In this document: one piece after another, positions 1 through 32,000 of the stretch
Position numbering within the stretch: the first letter of the stretch is position 1
Layout of the letters: each line of letters begins with the position of its first letter
Assembly (NCBI RefSeq): GCF_042660085.1
Contig: NZ_JBHSTI010000008.1
Span: 1,110,001 to 1,142,000 of the forward strand
Origin: Longivirga aurantiaca
GTDB lineage: Bacteria > Actinomycetota > Actinomycetes > S36-B12 > CAIYMF01
Reading direction: 5' to 3'
Length of the DNA: 32,000 nucleotides
The notes under the pieces: generated by a model
Databases searched by the model: none
What the model saw: only the letters and a program-made list of their open reading frames with translations
What the model was told of the DNA's origin: nothing
Program-made: the position numbers and the translations under genes

Positions 1-967
1 CGTAGAACCCGTTGAGCTCCGGGACGGCGAGCAGGCAGGTGGCGGTGGCCTTGAGCAGGAGCGCAGCCGGCAGCAGCCGCTCGGACGGCGAGCGGCCCTG
101 GTTGCGCGCCGCCAGCCAGTCCAGCGACGCCTTCAGGTCGATCGTGGTCTCGAGGTAGTAGTGCGGGATCTCCCGCTTCGACCGAGCCATGAGCGCGGCT
201 GTCGCGGCCTGCATGGCCTCTTTGCGCTCGGCGACGCGCACGTCCGCCGACCGCCCCGCGCGTGGCGGGGCCGCCGCCCCGGATGCCGCGGGCTCGGGCA
301 CGGCGGTCGTCGACGCGCGCTGGACGTCCTCGACGCTCACCGCACCCCGCGGCCCGGTGCCGACGAGGGAGGCGAGGTCGACGCCGAGCTGCTCGGCAAG
401 GCGCCTCGCGCGGGGTGAGGCAGCCACGTGGGCGCCGACCCCTGCCGAGGTCGTGCGACCAGCGGGTGCAGCCGGAGCCGCGGGCACCGGGGCCGCCGGC
501 TCGTGCGCGCTCCGGGCCTGGTCGGCGGCCCGCTCGACGTCGTGCCGCGTGACACCGCCGCCGCGGCCCGTGCCCTCGACCGCCTCGAGGTCGACGTGGA
601 GGTCGTGCGCAAGGTGGCGCACGATCGGCGAGACGGGCGCGTGATGCGCATGCTCCGCGTGCGCTGCCGGCCCGTCCGCCGCGGGCGCCGATGCTGCGGG
701 CTGCACCGGCGGCTCGGCGGGCGCGGTCGACGATCCGGCCCCGATGAGGGCCAGCGGCGATCCGACCGTCACCGTCGTGCCCGGCTCGACGAGCAGCCGC
801 TCGACCACCCCGTCCTCGAAGGCCTCGATGTCGATTGCGCTCTTGACCGTGTCGATGACGGCGATGATCTGGCCGTGCGTCACGGCGTCGCCCGGACCGA
901 CCAGCCACTCGACGAGCGTCCCCTCGGTCATGTCCGCGCCGAGCGACGGCATCCGGAACTCACCCAT
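1..967 (-). CDS. Dihydrolipoamide acyltransferase (E2) of a 2-oxoacid (acetoin/pyruvate-type) dehydrogenase complex; C-terminus lies beyond the window start
   Basis: Own translation of the minus strand from ATG at 967 (absent from the ORF track because it is open-ended). [53 protein letters not shown] is a lipoyl domain with a lipoyl-lysine context. It is followed by Ala/Pro linkers and two peripheral-subunit-binding-like segments ([32 protein letters not shown]; [33 protein letters not shown]). The catalytic domain then starts ([14 protein letters not shown]...[19 protein letters not shown]). The start overlaps the E1-beta stop (ATGGGTGA, 960-967). Confidence 0.85.
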
Positions 968-1958
968 CGCGGCCCACCGCCTCGTGCACCGCCGCGACGA
1001 CGCGCTCCAGGCTGGGCAGCGCGGCCTCCTCGAGGTGCTTGGCGTAGGGGATGGGCACCTCGAGGGTGCAGACGCGGCCCACCGGCGCCTCGAGGTCGTA
1101 GAAGCAGTCCTCCATGATGCGGGCCGACACCTCGGCCGACATGCCCAGCGTGCGCCAGCCCTCGTCGACGACGACCGCGCGGTGCGTGCGCGCCACCGAC
1201 TCGGCCACCGTGGCGCTGTCGAGAGGCCGCAGGACGCGCAGGTCGACGACGTCGGCGCCGATGCCCTCGGCCGCGAGGCGCTCCGCCGCGTCGAGGCACA
1301 GGCCCAGCGAGCCGCCGTACGTGACGAGCGTGATGTCGTCGCCGGCGCGCCTGATCCTGGCTCGGTCGATGTCGACCTCGGTGCCGGGTGCGGGCGCCGG
1401 GCCCTTGGCGTTGTAGAGCGATCCGTGCTCGACGATGATCACCGGATCGGGGTCGAGCAGCGCGGGCCACAGCATGCAGCGCGCGTCCTCGATCGTGGCG
1501 GGCGAGAGCACGCGCAGGCCGGGCACATGGGCGAACCAGTTCTCCAGCGAGTGCGAGTGCTGGGCCGCGAGCTGGCGCCCGCCGCCCGTGGTCATGCGCA
1601 CCACCAGCGGCACCTGGAACTGCCCGCCGCTCATGTGCAGCAGCGCCGCCGCCGTGTTGACGAGCTGGTCCATCGCGAGCATGACGAAGTTGACCGTCAT
1701 CACCTCGACGATGGGGCGCATGCCGCCCAGGGCGGCGCCGATGCCCGCGCCCACGAACGCCGACTCCGACAGCGGGGTGTCGCGCACGCGGTCCTCGCCG
1801 AACTCCTCGATCATCCCGAGGCTCACGCCGAACCCGCCGCCGTAGCGGCCGACGTCCTCTCCCATGAGGAACACTCGTTCGTCGCGCAGCATGGCCTCGC
1901 GCATGGCCTCCCGCACGGCCTCGCGGTAGGTGGTCTCCTGCACCGCGGTCTGGGTCAT
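960..1958 (-). CDS. 2-oxoacid dehydrogenase E1 component, beta subunit (AcoB/PdhB-like)
   Basis: ORF track, 332 aa: [65 protein letters not shown]. This is the typical transketolase-like E1-beta pattern. The start lies 4 nt after the E1-alpha stop, with a GGGAGGTGAGG Shine-Dalgarno inside the upstream gene. Confidence 0.93.
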
Positions 1959-1962
1959 GACC

Positions 1963-2982
1963 TCACCTCCCGCTCGTGACGAAGGAGAGCAGCTCGTCGA
2001 CCGGCTCGTCGGTGCCGGCCTGGGCGTAGGCGACGGCGTCGTCGATCACCGCGCCCACCCGGGCGTCGATCGCGGCGAGGTCGTCGTCGGTGGCGCCGTC
2101 GGCCAGCAGCCGGGCACTGAGCAGCAGGAGCGGGTCGCGCTCGCGCCAGTGCTCGATCTCGGCCTTCTCGCGATAGCGGTCGGCGTCGTACATCGAGTGG
2201 GCGCGGAACCGGAAGGTCTTCGCCTCGAGGAACACCGGGCCGCCGCTGTCGCGCACCAGCGAGACCGCCCGTCGTGCCGCGTCCCAGACGGCGAGCACGT
2301 CCATGCCGTCGCACGACCAGGCCGGCACCTCGTAGGAGGCCGCCTTCACCGCGAGGTTCGTCTCCGACTCGGACCGGTCGAGGGCGGTGCCCATCGCGTA
2401 CAGGTTGTTCTCGCACAGGAAGAGCACGGGCAGATGCCACACCGCGGCGAGGTTGATCGACTCGTGGAACTCGCCCTCAGCCATGGCGCCTTCTCCGAAG
2501 AAGCACACGGTGACGCGGTCGCGGCCCTGCATCCGGTCGGCGAGGGCGAGGCCCACCGCCACCGGCAGCCCGCCGCCGACGATGCCGTTGCCGCCGTAGA
2601 AGCGGGTGGGCGCATGGAACAGGTGCATCGATCCGCCGCGCCCGCGGCAGACCCCCTCGGCCTTGCCGAGCATCTCGGCCATCACCGGTCCCACCGGCAC
2701 GCCGCGTGCGAGCGCCTGCCCGTGGTCGCGGTAGGTGGCCACGACGGCGTCGTCCTGGCGCAGATGGTCCAGGACGCCGACGGCCACGGCCTCCTCGCCG
2801 ATGTAGAGGTGCAGGAAGCCTCGGATGAGGCCGCCGCTGTAGAGCTCGACGCAGCGCTCCTCGAAGCGCCGGACGAGCAGCATGCGCTCGTAGAGCGCGA
2901 GATGGTCGGGCCCGGTGCGGTCGCTGCTGACGGGTGGTGCAGGCGTCGCCACGGGGGGCGGCGTACGACGTGAGGCGCTCAT
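1963..2982 (-). CDS. 2-oxoacid dehydrogenase E1 component, alpha subunit (TPP-dependent; AcoA/PdhA-like), 339 aa
   Basis: Inner ATG at 2982 of track ORF 1963..4170: [10 protein letters not shown]...[15 protein letters not shown]...YRDHG...[39 protein letters not shown] (TPP-binding region). ATGA overlap with the upstream synthetase stop (2979-2982). The upstream part of the 735-aa ORF is Arg/Pro-rich frame shadow. Confidence 0.9.
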
Positions 2983-4766
2983 GCCAGGACCTCCAAGGTC
3001 GAGAGGTCGCCTTCCGGCAGCCCGAGCTCGCGTGCCTTGAGCAGGCGACGCATGATCTTGCCGCTGCGGGTCTTGGGAAGGTCCTGCTGGAACGTGATGT
3101 CGCGAGGGGCGACGGCATTGCCGAGCCGCGTGCGCCCGAAGCCGATGAGCTCTCGGCGCAGCGCGTCGCTGGGCTCGAAGCCGGGCTTGAGGGCCACGAA
3201 GGCCTTGACCACCTCGCCCACGATCGGGTCGGGCACGCCGATCACGCCGGCTTCGGCCACCGCCGAGTGCTCGAGCAGGGCGCTCTCCACCTCGAAGGGC
3301 CCGATGAGGTGACCGGCCGACTTGATGACGTCGTCGCCGCGCCCGACGAACCAGAACCAGCCTTCGGCGTCGCGGCGCACGAGGTCGCCGGACAGGTACC
3401 AGTCGCCGAGGAAGGCCGAGGCGTAGCGCTCGGGTGCGCCGATGTAGGAGCGCATGAGCGACGGCCACGGCGTGCGGAGCGCGAGCTCGCCGAGGGAGTC
3501 GGGCTCGTCGAGGCGCACGGGCCCCCCGTCGGCGCCGATCTCCACGTGGCCCTCGGCGTCGCGGGCGAGCACCGCCGCCTCGATGCCCGGGACGGGGCGT
3601 CCCATGGAGCCGGGCCGCACCGCGGAACCGTGGTAGTTGGCCACCATGATCGCGCCGGTCTCGGTCTGCCACCACGTGTCGCGGATCGGGCGGTCGAGCT
3701 CCGCGATGCCCCAGTGGACGACCTCGGGGTTGAGCGGCTCGCCCACGCTGGCGATGTGCCGCAGGGCCGACAGGTCGCGACCCTCGTGCGGCGCGGAGCC
3801 GGCCTTCATGAGCATCCGCAGCGCGGTCGGCGCGGTGTACCAGACGGTCACGCGCTCGCTCTCGAGCAGCTGGTACCACCGGCGCGCGTCGAACTCGAGC
3901 TCGTCCACGATGCACGTGACGCCGCAGGTGAGCGGGGCGATGACGCCGTACGACGTGCCCGTCACCCAGCCGGGATCGGCCGTGCACCAGAAGACGTCGT
4001 CGTCGTGCAGGTCGAGCACGAGGCGTGCCGTGGCGTGGTGGGCCACGACGGCGTCGTGCACGTGCACCGCGCCCTTCGGCGTGCCGGTCGTGCCGCTGGT
4101 GAAGTGGATGAGCGCCGGCTCCTCGGGATCGGTCGGCTCGGCCCTGAACGTGCCGGAGGTGCCCGGCCACAGCTCGGCGAGCGGAAGGACGCCCGGGCCG
4201 AGGCGCTCGGCCCCGACGAGCTCGGCGCTTCCCGGGCCGATGAGCAGCACGTGCTCCAGCTCGGGCAGCTCCGCGCGCAGGCCGTGCACGCGCTTGCGGT
4301 ACAGCGCCGGCGTCGTGACGAGCAGCCGGGCATGGCCCATCGCCATCCGCTGCCGGATGGGCTCGGGGCCGAAGGCCGAGAACAGCGGGGAGAACACCGA
4401 GCGCGCCTTGAGCGTGCCCAGCAGCGCGACGTACAGGTCGGGGATGCGACCGGCCAGCCCGCAGACGAGGTCACCCGGCCCGACCCCGAGCCCGCGCAGC
4501 ACCTCGGCGAACCTGCTCGTGCGCTCCGCGAGCTCGGCGTAGGTCCACGACTCGTCGACCCCGTCGGCACCGATGAACCGCAGCGCCTCGTGCTCGCCCC
4601 GGCCGTGGGCGACGTGGCGGTCGACCGCCTCGTGGGCGATGTTGCGCCCGCCGCCGGGCTGGCCGTCGAGCCAGGCCCGCGCCGAGTCCCAGGTGAAGGC
4701 AGCTCGCACGTCGTCGTAGTCGTCCATGAGACCGGCCTGCGTCGAGGGTTCCCGCCTAGTGGCCAT
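2979..4766 (-). CDS. AMP-forming acetyl-CoA/acyl-CoA synthetase (AcsA-like adenylate-forming ligase), 595 aa
   Basis: ORF track. Motifs: [11 protein letters not shown] (AMP-binding P-loop), [57 protein letters not shown]. The start at 4766 is uncertain; an alternative Met lies 13 codons downstream. Confidence 0.9.
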
Positions 4767-5040
4767 GATCCACCGCCCTGGGACACGCCCCGTGGACGAA
4801 CCGAGCGGCGTCCGCCTGTCGTGGGCACATGCTCCAGGACGTCGTCTCCACTGTGTCCCGCGTACATCATGGACCTGCCCGTTCGTGATCGTCCTGCCCA
4901 GCGCAGGATCCGGGCAGGTACGCCGAGAGCACGCCGACCGCCCGCTGGGACGGTGCGGCGGATCGGCACCGGGCGCGTCGTCCGGGCCGAGACCTCGCGG
5001 CCACCAGGGCTACCGTGGTGCCAACGAGGAGGCGAGTCTC

Positions 5041-5469
5041 ATGAGCAGCGGTCACGTCATCGTCGGGGTCGACGCGTCACCCGCGTCGAAGGCGGCTCTG
5101 CGCTGGGCGGCGGACCACGCCGTGGCCAGGGGTCTGAGCCTCGAGGCCGTGGCGGTATGGGAGATCCCGGCCACCTTCGGCTGGGTGGGCGAGGAGGACC
5201 TCGACCCGACGGAGGCGGCTCGCAGGGGGCTGGAGTCCGTGGTGGCCGAGGTTGTCGGCACCACGCCGGAGGTGGAGATCACCGTCGCCCGCGGACACGC
5301 GGCGCTCGTGCTGGTCGAGGCCTCCGAACGGGCGGACCTGCTCGTGGTCGGCTCGCGCGGGATGGGAGGGTTCGCCGGGCTCCTGCTCGGGTCGGTGAGC
5401 CAGCACTGCGTGCAGCACGCGCACTGCCCCGTCGTGGTCGTCCGTGGCGAGCGGGGCGGGCAGTCCTAG
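5041..5469 (+). CDS. Universal stress protein (single USP domain), 142 aa
   Basis: Inner ATG at 5041, preceded by GAGGAGG. MSSGHVIVGVDASPASKAALRWAADHA...LLVVGSRGMGGFAGLLLGSVSQHCVQHAHCPVVVV shows the ATP-binding USP G-x2-G-x9-G-S pattern. The upstream part of track ORF 4726..5469 looks non-coding. Confidence 0.9.
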   Translation: MSSGHVIVGVDASPASKAALRWAADHAVARGLSLEAVAVWEIPATFGWVGEEDLDPTEAARRGLESVVAEVVGTTPEVEITVARGHAALVLVEASERADLLVVGSRGMGGFAGLLLGSVSQHCVQHAHCPVVVVRGERGGQS

Positions 5470-5503
5470 CCGCCGTGCTCCGGCGTTGTCTGCTCCGGCG
5501 TTG

Positions 5504-6823
5504 TCACAGGCCGCTGGGCTCGGTCTCGTACTCGGGCTCGGTCGGGCGAGGTTCGTGGCGCAGGGGCACCAGGGCCGTCGTGGTGTCGAACCAGAGCAGC
5601 GCGTCGTAGCGCCCACCCATCCACGTCGGGACGTAGTTGCCGCTCTCGCGCGACGGGTCGTACACCACACCCACCGCGCGGTGCCCCGCCCACGTCGACA
5701 GCCAGGGGCCGGACCGGTCCTCGGGGAAGACGAGCGACGCCCGCCGGGGCAGGCACTGGTGCAGCACCCACTCGTGGCTTCCGGCGCGGGCCACCGGCAA
5801 CGGCATGACGCGCTCGGGCTCGCCCCAGCCGCCCGCGGCCAGCACCGAGCCGCGGTGCGAGGCGAACCCCACCAGCACCACGCCGTCCGACTCGTGCCTC
5901 TCGCGCACGAGCTGGCCGACGGTGACGAGGCCGGCACGGGCCATGTCGGTCGCACGGGCGTCGCCGACATGCGTGTTGTGCTCCCAGACGACGCCGGCCG
6001 AGCCCGGGCCGAGATGGCGCGCGATGCGATCGATCGTGCCCGCCATGTGGTGGTCGCGGACGTTCCACGACGCGCGGTCGCCGCGCACCATCGCGCGGTA
6101 GTAGCTCTCGGCGTCGGCCGCGGCCTCCGCGTTGCAGGCTGCGTCGAACGCCAACTCGTCGTCGTCCGAGCGGACGCCGACCCTGCGCCGCACCTCGGTC
6201 AGCAGCGCGACCACCTCGTCCTCGCACGACTCCGGGATCAGCCGGGCGGCGCGTGCATAGCGGTGCGGGTCCTCGCCGTACGGCATGAAGCACCGCCACG
6301 CGTTCCACGCCGTGGGCAGGGCCTCGGGGTCGTGCTGCCCGAGCCATGCCATGGTGGCGCGCAGCGAGTCCCAGAGCGAGTAGACGTCGAGCCCGTAGAA
6401 GCCGACGCGCCGCTCGAGCGGGCGACCGCGGTTCGTCTCGCGCAACCACACGAGGAACTCACCGACGTCGTGGTTGGCCCACATCCAGGTCGGCCACCGG
6501 GAGAAGCGGCCGAGGAGCCCCCGGACGTCGAGATCCTGGTCGTCCTGCCCGCGCACCCAACGGTTGATCCGCCAGCAGTCCGGCCAGTCGCCCTCGACGC
6601 CGATCCACGTGACGCCTCGCTCCTCGACGAGGCGGCGCGTGAGCTGCGCCCGCCAGGCGTAGAACTCGTGGGTGCCATGCGACGCCTCGCCGATGCAGAC
6701 GTAGCGCGCGTCACCGATCCGGGCCAGGAGCGGGTCGAGGTCGGCGGGCGTCTCCAGCGGGTGGGCGAGCGACCTGGCCTCGGCCGCAGCCGACTCGTAG
6801 GACTCGCCGGTGAACGTGGTCAT
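5504..6823 (-). CDS. Erythromycin esterase-like (Ere/ChaN-type) family protein, 439 aa
   Basis: Inner ATG at 6823 of track ORF 5504..8317: [23 protein letters not shown]...YVCIGEASHGTHEFYAWRAQLTRRLVEERGVTWIGVEGDWPD...VVWEHNTHVGDARAT. These motifs are recalled as typical of the erythromycin esterase family. ATGA overlap with the upstream gene stop (6820-6823), and a GAGGAGGGA Shine-Dalgarno inside the upstream gene. Confidence 0.8.
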   Translation of the reverse strand: MTTFTGESYESAAAEARSLAHPLETPADLDPLLARIGDARYVCIGEASHGTHEFYAWRAQLTRRLVEERGVTWIGVEGDWPDCWRINRWVRGQDDQDLDVRGLLGRFSRWPTWMWANHDVGEFLVWLRETNRGRPLERRVGFYGLDVYSLWDSLRATMAWLGQHDPEALPTAWNAWRCFMPYGEDPHRYARAARLIPESCEDEVVALLTEVRRRVGVRSDDDELAFDAACNAEAAADAESYYRAMVRGDRASWNVRDHHMAGTIDRIARHLGPGSAGVVWEHNTHVGDARATDMARAGLVTVGQLVRERHESDGVVLVGFASHRGSVLAAGGWGEPERVMPLPVARAGSHEWVLHQCLPRRASLVFPEDRSGPWLSTWAGHRAVGVVYDPSRESGNYVPTWMGGRYDALLWFDTTTALVPLRHEPRPTEPEYETEPSGL

Positions 6824-8130
6824 GGCCGTCCCTCCTCGATCGGTTCGTGTCCCCTCCGTCCCAGGTGGCGCACGAACCAGTCGCGTGCGAACGAGGCAGC
6901 CTGGGCCAATGTCCCCGGCTCCTCGAACAGGTGCGTCGCCCCGGGCACCACGACCAGCTCGGTCGGGCACCGCAGCCGGGCCTGCGCAGCGCGGTTGAGC
7001 TCGAGCACGGCCCGGTCGTCGCCACCGACGATCAGCAATGTCGGTGCCCGCACCGCGGCGAGCGCGTGACCGGCCAGATCGGGCCGCCCTCCGCGGCTCA
7101 CGACCGCGGCCACCCGCTCGGATCCGGCGGCGGCGACGAGCGCCGCGGCAGCCCCTGTGCTCGCACCGAAGTATCCGAGGCTCAGACCGTCGACCGCGGG
7201 CTGCTGCACGAGCCAGTCCGTCGCGGCGATGAGCCGTGCGGCGAGCGTCCCGATGTCGAACACCCGGGCGCGGTCCTGCTCCTCCTCGGGGGTGAGGAGG
7301 TCGATGAGCAGCGTCCCGAGCCCGGCAGCCTGCAGGACGTCGGCGACGTACCGGTTGCGCGGGCTGTGCCGGCTGCTTCCGCTGCCGTGCGCGAACACGA
7401 CCAGGCCAGGTGCCCCGGGCGGGATCACCAGATGGCCCTCGAGCCGGCAGCCGGCGACGGGGACGAGCACCTTCTCGTCGTACGCCGCGCCCTCGGTGCC
7501 GGCCGCCCTCAGCAGGGCGACCACCTCCTCGTCGGAGGTCGGTGAGAAGTCCCGGTAGTGGTTGCCGACCGCCGTGAACCCCGGCGGCTCGGCCAGGCAG
7601 ACGACCTCGTCGGCGTCGGGCAGCCGGTGCTCGACGCCCGGTGCGCCGACGGGCGCGGCGACGATCACGCGGCGAGCACCGAGGTGGCGGGCCACCAGGC
7701 AGGCGGCCCGCGCGGTCGACCCGGTGGCGATGCCGTCGTCGATCAGCAGAGCGATGCGGCCCGTGAGATCCAGGCGGGGCCGGCCGGGGCGGAACCGGCG
7801 CACGCGGTCCTCGAGCTCCGCGCGCTCGCGCGCCTCGACCCGGACGACGTCCTCGGGCCTGACGCCGGCGAGGCGCAGGATCTCCTCGTCGATGACCCGG
7901 ACGCCGTCCTCTCCGAGAGCCCCCATGGCCAGCTCCGGCTGGTAGGGGACGCCGAGCTTGCGCACGACGATCACGTCGAGCGGCGCCCCGAGCTCCCGCG
8001 CCACCTGAGCGGCGACCGGCACACCACCACGAGGGAGCCCGAGCACGACGAGGTCGGGGCCGCGGAACCGGGCCAGCTGCTGGGCCAGAAGACGACCGGC
8101 CTCGATACGGTCGGCGAACGCCACCATCAC
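6820..8130 (-). CDS. Fusion protein: N-terminal phosphoribosyltransferase domain + C-terminal dienelactone-hydrolase-like alpha/beta hydrolase, 436 aa
   Basis: ORF track. N-terminal half: [14 protein letters not shown]...[18 protein letters not shown] (PRPP-binding loop). C-terminal half: [17 protein letters not shown]...[14 protein letters not shown] (G-x-S-x-G nucleophile elbow)...LLIVGGDD...[10 protein letters not shown]. Confidence 0.85.
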
Positions 8131-8422
8131 GCACCTCCCGAGCGCGTCGCACGCGTCCGGCGCGGGGGCCGTGCGGCCTCGCCCGCACCTTCATTCTGGC
8201 ACCACCGAGCGGCGACATGCCCGCCCTCGCACGGGGATCCCGTGCGCCGACGAGCGCCTCAGCCGCCAGCACGGTGTGGTGGCGAGCTTCTCGCGCGCGC
8301 TCACCGAGGGCCTGCACGTCGACCAGACCCAGGCCGAGTTCGACGCGGCGCTCGACGCCTCGATCGCGAGCATCTTCCGCGCCTCGCTCACCTGACCCGG
8401 ACCAGCGGCCGGCATCGCACGC

Positions 8423-9301
8423 TCAACCGGTGGGCGGCGGGACGACCATCACCGGGCAGGCCGCGCCGTGGACCAGGGCGGCGGTCACCGAGCCCTGCCG
8501 CATCCCGAGGAAGTGGCCGCGTCCGTGGGCCCCGACCACGACGAGCTGAGCGGTCTGCGCTGCCTGCAGGAGCGCCGACGCCGGGTGCGCCTGGATCACG
8601 CGCATGTCGACCTCGAGGTCGGGGTAGTCGGCGCCGATCTCGTCCACCATCTGCGCGGCCAGCTGCTCGGCGCCCGCCTGCAGCTCGCGGGCCAGGTCGG
8701 GCGGTGGGAGGTAGATCCCGTAGCCGGTGGGGTTGAGGTCCTGCCATGCATGCACCATGAGCAGCCGCGAGCCGCGGCACGACGCCTCGTCGGCCGCAGC
8801 CCGGAGGGCGGCGTACGACGCCTTCGAGCCGTCGACGCCCACCGCGATGGGCCCGGTCGAACGATCAGCAGTCCCGTGCACGACCACGGCGGGGCAGTGC
8901 GCCTGCGCGCTCACGTGCCGGCTGACGGAGCCGAGCAGCACCTCGGCGACGCGCGAGCGACCGCGCGCTCCGACCACCACCATGCTCGCCTCCCCGCTCG
9001 CCGTCAGCATCGCCGACGCGGGATGCCCCGCGACGTGCTGGGCCGTGACCACCAGCTCCGGCCACGCGCGTGTCACGCGGGTGACTGCGTCGTCGACGTA
9101 CCCGGGGCGACCGCCCACGGTCGGGGTCGGGACCGCGGGAACGCCCGGCGTGACCGCCACCCAGTTGGGCTCGATCACGGTGAGCACGACGAGCGGCAGG
9201 CGGCGGAGCGCCGCCTCGTGGGCCGCCCAGTCCACGGCGGCGGTGGCTCCCGGGGACCCGTCCGTGCCGACGATGATCGGGAGTCTCGACCTGGTCATCA
9301 C
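8423..9301 (-). CDS. Tandem-domain universal stress protein, 292 aa
   Basis: ORF track. Two USP halves, each with the ATP-binding motif: VVVGARGRSRVAEVLLGSVSRHVSAQAHCPAVVV and LVVVGAHGRGHFLGMRQGSVTAALVHGAACPVMVV. GAGGAGG Shine-Dalgarno upstream of the ATG at 9301. Confidence 0.9.
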   Translation of the reverse strand: MMTRSRLPIIVGTDGSPGATAAVDWAAHEAALRRLPLVVLTVIEPNWVAVTPGVPAVPTPTVGGRPGYVDDAVTRVTRAWPELVVTAQHVAGHPASAMLTASGEASMVVVGARGRSRVAEVLLGSVSRHVSAQAHCPAVVVHGTADRSTGPIAVGVDGSKASYAALRAAADEASCRGSRLLMVHAWQDLNPTGYGIYLPPPDLARELQAGAEQLAAQMVDEIGADYPDLEVDMRVIQAHPASALLQAAQTAQLVVVGAHGRGHFLGMRQGSVTAALVHGAACPVMVVPPPTG

Positions 9302-9420
9302 GCACCTCCTCGAGGAGGTGGCGCCACCATCGGGAGCCGACGCGGGCGTCCTGCTCCTCTACCCCGATTCTGCGCCCGCCGACATGCGGATGCCACAGCA
9401 GGAGGGCTCGCAACCGCGTC

Positions 9421-9603
9421 GAGGCGCGTAGGTGGGTGGCGGATCCGTCGCAGGGCGCACGCTGGCTACCCGGGTAACCAGCGAGGCGCGTAGGTGGGTG
9501 GCGGATCCGTCGCAGGGCGCACGCTGGCTACCGGGGTAACCAGCGAGGCTCGTGGGTGAGTGCGGAATCTGTCGCAGAGCGCACGCTGGTTACCCGGGTT
9601 GGC
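9421..9603. repeat. REP-like palindromic repeat family: head-to-tail array of 3 units (62 + 62 + ~59 bp)
   Basis: Units 9421-9482 and 9483-9544 differ at a single position by hand alignment (GAGGCGCGTAGGTGGGTGGCGGATCCGTCGCAGGGCGCACGCTGGCTACCCGGGTAACCAGC). The third unit, 9545-9603, is diverged. Each unit contains a near-palindrome CGCTGGcTACCC/GGGTAaCCAGCG. The array lies between the tandem-USP start and the stop of the 9617..10558 gene. Confidence 0.9.
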
Positions 9604-9616
9604 GGGTGCGAGGCGG

Positions 9617-10558
9617 CTACTCCGCGGCCAGGGTGCGCAGCTCGGCGATGGCCTTGCCCGCAGTCCTGAGGTAGTACCACGGCCAGTCCTGGATGCGGTC
9701 GCCGAGCGCGTCGATCTGGTGTGCGCCCTCGGCCTTGTTCTCGCTCACGTACGACGTCATCGCGAAGGTGTTGCGGGCGATGACTCCGGCGGCGTCGTCG
9801 GGGAAGCCGGGCAGCCACGAGGAGGCCGCGGCGTCAGCGAGCTCCTGTGCGACGGCCGCCGAGGAGATGTAGCCGCGCGGAGGCTTGCCGCTGACCCAGT
9901 ACTCGAGGTGCGCGATGCCGATCAGCTCGTTGAGCGGCGACGGCGCGGAGGTGTCGCGGTGCTCCCGGGCGAACGCGAACATCTGCTCGTGGCTGCCGCT
10001 CCACTTCTCGCAGATGCCCTGCAGCGCCTGCTCGTGCAGGGCGAGGAACGACTGCCCGCCCGCCGCGACACCGCGGTCGAACCGGGCCCTTACCTCCGAC
10101 GGGCCGTACTGCAGACCACGGCCGAGGAGTACGGCGGTGCACCACGACAGGGGAGCGCTCGCCCACGGGGTGAGCGCAGGCTGCAGCACCCGCTCGGCCG
10201 CCTCGAGGTAGCCGAAGAACCCCTCGAACTTGCGGGCGCCGACCGTCTCGGCCATCCCGTGGCCGCGGATCGCCCAGCCGGCCTGCACGAGCGCCTGCGC
10301 GTAGACGGTCGAGGCGAACGGGTCGTCCTGCTTCGTGTCGTACCACGCCTGGATGCGGTCGAGGTCGGCCGCGTCGTTCATCCGCGTCAGCGCCGCGTGG
10401 ATGTCGTCGAGGCTCTCGGCACGGGCGGCGATGCCCTCGAACTGCGCGATCTCGCCCGCCTTGCCCGCCGCCAGGGCCTCGGTGACCGTCGCGATCCCGA
10501 GGTCGGGGCTCTCCACGAACCTGGTGCTCGGCTTGGACGTGCGCGAGAACAGACCCAC
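9617..10558 (-). CDS. Hypothetical all-helical cytoplasmic protein, 313 aa (possibly DUF4034-like; unverified recall)
   Basis: ORF track. Strong GC3 codon bias, no signal peptide and no TM segment. The motif ICEKWSGSHEQMFAFAREH resembles the K-W-G-G-S motif I recall for DUF4034-type proteins. No catalytic motif recognised. Confidence 0.7.
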   Translation of the reverse strand: MGLFSRTSKPSTRFVESPDLGIATVTEALAAGKAGEIAQFEGIAARAESLDDIHAALTRMNDAADLDRIQAWYDTKQDDPFASTVYAQALVQAGWAIRGHGMAETVGARKFEGFFGYLEAAERVLQPALTPWASAPLSWCTAVLLGRGLQYGPSEVRARFDRGVAAGGQSFLALHEQALQGICEKWSGSHEQMFAFAREHRDTSAPSPLNELIGIAHLEYWVSGKPPRGYISSAAVAQELADAAASSWLPGFPDDAAGVIARNTFAMTSYVSENKAEGAHQIDALGDRIQDWPWYYLRTAGKAIAELRTLAAE

Positions 10559-10616
10559 GACTTCCCCCTTCGATGTGCGGCCGATCGTAGGGCGCGGGCT
10601 CCGCTCAGGCGTGGTT

Positions 10617-10738
10617 CGGCGTACGTCGGGTGTCGAGCGTGTTCCGGGGCGCGCGCTCGGCGTACCCGGGTAACGGGAAAGGGGCGTAGCTGAGTGCCGA
10701 ATCCGTCCCAGAGCGCACGCTGGTTACCCGGGTAACGG
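10617..10738. repeat. REP-like repeat family: two adjacent units
   Basis: 10617-10675: GGCGTACGTCGGGTGTCGAGCGTGTTCCGGGGCGCGCGCTCGGCGTACCCGGGTAACG. 10681-10738: GGGGCGTAGCTGAGTGCCGAATCCGTCCCAGAGCGCACGCTGGTTACCCGGGTAACGG, with the perfect 14-bp palindrome GTTACCCGGGTAAC at 10723-10736. Confidence 0.85.
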
Positions 10739-10742
10739 CCGA

Positions 10743-10830
10743 TCAGTCGGTGGGGAGCGCGGGGCGGTGCATCACGGCCCAGGTGGGCGCGACCTCGACG
10801 CGGTCGTGGTAAGCCTTCGCGTCGCCGTCG
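10743..10830 (-). pseudogene. 3'-terminal stub of a PNPOx-like gene (paralogue of 21964..22287)
   Basis: The tail of track ORF 10743..11051 (...GDGDAKAYHDRVEVAPTWAVMHRPALPTD) matches the C-terminus of the 21964..22287 protein (DGDAHVEGDRMEVTPTWAVMHRPALAGD). 34 bp are identical (10756-10789 vs 21977-22010). Upstream of ~10830 the similarity is lost, and the ORF overlaps the start of the 10997 gene. Confidence 0.5.
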
Positions 10831-10996
10831 CCGCGACCTCGACCGCGCACCTCACGGGTTCCCGCCGTCGCATCGGGGTCGCCCAGCCTGCTGGCGGCGG
10901 ACGCCCGGACCGACGCGTGGGGCACCCCGGGCAAATGCCCGATGCGGCCCCGAGCCGGCGTCCCTAGCGTCGCGGCGAGGTCGGGGAGGCTCAACG

Positions 10997-13900
10997 ATGA
11001 TGGGACGAACAGTGCGGGGCAGTCGGGCACGGGGTCGTACGGCTGGATCACCTCTTCGTCGCGGCGTGGTGGGCGCCTGCGTCCTCGCCCTCACCGCGTC
11101 GTTGCTGTCGATGACAGGGGCAGGCAGCGCGGTGGGTGCCTCCCTTCCCGCGGCCGTGGTCGCACCTCAGGCCGTGGACGCCGCTGCTGCCGTCCCGGCC
11201 AACGTGACCGTCGGGCGAGGGCACGCCTGCGCCCTCATGGCGACCGGATACGTGTGGTGCTGGGGGCGCAACGACCGCGGCCAGCTCGGCTACCCGAGCG
11301 CGACGACCCCCGGCGAGCCGCGCCCGGTGCCCGGCATCTCCACGGCGGTGCAGGTGGTCGCCGGCGATCTGCACACCTGCGCCCGGCTCACCGATGGCAC
11401 GGTGAAGTGCTGGGGGGCCAACGGTTCGGGTCAGCTCGGCAACGCCTTGACCGTCGACAGCTCGGCGCCGGTCGCAGCGATTGGGCTCTCGGGGGTCACC
11501 GATCTCACGGCTGGACGGGCGCACACGTGTGCCGTCGCGAACGGCCTCGTCTCGTGCTGGGGATCGAACGGGTTCGGCCAGCTCGGGCTCGGCAGTGTGC
11601 GCGAAGCGCGCCTCGGCCTGACCCAGTTGGCGCAGTTCTATGCGATCGGCGTCGGTTCGAACGCCACGGACGACAACGGGGACCTCGTGCTCTCCGACGC
11701 AGCGACCAACGGCACGCTCGGCAGCGGATCGGTCGTCCGGTACGGCGACGACGGCGTGATCAAGTCGTTCTGGAGCATCCCCGGAAGCACTCTCGTAGGT
11801 GGCGTCGCAACCGCCCGCGACGGGTCGCGCACCTACGTCGCCAGCGCGTTCCCGGGTCAGGCCGTGGTCTGGGTGCTGTCCGGTACGACGACGATCGAAC
11901 GCACGTGGAGCCTGGTGAGCAGCGTCCCGGGCTGCGTGACTGCGAGCTGCAGCGTCGTCGGCCTGACCACCGACGCCAACGGCACGGTCTACGCCGCGGT
12001 TCAGCGGTTCGATGGGGCCGGCGTCTCTCGAGCCTCGTTCATCGCGTCGGCGTCGAAGGAGGGACTCCCGCTCGGCGTGACCGATGTGACCGCTCAGATG
12101 ACCGTCATCTCCGACGTCACCTGGGTCCCGGGGGCGAACCGGGGGACGGTGTGGGTGCTCGGTACCAACCTGGTCAACCCGTCGCCCTTCAACCCGTCAC
12201 CCACCCTGTCGTCCTTCGCCATCCCGGCCACCGCCGGCTCGTCCCTGGTCTTCCTCAACAAGAAGTCGGCGTACGCCGCGGTGGAGAGCTGCGTGCCCTC
12301 GGAGGATTACGTGCTGGCGGATCAGACGACGCTCAGCGGCACTGCCTTCTACCGCCACCGACACACGTACCCGCTCGTCAACAGCCTCCGCCTCGGAACC
12401 GCAGCGGACGGCCAGCTGCTGCTCTCGGCCGACTACTCCCAGGGCCGGCGTCTGGAGAACACCTTCACGACCAACCCTGCGGCCCCGGTGGACATCCAGA
12501 CCAACTACACCAACGAGACGCCTGCCGAGGTCGCAGACTGCGTGATGGTCGTGGACCCCGCGGCCTCGTCAACGCAGGCAGCCAGCGTGGTCTTCACGGT
12601 CCGGGGCAGCGCGGGCGATCTCACGGATCTCCGGAAGCCGTTGGACGCAACGGAGTCCGGTGATGGCGGCATCATCGTCTCCGACCCCTCGTACGCCGCT
12701 GCCAGCCCCGCGAGGCTCCAGCGCTTCAACGCGGTGGGCTCGGTCACTCAGTGGGGCCGGGTGCCGATCCGCACGATCCCGACGCCGCTGATGCCGTTGC
12801 AGGCCCTGCAGCCCGGGCAGGCTGCACCGACCATGAGCAGCGTGTTCGCGGGTGCGCATCACACGTGCGCTTCCGGCGTCGTGAACGGCCAGCCGACCAC
12901 GCTGTGCTGGGGCAGCAGCTCCTCCGGCCAGACGGGATGGCCCGCCTCGGGCGCGTCGGCCCTGCGCTTCGGCCTCCCTCCGTCGGACACCGGCGACCAG
13001 AGCAGCTTCCCGATCGCCATGCCCGTGATCGGCGCCGGAGTGGGCAGCGGCGGTCTGGCGCACACGTGCATCGCCCAGAACGGGTCGCCTCGTCAGATGA
13101 CCTGCTGGGGCGCCAACGACAGCGGCCAGACGCGGCTCAACACGGTCGAGGGCGACATCTGGCGGAACGGCGGCACTCCCACGACCGTGCCGGTGACCGA
13201 GCTGGACTCAGGCGACCTCACCACGTGCACGATCGAGTCCACCGACCTGAAGCGCGTGCAGTGCTACGGATCGGACGCTTACGGGCAGACCTCGGTGCGT
13301 CCGGGCGCGTGCCTGAACAACCTGGACTTCGTGCAGACGGCCGGCTGCCAGCAGGTCGGTGGAGCGATGCACATCTCCGCCGGGCCTACCACGACGTGCG
13401 CTGCGACCGCCACCGGCATCGTCTGCTGGGGCGACAACGCGTGGGGGACTCTGGCGACGTATGGCTCGCCTCTGGGCGCCGTCGGCGTCCCGCTCGAGGT
13501 GCCGAGCACGTTCATCGTGAGCGCCCCCGCGACGCTCGATGGAAGCCTCGTGGCGCGGTTCGGCACCAACCTGGACGCGCTCGACGCCACGACCGACGTG
13601 GTGCTCCGCGTCAAGGGATCGGCGAGTGCCCTGGCAAGCACGAAGAGTGTGTCGGCCGACCGTCGGACAGTGAGCATCAAGCCGGCAGCGCCACTCGTCG
13701 CCGGGCAGCAGTACGAAGTCGCAGTCAACACCGGCAGCGCCACAGCGCTCACCTCCGGCGGCCTGCCGCTGACCCCGTCCGTGGTGAGTGCCAGAGCCGC
13801 GACGGCGCTGGGTGACACCAGCCCGGCCAATACGGCGGCCTGGCCAAAGGTCAGCAGCAGCACAGCCCTGGGGGGCTCGTACGTGACGGAGCGGACGGCA

Positions 13901-14515
13901 GGAGCATCCGCGAAGTTCGCGTTCACGGGCAGCTCCGTCGCCCTGCTGACGCGCAAGGGGCCGAGCCAGGGCAAGGTCGTGGTCTCGGTCGGCGCGGTAT
14001 CCAAGACGTTGGACCTGTACTCCGCCACTGCCGTCAACCGGTTCAAGGTCGCCCTCACCGGTCTCGGCGCCGGCCCCCACACGCTGACGGTCAAGGTGCT
14101 GGGCACCCGCAACACCAGGTCGACGGGCACCTCGGTGGCGATCGACGGGTTCTCGGTGGGAGCGGTCACCTCGGCCACGCCGACCTTGACTCCTTCCTGG
14201 GCAGCTGTGTCCTCCTCGACCGCTTCGGCGAAGCGATACGTCCGCTCCCAGCAGGCAGGCGCCACGTACACGGTCACGTTCCGCGGCACACGCATCAACT
14301 GGCTGACGTTCGTAGGCCCCGACTTCGGTGACGCCAAGGTCGTGATCGACGGGAAGGCGAAGGGGACGTTCGCGCTCTACGCGACGGCCACGAAGGCCCG
14401 CACGGTCGCCTTCACGGGGCTGACCGACGCGGTGCACAAGCTGACCGTCACCGTCGCGGGCACGGGCACGGGCACCAAGGACTTCGTCGCAGTCGACGGT
14501 TGGACCGTCTCATGA
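10997..14515 (+). CDS. Giant secreted RCC1-repeat protein (1172 aa): signal peptide, 3 RCC1 blades, ~410-aa NHL-like insert, ~4 RCC1 blades, Ig-like domain, two tandem ~110-aa C-terminal beta-sandwich-like domains
   Basis: GGGGAGG Shine-Dalgarno 7 nt before the ATG at 10997. The N-terminus has an RR-containing basic region plus a hydrophobic core (SPLRRGVVGACVLALTASLL). RCC1 signatures occur about 7 times: GYVWCWGRNDRGQLG, GTVKCWGANGSGQLG, LVSCWGSNGFGQLG (nt 11201-11596), then TTLCWGSSSSGQTG, QMTCWGANDSGQT, VQCYGSDAYGQT, IVCWGDNAWGTL (nt 12830-13462). The C-terminal tandem domains at 13829-14188 and 14189-14512 align by eye (W..VSSST......YV......GA...F.F.G........GP..G...V..........DLY...). 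Confidence 0.9.
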   Translation: MMGRTVRGSRARGRTAGSPLRRGVVGACVLALTASLLSMTGAGSAVGASLPAAVVAPQAVDAAAAVPANVTVGRGHACALMATGYVWCWGRNDRGQLGYPSATTPGEPRPVPGISTAVQVVAGDLHTCARLTDGTVKCWGANGSGQLGNALTVDSSAPVAAIGLSGVTDLTAGRAHTCAVANGLVSCWGSNGFGQLGLGSVREARLGLTQLAQFYAIGVGSNATDDNGDLVLSDAATNGTLGSGSVVRYGDDGVIKSFWSIPGSTLVGGVATARDGSRTYVASAFPGQAVVWVLSGTTTIERTWSLVSSVPGCVTASCSVVGLTTDANGTVYAAVQRFDGAGVSRASFIASASKEGLPLGVTDVTAQMTVISDVTWVPGANRGTVWVLGTNLVNPSPFNPSPTLSSFAIPATAGSSLVFLNKKSAYAAVESCVPSEDYVLADQTTLSGTAFYRHRHTYPLVNSLRLGTAADGQLLLSADYSQGRRLENTFTTNPAAPVDIQTNYTNETPAEVADCVMVVDPAASSTQAASVVFTVRGSAGDLTDLRKPLDATESGDGGIIVSDPSYAAASPARLQRFNAVGSVTQWGRVPIRTIPTPLMPLQALQPGQAAPTMSSVFAGAHHTCASGVVNGQPTTLCWGSSSSGQTGWPASGASALRFGLPPSDTGDQSSFPIAMPVIGAGVGSGGLAHTCIAQNGSPRQMTCWGANDSGQTRLNTVEGDIWRNGGTPTTVPVTELDSGDLTTCTIESTDLKRVQCYGSDAYGQTSVRPGACLNNLDFVQTAGCQQVGGAMHISAGPTTTCAATATGIVCWGDNAWGTLATYGSPLGAVGVPLEVPSTFIVSAPATLDGSLVARFGTNLDALDATTDVVLRVKGSASALASTKSVSADRRTVSIKPAAPLVAGQQYEVAVNTGSATALTSGGLPLTPSVVSARAATALGDTSPANTAAWPKVSSSTALGGSYVTERTAGASAKFAFTGSSVALLTRKGPSQGKVVVSVGAVSKTLDLYSATAVNRFKVALTGLGAGPHTLTVKVLGTRNTRSTGTSVAIDGFSVGAVTSATPTLTPSWAAVSSSTASAKRYVRSQQAGATYTVTFRGTRINWLTFVGPDFGDAKVVIDGKAKGTFALYATATKARTVAFTGLTDAVHKLTVTVAGTGTGTKDFVAVDGWTVS

Positions 14516-17500
14516 GCACCGCAACCCGTGTCCGCCTCACCTCGAAGGGCTCCATGCCGATGTCTCGCTTCACCGCCCTCCTCTGCGTGGGTGTGATGCT
14601 GTCCCTCGGGCTGGGTGCGGCGTCCTCCTACTCCTCTGGCGCCGAGGCGGCGACCGCAACGGCGACCGCGGCGGTTGTCCCAGCGGCGGCACCGGCGCCG
14701 GGCAGCGAGTGCCTCGATGACGTGACCGGCGAGTCCGAGCCGTGCGACTTCGGGATGGAGCCGGTGCGCTTCCCGTCCGGTCGCACGATCGGCGAGTACG
14801 AGAGCGCGGTGCTGACCCGCAGCGCGGCCAACCGCGCCTCGACCGTGTCGATGAACGACTTCACCACCGGGGTCCTGCTCGGCTCCTGCGTCCCTGACGT
14901 CGCATCGTGCGGCCTGGACAACCGCGTCCGAGTCGGCGACGACGGCCCGTTGTACACGGACGCGACCCCGGTCCTCCCGTCGTCGGCGTCGACCACCGTC
15001 GGTGACACCGCCGTGGCGAAGGCCGACTTCAATGGCGACGGCCGCGAGGACGTCGTCACTGCGGCGCTGTGCCCCGTGCTGGGAGGCGGCACGCCGAGCG
15101 AGATCTGCCTTCGGGCGTACGACCCTGACACGGACTCGTGGTCGTCGTGGAGCCCGACGGGTCTGGTGGCGGACTCGGTGAAGGCCGTGGGACGCATCAA
15201 GCTCGCTGCCGGACGGATCGCGCAGACGACGGCGAAGGTGACGGGAGCGTCCTTCACCACGTCGGCTGACGGCTCGAACCTCCTCATGCGCCTCACGACG
15301 GACATCCCCCACCGCCTCACCACGAGCGATGCGCTGCGGTTCGACGCGGCCGGCGTGGCCGAGCTTGCTTCCGCGCTGTGCCTTCCGGCCGATGACGACG
15401 GCACCGAGCCGTTGTGCGCGGGAGATCTCGCCGAGGGGCTGTGGCCGATCGAGTCGATCGCGACCGATCGCCTCTCCTTCGTCGTGGCACTGGGGACGCT
15501 TCAGGACGCGAGCGCCACGGCGACCTGCCCTCCGGAGGGCTTCCGCTGCCTCGCGGACGGCACCCGTGAGCCCTTGGACTGGAGCAGCGACACCGGGTTC
15601 GGCGTCACGGGGACCAACCAGGGCCTCGCCGTGGCCTGGGTCGCGCCTTCGGCCTCGGTGCAGCTCGCGACGTTCATCGTCCGACTGGGCACGACGGCGC
15701 CGTTCTCTCTCAGCGACGTCCACTCCGTCGGTGTGAGCACAGGTGCCCGACAGCCGCTCGACGTCGTGACGGGGGACTTCAACGGGGGAGCCCCCGACGA
15801 GATCGCAGTCGGCTTCGGCAGCACCTGCACCGGCCTTGCCTGCCTGCGCGTGCGCATCTTCCGCTGGAACGACTCCAAGCAGCTGGTCCCTGTCGGAGCG
15901 GCCAACGCACCCGCGGATGCTCCGAAGATGTCCGGAAACGCGAATCTGACCGTGTCGTCCGTCTCCCTCGCGTCCGGGCGGCTCACCAAGGCTGCCGGGA
16001 CCAACCTCGACGGCGACGACCTGCTCGTCGCCGTCCAGAGCACCAGCGGAACGATCGGGTGCCCGGTGCTGCAGGCGTGCATGGCCAGGTACGCCATCAC
16101 GTACGACGTCGCAGGGGACTTCGTCCCGAAGGCAGCTGCAACCACGCTGATCGAGACGGGCAGCGAGGGTCTGGTCGCTTCCCGGTACTCGTTCGTGGCC
16201 GCCGCCGCCGACTTCGACGGTGACGGCATGGACGACCCGGTCATCGGGAGGACCACGACCCAGCTCCTCGGCACTACCGAGAGCCGGGCCGCCTTCACGG
16301 TGATCACGACCCTGTCGTCGACAGGCACCCGCCTGACGTTCAACGGGGACGACGACATGCGCGCTGTCGGTGTCGGCGGCTCAGGACAGCTGGCGCTCGC
16401 AGCCGGGCAGGTCGGGTCTCTCGAGGACGCGAGCAGCCAAGGCTTCCCGAACGCGATCAACCCCGACATCGTCCTCGCGTGGACCTGCGTAGACACGGCC
16501 TCGTGCGGAGCTTCGGCGAGCGGCTCCAGCGTCGCCATCCTGCCGATCGCCGTGAAGATCCAGGCGACGCCTGAGTTCTTCCCCAAGGGCAAGGACAAGC
16601 TCAGCCCGAGCGACGACGGCGGCATCCCGAGCGTCCTGCCCGCGGCGCCGCTCCCTGCGACGTACAACGCGATCACGAGCGAGGCGACGCACGTGGCGCT
16701 CGCCCTGCCCGACCTGGATGCGGACAGCCAGACGCTGGGGACGCCTGTCACCTACGTGACCGTCGGCGAGGTCCGGCCCCTCATGATCCTGCGCTCGCCG
16801 CCCGTCCACTTCGACGCGTTCCCGGCGCTCATCACGAACGACGGCAAGGTCTCCTTCACCGAGACCCGAGACACCAACGGGTGCTTCGGCGCGAAGACTC
16901 CGTCCGACTGCGACGTCGCCACCGTGTACTCGTCGACGTCGACGCTCACCAGCTCGATCGCAGGAAGCATCAACAACTCGTGGGGCATCGGGGGATCGGT
17001 CGGCTTCAACACATGGTTCGGCGATACCAAGGAGACGAAGGCCGGCGTCACGAAGTGCCAGACCGGTGTCTGCGCCGAGCTGACCGTCCTGCTGGAGACC
17101 GAGTACAACGGGGAGCAGGCCGACACCACCAAGGCCGGCACCAACTTCACGTACTCGTTCAGCAAGACCGCTCTCGCCGGCTCCGACGAGGTTCTCGCCT
17201 TCACCGCAGCGACCGAGACGACCGAGTACCCGATCTACCCCGGCACGTCCGTCTTCGGTGGCGAGCTCGAGCCGGGGCGGTACGTCCGCGTCGACAGCCC
17301 CGTCCAGTCGACGCTGGCATGGCGCAGCGCGACCGACCCGGAGATCACCTCGAGCGGCTGGCAGCACTCGGTGCCGGGCAACATCCTCTCCTACCCCAAG
17401 TCCGCGAACACGCTCCCGACCGACACGAAGGCGGTCAAGGAGGCGGAGAAGATCGGCCCGCAGACCGTGCGGATCACCACGACCGGCGATCACGGATACA

Positions 17501-25099: not shown

Positions 25100-25700
25100 C
25101 GGGCAGTGCAGCGTGGCGACGGAGGTGGGCGGCAGTGGTCGAGTGCTCCAGCAGCCCTCGAGATCGTCGATCGCGTGCACGCCCTGGGCCGAGCTCAACC
25201 GCCCGCTGCAGGCGCGGGCCGGCGTCCTCACGGGCGAGGCTGTCGCGAGCCTGAACGCCACCGACCAGCGGTTCGTCACGGGCGACCTCGTCAACACCGC
25301 GAGCCGGCCGGCGCCCTCGCGGCGCTCGACGCCCTCAAGGCCGAGCAGGGTGCGGAGTGGTACGAGCAGGGTGCGGAGTGGAAGCAGCTGCAGTTCGTCA
25401 CGTGGTTCGCACACGCGAGGACCTACGTCCTGCTGCTGTCGGGGGACTCCGCCGCTGCTTCCGTGCGCGACGTGCGCGACAGGTGGCACGACGGAGGGCT
25501 GCCGCTCGACCACGCGTACGCCGTGCTGGTGCTCGCACGCGTGCTGCCGGCGGGCGGCGTGCCGGACGAGCACATCGGCGAGGCCCGAGCCCACCTCGTG
25601 GGGCTCGGGGCAGTGTCGCTGCTGCGCCTGATCGACGCGGCCCTGGAGTCCGCGCGGTCGGCCCAGCTCGTTGCGGCTCCGGCGGCTCCGGCGGCTGCGG
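25100..25700 (+). pseudogene. Frameshifted, internally deleted remnant of a class III adenylate/guanylate cyclase-ATPase-TPR type regulator
   Basis: Cyclase-like sequence is split over two frames. AALEIVDRVHALG sits in the 25058 frame (from nt 25151). AELNRPLQARAGVLTGEAVASLNATDQRFVTGDLVNTASR sits in the 24906 frame (nt 25188-25307) and matches the recalled cyclase pattern R.G..TGE...G....GD.VN.A.R. From ~25313 the reading switches back to the first frame with a helical C-terminal tail (WFAHARTYVLLLSGD...LLRLIDAALESAR). There is no N-terminal catalytic half and no P-loop. Confidence 0.45.
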
Positions 25701-25702
25701 CG

Positions 25703-25858
25703 ACGCAGGTGGGTGGGAAACGTGTTGCGGGGCGCACGCTCGGCTTACCCGGGTAACGAGCGTGCGGTAGAGCGCACGCTGGTTACCCGGGTAACGAGCG
25801 TGGGGCGAAGCTGAGTGCGGAATCCGTCGCAGAGCGCACGCTGGTTACCCGGGTAACG
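25703..25858. repeat. REP-like repeat family: array of ~3 units (one truncated)
   Basis: Units at ~25703-25760, 25761-25797 and 25798-25858. Long near-palindromes are present, e.g. CACGCTgGTTACCC/GGGTAACgAGCGTG, with perfect GTTACCCGGGTAAC at 25782-25795 and 25844-25857. The terminal residues of track ORF 25058..25756 are encoded by this repeat. Confidence 0.88.
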
Positions 25859-25863
25859 GCCGA

Positions 25864-25968
25864 TCAGTCGGTGGCGAGCGCGGGGCGGTGCACCACGGCC
25901 CAGGTGGTGGCGATCTCGATGCGGTCGAGCTTGGCGGCCAGGTCCTCGAGCGGTACGGCGATGCTCAT
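25864..25968 (-). pseudogene. PNPOx-like paralogue with an in-frame ~219-bp internal deletion (34 codons left)
   Basis: MSIAVPLEDLAAKL|DRIEIATTWAVVHRPALATD keeps the first 14 and last ~20 residues of the 107-aa protein at 21964..22287. The upstream leader 25969-26033 is near-identical to 22288-22352. Confidence 0.55.
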
Positions 25969-26033
25969 GCCCGCAGCCTCAGGAGTCCGGGGCGTGCGAC
26001 CGACGGACTCGCGCTCTCGGTGTGAGCGTTCTC

Positions 26034-26084
26034 GGCGTACGTCGTGCTGGATCGCGTCGGAGCGAGCGCGATCCGGCACGGGGT
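26034..26084. repeat. REP-like repeat family unit (degenerate second half)
   Basis: GGCGTACGTCGTGCTGGATCGCGTCGG... matches the first ~27 nt of the units at 22353 and 27117. The remainder is strongly diverged. Confidence 0.5.
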
Positions 26085-26275
26085 TCCCGTGGCGGACGAC
26101 CCGCTGGACGGACGACTCCTCGGCGAGAGGAGGCCGATCTGCCCACCTGCGCGACACCCTGCTCCGCGCGGACGATGCTGGCGTTGCGACCCGGCATCTC
26201 GTCGACCTCGATCTGGCCACCTGCCGACGGCTCCAGCGCCGGGCGGGAGCTCGTCACCGGCTGAGAGGACCTCCG

Positions 26276-27112
26276 ATGTGCCGCTGGTTCGTCTACCGAG
26301 GAGCGCCCCTGCGCACCAGCGAGCTGCTGCTGCATCCGGTGCACTCGATCGTCGCGCAGTCACTGAACTCGCCGCTCGGCGCAGAGCCCGTGAACGGTGA
26401 CGGGTTCGGATTCGGCTGGTATCCCGTGGACGGTGACGGTCCGCCCGGGCTGTTCCACAGCATCGAGCCGGCCTGGCACGACCGGAACCTGCGCTCGCTG
26501 GCCGAGGCCGTGGTGTCGCCGCTGTTCTTCTGCCATGTGCGCGCCGCAGCCGGGCCGCCGATCCAGCAGACCAATTGCCACCCGTTCCGCAACGACGGCT
26601 GGCTCTTCATGCACAACGGCGGCATCGCGGACTTCGATCGCGTCAAGCGCGACCTCGTACTCGCCGTCGACCCCGATCTCTACCCGCTCATGCTGGGCAC
26701 GACCGATTCCGAGGTGCTCTTCCACCTCGCGCTCACCCTCGGCCTGCGCGACGACCCCGTCGGCGCGATAGCGCGCGCGATCGCGTTCGTCGAACGGGTC
26801 GGTCACGAGCACGACGTGCGGTTCCCGTTCCAGGGCAGCATCGCAACGACGGACGGCGACTCGGTCTGGGCGTTCCGCTACTCGTCGCAGGGGCGGTCGC
26901 GCTCGCTGTTCCACTCGACCGACATCTCCGACCTGCGCACGATGTACCCGGACGAGTCGCGGCTCTCCCTCTTCTCCGACGACGCGCGCGTGATCGTGTC
27001 GGAGCCCATCAACGACCTGCCCGGCGCGTTCCTCGAGGTGCCCGAGGCGTCGGTGGCGATCCTCGACGCGGCGGGCTACCGGCACGCCGCCTTCGCGCCC
27101 GCCGGGTCCTGA
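26276..27112 (+). CDS. Class II (Ntn-type) glutamine amidotransferase, EgtC/YafJ-like, 278 aa
   Basis: Inner ATG at 26276 (GAGAGGA upstream) of track ORF 25871..27112. MCRWFVYRGAPLRTSELLLHPVHSIVAQSLNSPLGAEPVNGDGFGFGWYP has the N-terminal Met-Cys (catalytic Cys after Met removal) and the NGDGFG.GWY motif typical of class II GATase domains. HVRAA...NCHPF...WLFMHNG is also present. Confidence 0.88.
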   Translation: MCRWFVYRGAPLRTSELLLHPVHSIVAQSLNSPLGAEPVNGDGFGFGWYPVDGDGPPGLFHSIEPAWHDRNLRSLAEAVVSPLFFCHVRAAAGPPIQQTNCHPFRNDGWLFMHNGGIADFDRVKRDLVLAVDPDLYPLMLGTTDSEVLFHLALTLGLRDDPVGAIARAIAFVERVGHEHDVRFPFQGSIATTDGDSVWAFRYSSQGRSRSLFHSTDISDLRTMYPDESRLSLFSDDARVIVSEPINDLPGAFLEVPEASVAILDAAGYRHAAFAPAGS

Positions 27113-27116
27113 GCAC

Positions 27117-27228
27117 GGCGTACCTGGTGCTGGATCGCGTCGTGGGGCGCGCTCGTCACCCGGGTAGGCCGTGCGGCGGGTAGGGGGCGGCGAGCGCGCG
27201 TCGTGGGGAGCGCGCTCGCGCTCGGGCG
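27117..27228. repeat. REP-like repeat family: one good unit plus one degenerate unit
   Basis: 27117-27170: GGCGTACCTGGTGCTGGATCGCGTCGTGGGGCGCGCTCGTCACCCGGGTAGGCC. ~27190-27228: GCGCGCGTCGTGGGGAGCGCGCTCGCGCTCGGGCGTGG resembles the second half of a unit. Both lie immediately after the amidotransferase stop. Confidence 0.7.
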
Positions 27229-27378
27229 TGGAGCGGCAGGCGGGGATGGGCGCTGCGGGCACGCGTGGGCGTCCCGAGCGGCGCCTCGTCGTGCATCGGT
27301 CCGACGCGTCGGACAACAATGAACGTGGGCGGCCACCTGGCGCCTCGGTGGGGTGCCGACCGCCGGGGGAGGTGTCCC

Positions 27379-28404
27379 ATGCGCCGGACGACGCTCATCC
27401 TGGTTCCGCTGGTTCTCATCCTGGCTGGCTGCGGCAGCACGGCCTCGCCCGGAGGGACGACGTCGCCAGCCGCGACGACGTCACCGTCGGTCTCCGGCTC
27501 CATGACGGCAGGATCGCTCGTGGACGTGCCCGGCTACTCGTACGCCGAGCCCAGCGCGGCCGACCTCGCGACGCTCGAGCCGCTGACCTCGCGCTTCGGC
27601 TTCGCGCAGGTGACGACCCGCCTCGTCACCACCCCCGGGGCCGACCGCGTCCTGCTGGTCGTCTTCTCGGGCGGCACGCCGAAAGCCGACGCGACCGCGG
27701 CCGCGGCAGCCATGGCCGGCGAACTGGGCGCGAGGGCCGGCAACGAGGTCTTCACCGAGCTGATCGAGGCGCGAGCGCGCGTGGCCCACTCGGCCGCCGT
27801 CGTCGCTGATCTCGGGCCGGTGTACGTCTACTCCTTCGAGCAGGACGGGAAGGTCTACTGGGTCCTGAGCGACGGCGATGTCGACGGCGGCAGGTTCGTC
27901 GAGGCGCTGGTGCGCGAGGTGGTCCCTGAAGGCGCACTCGGCACGTCACCCGCAGCGACGCCCGGCGCGGGGGAGCCGAGCCTCGTCCCCGTACCCGGCT
28001 ACGGCTACGCCGAGCTGGAGGGCGAGGCCGCCTCGATGTTCGGCATCAGCGGGCCGAAGGAGGGGTGGTCGCAGGCCTCGACGCATCGGGTGACCGGTGT
28101 CCCGACCCTGGTGGTGCTGGGCGTGCTCGTGCCCGACGCATCGCTGGCCGCCGACAAGGACGCCATGGCTACGGCCGCGGACCTCGCTGGCGTGCTGCTC
28201 ACGCAGCCGGACGACACGGTGAAGTCGGAGACCATCGGCGGGCAGGACCTGCGGCACTCCCGCTTCACCGCCACGAACAGCGAGCGCATGTCCTCCATCT
28301 CGTTCGTGCACGACGGCACCGTCTACTGGCTGATCTGCGAGGACGACGTCGACTGCACAGGCTTCGCAACGGCGCTGATCCGCCAGCTCGGAACCGATTC
28401 CTGA
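27379..28404 (+). CDS. Lipoprotein of unknown function with an internal tandem duplication (2 x ~137 aa), 341 aa
   Basis: Inner ATG at 27379, preceded by GGGGGAGG. MRRTTLILVPLVLILAGCGS has lipobox L-A-G-C. The repeated halves are nt 27514-27924 and 27979-28392: SLVDVPGYSYAE...DGKVYWVLSDGDVDGGRFVEALVREV vs SLVPVPGYGYAE...DGTVYWLICEDDVDCTGFATALIRQL. Confidence 0.85.
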   Translation: MRRTTLILVPLVLILAGCGSTASPGGTTSPAATTSPSVSGSMTAGSLVDVPGYSYAEPSAADLATLEPLTSRFGFAQVTTRLVTTPGADRVLLVVFSGGTPKADATAAAAAMAGELGARAGNEVFTELIEARARVAHSAAVVADLGPVYVYSFEQDGKVYWVLSDGDVDGGRFVEALVREVVPEGALGTSPAATPGAGEPSLVPVPGYGYAELEGEAASMFGISGPKEGWSQASTHRVTGVPTLVVLGVLVPDASLAADKDAMATAADLAGVLLTQPDDTVKSETIGGQDLRHSRFTATNSERMSSISFVHDGTVYWLICEDDVDCTGFATALIRQLGTDS

Positions 28405-28413
28405 CGCCGGGGG

Positions 28414-28444
28414 CGACGGACGGCCCAGGGGGCTGGCCCCGTCG
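28414..28444 (+). terminator. Possible GC-rich hairpin downstream of the lipoprotein gene
   Basis: CGACGG (28414-28419) pairs with CCGTCG (28439-28444). An inner GGCC.AG/CT.GGCC stem has a 4-nt GGGG loop and two bulges. No U-tract. Confidence 0.3.
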
Positions 28445-28552
28445 AACGGCCGGGCGCCGGGGGGAAGTCGACAGGACTCCGCGAAGGCCCCAGCCCTACT
28501 CTGACGCTGACGGGCGCTGGGGCGCCCGGCCTCCGCGGCCGCTCGCCAAGGG

Positions 28553-29359
28553 GTGATCCCCGTGCTGAGCACATCTCGCACCCGTTCGCTCGTCCTCGTC
28601 GTCGCCTGCCTGGCGGTTGCCGCGTGCGGGCCGACCCCGGCTCCCGGGTTGAGCGCCAGCAGCTCGACGCCCTCGACCGGAGCCTCTGCCACCTCCCCGA
28701 CCGCCACCACCACGACCTCTGCCACGCCGTCGACGCAATCGGCCACGCCGGTCGACCGCGACCCGCTCACGCACAAGCTGCTGGCCGAGGACTTCTCCCA
28801 GGGCCCCGGCGTCTTCCACGTCGGCGACCTGAACGGCTACACGTACGCGGTCAAGGACGGCGCGTACGTCATCACCGCGACGTCCAAGCCGTCCGGCCCG
28901 GCCGAGACGTACGGCGAGTACGCACGAGTCGCGTACGCCATCGACTCGAGCGTCGACGTGGTCGGCGCGGCGTCGGCCGGCACGAAGACCGCCGTCGGCA
29001 TCGCCTGCTTCGACGCCGCGGGCGAGAACGGCCTCATGATGCTCGCGGCGGCGGACGGCTCGGGCGGTGCCTATCTCAGGTTCGTGAACGGCGTGCCGGA
29101 CGCCGAGCCGCTCGCCGAGTGGGGCGCCTCGCTGACATCCGGAGCAGCGGTGACGTCCCTGCGGTTCCTGGCTGCCATCAGCAACCCTCTGAACGACGAC
29201 GTACGCCTCTCGGGCTGGGTGAACGGGGTGGCCGTGCCCGCGAGTCCCGAGACGGACAAGTTCGAGGGCTGCGCCGGCATGGTCCTGTTGCTGATGGCAC
29301 CCACCAAGGGCGTCAGCGTGAGCTTCGACAACGCACGCGCGATCGTGCCCGGGGAGTAG
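28553..29359 (+). CDS. Lipoprotein of unknown function with a Ser/Thr/Pro-rich linker and a beta-rich (jelly-roll-like?) C-terminal domain, 268 aa
   Basis: Track ORF (GTG start). SLVLVVACLAVAACGPT has lipobox V-A-A-C. It is followed by the low-complexity linker SSSTPSTGASATSPTATTTTSATPSTQSATP and a ~190-aa domain ending VSVSFDNARAIV. The fold assignment is a guess. Confidence 0.8.
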   Translation: MIPVLSTSRTRSLVLVVACLAVAACGPTPAPGLSASSSTPSTGASATSPTATTTTSATPSTQSATPVDRDPLTHKLLAEDFSQGPGVFHVGDLNGYTYAVKDGAYVITATSKPSGPAETYGEYARVAYAIDSSVDVVGAASAGTKTAVGIACFDAAGENGLMMLAAADGSGGAYLRFVNGVPDAEPLAEWGASLTSGAAVTSLRFLAAISNPLNDDVRLSGWVNGVAVPASPETDKFEGCAGMVLLLMAPTKGVSVSFDNARAIVPGE

Positions 29360-29373
29360 TCGCCGGGCCCGAC

Positions 29374-29430
29374 GTCGTACCTGAGCGGGGATCCCGTCGT
29401 GGAGCGAACGCTGGGTACCCAGGTAGCGGG
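29374..29430. repeat. REP-like repeat family unit with a variant palindromic core
   Basis: GTCGTACCTGAGCGGGGATCCCGTCGTGGAGCGAACGCTGGGTACCCAGGTAGCGGGGG aligns with the family consensus. Its core is the perfect 12-bp palindrome CTGGGTACCCAG (29411-29422) instead of GTTACCCGGGTAAC. It lies just after the lipoprotein stop. Confidence 0.7.
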
Positions 29431-29508
29431 GGTGCGAGCCCCTGCTCGGCAGGATTCCGCGCGCACGGAGGGGAAGGATGAGGACATGACCAGGTCGCCC
29501 TTTCAACC

Positions 29509-32000
29509 GTGATCCCGCCGGCTGGTACCTCGACCCGACGGGACGAGCACGACTGCGCTACTGGGATGGTCACCTGCTGACCGCCTGGGTGTCCGACGGC
29601 GAGACGACCCGGCTCGACCCCGAGCCCCTCGCCCCGCGCCAGATCCGCACCGACGACCACGAGCACATCGTGTTCGTGCGCGAGGTCTTCCTCCCGCTGG
29701 CGAGGGCGCGTGGACGTGTCGGACGCGAAGTCCTCGACGAGCTGGGCGAGTACGCCTGGTACCTCGAGAGCGCCGTCGGCCGTGCCGACGCCGTGAGCCC
29801 GGCGAGAGCGGCTGCCGCCCAGGTGCGGGTCGGAGCCACGACCGTGAGGAGCGGCACGTCGTACACCGTCGCTCCCGCCGTCGCGCCGCCCGGCACCATG
29901 CCCGCACCGCGCACCACCGCACCGCCGACACGCACCGCTGCCCCGGTGGCCCGTGAGGTGCCGGCCCCGGCACCTGCGCAGGAGGAGCGCGGCCCGAGCC
30001 GCAGCAGCCTCAGGTGGGCGCGCTTCACCGACTCGGTCGGCTCCGATCTCGCCACGCACGGCCTCGCCTACCTCGGCGTGCTGCTGCTGTTCATCGGCGT
30101 GTTCGGCCTCGTGGCGTTCGCGTTCGGCGACGTCGCGCCCACGATGCGACCGGTCGCCGAGATCGGCATCGCGCTGGCACCGTTCGTGGCCGCCTGGATG
30201 CTGCTGCGTCGCGGGGCCGACATCGCCGGCCGTGCTCTCGAGACCGCGGGCGGCCTGCTGCTGCCCGTCATGCTCGTGACGTCGTTCCTCGACGGCGTGC
30301 CCGTCCCTCCCGACCTGGTCGGAGTCCCGCTCGCCATCACGCTCACCCTGGTGACCGCAGCGGTCAGCGGCGCCTATGCGCTGTGGAGCCTGCGTCATCG
30401 CACCTCCGCGCTGCGCTACCTCGTCGCACCCGTCGCCTGGTTGTCGGTTGGCCTCGCCGTGATGGGCGTGGGGCGCGAGATCCCGAGCGGCAGCGGTGTC
30501 GCGGTCGTGACCGCGGCGCAGGTGGCGGCGATCTCGGTCGCCATGGCTGCCTCGCTGCTGTGGGCCCGGCTCGCACCCGCAGCGGTGCTGTCGGCGCCCA
30601 CGCTCACGAGCGGTGCCGTCGGCAGCTGCGTCGTGGCGCTGCTCGCGCTCATGACGTGGATCTCGGGCGGATGGCCGCCGGTCGCGATCGCCGTCACCGG
30701 TGTCGCCGGCCTCGCGGTGCTCGAGCTGCTCGACGGCCGGGTGCCGCACGCCGTCGTCCGCATCGCCCAGCCGCTCTGGTGGGCGCTCGCGGCGACCGCT
30801 CTGCTGCCCGCGCTCGGCCCGACCGCCACCGGTCTCGCGACCGCCGCGGCGCTCGGCTGCGCCGGGTTCCTCGTGCTCGTCGAGCTCTCCGGACGCGACC
30901 GCGCCAGCCTGCCGTTCCTGCTCGCCGGCCTCGGCCTGGGCGGCACGTTCCTCGTGACGCTCAACGAGCCGTGGTTCGCGTGCGCCGCTGCCGCGGTGCT
31001 GGCGGTGTGGTCCGGCGTACGGCGCCTGCACGGGTTCGCCGTGCCGTGGTCCCGCCCTGCCCTCGACGTGGTCGCCGGTCTCATGCCGGTCGTCGCGGTG
31101 ACGGCGCTGGGATTCGCGACGCGGCACGCGCCTCTCGCCCTGATGGTCGGCAGCGTGCTCGTGCTGCTCGCGGTCGTGCCGATCGACGTCACCGCCGTGC
31201 GCGTGCGGCTGCGCCGTGATCCGGCCGACCACTTCTGGATGCTGTGGTGGGACGCCGGCATGGTCGCTGCCGTCGTCGCGACGGTCGTGATGGTCACGGG
31301 CTTCTGGCCCGCCGACCCCTCGGCGCAGTGGATTCTTGGCGCCGTTCCCGCGGTGCTCGCGCTGTCGGCCGCGGTCGGTCCGCTGCGCGCCACCTGGCGC
31401 CCCTGGCCGACCCTCGCGCTGCTCACCTGGTCGTGGCTCATCACCGCGACGACCGCCGGCTGGCCGCTCGCCTGGACGCTGGGTGCTCCGGCCGTCGTCG
31501 CCCTCGTGATCGTCGCGCTCGTGCACGCGCTGCCGCGCGCGGTCGCGCACTGGTCGTCGCCAGGCCAGCTCGGCACCGCCGCGCTCGTGCTCCTGGTGGT
31601 GTGCATCGCGCTGGCCGGCACGCCCAACGGCTGGCTCCCGGCGCTGCTCGTGTCGGCGCTCGCCGCCGGTCTGGTGCTGGTGACGGCGTACGACGAGGTC
31701 GGGCGCTCGCCCGTGGCCGACGTGTTCGTCGACCTCATGGGCCCCGACGTCCGCTACGCCGGTGCCGCGTTCGCCGCGCTGTCCGTGCCGCTGTCGGCCA
31801 TGCTCCTGCTCGATGCGTCCGGCGCCCTGCCGTTCGAGTCGTGGTGGGCGGGCATCACGCTCAGCGTGACCGCGCTGGTGTACGCCGCGGCCACGCGCCT
31901 GCCGACGTCCGCGCATCTCGGCCGCGTGCTCACGTGGACCGCGATCGCGGGCTCCCTGGCCGGTGTCGCGGTGGCGTGGTCGACCACGTTCCTCGCCTCG
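29509..32000 (+). CDS. DUF2510-like N-terminal domain fused to a very large polytopic membrane protein (at least 830 aa; runs off the window end)
   Basis: Own translation (absent from the track because there is no stop in the window). From the GTG at 29509: VIPPAGWYLDPTGRARLRYWDGHLLTAWVSDGE (the W-Y-x-D-P ... R-Y-W-D-G ... W pattern recalled for DUF2510). A ~150-aa soluble/Pro-Ala region follows. From ~30050 come continuous hydrophobic segments (LAYLGVLLLFIGVFGLVAFAF, IGIALAPFVAAWMLL, GGLLLPVMLVTSFL ...), at least 20 by eye. Very high GC3. The opposite-strand 867-aa ORF is Arg-rich shadow. Confidence 0.8.

Follow-up and report, generated by a model that had tools for sequence, protein, structure and literature searches.

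MIRUs are actinobacterial repeats in which units of tens of bases are arranged head-to-tail, at many intergenic loci and at gene boundaries (PMC12548453). The number of units varies between strains, and insertion is described at start codons, an internal ORF being translationally coupled at -4 nt (PMC12548453). In Mycobacterium, the RNIE study described TRIT, a genus-restricted and highly conserved palindromic motif of ~150 copies that is very tightly positioned at stop codons, in the form of solitary hairpins, bidirectional for the most part, that overlap the coding-sequence end; its authors had also proposed a factor recognising the conserved sequence (PMC3152330). REP, BIME and REPIN elements are short extragenic palindromic repeats found behind genes, where the neighbouring ORFs are convergent or co-directional, with a lineage-specific distribution and an organization in mosaics with other repeats (PMC3733652). 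Individual REPs measure 20-40 bp and form a stem of at least 8-9 bp directly after a tag; they mostly occur as inverted (HH/TT) dimers, head-to-tail dimers being reported as negligible (PMC3733652). In GTAG/CGTC-tagged REPs, the unpaired tag is followed by a stem of at least 8-9 bp with a loop of 4-5 nt (Di Nocera 2013). Two further systems invite comparison, namely the attC sites of integrons, which are co-oriented imperfect palindromes right behind stop codons that bracket individual genes in a gene-variable region, and CRISPR arrays, in which copies of one constant repeat are separated by unique spacers of ~30 nt.

Here, a stretch of 32,000 nt from Longivirga aurantiaca (NZ_JBHSTI010000008.1:1110001-1142000), hereafter designated as the window, was found to carry a family of intergenic repeats with a unit of 62 nt, a size that corrects the ~60 bp of the preliminary description. 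Each unit is composed of a conserved core of ~49 nt and a variable linker of ~13 nt. Arrays are always head-to-tail and contain one to four units, with ~46 good units at 22 intergenic loci of the genome. The spacing between cores in this genome is 62 nt in 19 cases and 61 or 63 nt in seven more; at the loci read in two related genomes, G007 and G018, all 18 array spacings were 62±1 nt, and three further values (38-136 nt) came from variant or non-adjacent matches. Within the window, repeat finders returned a 62-bp period at 9420-9599, and the core GTTACCCGGGTAAC occurred seven times with up to two mismatches, as compared with none in 100 shuffles. Adjoining units are near-identical in some arrays. 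With six canonical and six to seven degenerate units (Table 1), the initial estimate of at least 13 copies was roughly right, every site listed at that time holding units, and the repeat model had no match left of position 9421, as first reported for the region left of 9.4 kb. An Rfam search of the whole window at permissive E only returned a chance miRNA match and none that was credible, and neither tRNA nor tmRNA was found in the window.

Table 1. Repeat units and associated genes in the window.
Feature	Position	Strand	Evidence and context
Array of three canonical 62-nt units	9421-9606	+	between USP gene start and DUF4034 gene stop; first two units identical but for one base; one unit at this site in a close Logan relative
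DUF4034-family gene, 313 aa, inside array	9617-10558	-	only in this genome and one 90%-identical relative
Degenerate unit (10617-10678) and canonical unit (10679-10740)	10617-10740	+	3' edge 2 nt from stop of PNPOx-like fragment
3' fragment of PNPOx-like gene	10743-10833	-	repeat families D2/D3; translation; duplicated along with the adjoining repeat unit
Intact small PNPOx/F420-type gene	21964-22287	-	its 3' end is the source of two truncated copies
Degenerate unit	22353-22409	+	model E 0.005; repeat family D10; upstream of PNPOx-like gene, 18 nt from EamA/cNMP gene stop; two good units at the orthologous place in G018
Composite array: degenerate unit, full-hairpin variant and canonical unit	25698-25861	+	folding z -5.45; variant with ~21-bp arms, GTAGAG loop and core spacing of 38 nt
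Remnant of PNPOx-like gene after internal deletion, leaving the first ~14 and last ~20 codons	25864-25968	-	D3, D4; abuts array 25698-25861
Relic of degenerate unit	26034-26084	+	D10 only, 81% to 22352-22388; same subfamily as 22353 and 27116 units; below reach of repeat model
Two degenerate units	27116-27228	+	D10, D16; model E 1.8e-4; start 4 nt past GATase-like gene stop
Single canonical unit, variant core CTGGGTACCCAG	29370-29431	+	11 nt past a stop codon, ~60 nt ahead of next gene

The 62-nt arrays resemble MIRUs by their head-to-tail organization and variable unit number. In contrast to MIRUs, they abut the upstream stop codon, their units are hairpin-derived, and no internal coupled ORF is present, the period of 62 not being a multiple of 3 and stops occurring in all three sense frames across two consensus units. 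They resemble TRITs in their restriction to one genus and in their narrow position at the end of genes: 14 of the 20 assessable arrays start no more than 18 nt downstream of the stop codon of a same-sense gene, or overlap it by no more than 14 nt, and in three cases the stop codon of the gene is the unit's own TAG or TGA. Compared by description, the two families differ in that the 62-nt units are largely decayed hairpins, repeated in tandem with a fixed period, present in ~46 copies and regionally clustered. The units also contain the GTAG and CGTC tetranucleotides of REPs (unit columns 8-11 and 26-29, respectively), but no stem follows either tag, and the minisatellite-like layout of all 22 arrays differs from that of REPs and BIMEs by the absence of inverted doublets, an inverted arrangement being only found as the internal two-arm hairpin of rare full-hairpin variants. 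Like the CGTC REPs (PMC3733652), the family lacks a dedicated transposase. The Y1 transposase domain PF01797 had no match in this genome (96% complete) or in any of the 28 genomes of the genus, control genomes being positive, and the suggestion that the repeats are substrates of a RAYT-like enzyme found no support; with no Y1 transposase, no inverted dimers and no base-pair covariation, the family falls outside the REP/RAYT group. As for attC sites, the arrays are co-oriented imperfect palindromes found right behind stop codons in a gene-variable region, where they bracket individual genes. However, no integrase is found nearby, units are in tandem, and the segments between arrays range from 1 to 14 kb and include housekeeping genes and multi-gene blocks, with other arrays occurring singly behind core genes elsewhere; the integron reading was dismissed, there being no PF00589 domain within the array-rich 134 kb and blocks such as pta, recQ and multi-gene segments in place of single promoterless cassettes. 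A CRISPR origin was also set aside, since only ~13 nt of each unit varies and arrays of one to four units lie behind ordinary genes.

The 22 loci are spread over at least seven contigs. An interspersed family, as proposed in the preliminary description, is thus real, although strongly regional, with 12 of the 22 loci inside one 134-kb region that includes the window; genome-wide, loci were found behind genes such as smc, serS, uppS, pheA and pta. Confinement of the motif to a single locus, the copies being by-products of a local segmental duplication, might be suspected from this clustering and from the fact that some window copies did duplicate together with the end of the PNPOx-like gene. 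Yet ten more loci occupy other parts of the chromosome or other contigs, behind unrelated housekeeping genes and with orthologues in sister species, which refutes such confinement and leaves this explanation with a negligible probability. The intergenic position 3' of stop codons was borne out, arrays hugging the end of genes. Orientation is a bias only, since arrays at C8:1047592, at window position 9421 and at the G007/G018 site near C8:1053.6 kb run antisense to the gene that ends next to them, and one array is flanked by divergent genes. No recurrent family emerged when the flanking ORFs were compared all-against-all by BLAST, and no transposase adjoins any array. The GC skew of the contig is flat, which gives no basis for relating the arrays to origin or terminus. 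Arrays were also seen in mosaics with other hairpin families.

The 62-nt family was found in no more than three species-level genomes, all from one genus, in agreement with the lineage-specific family first envisaged. The two carriers besides this genome, G007 and G018, are MAGs labelled as uncultured Actinomycetes and Candidatus Nanopelagicales. No match to the repeat was found in plasmid and phage collections, nor in two metagenome-contig scans. Sister families of the genus share with it the motif GTCGCAGAGCGC, which is also present in an array family of 62-63 nt in G021 and corresponds, in G004 and G017, to the loop and closing pairs of intact hairpins following stop codons. The three carriers have most arrays at orthologous positions, and only one clear gain was identified, an array found at smc-ftsY in this genome alone; the corresponding site is empty in G007 (38 nt) and occupied by other repeats in G018 and G021. 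A target-site duplication could not be discerned there at a divergence of ~12%. The arrays are old and vertically inherited in three sister species, and change mainly in unit number, which can differ between close relatives (1 vs 3). Degenerate orthologous copies occur at the DUF305 site of G018 and at window position 22353.

Comparison of orthologous arrays revealed a marked heterogeneity among positions (chi-square P 2e-12): in sets made of copies still recognisable in both genomes, and therefore biased toward conservation, the 26 low-entropy columns of the core were 94.1% identical, the 23 variable core columns 71.9% and the linkers 65.6%. For neighbouring genes, identity was ~80-85% at third codon positions, against ~95% at the first two. 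An independent check of G007 against G018, with column entropy derived from other units of this genome, gave 90.7, 78.4 and 73.1%, respectively (Spearman P 0.005). Three blocks, TAGCTGAG, CGTCGCAGAGCGCAC and G-TACCCGGGTA, are under purifying selection at a fixed phase of 62±1 nt. This constraint is not universal, some orthologous copies being degenerate. Because these 26 core columns are conserved between orthologues and the period of 62±1 nt is kept, the pattern points to selection acting on a module recognised by its sequence and, with ~26 positions fixed between species, the repeats look used by the cell rather than junk. Small intergenic repeats are usually dismissed as selfish DNA, and the family could be regarded as a non-autonomous REP- or MITE-like element without host function, spread in trans by some mechanism, grown by slippage and now decaying. 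Its restriction to one lineage, the private array at smc-ftsY, the unit number varying among close relatives, near-identical adjoining units, degenerate relics and the mosaics with other hairpin families would all fit such a history. Nevertheless, column-specific conservation at orthologous loci exceeds that of third codon positions, orthologues of most loci are present in three species and only one gain is clear, no transposase lies beside any array and the genus is devoid of Y1 transposase, so that a purely selfish or neutral origin seems unlikely. Some 26 nt per unit fixed at orthologous loci in three species, with neighbours drifting and the 62-nt spacing kept, are rather the signature of a used recognition element.

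Of the near-perfect palindromes of 24-34 bp first described, long ones (arms of 12-14 bp) are found in only ~5 of 46 units, most units pairing only TACCC with GGGTA(AC) over 5-8 bp. The compensated variant core, previously taken as a sign of selection on the hairpin or dyad, does exist, but base-pair covariation across 41 units, assessed with two explicit structures and an all-pairs mutual-information scan, was no better than in shuffled data. RNAalifold returned no structure for single units. Selection on the hairpin found no support here and, given this absence of covariation, an RNA structure would be no more than putative. Folding of the arrays is better than that of shuffled sequences (z -3.7 to -5.5), with similar z-scores on both strands after composition control; two near-fixed G-U pairs (13-52 and 18-47) bring the long-range pairing to 80% on the sense strand, against ~65% on the other strand. 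The suggestion that the repeats are terminators did not hold for the classical type: no T-run follows any array and no site at the arrays resembled an intrinsic terminator, with its GC-rich hairpin followed by a U-tract. A U-tract is reportedly required by mycobacterial RNA polymerase (PMC3993855).

Conservation that is position-specific and devoid of covariation would also be expected from phased DNA sites. With a unit of 62 bp, or about six helical turns, the three blocks would all face the same side of the duplex, within reach of a DNA-binding protein of architectural, partition-like or regulatory type, for which the palindrome TTACCCGGGTAA would be a dimer site. The strict period of 62±1 despite a free linker sequence, the perfect dyad of 10-14 bp and the arrays found antisense or between divergent genes are in line with this explanation. 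However, a DNA site needs neither to hug stop codons nor to prefer the sense orientation, the dyad is hardly present outside arrays, with no regulon-like use seen, and no candidate protein was identified, which makes phased DNA sites rather improbable.

Taken as a whole, the scenario that we tentatively favour, at a little below an even chance, is that of a decayed hairpin repeat, amplified into arrays, which is a candidate factor-bound element at transcript 3' ends. The ancestor would have been a hairpin repeat close to stop codons, with arms of ~21 bp around a GCAGAG-type loop, whose left arm may have decayed in this lineage, the 62-nt unit, core and linker, being presumably amplified into short head-to-tail arrays. 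Each unit would serve as a module recognised by a putative sequence-specific factor acting in trans. [quoted passage not shown] Should a binding factor or a 3'-end role be found, the family would provide a handle on how gene ends are marked in high-GC actinobacteria without U-tract terminators, the same question as raised for mycobacterial TRITs. As a side effect of this factor-bound element, dispersed arrays may offer patches of homology where genes are gained, lost and shuffled.

Arrays coincide with the junctions of indels and rearrangements, and two genes are located within arrays. The coincidence with breakpoints pointed out in the preliminary description was confirmed, an array being present at every synteny break seen between the window and its relatives. 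These observations can also be read as a cassette-exchange system in which arrays are the recombination sites, with genes captured into arrays and lost from them through a dedicated enzyme, recombinase or nuclease, or through homologous recombination between arrays. The DUF4034 gene lies inside an array that is an uninterrupted 2-unit array in G007; a DUF559 gene (Vsr-like nuclease fold) lies between two arrays in this genome and G007 vs a single degenerate unit in G018; a 12-kb segment bounded by units is missing from G007; and the 3' end of the PNPOx-like gene is triplicated in the window with its adjoining unit. Against this, none of the seven PF00589 tyrosine recombinase loci falls in the array-rich 134 kb (C8:1.036-1.170 Mb), only one of six DUF559 loci is array-flanked, the inter-array segments of 1-14 kb include pta, recQ and other housekeeping genes, and junctions must fall in intergenic DNA anyway, where arrays fill most gene ends of this region. 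Cassette exchange therefore appears quite improbable. Hardly more credit can be given to a combined view, with arrays as a phased platform under selection, each unit of 62 bp spanning about six helical turns, for a putative sequence-specific factor common to a clade of this genus, doubling as capture sites for DUF4034 and DUF559 genes; if true, this would amount to a cassette-exchange system in Actinobacteria that is recombinase-less or based on a novel enzyme. Association with nucleases was rejected on the DUF559 count and the lack of a recurrent family among flanking ORFs, and the gene inside the first array of the window is a DUF4034 gene rather than a nuclease. At a practical level, the arrays break assemblies, mark the variable junctions of this chromosome region and could serve as VNTR markers for this uncultured group. 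Arrays lie at the ends of contigs C26, C42 and C51, and an N gap follows C8:1149796. Finally, only in G007 and G018 does an SNase homologue adjoin the pta-recQ unit.

The repeats form a genuine, lineage-restricted family of 62-nt units. In the window, the core GTTACCCGGGTAAC occurs seven times with up to two mismatches, against none in 100 shuffles, and repeat finders assign 9420-9599 a period of 62 bp (2.9 copies, 91%). Across the 3.67-Mb assembly, an nhmmer profile made from five window units, after a single iteration, identified 46 good units in 22 arrays, each a head-to-tail row of one to four units; a sequence-only Infernal model returned 54 matches, a figure that also counts degenerate units and echoes of the palindrome on the reverse strand. 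Units or recognizable relics were present at every site listed in the preliminary description, and the Infernal model agreed that none lies left of 9421 in the window. Forty-one units could be aligned without a gap (alignment A1); columns 9-57 make up the conserved core, and some 13 nt form the linker. Compared from array to array, linkers show an identity of 0.39, about chance at this base composition, yet the cores of adjacent units are spaced 62±1 nt nearly throughout, despite differing linkers. The assembly is broken by these repeats: three small contigs (C26, C42 and C51) terminate in arrays, and a run of N (contig C8:1149796-1149876) follows the full-hairpin units between pta and recQ, so the genomic copy number is a lower bound. 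Where this genome has the N run, two other carrier MAGs (G007 and G018) hold an SNase-homologue gene.

Within a panel of 41 genomes (this one, 24 others of its genus and 16 from the order's other families), the family was otherwise carried only by G007 (33 matches) and G018 (13), the same two MAGs being recovered from a species-representative collection. Plasmids, phages and JGI metagenome contigs gave no match, and no description of the family was found in the literature searched. The nearest known systems are MIRUs in layout and TRITs in placement.

All 22 arrays are intergenic, and 12 lie within C8:1.036-1.170 Mb, which includes the window. Their neighbors are ordinary genes, among them smc-ftsY, serS-GNAT, a GT4 gene with dapF, uppS, pheA, pta-recQ and a DinG-like helicase. 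Fourteen of the 20 assessable arrays start between +18 nt and -14 nt of the stop codon of a same-sense gene, and three times that stop codon is a TAG or TGA belonging to the unit itself. Antisense exceptions are found at C8:1047592, at window 9421 and at one G007/G018 site, and one array lies between divergent genes. The preferred mechanism is that a factor would bind the repeats at transcript 3' ends. The arrays behind the GT4 gene and uppS share a flank of ca. 50 nt past the last unit (loci L001:3433-3490 and, downstream of C8:2142981, L005), and therefore a composite element was copied between both loci. At three G018 stretches (L056:2215-2290 and 2345-2420, L037:4835-5008), unrelated hairpin or tandem repeat families share or take over the gaps holding 62-nt units; such gaps are BIME-like mosaics.

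A REP-like palindromic family had been proposed, but the 62-nt family failed the tests of REP/RAYT identity. Searches for a Y1/RAYT transposase were negative in this genome and throughout 28 genus genomes; the array-rich region contains no tyrosine recombinase, and no array is flanked by a transposase. The arrays carry no hairpin plus T-run terminator, Rfam gave no match, and no consistent link between arrays and nuclease genes could be confirmed. On either strand, arrays fold more stably than shuffles (z -3.7 to -5.5), and two near-fixed G-U pairs favor the sense strand. Covariation did not exceed that of shuffles in either the core hairpin or a long-range pairing (columns 9-18 with 47-56), and mutual information computed over 76 units gave signals from neighboring columns only; the "compensated variant" previously taken as a sign of selection on the hairpin or dyad is therefore best regarded as an anecdote.

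In most units, the palindromic part is reduced to TACCC/GGGTA(AC), whose arms measure 5-8 bp; about 5 of the 46 units have longer ones, of 12-14 bp. Complete hairpins (see table) have arms terminating in the TACCCGGGTA palindrome. Sister families were found in three genus relatives: in G004 and G017 the hairpins are intact, show stems of ca. 20 bp and a TCGCAGAG loop, and lie directly past stop codons (loci L059, L060, L062 and L063), and G021 has head-to-tail arrays of 62-63 nt with different arms (L038:1235-1500, L057 and L058). All share GTCGCAGAGCGC with the 62-nt family. Read against these sister-family hairpins, the canonical unit appears to be a tandemly amplified hairpin with a decayed left arm, plus a linker.

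Comparisons between species were made on orthologous arrays of equal unit number, still recognizable in both genomes. Interspecies identity reached 94.1% in the 26 core columns conserved among paralogues, 71.9% in the 23 variable core columns and 65.6% in linkers (heterogeneity P 2e-12; Spearman rho 0.76), adjacent genes showing ca. 80-85% at third codon positions and ca. 95% at first and second positions. Between G007 and G018, with this genome's units off the orthologue side, the values were 90.7, 78.4 and 73.1%, respectively; these comparisons rest on small samples and related genomes, and some orthologues are degenerate. We read this pattern as purifying selection on a recognition module, because column-specific conservation is not expected from uniform gene conversion.

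The majority of arrays are orthologous among carriers, and the smc-ftsY array is the only one private to this genome (the site is empty in G007, 38 nt, and holds other repeats in G018 and G021). The family is thus old and mostly vertically inherited, with varying unit number and rare new insertions. A 90%-identical relative from Logan has one unit where this genome has three.

Coordinates and unit counts of individual features (window positions unless a contig is named)
Feature	Position	Units, this genome	Units, G007	Units, G018	Remark
Complete hairpin	25738-25799; C8:1149735				~21-bp arms, GYAGAG loop, core spacing 38 nt
PNPOx-like 3' fragment	10743-10833				
PNPOx-like intact gene	21964-22287				
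PNPOx-like internal-deletion remnant	25864-25968				
serS-GNAT		2	2	2	
FAD-oxidoreductase-PEP mutase		2	2	2	
C33 site		2	2		Counts cover these two genomes
GT4-dapF		3		2	Counts cover these two genomes
Upstream of pta		2	4	2	
After DUF305		3	3	one degenerate unit	

As the preliminary description had noted for rearrangement breakpoints, arrays do coincide with junctions seen against relatives, a coincidence that does not in itself imply a causal role. The order X-USP-PNPOx of G021 (X, the neighbor of USP there; USP, the gene adjoining the array at 9421; PNPOx, a small PNPOx/F420-type gene) corresponds in G007 to USP, a 2-unit array and PNPOx, and in this genome to USP, three units, a DUF4034 gene, two units, a PNPOx 3' fragment, an 11-kb island and the intact PNPOx, with a second X-array-PNPOx remnant. 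Both truncated PNPOx-like copies were duplicated along with the adjoining repeat unit. The 11-kb block (10997-21838), of lower GC (0.66-0.70), lies between direct copies of the PNPOx-like 3' end (10745-10833 and 21966-22054). It encodes an AAA/LuxR regulator of 838 aa together with two giant repeat proteins of secreted type, one RCC1/Big_5 (1172 aa) and one FG-GAP (1575 aa); the block was found in the Logan relative, with no match in G007, G018 or G021. Here and in G007, two arrays flank a DUF559 gene at a site that in G018 carries a single degenerate unit, and a unit-bounded 12-kb segment is missing from G007. Near C8:1053.6 kb, G007 and G018 have an array, and 3.5 kb of other DNA stands in its place here. 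One block (L047:2-2744 of G007 contig C111; C8:1144242-1146984 here) shows 93.5% identity between the two genomes, against 83-88% in neighboring blocks, and begins exactly at an array edge; it may reflect recent exchange.

Follow-up and report, generated by a model that had tools for sequence, protein, structure and literature searches.

Tandem duplications with REP elements at their join points are known in Salmonella, and Streptomyces chromosomes contain amplifiable or deletable units flanked by direct repeats. Recombination between paralogous genes is modeled as a Campbell-type single crossover or as unequal crossing-over. The locus described here was analyzed as a 32,000-nt window of the chromosome of Longivirga aurantiaca (Sporichthyaceae). 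Its palindromes resemble the REP/BIME of Enterobacteria and Pseudomonas in being short, G+C-rich, imperfect, and strictly intergenic. Both are multi-copy and frequently arranged in tandem at a constant period (62 nt here), and both are located at the join points of deletions or duplications between related genomes. In contrast to REP/BIME, the window family is actinobacterial (Sporichthyaceae) with a sequence of its own, its two sub-types intergrade, all copies in the region share a single orientation, and no RAYT transposase was seen in the window.

The locus also resembles the islands that integrases insert at the 3' ends of tRNA or protein genes, with an intact gene, a displaced direct 3' fragment kilobases away, and a perfectly conserved 34-nt core. 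Unlike those islands, the window lacks an integrase, an excisionase, and a tRNA, the relatives show no presence or absence of the whole unit, and the composition is not foreign. The repeats are also off the island/core junctions: the ancestral gene order runs on through the right repeat. The likeness to direct-repeat recombination between paralogues consists of an ~3.9-kb segment between two directly oriented copies of a gene plus its upstream region, a single composite-looking copy in the sister lineage, an order that is circularly permuted relative to the outgroup, and later decay of redundant copies. The locus differs from that system in a repeat identity of only 84-93%.

We consider it fairly probable that the two 126-nt repeats of this locus do not delimit a mobile island but are traces left by homologous recombination among paralogous gene copies and REPs. 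The rearrangements would then be ordinary genome plasticity in a recombination-prone stretch of the chromosome.

Repeats and PNPOx-like gene copies

The features of the window are the following.

9422-9600, plus strand: REP array of three 62-nt units, palindrome CGCTGG[C/T]TACCCGGGTAACCAGCG
9617-10558, minus strand: orphan gene, 313 aa, without family assignment, absent from the sister lineage
10618-10736, plus strand: REP array of about two units, followed by a GGCCGA spacer (10737-10742); part of the left repeat
10743-10833, minus strand: left PNPOx-like relic, 30 codons ending in GDGDAKAYHDRVEVAPTWAVMHRPALPTD plus the stop
10997-14515, plus strand: RCC1-repeat giant, 1172 aa, signal-peptide-like N terminus
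14512-19227, plus strand: FG-GAP-repeat giant, ~1572 aa
19322-21838, minus strand: LAL-type regulator, AAA_16/AAA_22 plus GerE HTH
21964-22287, minus strand: intact PNPOx-like gene, the LAL-linked copy, 107 aa, identified by ORF and protein identity
22245-22392, no strand: second repeat, left copy, the gene's 5' 43 nt plus 105 nt upstream (U)
22353-22405, plus strand: hybrid REP, putative deletion junction
22425-23702, minus strand: EamA-type permease fused to a cNMP-binding domain
23758-24873, minus strand: MppP-like class I/II aminotransferase
25151-25663, plus strand: relic of a guanylate-cyclase/AAA_16 gene of 1167 aa
25703-25857, plus strand: REP array of about three units, with GGCCGA (25858-25863); part of the right repeat
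25864-25968, minus strand: right PNPOx-like relic, 34-codon in-frame remnant (MSIAVPLEDLAAKL joined to DRIEIATTWAVVHRPALATD, then the stop)
25926-26073, no strand: second repeat, right copy, gene 5' end plus upstream (U'); contains a REP at 26034-26086
26126-26261, plus strand: GCS2 carboxylate-amine ligase relic, C-terminal aa 329-374
26276-27112, plus strand: class II (EgtC-like) glutamine amidotransferase, right flank

The first-pass annotation had noticed two direct repeats, and these are homologous copies of a REP plus a gene 3' end. Positions 10681-10806 and 25802-25927 match without gaps and with exactly 9 mismatches; they lie in direct orientation, 15.1 kb apart, and are 93% identical over 126 nt. 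The similarity continues over 156 nt with 18 mismatches (10651-10806 and 25772-25927) and, if one 38-nt indel is allowed, back to ~10618 and 25703. Each copy is made up, as proposed, of a 62-nt REP unit that ends with the palindrome GTTACCCGGGTAAC, the spacer GGCCGA, and the stop plus ~20 codons of a minus-strand gene. The reported core shared with the intact gene (10756-10789 and 21977-22010) is perfect and exactly 34 nt long.

Of that gene, the window has one intact copy and two relics. The intact product is 100% identical to the L. aurantiaca protein that NCBI names 'pyridoxamine 5'-phosphate oxidase family protein [Longivirga aurantiaca]', and it matches Pfam PF01243 and TIGR03618, both under curated cut-offs. 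The right relic joins the gene's 3' 62 nt to its 5' 43 nt across a 219-nt internal deletion; it is thus more than a 3' end, and cyclase and GCS2 relics adjoin it. The left relic adjoins the orphan gene within a 1.45-kb segment that is absent from the sister lineage, and no recognizable REP is found at its right junction (10834-10859).

The repeats could have arisen independently if a mobile REP had inserted twice downstream of paralogous gene ends, the coding likeness being paralogue conservation. The same REP family is frequent in the region (12 copies), and the last 20 codons of the gene family are strongly conserved across Actinomycetes. Against this idea, the REP units beside the two relics are identical at 59/62 positions compared to 76-84% among other family members, the two relics share an identical 6-nt spacer and all of the 12 nt that precede the stop (12/12), their variable gene termini agree at 12/13 positions, and the similarity runs on through a second upstream REP unit. 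These segment identities effectively refute an independent origin, which we regard as extremely improbable, and indicate a copied rather than a convergent segment.

The 12 REP copies in the window are all intergenic and on the plus strand, and nearly every intergenic spacer has at least one REP-like palindromic element in this shared orientation. The palindrome GTTACCCGGGTAAC occurs 7 times in the window versus 0 expected. Five units or arrays were folded against shuffled sequences, and four gave z values of -2.3 to -4.0; the array of the left repeat (10648-10742) gave -0.55. The sequences form two sub-types that grade into each other, and no Rfam family matched in the window. In E. coli, REP/BIME clusters are associated with recombination (PMC3184786).

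Gene order in related lineages

All relatives are metagenomic contigs, in which misassembly is possible at repeats, and no single contig covering both ends was recovered among them. The sister lineage is represented by contigs L029 and L020, which are 99.6% identical across a 5.5-kb overlap and ~90-91% identical to the window in nucleotide sequence. It was rebuilt from three independent samples (L020, L029, and L037). Its gene order is Usp–REP–giant pair–LAL–PNPOx–GCS2–amidotransferase, and neither flanking repeat is present. L029 matches the window in two blocks (509-1511 to 8409-9411 and 1597-10004 to 10860-19261), and the 85-nt gap between them holds one REP alone; the left repeat, the orphan gene, and both REP arrays are missing. 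L020 likewise has two blocks (3-8578 to 13731-22301 and 9870-10867 to 26147-27142), with an intact GCS2 gene between them and without the right repeat, the permease, the aminotransferase, and the cyclase relic.

The window and the sister lineage cease to be homologous at REPs on both sides, at 9412 on the left and 27142 on the right. The L029 match ends at 9411, adjoining the array at 9422-9600, which separates the start of the Usp gene from the stop of the orphan gene and forms the left edge of the 1.45-kb indel. On the right, homology ends at a REP after the amidotransferase (27117-27166). In L037, which is 97.2% identical to L020, the PNPOx-upstream REP is fused straight to the REP downstream of the amidotransferase, and 2.2 kb are missing.

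A different order, cyclase(+)–REPs–PNPOx(-)–GCS2(+)–REPs–permease(-)–aminotransferase(-), is found in L031 and 11 further contigs, from which the giant genes are absent. The cyclase relic, REP array, PNPOx relic, and GCS2 relic of the window are colinear with it, and the array at 25703-25857 is orthologous to the REPs of the L031 cyclase/PNPOx spacer. The cyclase relic retains aa 148-200 (25151-25307) and aa 1087-1167 (25421-25663) of the L031 protein, with ~2.7 kb missing. GCS2 is intact in both L020 and L031. The window permease and aminotransferase are 90% and 91% identical in amino acid sequence to those of L031, and the LAL regulator is 92% identical to that of the sister lineage. The gene orders of the sister lineage and L031 therefore make the permease, aminotransferase, and cyclase native neighbors of the PNPOx-like gene. 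The right repeat lies within the ancestral synteny cyclase–REP–PNPOx–GCS2 and is therefore not an island/core junction.

These comparisons bear on the proposal that 10681-25927 is a 15-kb accessory unit that entered or could leave a resident PNPOx-like gene by recombination between the repeats, carrying the giants, the LAL regulator, the intact PNPOx copy, the permease, the aminotransferase, and the cyclase relic. The cargo genes are as the first-pass annotation named them. The repeats are genuine and lie in direct orientation with 93% identity across 126 nt; the tRNA/tmRNA search of the window gave no match, and no annotated ORF in it has an integrase or transposase domain. Contig L036 has a Usp orthologue (78% aa identity) directly downstream of an intact PNPOx gene and no giants, and two separate deletions could formally turn a window-like state into the sister arrangement. 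As one repeat-bounded unit, however, the island fails. In the sister lineage, the same Usp and amidotransferase genes enclose giants, LAL, and PNPOx but neither repeat, ancestral synteny extends on both sides of the right repeat, the permease and aminotransferase are native neighbors, and the predicted empty site, a single PNPOx-like gene between the orphan gene and the amidotransferase, was not found in that form among the relatives. The sister and L031 orders have already weakened this proposal, and we judge it improbable. Repeat-bounded presence/absence polymorphism does exist. The variable parts are two smaller segments (9412-10859, 1.45 kb, and ~22302-26032), each with one repeat in it, and not the 15-kb unit. 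What stands of the earlier interpretation is the homology of the repeats, the lineage restriction of the giants, and homologous recombination as the shaper of the region in place of site-specific integration, the machinery for which is absent.

Composition and the giant-gene module

The spot GC values reported for individual 60-nt lines are correct, and the GC deviation they pointed to is confined to the giant genes. These have GC 0.685-0.698, GC1 0.59-0.62, and GC3 0.88-0.90 versus 0.90-0.97 in the flanks. The dip arises because GC1 is low (the proteins are rich in Thr, Ser, Asn, and Lys) and not through GC3. The FG-GAP giant gene is the only strongly deviant part of the window. The composition of 19.3-25.9 kb is flank-like (GC 0.723 over 19.3-24.9 kb versus 0.728-0.733 in the flanks), which also argues against a single 15-kb unit.

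Both giant proteins are secreted by annotation (RCC1-repeat and FG-GAP). The RCC1 gene and the next two genes (FG-GAP and LAL) form a conserved module, in which an ATGA start/stop overlap joins the FG-GAP gene to the RCC1 gene. The pair is lineage-restricted: a set of 5.8 billion proteins contains only 4 full-length clusters, a rarity that had favored an accessory unit. To the left of the module, four lineages (window, L029, L028, and L025) differ from one another; to its right (LAL–PNPOx), they are constant.

The giants and LAL alone (~10790-21976, 11.2 kb) might have inserted into the PNPOx-like 3' end by a single crossover in the 34-nt core, leaving a displaced 3' stub at the left and a restored intact gene at the right. 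The perfect core common to the left relic and the intact copy, the variable left flank beside a constant LAL–PNPOx side, and the Usp–PNPOx adjacency without giants in L036 are in its favor. The flanks are also swapped: the left relic has a REP-type terminus with a sister-like body, and the intact copy has a LAL-type terminus with a different body. However, the sister module adjoins Usp with no stub, and the stub is absent from L028 and L025 as well. The REP array and terminus of the left relic are of the cyclase-side type (93% identical to the right copy) rather than those of an L036-like Usp-side gene, the between-lineage divergence of the giants (78-91% nucleotide identity) tracks that of neighboring genes, GC3 is host-like, and a recombinase is absent. 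This insertion is therefore unlikely, although a less distant prospect than the 15-kb unit.

Probable recombination among gene copies and REPs

The differences between the window and its relatives map to the PNPOx copies and the REPs. Under the favored reading, recombination among paralogues and REPs, the right relic (25864-25968) would be the decayed resident copy, still in its ancestral place within cyclase–REP–PNPOx–GCS2; of these three genes only fragments are left. The intact copy (21964-22287) is linked to the gene for the LAL regulator and those for the two giant secreted proteins. Together with its two REP units, the left relic (10743-10833) would have been duplicated incompletely (~0.2 kb) from the REP array and 3' end of the right copy; against this origin, the Usp/PNPOx adjacency in L036 fits a former PNPOx gene at the site of the left relic. 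With these assignments, the 126-nt repeats would therefore be paralogous relics that by chance lie 15.1 kb apart.

Segment-wise comparison is consistent with exchange between copies. The left relic matches the right copy at 24/25 positions of the terminus and downstream sequence, and the intact copy matches the sister lineage at 22/25. The core is the same in the left relic, the intact copy, and the sister lineage; past it, the sister lineage is nearer to the left relic (23/27) than to the intact copy (19/27). Recombination between intact-type and right-type copies would be expected to give this pattern, an argument based on 27-44 nt in a gene whose sister/intact-copy identity is uneven along its whole length.

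An additional direct repeat, missed by the first-pass annotation, pairs 22245-22392 with 25926-26073 (148 nt, 93%). It encloses the segment that is truly variable. RecA-type homologous recombination between the directly oriented PNPOx copies could have gained or lost the ~3.9-kb permease–aminotransferase–cyclase-relic segment. The order permuted relative to L031, together with the duplicated block of gene 5' end and upstream sequence, is what a tandem duplication or an insertion by single crossover would be expected to leave. Recombination between directly oriented REPs may likewise account for the loss of GCS2 in the window and of GCS2 plus the amidotransferase in L037, and redundant duplicates would decay afterwards through deletion. 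The hybrid REP at 22353-22405 combines the two REPs between which GCS2 lies in L031: its left half resembles the one in the PNPOx/GCS2 spacer and its right half the one downstream of the permease. This identifies it as the probable junction of an ~1.5-kb deletion by which this copy lost GCS2.

Repeat structure and gene copies

The first-pass annotation described a 15-kb island (10681-25927) bounded by direct repeats with about nine mismatches by hand alignment. An ungapped comparison of the two repeats gives exactly 9 mismatches in 126 nt. A repeat search of the window returned a longer pair, 10651-10806 and 25772-25927 (156 nt, 88%), and the similarity of both repeats reaches ~10618 and ~25703 once one 38-nt indel is allowed. 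Each repeat copy has three parts: a 62-nt unit with the palindrome GTTACCCGGGTAAC at its end, the spacer GGCCGA, and the stop and last codons of a small gene on the minus strand. The palindrome has seven occurrences in the window at ≤2 mismatches (expected, 0). The repeats and the three copies of the small PNPOx-like gene are located as follows.

Direct repeats and gene copies in the window
10681-10806: left 126-nt repeat
25802-25927: right 126-nt repeat
10743-10833, minus strand: left relic of the PNPOx-like gene
21964-22287, minus strand: intact copy
25864-25968, minus strand: right relic
22245-22392 and 25926-26073: second direct repeat, 148 nt, 93%, gene 5' end plus 105 nt of upstream DNA

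The product of the intact gene is identical to a Longivirga aurantiaca (Sporichthyaceae) protein that NCBI names PNPOx family protein. Domain matches to the 107-aa protein fall below the curated cut-offs, both for PF01243 (E 0.0033, 18.2 bits, cut-off 28.1) and for TIGR03618 (27 bits, cut-off 79). The perfect core reported between the left stub and the intact gene was confirmed as an exact 34-nt match (10756-10789 = 21977-22010) that is not extendable. The right relic is 34 codons in frame, reading MSIAVPLEDLAAKL up to its internal junction and DRIEIATTWAVVHRPALATD from there to the stop; the 3' 62 nt of the gene are joined to the 5' 43 nt, and 219 nt are missing. Direct repeats at 21966-22054 and 25866-25927 also pair the intact copy with this relic. 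With the second direct repeat and the 34-codon right relic, a segment of ~3.9 kb is enclosed between the intact copy and this relic.

The left and right copies share 93% identity, and their REP units are alike at 59/62 positions compared to 76-84% among other REPs of the family. These data identify the left copy as a copied segment rather than an independent REP insertion. The left relic keeps 91 nt of the gene compared to 62 nt in the right relic, and the copy therefore predates the internal deletion in the right copy. The 12-nt string CGCGACCTCGAC occurs twice, at 10789-10800 inside the left relic and at 10833-10844 exactly where homology to the gene stops, and the pair may represent microhomology at the point where this relic was truncated.

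The locus in related lineages

Genomic contexts were gathered through homologues of the amidotransferase, the RCC1 giant, and the PNPOx-like gene, together with one DNA-pattern scan of metagenomes for the conserved core of the PNPOx-like gene that gave a single 1.4-kb contig, L037. The source samples are SRR22840553 for L020, ERZ22157947 for L029, Ga0075163 for L037, ERZ28593169 for L031, SRR30183947 for L028, and ERR14847238 for L025. A sister lineage is represented by contigs from two different samples, L029 (ENA) and L020 (Logan), which are 99.6% identical across a 5.5-kb overlap and 90-91% identical to the window. Its gene order is HepT–Usp–REP–RCC1–FG-GAP–LAL–PNPOx–GCS2–amidotransferase–REP–PTA, where LAL is the regulator (window 19322-21838, minus strand) and GCS2 is a carboxylate-amine ligase gene. 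On the left side, L029 509-1511 corresponds to window 8409-9411 and L029 1597-10004 to window 10860-19261, with one REP within the 85 nt separating the two L029 blocks. The window segment 9412-10859 is missing in the sister lineage and holds three REP units, a 313-aa orphan gene, two REP units, and the left relic. On the right side, L020 3-8578 corresponds to window 13731-22301 and L020 9870-10867 to window 26147-27142. An intact GCS2 lies between these L020 blocks, and ~1.2 kb of it is lost in the window. The sister lineage is without the permease, the aminotransferase, the cyclase relic, the REP array, and the right relic. It has neither repeat, and its giant-gene module lies between the same Usp and amidotransferase genes. 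The left relic is present in L030, a contig 99.4% identical to the window. The match to the sister lineage stops at 8409, at which point that lineage has its HepT toxin gene; the left flank of the window at 4726-9301 carries two Usp genes, an erythromycin-esterase-family gene, and a phosphoribosyltransferase/dienelactone-hydrolase fusion.

Contig L031 comes from a relative without the giants. In window orientation its order is HD-GerE(+)–cyclase/AAA_16(1167 aa, +)–REPs–PNPOx(-)–GCS2(+)–REPs–permease(-)–aminotransferase(-)–REPs–PTA(+), and this gene order is also found on 11 further contigs with the same product and no giants. The aminotransferase and permease are 91% and 90% identical to those of the window at the amino acid level. 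The L031 cyclase matches the window at 25151-25307 (aa 148-200) and 25421-25663 (aa 1087-1167), and its GCS2 matches at 26126-26261 (aa 329-374). The cyclase/PNPOx spacer of L031 already holds REPs that align with the right array of the window. Because it is colinear with L031, the block of cyclase relic, REPs, PNPOx relic, upstream DNA, and GCS2 relic is a decayed resident locus that is ancestral on both sides, and therefore no island/chromosome junction can pass through it. Short-word BLAST found no informative homology at 24874-25150, between the aminotransferase upstream region and the cyclase, or at the internal cyclase junction. HepT on the left and PTA on the right frame the locus in both the sister lineage and L031. 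These data define a single conserved chromosomal neighbourhood with variable content.

Pfam and NCBIfam scans confirmed the gene content assigned earlier, namely the RCC1 and FG-GAP giants, the LAL-type regulator, the MppP-like aminotransferase, and the EamA/cNMP permease. The MppP-like PLP enzyme and the EamA exporter with its cNMP-binding domain are a conserved pair (window 22425-24873, minus strand; L031 5757-8355), and the cyclase gene adjoining the pair is decayed in the window. The aminotransferase scores 257 bits with TIGR04462, under the 450 cut-off. Together the two proteins may synthesize an amino-acid-derived compound and export it, with cyclic nucleotides exerting control.

The composition of the region was compared with its flanks. 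GC is 0.733 in the left flank, 0.691 in the giants, 0.723 at 19.3-24.9 kb, and 0.728 in the right flank. The giants have a GC1 of 0.59-0.62 compared to 0.63-0.83 in other genes, owing to their high content of Thr, Ser, Asn, and Lys. In GC3 they are close to the lowest flank values (0.88-0.90 compared to 0.90-0.97), and the lowest value is that of LAL (0.87). The tetranucleotide distance peak is limited to 14-19 kb, and the composition at 19.3-25.9 kb is flank-like. By the criterion set in the first-pass annotation, 10.8-22 kb as a whole does not deviate; the deviation is confined to the two secreted repeat-protein genes.

The region fails all four tests of a site-specific integrated island. 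First, no recombinase lies nearby. As the first-pass annotation had noted, no integrase, transposase, or tRNA was seen: neither Pfam nor NCBIfam detected an integrase or transposase domain in the sizeable ORFs at 9.6-27.1 kb and in the flanks, tblastn with the transposase of another relative's contig (L036) gave no match, and no tRNA/tmRNA or Rfam family was found in the window. Second, the repeats do not mark element/chromosome junctions; the right repeat is inside the conserved cyclase–REP–PNPOx–GCS2 order and the left repeat is inside the variable 1.45-kb segment. Third, presence or absence of the whole unit was not seen among the metagenomic contigs. No empty site with one repeat was among the contexts recovered, and the sister lineage keeps the central 11 kb without both repeat-bearing ends. 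The enclosed genes had all been taken as accessory cargo, and the permease, aminotransferase, and cyclase natively adjoin PNPOx and GCS2 in L031. Fourth, atypical composition does not extend across the unit and is a property of the two giants via GC1.

The main value of these data is a correction. Good direct repeats, a gene 3' end, and no integrase mimic the signature of an island, and the relatives show that the repeats are gene-duplicate relics and that part of the 'cargo' is native. The repeats merit annotation as pseudogene relics, and the 15-kb 'island' should not be annotated. The locus shows the ordinary plasticity of a bacterial genome, here in a poorly studied lineage, and the finding opens no new question. 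It provides a clean small example from a little-studied actinobacterial family that is useful for annotating pseudogenes, REPs, and 'islands' in high-GC genomes.

REP elements, indel junctions, and the origin of the gene copies

A REP profile built from eight window units identified 12 REPs in the 32-kb window, all intergenic.

REP positions in the window, all on the plus strand
9422-9600: three units
10618-10736: two units
22353-22405: REP
25703-25857: three units
26034-26086: REP
27117-27166: REP
29374-29426: REP

The same profile search found more copies in the orthologous spacers of L020, L029, L031, and L037. The palindromes are 14-24 nt. DNA folding beats shuffled sequences in 4 of the 5 units or arrays tested (z -2.3 to -4.0), and the array at the left repeat (10648-10742) shows no advantage over them (z -0.55). 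The elements are REP/BIME-like: they are hairpin-forming imperfect palindromes, save for the left-repeat array, and they are multi-copy and exclusively intergenic as counted within the window and the spacers of the relatives. No RAYT (IS200/IS605-like Y1 transposase) gene lies within the window. The REPs at 29374-29426, 27117-27166, 26034-26086, and 22353-22405 are a second sub-type with arms GGCGTACCTGGTG and CACCCGGGTAGGCC. This sub-type and the GTTACCCGGGTAAC sub-type have the central motif CGCGTCGCAGAGxGCGC in common, and both are in a single orientation.

A review links REP clusters to recombination (PMC3184786). Homology between the window and the sister lineage stops at REPs at 9412 and 27142. 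L037 (JGI) is 97.2% identical to L020 across LAL, PNPOx, and the upstream region, where its upstream REP is joined straight to the REP downstream of the amidotransferase, followed by the PTA upstream region. L037 is without 2.2 kb (GCS2 and amidotransferase), and the junction lies inside the REP (L037 1253-1404 compared to L020 8574-8700 and 10825-10962). This difference is a clean REP-to-REP indel. In the window, the REP at 22353-22405 lies 105 nt past the intact copy; its left half is of the PNPOx/GCS2-spacer type, and its right half and the sequence beyond match the L031 REP that lies downstream of the permease. A REP-to-REP event would have deleted GCS2 from the side of the intact copy. 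Altogether, four indels were mapped, either between the window and relatives that are 85-91% identical to it or between L037 and L020 (97%). Two of the four have junctions inside REPs, another ends at the PNPOx-like copies, and the last is edged by a REP array on a single side. A possible REP right-arm remnant at 10846-10862, which would make the 1.45-kb indel REP-to-REP, was rejected since the resemblance was not convincing once realigned.

The PNPOx-like gene copies were compared segment by segment.

Agreement among PNPOx-like gene copies (left, left relic; right, right relic; sister, the single gene in L020)
12 nt downstream plus first 13 nt: left and right 24/25; intact and sister 22/25; left and intact 8/25
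34-nt core: left, intact, and sister identical; right with 3 changes
27 nt beyond the core: left and sister 23/27; intact and sister 19/27; left and intact 18/27
5' 52 nt: intact and right identical; sister differs from both at 8 positions (counted from the alignment)

The single gene in L020 has a terminus like the intact copy and a body of the left/right type, a composite call based on few sites, with identity to the intact copy uneven along the whole gene. The PNPOx-like proteins (window 21964-22287 and L020 8240-8581) are 80% identical compared to 92% for LAL and 96% for the amidotransferase, which suggests gene conversion or exchange among paralogues. An assignment of the intact copy's body to the right-copy type was dropped, since the internal deletion in the right copy leaves 17 nt to compare and these do not discriminate.

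The most economical reading suggested by these sequence comparisons is two-paralogue ancestry with a recombinant gene in the sister lineage. A common ancestor would have carried one LAL-linked paralogue, now the intact copy, and one REP/cyclase-linked paralogue. The latter would have become the right relic, and the left relic would be a partial copy of it. The single sister gene would have arisen by recombination of both paralogues within the conserved core with deletion of the 3.9 kb. The reverse route, in which a circular L031-type segment would have inserted into an S-type gene (that of the sister lineage), is equally compatible. Relative to L031, the window order permease–aminotransferase–cyclase–PNPOx–GCS2 is circularly permuted. 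We infer that this permutation and the duplicated block of gene 5' end and upstream DNA were probably left by a tandem duplication or by a single-crossover insertion, after which redundant copies would have been lost. As in paralogue-mediated duplication/deletion, the variable segment is bracketed by directly oriented copies in the window, and the relative keeps one composite copy, as judged from few sites. The locus fits a history of recombination between directly repeated paralogues and REPs, then pseudogene decay. We consider it unlikely that the uniformly oriented REPs, present in nearly every spacer here, and the PNPOx-like gene are portable homology sites, maintained by selection, for integron-like swap, loss, and regain of cassettes without a dedicated recombinase. 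If this were true, the Sporichthyaceae cassettes concerned would be GCS2, GCS2 with the amidotransferase, the permease with the aminotransferase, the orphan gene, and perhaps the giants.

The giant genes and their surroundings

The giants (10997-19227, plus strand) are an RCC1-repeat protein of 1172 aa and an FG-GAP protein of ~1572 aa, both with signal-peptide-like N-termini, and the stop and start codons of their genes overlap (ATGA). Full-length homologues of the pair form only four clusters among 5.8 billion proteins; all four come from contigs of this narrow clade, where the two genes invariably occur as this translationally coupled pair. The giant pair of a 79%-identical lineage (L025 1-9692) follows genes for HNH/ScoMcrA, NERD, Fic, ADP-ribosylglycohydrolase, and a NERD-helicase. 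This set is defence-island-like and is a fourth, unrelated left context for the giant module.

The 313-aa orphan ORF (9617-10558, minus strand) has a host-like GC3 of 0.95, is flanked on both sides by REP arrays, and is missing in the sister lineage. The protein had no Pfam, NCBIfam, or PDB-sequence match. A contig scan of species-representative genomes found relatives only in Micromonospora, Amycolatopsis, and Phytohabitans at ≤42% identity, and the flank gene is therefore itself an orphan and not core.

A smaller insertion may be considered in which the giants and LAL entered at the conserved core, and the left relic and the intact copy are the repeat pair. L036 (NCBI MAG GCA_050249075.1) carries an intact PNPOx gene with a Usp orthologue (78% aa) immediately downstream and an IS256-type transposase upstream, and a PNPOx gene may therefore once have stood beside the Usp gene of the window. 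This adjacency keeps the smaller insertion alive. However, the sister lineage, L028 (another relative's contig), and L025 have no stub, the REPs and terminus of the left relic are of the cyclase-side type, and the giants diverge among lineages (78-91% nt) in step with the genes next to them.

Contigs L021, L022, and L038 were rejected as empty sites since they have single genes in common with the window in rearranged contexts. The distant relative L021 matches window 1-4727 and 26276-27099, and L022 matches window 5024-5450. In distant relatives, the amidotransferase is upstream of the far-left genes of the window, a 2-oxoacid dehydrogenase/AMP-ligase block and a small Usp. This placement indicates that the whole 27-kb stretch is reordered between lineages.

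What the first reader, a model, noticed from the sequence alone, without database searches (positions are those of the whole stretch)
10997..19227. ATGA-coupled pair of giant secreted multi-propeller proteins: candidate undescribed extracellular system
Two consecutive + strand genes occupy 8.2 kb, encoding 1172 aa and 1571 aa. The second start codon overlaps the first stop (ATGA at 14512-14515), which suggests co-translation and a stoichiometric partnership. Both have N-terminal export signals; the first contains an RR pair and may use Tat. Neither has a recognisable cell-wall or membrane anchor. Both are built from eukaryote-like beta-propeller repeats, RCC1 in the first and integrin-alpha-type FG-GAP/VCBS calcium-binding motifs in the second. 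Both also carry Ig/CARDB-like and carbohydrate-binding-like beta-sandwich modules. About 700 aa of the second protein (roughly residues 690-1285) matches no family I can name. I recognise no enzymatic motif. The pair could be a surface-recognition or toxin-delivery complex, an adhesin pair, or a receptor for an environmental polymer.
Basis: partly seen in the sequence, partly recalled or inferred. Interest (0 to 1): 0.8.

Follow-up and report, generated by a model that had tools for sequence, protein, structure and literature searches.

The report
Conserved secreted propeller-protein gene pair
Two very large secreted proteins of the actinobacterium Longivirga aurantiaca are encoded by back-to-back genes that stay together in related bacteria; the second belongs to a widespread protein family that nobody has described, and what either protein does is still unknown.

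Summary
Genes A (10997-14515, 1172 aa) and B (14512-19227, 1571 aa) are real, share an ATGA stop/start overlap, and each has one N-terminal signal peptide and no anchor.

A is a seven-blade RCC1 propeller split by an unannotated ~400-aa insert. It is followed by an Ig-like module and two CE2_N-like (carbohydrate-binding-type) modules.

B has an FG-GAP propeller, an unannotated ~525-aa beta core, a CARDB-like domain and a further Ig-like domain.

The pair is co-conserved down to ~30% identity in every context I could inspect. In the seven lineages with DNA, a possible B start lies within -4 to +11 nt of A's stop. A LuxR/AAA regulator is often adjacent.

B is not an orphan. Its core plus CARDB defines a family with 394 cluster representatives, mostly ~1060-aa proteins with type IX secretion tails. 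Only 1 of 80 of their loci has an RCC1 gene nearby, so the partnership is specific to the actinobacterial branch.

The core has no significant Pfam, PDB or viral-structure match. The weak signals all point to aerolysin-type pore-forming toxins (Cry23Aa1, E=0.024).

Tat export is not supported. Function is unproven: most likely an extracellular recognition pair, with a binary pore-former as the most interesting alternative. Interest is moderate.

The parts
10983..10989 (+). Shine-Dalgarno sequence GGGGAGG, 7 nt upstream of gene A's ATG
   Evidence: Read directly from the sequence.
10997..14515 (+). Gene A: secreted 1172-aa protein with an RCC1 propeller, an Ig-like module and carbohydrate-binding-type modules
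   Evidence: ORF with GC3 of 0.87. Pfam finds RCC1, Big_5 and CE2_N. Orthologues range from 77-99% identity down to ~30%.
10997..11140 (+). Signal peptide of A (aa 1-48; basic N-region with RR, hydrophobic core, probable cleavage after AVGA)
   Evidence: This is the only hydrophobic segment in A. The RR context does not fit the Tat consensus and is not conserved in Nocardioides taihuensis.
11159..11611 (+). RCC1 blades 1-3 of A (CWGxNxxGQL motifs at aa 88, 138, 187)
   Evidence: Pfam WD40_RLD, RCC1 and RCC1_2 cover aa 55-202. PDB matches are UVR8, HERC2 and BLIP-II. Motifs were counted.
11612..12811 (+). Unannotated ~400-aa insert of A between RCC1 blades 3 and 4
   Evidence: No Pfam or PDB match at permissive thresholds. 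The BLASTP alignment to the N. taihuensis orthologue runs through this region.
12812..13486 (+). RCC1 blades 4-7 of A (motifs at aa 637, 703, 756 found by pattern search; a fourth, CWGDNAWGTL at about aa 809, read from the sequence)
   Evidence: Second Pfam WD40_RLD/RCC1 stretch. Three motifs were counted; the fourth was read from the translation. With blades 1-3 this makes seven.
13535..13744 (+). Ig-like Big_5 module of A (aa 847-916)
   Evidence: Pfam Big_5 scores 25.0 bits against a cut-off of 23.6 when the C-terminus is scanned alone.
13826..14512 (+). Two tandem CE2_N-like beta-sandwich (carbohydrate-binding-type) modules of A
   Evidence: Pfam CE2_N scores 29.1 bits against a cut-off of 27.9, in two stretches. 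The same module lies directly upstream of B in L005 and in the JGI contigs.
14512..14515 (+). ATGA: A's stop codon overlaps B's candidate start codon
   Evidence: Possible B starts lie -4, -1, +1, +5, +11 and -4 nt from A's stop in L002, L001, L005, L087, L088 and L089.
14544..14562 (+). Alternative B start: GAAGGG Shine-Dalgarno-like motif with ATG at 14554 and 14560
   Evidence: Read from the sequence. GAAGGG is conserved in L002, with an ATG 10 nt downstream.
14512..19227 (+). Gene B: secreted 1571-aa protein with FG-GAP propeller, beta core, CARDB-like and Ig-like domains (WP_386765935.1, annotated 'hypothetical protein')
14512..14649 (+). Signal peptide of B (Sec type; hydrophobic core FTALLCVGVMLSLGLGAA; probable cleavage after AEA)
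   Evidence: This is the only strongly hydrophobic segment in B and there is no lipobox.
14689..16710 (+). FG-GAP (integrin-alpha-type) calcium-binding propeller region of B, with a small inserted domain at about aa 240-340
   Evidence: FG-GAP_3 scores 26.3 bits and FG-GAP 17.4 bits, both below cut-off. DxNxDG-type motifs sit at aa 172 and 567. Relatives pass FG-GAP. The family profile hits the integrin alpha-V propeller at E~7e-9. hhalign aligns B from aa 414 onward with the wider family. The small inserted domain was noted by reading the sequence only.
16711..18288 (+). Unannotated conserved beta core of B (aa 734-1259)
   Evidence: The family profile finds 394 cluster representatives. hhalign against the wider family gives E=2.9e-60. 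AlphaFold2 models have pLDDT 69-75. No significant Pfam, PDB or BFVD match.
16951..17142 (+). Long amphipathic Gly/Ser/Thr-rich beta-hairpin 1 of the core (aa 814-877), modelled with low confidence
   Evidence: pLDDT below 50 in the model. Hydrophobic and polar positions alternate strictly across the family, and the tip varies in length. Cry23Aa1 aligns over this region at E=0.024.
17434..17865 (+). Insert of ~115-145 aa in the core, specific to the actinobacterial branch
   Evidence: Absent from all wider-family members in the alignment. Modelled as a small beta domain.
17872..18003 (+). Long Gly/Ala-rich amphipathic beta-hairpin 2 of the core (aa 1121-1164), modelled with low confidence
18292..18648 (+). 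CARDB-like beta-sandwich of B (aa 1261-1379)
   Evidence: Relatives pass Pfam CARDB. hhalign aligns this region. Block pLDDT is mostly 84-94 in the model. The profile hits the PDB CARDB-like entry 2kut at 5.5e-13.
18796..19224 (+). C-terminal Ig-like beta-sandwich of B (aa 1429-1570), which takes the place of the type IX secretion tail found in the wider family
   Evidence: Block pLDDT is mostly 85-96 in the model. This region lies beyond the end of the hhalign match, which stops at B aa 1381.
19234..19273 (.). Perfect 14-bp GC-rich hairpin 7 nt after B's stop, between convergent genes: the probable end of the operon
   Evidence: Folding energy -37.4 kcal/mol, z=-4.47, matched by 0 of 200 shuffles. 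Sequence.
19322..21838 (-). Convergent large LuxR-family regulator (AAA ATPase plus GerE domains), a candidate regulator of the pair
   Evidence: Pfam finds GerE, AAA_22 and AAA_16. Its C-terminus is conserved downstream of the pair in L002-L004. An AAA_16-TPR-GerE gene lies directly upstream of the pair in L088. GerE and AAA_16 genes are on the P0004 contig.

Best explanation
A and B form a two-gene operon whose products are exported by the Sec pathway and act together outside the cell as a non-enzymatic recognition or adhesion module.

**Shown**
- The two genes abut.
- They are co-conserved.
- The pair ends at a strong hairpin.
- A LuxR/AAA regulator often lies next to it.

**B.** B belongs to a widespread family of secreted proteins. 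Its layout recalls an integrin alpha subunit:
- a calcium-binding FG-GAP propeller 'head';
- a conserved beta-rich core carrying two long flexible hairpins;
- Ig-like 'leg' domains.

**A.** A is an accessory subunit found only with the actinobacterial branch of that family. It contributes:
- a protein-binding RCC1 propeller (the kind used by the secreted Streptomyces inhibitor BLIP-II);
- an Ig-like spacer;
- two carbohydrate-binding-type modules.

**Inferred**
- The two proteins assemble in roughly equal amounts.
- A's carbohydrate-binding-type modules and B's propeller bind a glycan-bearing surface or polymer.
- The parts of B found only in the actinobacterial branch (the small inserted domains and the C-terminal Ig-like domain) are where A docks.
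For: **Linkage**
- The pair is adjacent in every context inspected:
  - the Longivirga clade (L002-L004);
  - N. taihuensis (L001);
  - two JGI contigs;
  - MAG or metagenome contigs L005, L087, L088 and L089.
- B identity falls to 32% and A identity to ~28-31% across these.
- Possible B starts lie -4 to +11 nt from A's stop in seven lineages.
- A terminator-like hairpin follows B.

**Export**
- Each protein has one signal peptide, no anchor and many cysteines: 21 in A and 35 in B.

**Domains**
- RCC1, Big_5 and CE2_N in A.
- FG-GAP and CARDB in B.

**Specificity of the partnership**
- B's family is large.
- The RCC1 partner is absent from 79 of 80 wider-family loci.
- The core insert and the C-terminal Ig-like domain are likewise confined to the partnered branch.

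**Against an enzyme role**
- No polysaccharide-utilisation or enzyme genes recur next to the wider family.
- No catalytic family was detected.
Against: - No direct evidence exists for an A-B contact, for any ligand, or for secretion itself.
- B's core keeps a set of polar residues nearly invariant (His, several Asp, Glu, Asn, Ser). These could form a catalytic or metal site rather than a passive scaffold.
- The weak structural and profile signals point to pore-forming toxins rather than adhesins.
- The integrin-like similarity of the 'leg' is generic Ig-chain similarity (TM ~0.1).
- B's true start codon is unproven, so the overlap may instead be a 44-nt gap.
Confidence: 0.45

Rival explanations
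1. Binary beta-pore-forming toxin. B's core would be a distant, enlarged relative or analogue of aerolysin-type toxins. After the propeller and A's carbohydrate-binding-type modules bind a target cell, B would oligomerise, and its two amphipathic hairpins would form a membrane-spanning beta-barrel. A would play the accessory role that Cry37Aa1 plays for Cry23Aa1.
For: - The core-only profile has a single PDB hit at E<=10, and it is Cry23Aa1 (E=0.024), aligned over hairpin 1. The same chain is the only hit within the core region when the full profile is used.
- The Foldseek hit list for the core is dominated by Cry51Aa, Cry23Aa, aerolysin, parasporin-2, the LSL lectin, epsilon toxin and the lysenin pore. 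Secretins and CDTb pores also appear.
- The model shows a compact body with two very long, low-confidence, Gly/Ser/Thr-rich, strictly alternating hairpins whose length varies across the family.
- One family member weakly hits the CEL-III pore-forming domain.
Against: - Nothing is significant. Foldseek E-values are all above 1e-3, probabilities are at most 0.33 and TM-scores at most 0.2.
- The HMMER hit carries compositional bias from Ser/Thr-rich strands.
- No Pfam aerolysin, ETX_MTX2 or MACPF match appears in any of 17 members.
- The strongly conserved body motifs are unusual for this toxin class.
- Alternating strands are also typical of ordinary beta-sandwiches.
- The extended hairpins have pLDDT below 50 and may be a modelling artefact.
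Confidence: 0.2
2. Extracellular polymer-acting enzyme plus targeting partner. B's conserved core, or its propeller (as in PL11 rhamnogalacturonan lyases), would be a new catalytic domain. A would bring the complex to a polysaccharide through its CE2_N-like modules.
For: - The core has nearly invariant His, Asp, Glu, Asn and Ser residues.
- The family propeller profile matches PL11 lyases YesW and YesX and a 'secreted esterase'.
- CE2_N modules occur in carbohydrate esterases.
Against: - No catalytic family was detected in Pfam, NCBIfam or PDB.
- The propeller matches rest on the generic FG-GAP calcium-binding motif.
- Neighbours of 80 wider-family loci are signalling genes (histidine kinases, Ser/Thr kinases, ECF sigma factors), not SusC/D or glycoside hydrolase genes.
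- The 'HE' of the wider family's HEVGN motif is lost in the actinobacterial branch.
Confidence: 0.15
3. Two independent secreted proteins that are only co-regulated. Adjacency and the stop/start overlap would reflect shared expression, for example under the neighbouring LuxR/AAA regulator, without any physical complex.
For: - ATGA overlaps are the commonest overlap in bacterial operons and do not by themselves imply a complex (established knowledge).
- The wider B family functions without any RCC1 partner.
- No interface could be tested.
Against: - Adjacency persists at ~30% identity in eight or more contexts whose flanking genes otherwise differ.
- The A-type architecture was found only next to B-type genes: the four full-length A homologues are all close relatives, and all A orthologues located in contigs sit beside B.
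- Additions to B that are specific to this branch coincide with the presence of A.
Confidence: 0.15

Closest known systems
Uncharacterised ~1060-aa 'T9SS type A sorting domain-containing proteins' (for example MFZ0453252.1 from Ignavibacteriaceae; Bacteroidota-type metagenome proteins)
   Same: These are true homologues of B. hhalign gives E=2.9e-60 over 717 columns, covering the second half of the FG-GAP propeller, the whole beta core and CARDB. Motifs such as PPxHFD, EYPVY, GNxLSY and PDxAFxLP are shared.
   Different: - They end in a type IX secretion sorting domain. B ends instead in an extra Ig-like domain.
- They lack B's core insert.
- 79 of 80 of their loci have no RCC1 gene nearby.
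- None has a known function.
Integrin alpha subunits and other FG-GAP/VCBS propeller proteins (CRTAC1, PL11 lyases YesW and YesX)
   Same: A calcium-binding FG-GAP beta-propeller is followed by beta-sandwich domains. The family profile hits the integrin alpha-V propeller at E~7e-9, and YesW and CRTAC1 at ~1e-7.
   Different: - B's own FG-GAP scores are below Pfam's cut-offs.
- The core has no counterpart in integrin thigh or calf domains (TM ~0.1).
- B has no transmembrane segment and no beta-subunit gene nearby.
Aerolysin-type beta-pore-forming toxins, in particular the Cry23Aa1/Cry37Aa1 binary toxin (PDB 4rhz)
   Same: Secreted, with elongated Ser/Thr-rich beta-sheets and amphipathic hairpins, and organised as two components. 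This group gives the best, though weak, profile and Foldseek neighbours.
   Different: - No significant match: E=0.024, Foldseek probability at most 0.33, TM at most 0.2.
- B's core is about twice as large, has two hairpins and has strongly conserved body motifs.
- The partner A is unrelated to Cry37.
BLIP-II, the secreted RCC1-like seven-blade propeller of Streptomyces that inhibits beta-lactamase (PDB 1jtd, 3qhy)
   Same: A secreted actinobacterial RCC1-type propeller that works by binding another protein. It matches A's blades at E~1e-7.
   Different: - BLIP-II is a bare ~280-aa propeller.
- A is 1172 aa.
- A has a ~400-aa insert between blades 3 and 4.
- A also carries Ig-like and CE2_N-like modules.

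Membership tests
RCC1-repeat beta-propeller (Pfam PF00415/PF13540) | Repeats score above Pfam's gathering cut-offs | tested here: met
   RCC1_2 scores 94.8 bits against 22, and RCC1 scores 65.9 against 21.7. PDB matches to UVR8 and HERC2 reach E~1e-26.
RCC1-repeat beta-propeller (Pfam PF00415/PF13540) | Seven blades closing into one propeller | tested here: inconclusive
   Six CWGxxxxGQ-type motifs were found by pattern search, 3 before and 3 after the insert. A seventh, CWGDNAWGTL at about aa 809, was read from the translation.
FG-GAP / integrin-alpha-type propeller | FG-GAP repeats score above Pfam's cut-offs | tested here: not met
   For B itself, FG-GAP_3 scores 26.3 against 26.9 and FG-GAP scores 17.4 against 22.1. 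Homologous relatives do pass, at 40.9-54.7 bits. The region from B aa 414 aligns to their propeller.
FG-GAP / integrin-alpha-type propeller | Calcium-binding DxDxDG-type loops | tested here: met
   DFNGDGRED at aa 172 and DFDGDGMDD at aa 567. Degenerate copies are visible in the alignment.
Aerolysin / ETX-MTX2 beta-pore-forming toxins | Significant sequence or profile similarity to a family member | tested here: not met
   The best match is Cry23Aa1 at E=0.024, with compositional bias. No Pfam aerolysin or ETX_MTX2 hit in any of 17 members.
Aerolysin / ETX-MTX2 beta-pore-forming toxins | Aerolysin fold (significant structural superposition) | tested here: not met
Aerolysin / ETX-MTX2 beta-pore-forming toxins | Amphipathic insertion hairpin flanked by Ser/Thr-rich strands | tested here: inconclusive
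   Two such hairpins are present and their pattern is conserved. The same pattern fits an ordinary sandwich strand, and pLDDT is below 50.
Aerolysin / ETX-MTX2 beta-pore-forming toxins | Oligomerisation into a membrane pore | not testable with these tools
   This needs biochemistry or prediction of homo-oligomers.
CARDB-like Ig domain (B) | Pfam CARDB match or equivalent fold | tested here: inconclusive
   B itself has no direct Pfam hit. Relatives pass at 26.8-34.8 bits. The region aligns by hhalign. It is modelled as a confident beta-sandwich.
CE2_N carbohydrate-binding-type module (A) | Pfam gathering cut-off | tested here: met
   29.1 bits against 27.9 in two stretches when aa 828-1172 are scanned alone. 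The score is 24.4 bits, below cut-off, in the full-length scan. Binding of any sugar was not tested.
Tat (twin-arginine) export substrates | S/T-R-R-x-F-L-K motif before the hydrophobic core, conserved in orthologues | tested here: not met
   A has PLRRGVV, in which only the RR fits. The N. taihuensis orthologue has no RR pair.
Sortase-anchored or membrane-anchored surface proteins | C-terminal LPXTG plus a hydrophobic tail, or a lipobox | tested here: not met
   Neither protein has LPXTG, a C-terminal hydrophobic segment or a lipobox.
Type IX secretion cargo | C-terminal Por_Secre_tail sorting domain | tested here: not met
   The domain is present in the wider-family relatives and absent from B. 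B ends in an Ig-like domain instead.
Translationally coupled operon pair | Stop and start codons overlap or abut, conserved across orthologues | tested here: met
   Possible starts lie at -4, -4, -1, +1, +5, +11 and -4 nt in seven lineages. Which start codon is actually used was not verified experimentally.

The most novel reading that the evidence does not exclude
B's core plus CARDB unit defines a previously unrecognised class of beta-barrel pore-forming (or otherwise membrane-active) module. It is secreted through the type IX system in Ignavibacteria and Bacteroidota-type bacteria. In Actinomycetota it is paired with a dedicated RCC1 and carbohydrate-binding targeting subunit. That would make it a new family of binary toxins in environmental bacteria.
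Probability: 0.15. Interest if true: 0.8.

Novelty: new variant of a known kind. Interest (0 to 1): 0.42.

Why it matters
If the pair really works as a complex, it would be a new way of building an extracellular recognition or attack device from two propeller proteins.

Independently of that, the ~400-aa core of B marks a sizeable family with no annotation, no significant structural match and no studied member. The family has 394 cluster representatives at 50% identity, and most are cargo of the type IX secretion system. Naming and characterising it would annotate hundreds of large secreted proteins from sediment and soil bacteria.

The actinobacterial pair offers a tractable entry point. Two cultured hosts are available, Longivirga aurantiaca and Nocardioides taihuensis, and there is a candidate regulator.

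Tried and rejected
- **Genome scan with the B family alignment.** It gave no information on distribution.
- **Third homologue search with the core alignment.** It returned nothing at E<=1e-5, probably because of the word prefilter, so the search was wasted.
- **Foldseek with the 892-aa model.** It matched only generic chains of Ig-like domains (mastigoneme, alpha-2-macroglobulin, transglutaminase barrels, integrin legs) at TM ~0.1. This is not informative about the core.
- **BFVD search.** Nothing significant.
- **Pfam on 17 core sequences at E<=10.** Only compositional hits appeared, such as Fil_haemagg_2.
- **Tat export.** Rejected.
- **Polysaccharide-utilisation context for the wider family.** Not found.
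- **A's middle insert.** No Pfam or PDB hit.
- **Sortase link.** A sortase gene lies near the pair in N. taihuensis, but neither protein has LPXTG, so this was rejected.
Full report
**Source and setting**

The window comes from Longivirga aurantiaca, a 72% GC actinobacterium. Protein B is identical to WP_386765935.1, which is annotated 'hypothetical protein'.

Codon-position GC content identifies the real genes.
- Upstream of the pair are unrelated metabolic and stress genes. These are 2-oxoacid dehydrogenase subunits, an acyl-CoA ligase, two Usp proteins and a divergent unknown gene.
- Downstream, on the opposite strand, is a large LuxR-family regulator with an AAA ATPase domain.

**Check of the observation**

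Both ORFs exist exactly as described, and ATGA sits at 14512-14515. Gene A has a strong Shine-Dalgarno sequence. A 14-bp perfect GC-rich hairpin lies 7 nt after B's stop (-37.4 kcal/mol, z=-4.5) and closes the unit. Each protein has a single hydrophobic segment, at its N-terminus, and has no LPXTG, lipobox or C-terminal anchor.

B's start codon is not settled.
- ATG 14560 follows a GAAGGG motif that is conserved in the 86%-identical orthologue.
- In favour of 14512, the frame from that position is kept without indels, one synonymous change is visible, and NCBI and other gene callers choose it.

The Tat suggestion fails. Only the RR pair fits the motif, and the Nocardioides orthologue has no RR pair once its start is corrected.

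**Anatomy of A**

- RCC1 repeats score far above cut-off. They match UVR8, HERC2, RCC1 and the secreted Streptomyces inhibitor BLIP-II.
- Blade motifs fall into two groups: three at aa 88-187 and four at aa 637-809. The first six come from a pattern search. The last was read from the translation.
- A therefore looks like one seven-blade propeller interrupted by a ~400-aa insert. The insert matches nothing in Pfam or PDB.
- The C-terminus has a Big_5 Ig-like module and two CE2_N-like beta-sandwiches. Both families pass their cut-offs when this region is scanned alone.

**Anatomy of B**

B itself gives only sub-threshold FG-GAP hits and no PDB sequence match. Only seven full-length homologues turned up among 5.8 billion clusters.

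A profile of residues 680-1571 was then searched without a word filter. It found 394 cluster representatives, 263 of them at E<=1e-10.
- About a dozen are B-like actinobacterial proteins.
- The rest are mostly ~1060-aa proteins with four parts:
  - a clear FG-GAP propeller;
  - an unannotated middle region;
  - CARDB;
  - a type IX secretion sorting domain.
- One example is an Ignavibacteriaceae protein named only by its sorting domain.
- Profile-profile comparison confirms homology over 717 columns, at E=2.9e-60.

Compared with these relatives, B differs in several ways:
- it has a less similar N-terminal ~400 aa;
- it has an insert of ~115-145 aa in the core;
- it ends in an extra Ig-like domain instead of the secretion tail.

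**The core domain**

Two AlphaFold2 models were made.

| Model | Residues of B | Mean pLDDT | pTM |
|---|---|---|---|
| C-terminal segment | 680-1571 | 74.6 | 0.75 |
| Core alone | 734-1259 | 69.3 | 0.67 |

Both show a confident beta-rich body. From it project two very long hairpins, 35-42 residues per strand, whose middle parts have pLDDT below 50. The hairpins are rich in Gly, Ser and Thr. Hydrophobic and polar positions alternate strictly across the family, and the tips vary in length. The body carries the conserved motifs, including nearly invariant His, Asp, Glu, Asn and Ser residues.

Similarity searches gave the following.
- Foldseek found no significant PDB or BFVD match for the core.
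- The sub-threshold PDB list is nonetheless dominated by aerolysin-family pore-forming toxins and by proteins that build giant beta-barrels.
- A core-only sequence profile has exactly one PDB hit at E<=10: Cry23Aa1, at E=0.024, aligned over hairpin 1.
- No member hits a toxin family in Pfam.

I read this as a lead, not a membership.

**Co-conservation**

Every B-type gene whose context I could see has an A-type gene immediately upstream.

| Context | What is upstream of B |
|---|---|
| L002-L004 | A-type gene |
| N. taihuensis (L001) | A at 31% identity over its full length |
| Two JGI contigs | RCC1 and/or CE2_N gene |
| L005 | CE2_N-bearing fragment, 36% identical to A's C-terminus |
| L087, L088, L089 | A-type gene at 28-31% identity |

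When the most upstream plausible start is used, B begins -4, -4, -1, +1, +5, +11 and -4 nt from A's stop in seven lineages. In three of these lineages, that start also restores a proper signal peptide that the gene caller had cut off.

Flanking genes differ between contexts, with one exception: LuxR/AAA regulators recur. They are found in the window, in L002-L004, in L088 and on the P0004 contig.

By contrast, among 80 metagenomic loci of the wider family, only one has any RCC1 gene within reach. Their recurrent neighbours are signalling genes, not carbohydrate-utilisation genes. The partnership is therefore an innovation of the actinobacterial branch.

**Interpretation**

The shown facts are these:
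- a real, exported, tightly linked and co-conserved pair;
- known binding-type modules in both proteins;
- a widespread core family that has not been described.

The rest is inference. I favour a non-enzymatic extracellular recognition or adhesion pair, in which A is an accessory targeting subunit (0.45). The rivals are:
- a binary pore-former (0.2);
- a new enzyme with a carbohydrate-binding partner (0.15);
- two merely co-regulated proteins (0.15).

No literature in the held library links these domains in such a system.

**Verdict**

It is less exotic than claimed, however. The propellers are common bacterial modules, Tat is unsupported, and B belongs to a large family. The novelty lies in the undescribed core domain family and in the conserved A-B pairing. 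Interest is moderate.

Noticed in passing
window 19322-21838 (-); L088 1866-4631; L002 14800-14916: A large LuxR-family regulator (AAA ATPase plus GerE) lies next to the A-B pair in several lineages, in differing orientations. It may control the pair.
   Followed up: partly
window 19234-19273: A perfect 14-bp GC-rich inverted repeat (-37.4 kcal/mol, z=-4.5) without a T-run lies between the convergent B and regulator genes. It is probably a bidirectional terminator of the kind common in high-GC actinobacteria.
   Followed up: yes
window about 15230-15530 and 17434-17865 (B aa ~240-340 and ~975-1118): By eye, B seems to contain two copies of a small beta domain with a '...TT..(D)H(G/R)...' sequence signature, and P0134 seems to carry a further copy after its CARDB domain. 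This was not tested. In the BFVD search, a few phage baseplate-wedge proteins matched the core model locally (about 125 columns, rmsd 3.9-5.4 A, probability 0.95-0.97, E>0.3, not significant), but which part of the model they aligned to is not known.
   Followed up: partly
L001 9938-10001; L005 642-659; L087 7134-8001: Gene callers placed B's start too far downstream in three orthologues and cut off the signal peptide. In L087 the true product is about 290 aa longer than annotated.
   Followed up: yes
L002 1152-6174; L088 18550-20437: In other genomes the pair sits next to defence-type or mobile-element genes. L002 has Fic, an ADP-ribosylglycohydrolase and a NERD-helicase. L088 has a resolvase and a phage integrase. 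This hints that the cassette may move between genomic contexts.
   Followed up: no
L005 6843-9704; P0004 contig 12043-16728: Extra family genes accompany the pair in some lineages. L005 has a second RCC1 protein (953 aa) directly after B. The JGI contig has a convergent 1561-aa protein with no Pfam hit right after B, which may be a B paralogue.
   Followed up: no
metagenome loci L007-L086: Wider-family genes recurrently neighbour hybrid histidine kinases (17 loci), Ser/Thr kinases with TPR repeats (6 loci) and PF07638-type ECF sigma factors (6 loci). No structural partner is conserved.
   Followed up: partly
window 29490-32000 (+): The strong T-over-A skew at the window's end (AT skew about -0.4) comes from a partial gene for a DUF2510 protein with many membrane-spanning segments. 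This is ordinary.
   Followed up: yes
window 6820-8130 (-) and 22425-23852 (-): Two unusual fusions: a phosphoribosyltransferase domain fused to a dienelactone-hydrolase-type alpha/beta hydrolase, and an EamA transporter fused to a cyclic-nucleotide-binding domain.
   Followed up: no

Follow-up and report, generated by a model that had tools for sequence, protein, structure and literature searches.

An SGL-related insert between the third and fourth RCC1 blades of a putatively secreted actinobacterial protein

Results

The window analysed here, a stretch of 32,000 nucleotides from the genome of Longivirga aurantiaca, carries a gene for a multidomain protein of 1172 aa (P0001), encoded by one uninterrupted open reading frame with a GGGGAGG ribosome-binding site 7-8 nt on its 5′ side. 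This gene, the parts of its product and the partner gene that follows it are located as below, together with the evidence on which each assignment is based.

10997..14515, + strand: whole gene, multidomain protein P0001 with putative export (single open reading frame, GC3 0.87, ribosome-binding site, orthologues)
10997..11140, + strand: putative export signal, residues 1-48 (read from the sequence by eye)
11195..11602, + strand: RCC1 blades 1-3, residues ~67-202 (Pfam RCC1/RCC1_2, AF2)
11603..12769, + strand: inserted domain, residues ~203-591, ~389 aa (gap in the alignment with 22 contiguous RCC1 domains)
11651..12268, + strand: insert blades I-IV, residues 219-424, SGL/NHL-clan (hhalign, BLASTP, AF2)
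12377..12466, + strand: insert partial blade V, residues 461-490 (three strands in AF2; no profile match)
12476..12763, + strand: low-confidence end of the insert including unit VI, residues 494-589 (AF2 pLDDT 25-35)
12770..13501, + strand: RCC1 return strand and blades 4-7, residues 592-835 (Pfam RCC1_2, colinearity, AF2)
13535..13744, + strand: Ig-like domain, Big_5-like, residues 847-916 (Pfam Big_5)
13838..14509, + strand: two tandem CE2_N-like beta-sandwich modules, residues ~948-1053 and ~1067-1171 (Pfam CE2_N)
14512..19227, + strand: partner gene, 1571 aa, weak FG-GAP-like matches (ATGA overlap at 14512-15; Pfam)

In the first 48 residues an n-region rich in Arg, which includes an RR pair, is followed by a hydrophobic core and by A-V-G-A before Ser49, and P0001 is probably secreted or otherwise exported. 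No NCBIfam family matched the whole protein at E<=1. At its end, the Ig-like domain was recognised by Big_5 when the C-terminal piece was scored alone (E 3e-5, 25.0 bits versus a 23.6-bit cut-off) and gave weak CopC-like matches in the PDB, while CE2_N matched two stretches (E 1.2e-6). The same tail is also found behind many other extracellular heads (GH25, NlpC/P60, Kelch, PQQ and Sortilin-type), and a search with the tail returned proteins with other heads and no uninterrupted parent. The overlapping downstream gene may be translationally coupled to that of P0001, and its product gave weak FG-GAP matches only in Pfam. The gene pair is kept at the related loci L003, L004/L005, L006, L007 and L008, where the flanks are different in each and the partner always adjoins. 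Neither P0001 nor the 1571-aa partner matched the PADLOC defence-system models.

The RCC1 repeats of P0001, of ~50 aa and of the form C-W-G-x-N-x-x-G-Q-L-G, lie above the Pfam cut-offs of the repeat families PF00415 and PF13540. On the whole protein RCC1_2 reached E 1.8e-27 (94.8 bits versus a cut-off of 22) and RCC1 E 4.9e-18 (65.9 bits versus 21.7). Scored alone, the N-terminal piece gave three RCC1/RCC1_2 stretches (E 1e-24 to 1e-28) and the C-terminal piece four RCC1_2 stretches (E 1.1e-7, 31.8 bits), the first three repeats being strong and the last four weaker. C-W/Y-G motifs, all seven invariant across the family members, stand at residues 88-90, 138-140, 187-189, 637-639, 703-705, 756-758 and 810-812, and their spacing (50, 49, 450, 66, 53 and 54) is of the order of 450 residues only once. 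Uninterrupted seven-blade RCC1 domains, 22 in number, align colinearly with P0001 as 3+4 with one gap over residues ~204-591; ~153 residues are aligned on the N-terminal side of the insert, ~14 around its edges and ~205-220 on the C-terminal side, with P595 matching the Pro that is conserved in RCC1. The initial annotation had described three RCC1 blades followed, after an insert, by four more, and the motif count, the Pfam stretches and the colinearity confirm this. The whole-domain RLD model PF25390 remained below its cut-off (123.9 versus 150 bits) because the RCC1 domain is interrupted. The interruption falls in one loop, which measures ~10 residues in contiguous RCC1 domains; the insert follows the GQLGLGSVR loop and precedes RTIPTP, the strand that contains the Pro. 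It had been placed at 11597-12829, and while the insert is real its extent needed correction, since it is ~389 aa long and the last ~20 residues so assigned belong to the RCC1 ring.

All six blade-like strings that had been singled out in the insert are present in it, and six motif units can be discerned by eye. The NHL, SGL and YVTN-type families that had been suggested for a search did not match the insert as Pfam models at E<=10, and neither did any other family, including PD40, Reg_prop and Lactonase; searches of Pfam, NCBIfam and PDB sequences with both the single sequence and a six-sequence profile gave nothing for it. Profile-profile comparison was more informative. Insert residues 9-188 aligned by hhalign with positions 76-239 of an SGL (PF08450) profile built from 22 SGL domains, with 94.7% probability and E 6e-8, and this match ends at insert residue ~188, the second half giving no significant profile match. 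BLASTP likewise found an SGL protein with 32% identity over 120 aa, and the best non-self matches in two independent genome searches were SGL proteins. For NHL propellers the best probability was 65% (E 6e-5), with several registers matched; this similarity is below that to SGL and fits kinship at the clan level only. At E<=1e-5 the NHL model PF01436 matched nothing in the L. aurantiaca genome. Homology of the first ~180 residues of the insert to blades of six-bladed propellers of the SGL/NHL clan is thus supported.

The periodicity ascribed to the insert accordingly stands for its first half, where it is above chance (E 6e-8 to SGL blades), but is weak in the last unit and less NHL-like than SGL-like. 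Unit VI received weak support from self-comparison, against unit I, and from a repeat HMM, whereas unit V received none from either. Units I and VI have a common D-G-x-hydrophobic...R-hydrophobic-x-R/F...G pattern, which in unit VI reads DGG..V.D ... RL.R ... G.V..WGRV and is NHL-like.

Within the aligned region, the insert retains the D..G and G motifs that are structural in SGL blades. In contrast to these, N87, N133 and D183 (local SGL alignment numbering), which are 100% conserved in the 22 SGL domains and are probably the metal ligands of SMP30 structures, pair with G/D, G and V/T/Q/L, respectively, in the six family members. The N-terminal SGL blades with their invariant Glu were not detectable in the insert by profile comparison.

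Structures were predicted by AF2 with a custom alignment in which the depth over the insert was six sequences from two clades; a single-sequence run on residues 48-848 gave pLDDT 36 and no usable model. With the alignment, pLDDT was 90-97 in RCC1 blades 1-3, 70-90 in blades 4-7, which have loose loops, and 73 on the return strand, at a pTM of 0.54. By our estimate the model could reach such a pTM only with its two RCC1 parts, N-terminal and C-terminal, in one frame. Blades I-IV of the insert were modelled as four 4-stranded meanders (pLDDT 70-88), blade V as three strands (pLDDT ~45-60) and residues 494-589 as low-confidence coil (pLDDT 25-35). The insert is a beta-rich domain, and the model is in keeping with the expectation of a separate propeller over four full blades and a partial fifth, while it gives no confident fold to the last ~100 residues. 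The top Foldseek matches of the model were RCC2, UVR8, RPGR, the HERC2 RLDs, RCC1 and BLIP-II (E 1e-14 to 1e-9), with TM 0.31-0.36 over contiguous alignments of ~400 columns which do not span the insert; the model therefore holds no hybrid ring made of RCC1 blades 1-3 and the insert blades that follow them.

The insert family is small, with about seven sequences in two clades found by exhaustive phmmer against 1.84 billion protein representatives, and Nocardioides taihuensis is its only named member. Five orthologues share 77-99% identity with P0001 and two others ~31%, and the 3+4 split with its insert is kept in the ~31%-identical N. taihuensis orthologue. A word-indexed search returned only close relatives; scanned with a pattern, 185,579 species genomes gave only N. 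taihuensis and the JGI metagenomes no family member. Sixty-one relatives and 401 genomes of the class gave weak SGL or PhoX matches only, and the L. aurantiaca genome holds no paralogue of P0001. Purifying selection acts on the insert in both of its halves, dN/dS being 0.12-0.22 for the insert and 0.15-0.20 in its low-confidence half, and it is residues 494-589 that hold the densest invariant columns of the insert between the two clades.

An intein, a mobile element and a mis-assembly were each considered and rejected on account of the uniform reading frame, the lack of any Hint or transposase signal, the conservation in independent samples and the purifying selection. Of the 80 RCC1 loci from metagenomes whose motifs are irregularly spaced, six were checked in Pfam; further RCC1 repeats in degenerate form account for the spacing in most of them, and none of the six held another domain that Pfam could recognise.

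Discussion

The architecture of P0001, with a domain nested in its RCC1 array, is real and conserved. The pTM, the pLDDT of the RCC1 blades and the colinear alignment together suggest that the 3+4 RCC1 blades close into one seven-bladed ring. We consider it probable that the head of P0001 is a nested one, with a propeller-type insert of the SGL/NHL clan in a closed seven-blade RCC1 ring, and that the protein is a secreted, non-enzymatic recognition protein. The chain would form RCC1 blades 1-3, exit the ring through the loop that follows directly on the third CWG...GQLG motif and fold as a separate beta-propeller-type domain of the six-blade SGL/NHL clan, before it would re-enter as the Pro-containing strand (residues 591-597) and add blades 4-7 to close the ring. 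The inserted domain would comprise no fewer than four regular blades, and probably six, of which the last two would bear long loops. The Ig-like domain would then act as a spacer to the two CE2_N-like, carbohydrate-binding-module-like sandwiches, and the whole would be made together with the 1571-aa FG-GAP-like partner. Closure of the ring, the completeness of the inner propeller, secretion and the binding function are what we infer beyond the architecture itself.

How the insert ends is the point on which a different reading deserves most weight. The RCC1 ring may close while the insert forms an open arc that leans against the ring's side and consists of four to five SGL-like blades and an irregular or flexible stretch; we hold this to be unlikely, though far from negligible. 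The four complete blades and three strands resolved by AF2, the low-confidence coil after them, the end of the SGL match at insert residue ~188 and the weak internal-repeat signal for units V and VI are all as such an arc would have them. Yet a single RCC1 loop has to bring the two ends of the insert together, as in a closed propeller, unit VI repeats the pattern of unit I and is the best-conserved stretch of the insert between clades, and selection is purifying in the low-confidence half as well. To our knowledge open partial propellers do not occur as stable domains, which also counts against the arc. The ring itself may be questioned in a similar manner, given that its closure is deduced and not directly observed and that the RLD model scored 123.9 bits against the 150 required. 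The two RCC1 arrays could then be separate arcs, or parts of rings completed between two chains in a domain-swapped dimer, the insert being a spacer. Such an arrangement appears improbable, since the blades number exactly seven and match contiguous seven-blade domains colinearly over their whole length, an orthologue of 31% identity has the same 3+4 split, and both arrays were modelled with high pLDDT at a pTM of 0.54. We also know of no three- or four-blade RCC1 domains.

The nested propeller is in our preferred reading devoid of catalysis, and the loss of the invariant polar active-site residues of SGL suggests that the insert may act as a binding surface rather than as a lactonase. That the RCC1 ring instead carries an active SGL-type lactonase or hydrolase would accord with the homology to SGL blades 3-6 and with the occurrence of the same tail modules behind real enzymes (for instance GH25 and NlpC/P60), but we regard it as very improbable indeed, as the three SGL-invariant polar residues of the aligned region are replaced in 6/6 family members, the blades that bear the invariant Glu cannot be detected and the Pfam SGL model finds no match. 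SGL (SMP-30/gluconolactonase/LRE-like) proteins are stand-alone six-bladed enzymes of ~300 aa, whereas the insert is nested in RCC1, the blades of SGL positions 1-75 are unrecognisable in it and its last two units have extra loops of ~40 residues.

Insertion into beta-propellers is already well documented. The N-terminal RLD of human UBR5 is interrupted by UBA and double small-beta-barrel domains, one insertion exceeding 220 residues (Nat Chem Biol 2023, PMC10830417). As in P0001, the chain exits an RCC1-type seven-bladed propeller, forms another folded domain and re-enters; unlike P0001, UBR5 is eukaryotic and cytosolic and carries small inserts of the UBA and barrel types, none of them a propeller, while P0001 is bacterial and putatively secreted and has one insert (~389 aa), which belongs to the fold class of its host. 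The I domain of integrin alpha-subunits is a vWA domain inserted in an FG-GAP beta-propeller (Sci Adv 2025, PMC12422189). It binds ligands, projects as a loop insertion from a seven-bladed extracellular propeller, in which it resembles the P0001 insert, and is the classic case of a binding head gained by insertion; it differs in its FG-GAP host repeat, its Rossmann-like vWA insert with a MIDAS and its metazoan origin. For an actinobacterial RCC1-like propeller the nearest comparison is BLIP-II of Streptomyces (PDB 3qhy, 3qi0), a secreted, seven-bladed and purely protein-binding inhibitor of beta-lactamase, which had the highest sequence identity among the Foldseek matches (19-22%). BLIP-II is small (~270 aa), uninterrupted and single-domain, in contrast to P0001, for which no link to beta-lactamase was seen.

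In 8.4 million full texts searched for "nested propeller", "propeller-in-propeller" and "inserted propeller", no description of a propeller inserted in a propeller was found. Should a structure confirm the nested head, P0001 would be a compact natural case of same-fold nesting in which a catalytic propeller family (SGL) has been recruited as a dead binding module, and it would be useful for studies of protein evolution, for design and for testing structure predictors on very shallow alignments. The two genes form a rare and patchily distributed, putatively extracellular module, to which the cultured type strain of N. taihuensis offers an experimental entry point.

The gene in the window and the full-length relative nearest to it are 92-94% identical in nucleotides up to the insert and 75% identical from there to about residue 420, where the identity rises again. 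The divergent tract, over residues 201-420, may be a real allele or an assembly chimera in contig L008. One may speculate, although we find the full proposal doubtful, that the insert is a swappable specificity head whose SGL-like blades I-IV are exchanged as a cassette between alleles, that it acts with the partner in a two-component recognition system, and that it is the first propeller in a propeller loop to be described. If so, a variable recognition surface would sit on a constant frame of RCC1, Ig and CBM-like domains, in a previously undescribed two-component extracellular system of Nocardioides-type actinobacteria.

Architecture of the interrupted RCC1 protein

The interrupted RCC1 array is encoded by a single gene:

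10997-14515, + strand, RCC1-insert gene, one long open reading frame of 1172 amino acids

This frame has a third-position G+C of 0.87 (window G+C 72%), with a GGGGAGG ribosome-binding site 7-8 nt upstream of the ATG. The N-terminus of the product combines an Arg-rich stretch containing an RR pair, a hydrophobic core and A-V-G-A preceding Ser49, and by its composition looks like a putative export signal. Pfam placed RCC1 repeats at either end of residues 1-835, followed by an Ig domain of Big_5 type and a pair of CE2_N-like beta-sandwich modules, and NCBIfam models gave no match to the protein. The Ig and double CE2_N-like tail (13535-14509) is common to a set of proteins (P0008-P0043) with very different extracellular heads, namely GH25 muramidase, NlpC/P60, Kelch, PQQ and Sortilin/BNR propellers, and this variety of heads on one tail suggests a module of general use as an extracellular carrier or anchor.

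The initial annotation proposed that a long insert interrupts the RCC1 array, and this was borne out. The seven C-W/Y-G cores of the RCC1 signature, invariant across all relatives, lie at residues 88-90, 138-140, 187-189, 637-639, 703-705, 756-758 and 810-812, with core-to-core spacings of 50, 49, 450, 66, 53 and 54. In Pfam searches the N-terminal piece by itself matched RCC1 in three stretches (E about 1e-24 to 1e-28) and the C-terminal piece by itself RCC1_2 in four (E 1.1e-7). For border mapping, 80 metagenome RCC1 loci were fetched, 22 with exactly seven regularly spaced blades were chosen, and these contiguous domains were aligned to residues 48-848 of six family members (alignment A5). 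In each of them ~153 residues aligned to the N-terminal part and ~205-220 to the C-terminal part, leaving a gap between. Because only ~14 of their residues fell within 11597-12829, the range first assigned to the insert (three where it begins and some ten over residues 592-601, with the conserved RCC1 proline aligning to P595), the insert proper is placed at residues ~204-591 (window ~11603-12769, ~389 aa). The original location was thus correct, but its 3' limit was about 60 nt too far. The insertion site is the loop that joins the third GQLG motif to the next Pro-containing strand.

Two metagenome RCC1 proteins (L099:2920-4716 and L081:2809-4431) display six regular motifs, a spacing of ~265 residues and then a last motif. 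Since Pfam detected RCC1-type families only in these proteins (8 and 6 RCC1 stretches), the spacing may represent degenerate blades rather than an insert.

Kinship of the insert with SGL propellers

An HMM check of the insert yielded no Pfam match at E<=10, and PDB sequences contained no relative of it, whether searched as a single sequence or as a six-sequence profile. The first genome search gave a single non-self match, a 307-aa congener protein consisting of a full SGL domain (PF08450, E 5e-60), 32% identical to insert residues 23-136. When an alignment of 22 SGL domains out of related genomes was compared by hhalign with the alignment of the insert (A3), SGL positions 76-239 of 246 matched insert residues 9-188 (94.7% probability, E 6e-8). 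In a profile search of 401 class genomes the best non-self match was once more an SGL protein, this one from another family, over the same query region (E 1.4e-4), and the matches included a PhoX-type propeller. NHL propellers from relatives aligned more weakly, reaching 65% at best (E 6e-5) and shifting between several registers. The NHL/SGL-type blades originally suspected throughout the insert are supported, as SGL-like, over insert residues 9-188, but the second half had no significant match in the profile comparison.

Counted within the aligned region only, three polar residues (N87, N133 and D183, local numbering) are invariant in 22/22 SGL domains and are paired with G/D, G and V/T/Q/L in the insert family; we take these residues to be the ones that bind metal or substrate in SMP30-type enzymes. 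The insert retains the D..G and Gly positions that are structural in SGL. The profile match and the replaced polar residues together argue, at the level of sequence, that the insert is an SGL/NHL-clan relative closest to SGL and not an SGL member in the enzymatic sense. An active lactonase, which the SGL match might bring to mind, is hardly credible with these positions replaced.

Predicted structure and probable ring closure

AlphaFold2 on the single sequence gave a pLDDT of 36, and with A5 a mean pLDDT of 63.6 and a pTM of 0.54. In the latter model RCC1 blades 1-3 reached pLDDT 90-97 and blades 4-7, whose loops are loose, 70-90. In the insert, residues 219-424 were modelled as four successive four-stranded meanders (70-88), residues 461-490 as three more strands (about 45-60) and residues 494-589 as coil (25-35), and the chain returns as a strand at residues 591-597 (~73).

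Indirect arguments from the pTM and from Foldseek support closure of the 3+4 RCC1 blades into what would be one ring. Over 801 residues the pTM equals about 430 well-placed residue equivalents, exceeding what any single segment supplies. It is also above the 0.31-0.35 expected, by our own estimate and not as tool output, if the two RCC1 parts were not mutually fixed, which supports both parts in one frame. Separate or inter-chain RCC1 arcs are regarded as very unlikely. Foldseek against the PDB retrieved RCC2, UVR8, RPGR, HERC1/2 RLDs, RCC1 and BLIP-II (E 1e-14 to 1e-9); the alignments, contiguous over ~400 columns, reached a TM of no more than 0.31-0.36 at an rmsd of ~22 A. Superposition extends to about three blades, and the insert blades that come next along the chain fail to carry on the RCC1 ring, so the model does not show a hybrid ring of RCC1 and insert blades.

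Within clades, dN/dS was 0.12-0.22 in the insert, 0.06-0.16 in blades 1-3, 0.09-0.20 in blades 4-7 and 0.16-0.37 in the tail. Residues 425-591, the half of the insert modelled with low confidence, gave 0.15-0.20, a constraint equal to that of the well-modelled half. Compared across the two clades, the insert has diverged more than any other part (25% identity vs 57% for blades 1-3), and its densest run of invariant positions is formed by its last ~55 residues (T543, D544, D550, T552, D556-G558, V561, D563, P571, R573, L574, R576, G581, V583 and W586-V589). These hold a sixth NHL-like unit with weak likeness to unit I (hhalign self-match E 0.25), for which a repeat HMM scored above shuffles in 1/6 sequences. 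Such conservation would fit, though it does not prove, a closing blade beside the junction with the RCC1 ring.

We consider it probable that the head is nested, with a catalytically dead propeller-type domain of the SGL clan emerging out of one loop of a seven-bladed RCC1 ring. For the inner domain, a complete six-bladed ring has roughly an even chance. The main rival, an incomplete and open inner array, would agree with the coil modelled over residues 494-589 and less well with the constraint on this half and the conserved sixth unit, and we hold it to be doubtful. Interrupted propellers are known from the UBR5 RLD, with UBA and double-barrel inserts (PMC10830417), and from integrin alpha subunits, where the inserted element is an I domain (PMC12422189). 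No description of one propeller inserted within another came up in a literature search, and a survey of propeller evolution did not mention insertions.

Distribution and a mosaic tract

Word-indexed searching of 5.8 billion proteins brought up four relatives (78-99% identity), and exhaustive phmmer on 1.84 billion cluster representatives returned two clusters only, the protein's own and one whose representative is a Nocardioides taihuensis hypothetical protein (E 5e-5 on the insert), to which one more relative is 81% identical. The N. taihuensis protein shares 31% identity with the window protein over full length, and its parts follow one another as in the window protein, from three RCC1 blades through the insert and four further blades to Ig and two CE2_N-like modules. 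Scanning 185,579 species genomes and JGI metagenomes by pattern gave no further members, 27 same-genus and the 401 class genomes gave weak matches only, to unrelated propeller proteins, and no paralogue was found in the protein's own genome.

The window gene and that of its closest full-length relative (P0003, on contig L008) show 92-94% nucleotide identity, falling over residues ~201-420 (window 11597-12260 vs L008:2333-2995) to 75%, no higher than between distinct lineages; dS in this tract is 1.2 vs 0.19 in the flanks. This tract starts at the RCC1/insert junction, ends with blade IV and spans SGL-like blades I-IV; in P0003 it has no close match in any other known allele. Two explanations are considered: an allele swap in which recombination replaced the SGL-like blades, or chimerism of the low-coverage metagenome contig L008.

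Partner gene and genomic context

The RCC1-insert gene is followed and flanked by these features:

14512-19227, + strand, 1571-aa partner gene, overlapping the stop of the RCC1 gene (ATGA at 14512-14515)
19322-21838, - strand, STAND/LuxR regulator (AAA_16 + GerE), 838 aa, convergent, just downstream of the pair
10651-10806 and 25772-25927, 156-nt direct repeat, 88% identity

The two genes of the pair are adjacent in 5/5 other loci examined, where they either overlap by 1-4 nt or stand 38-62 nt apart; the genes flanking them are unrelated from locus to locus. The partner product gave weak FG-GAP signals only in Pfam and no PDB match, and PADLOC has no model for either protein. On its Ig and CBM-like stalk, the nested head might act with the partner as a putative extracellular binding protein, a function in which our confidence is much lower than in the nested architecture.

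A convergent LuxR-type STAND regulator (L007:9183-10408) also follows the pair in an 82%-identical locus. The 156-nt repeats bound a ~15-kb segment holding the gene pair and the regulator, and a related 89-nt unit lies at 21966-22054. In N. taihuensis a sortase gene (L003:8467-9153) is found ~850 nt upstream of the pair. In another locus the pair is preceded by genes (L004:983-9692) with HNH, NERD, Fic, ADP-ribosylglycohydrolase and helicase domains, a neighbourhood that resembles a defence island.
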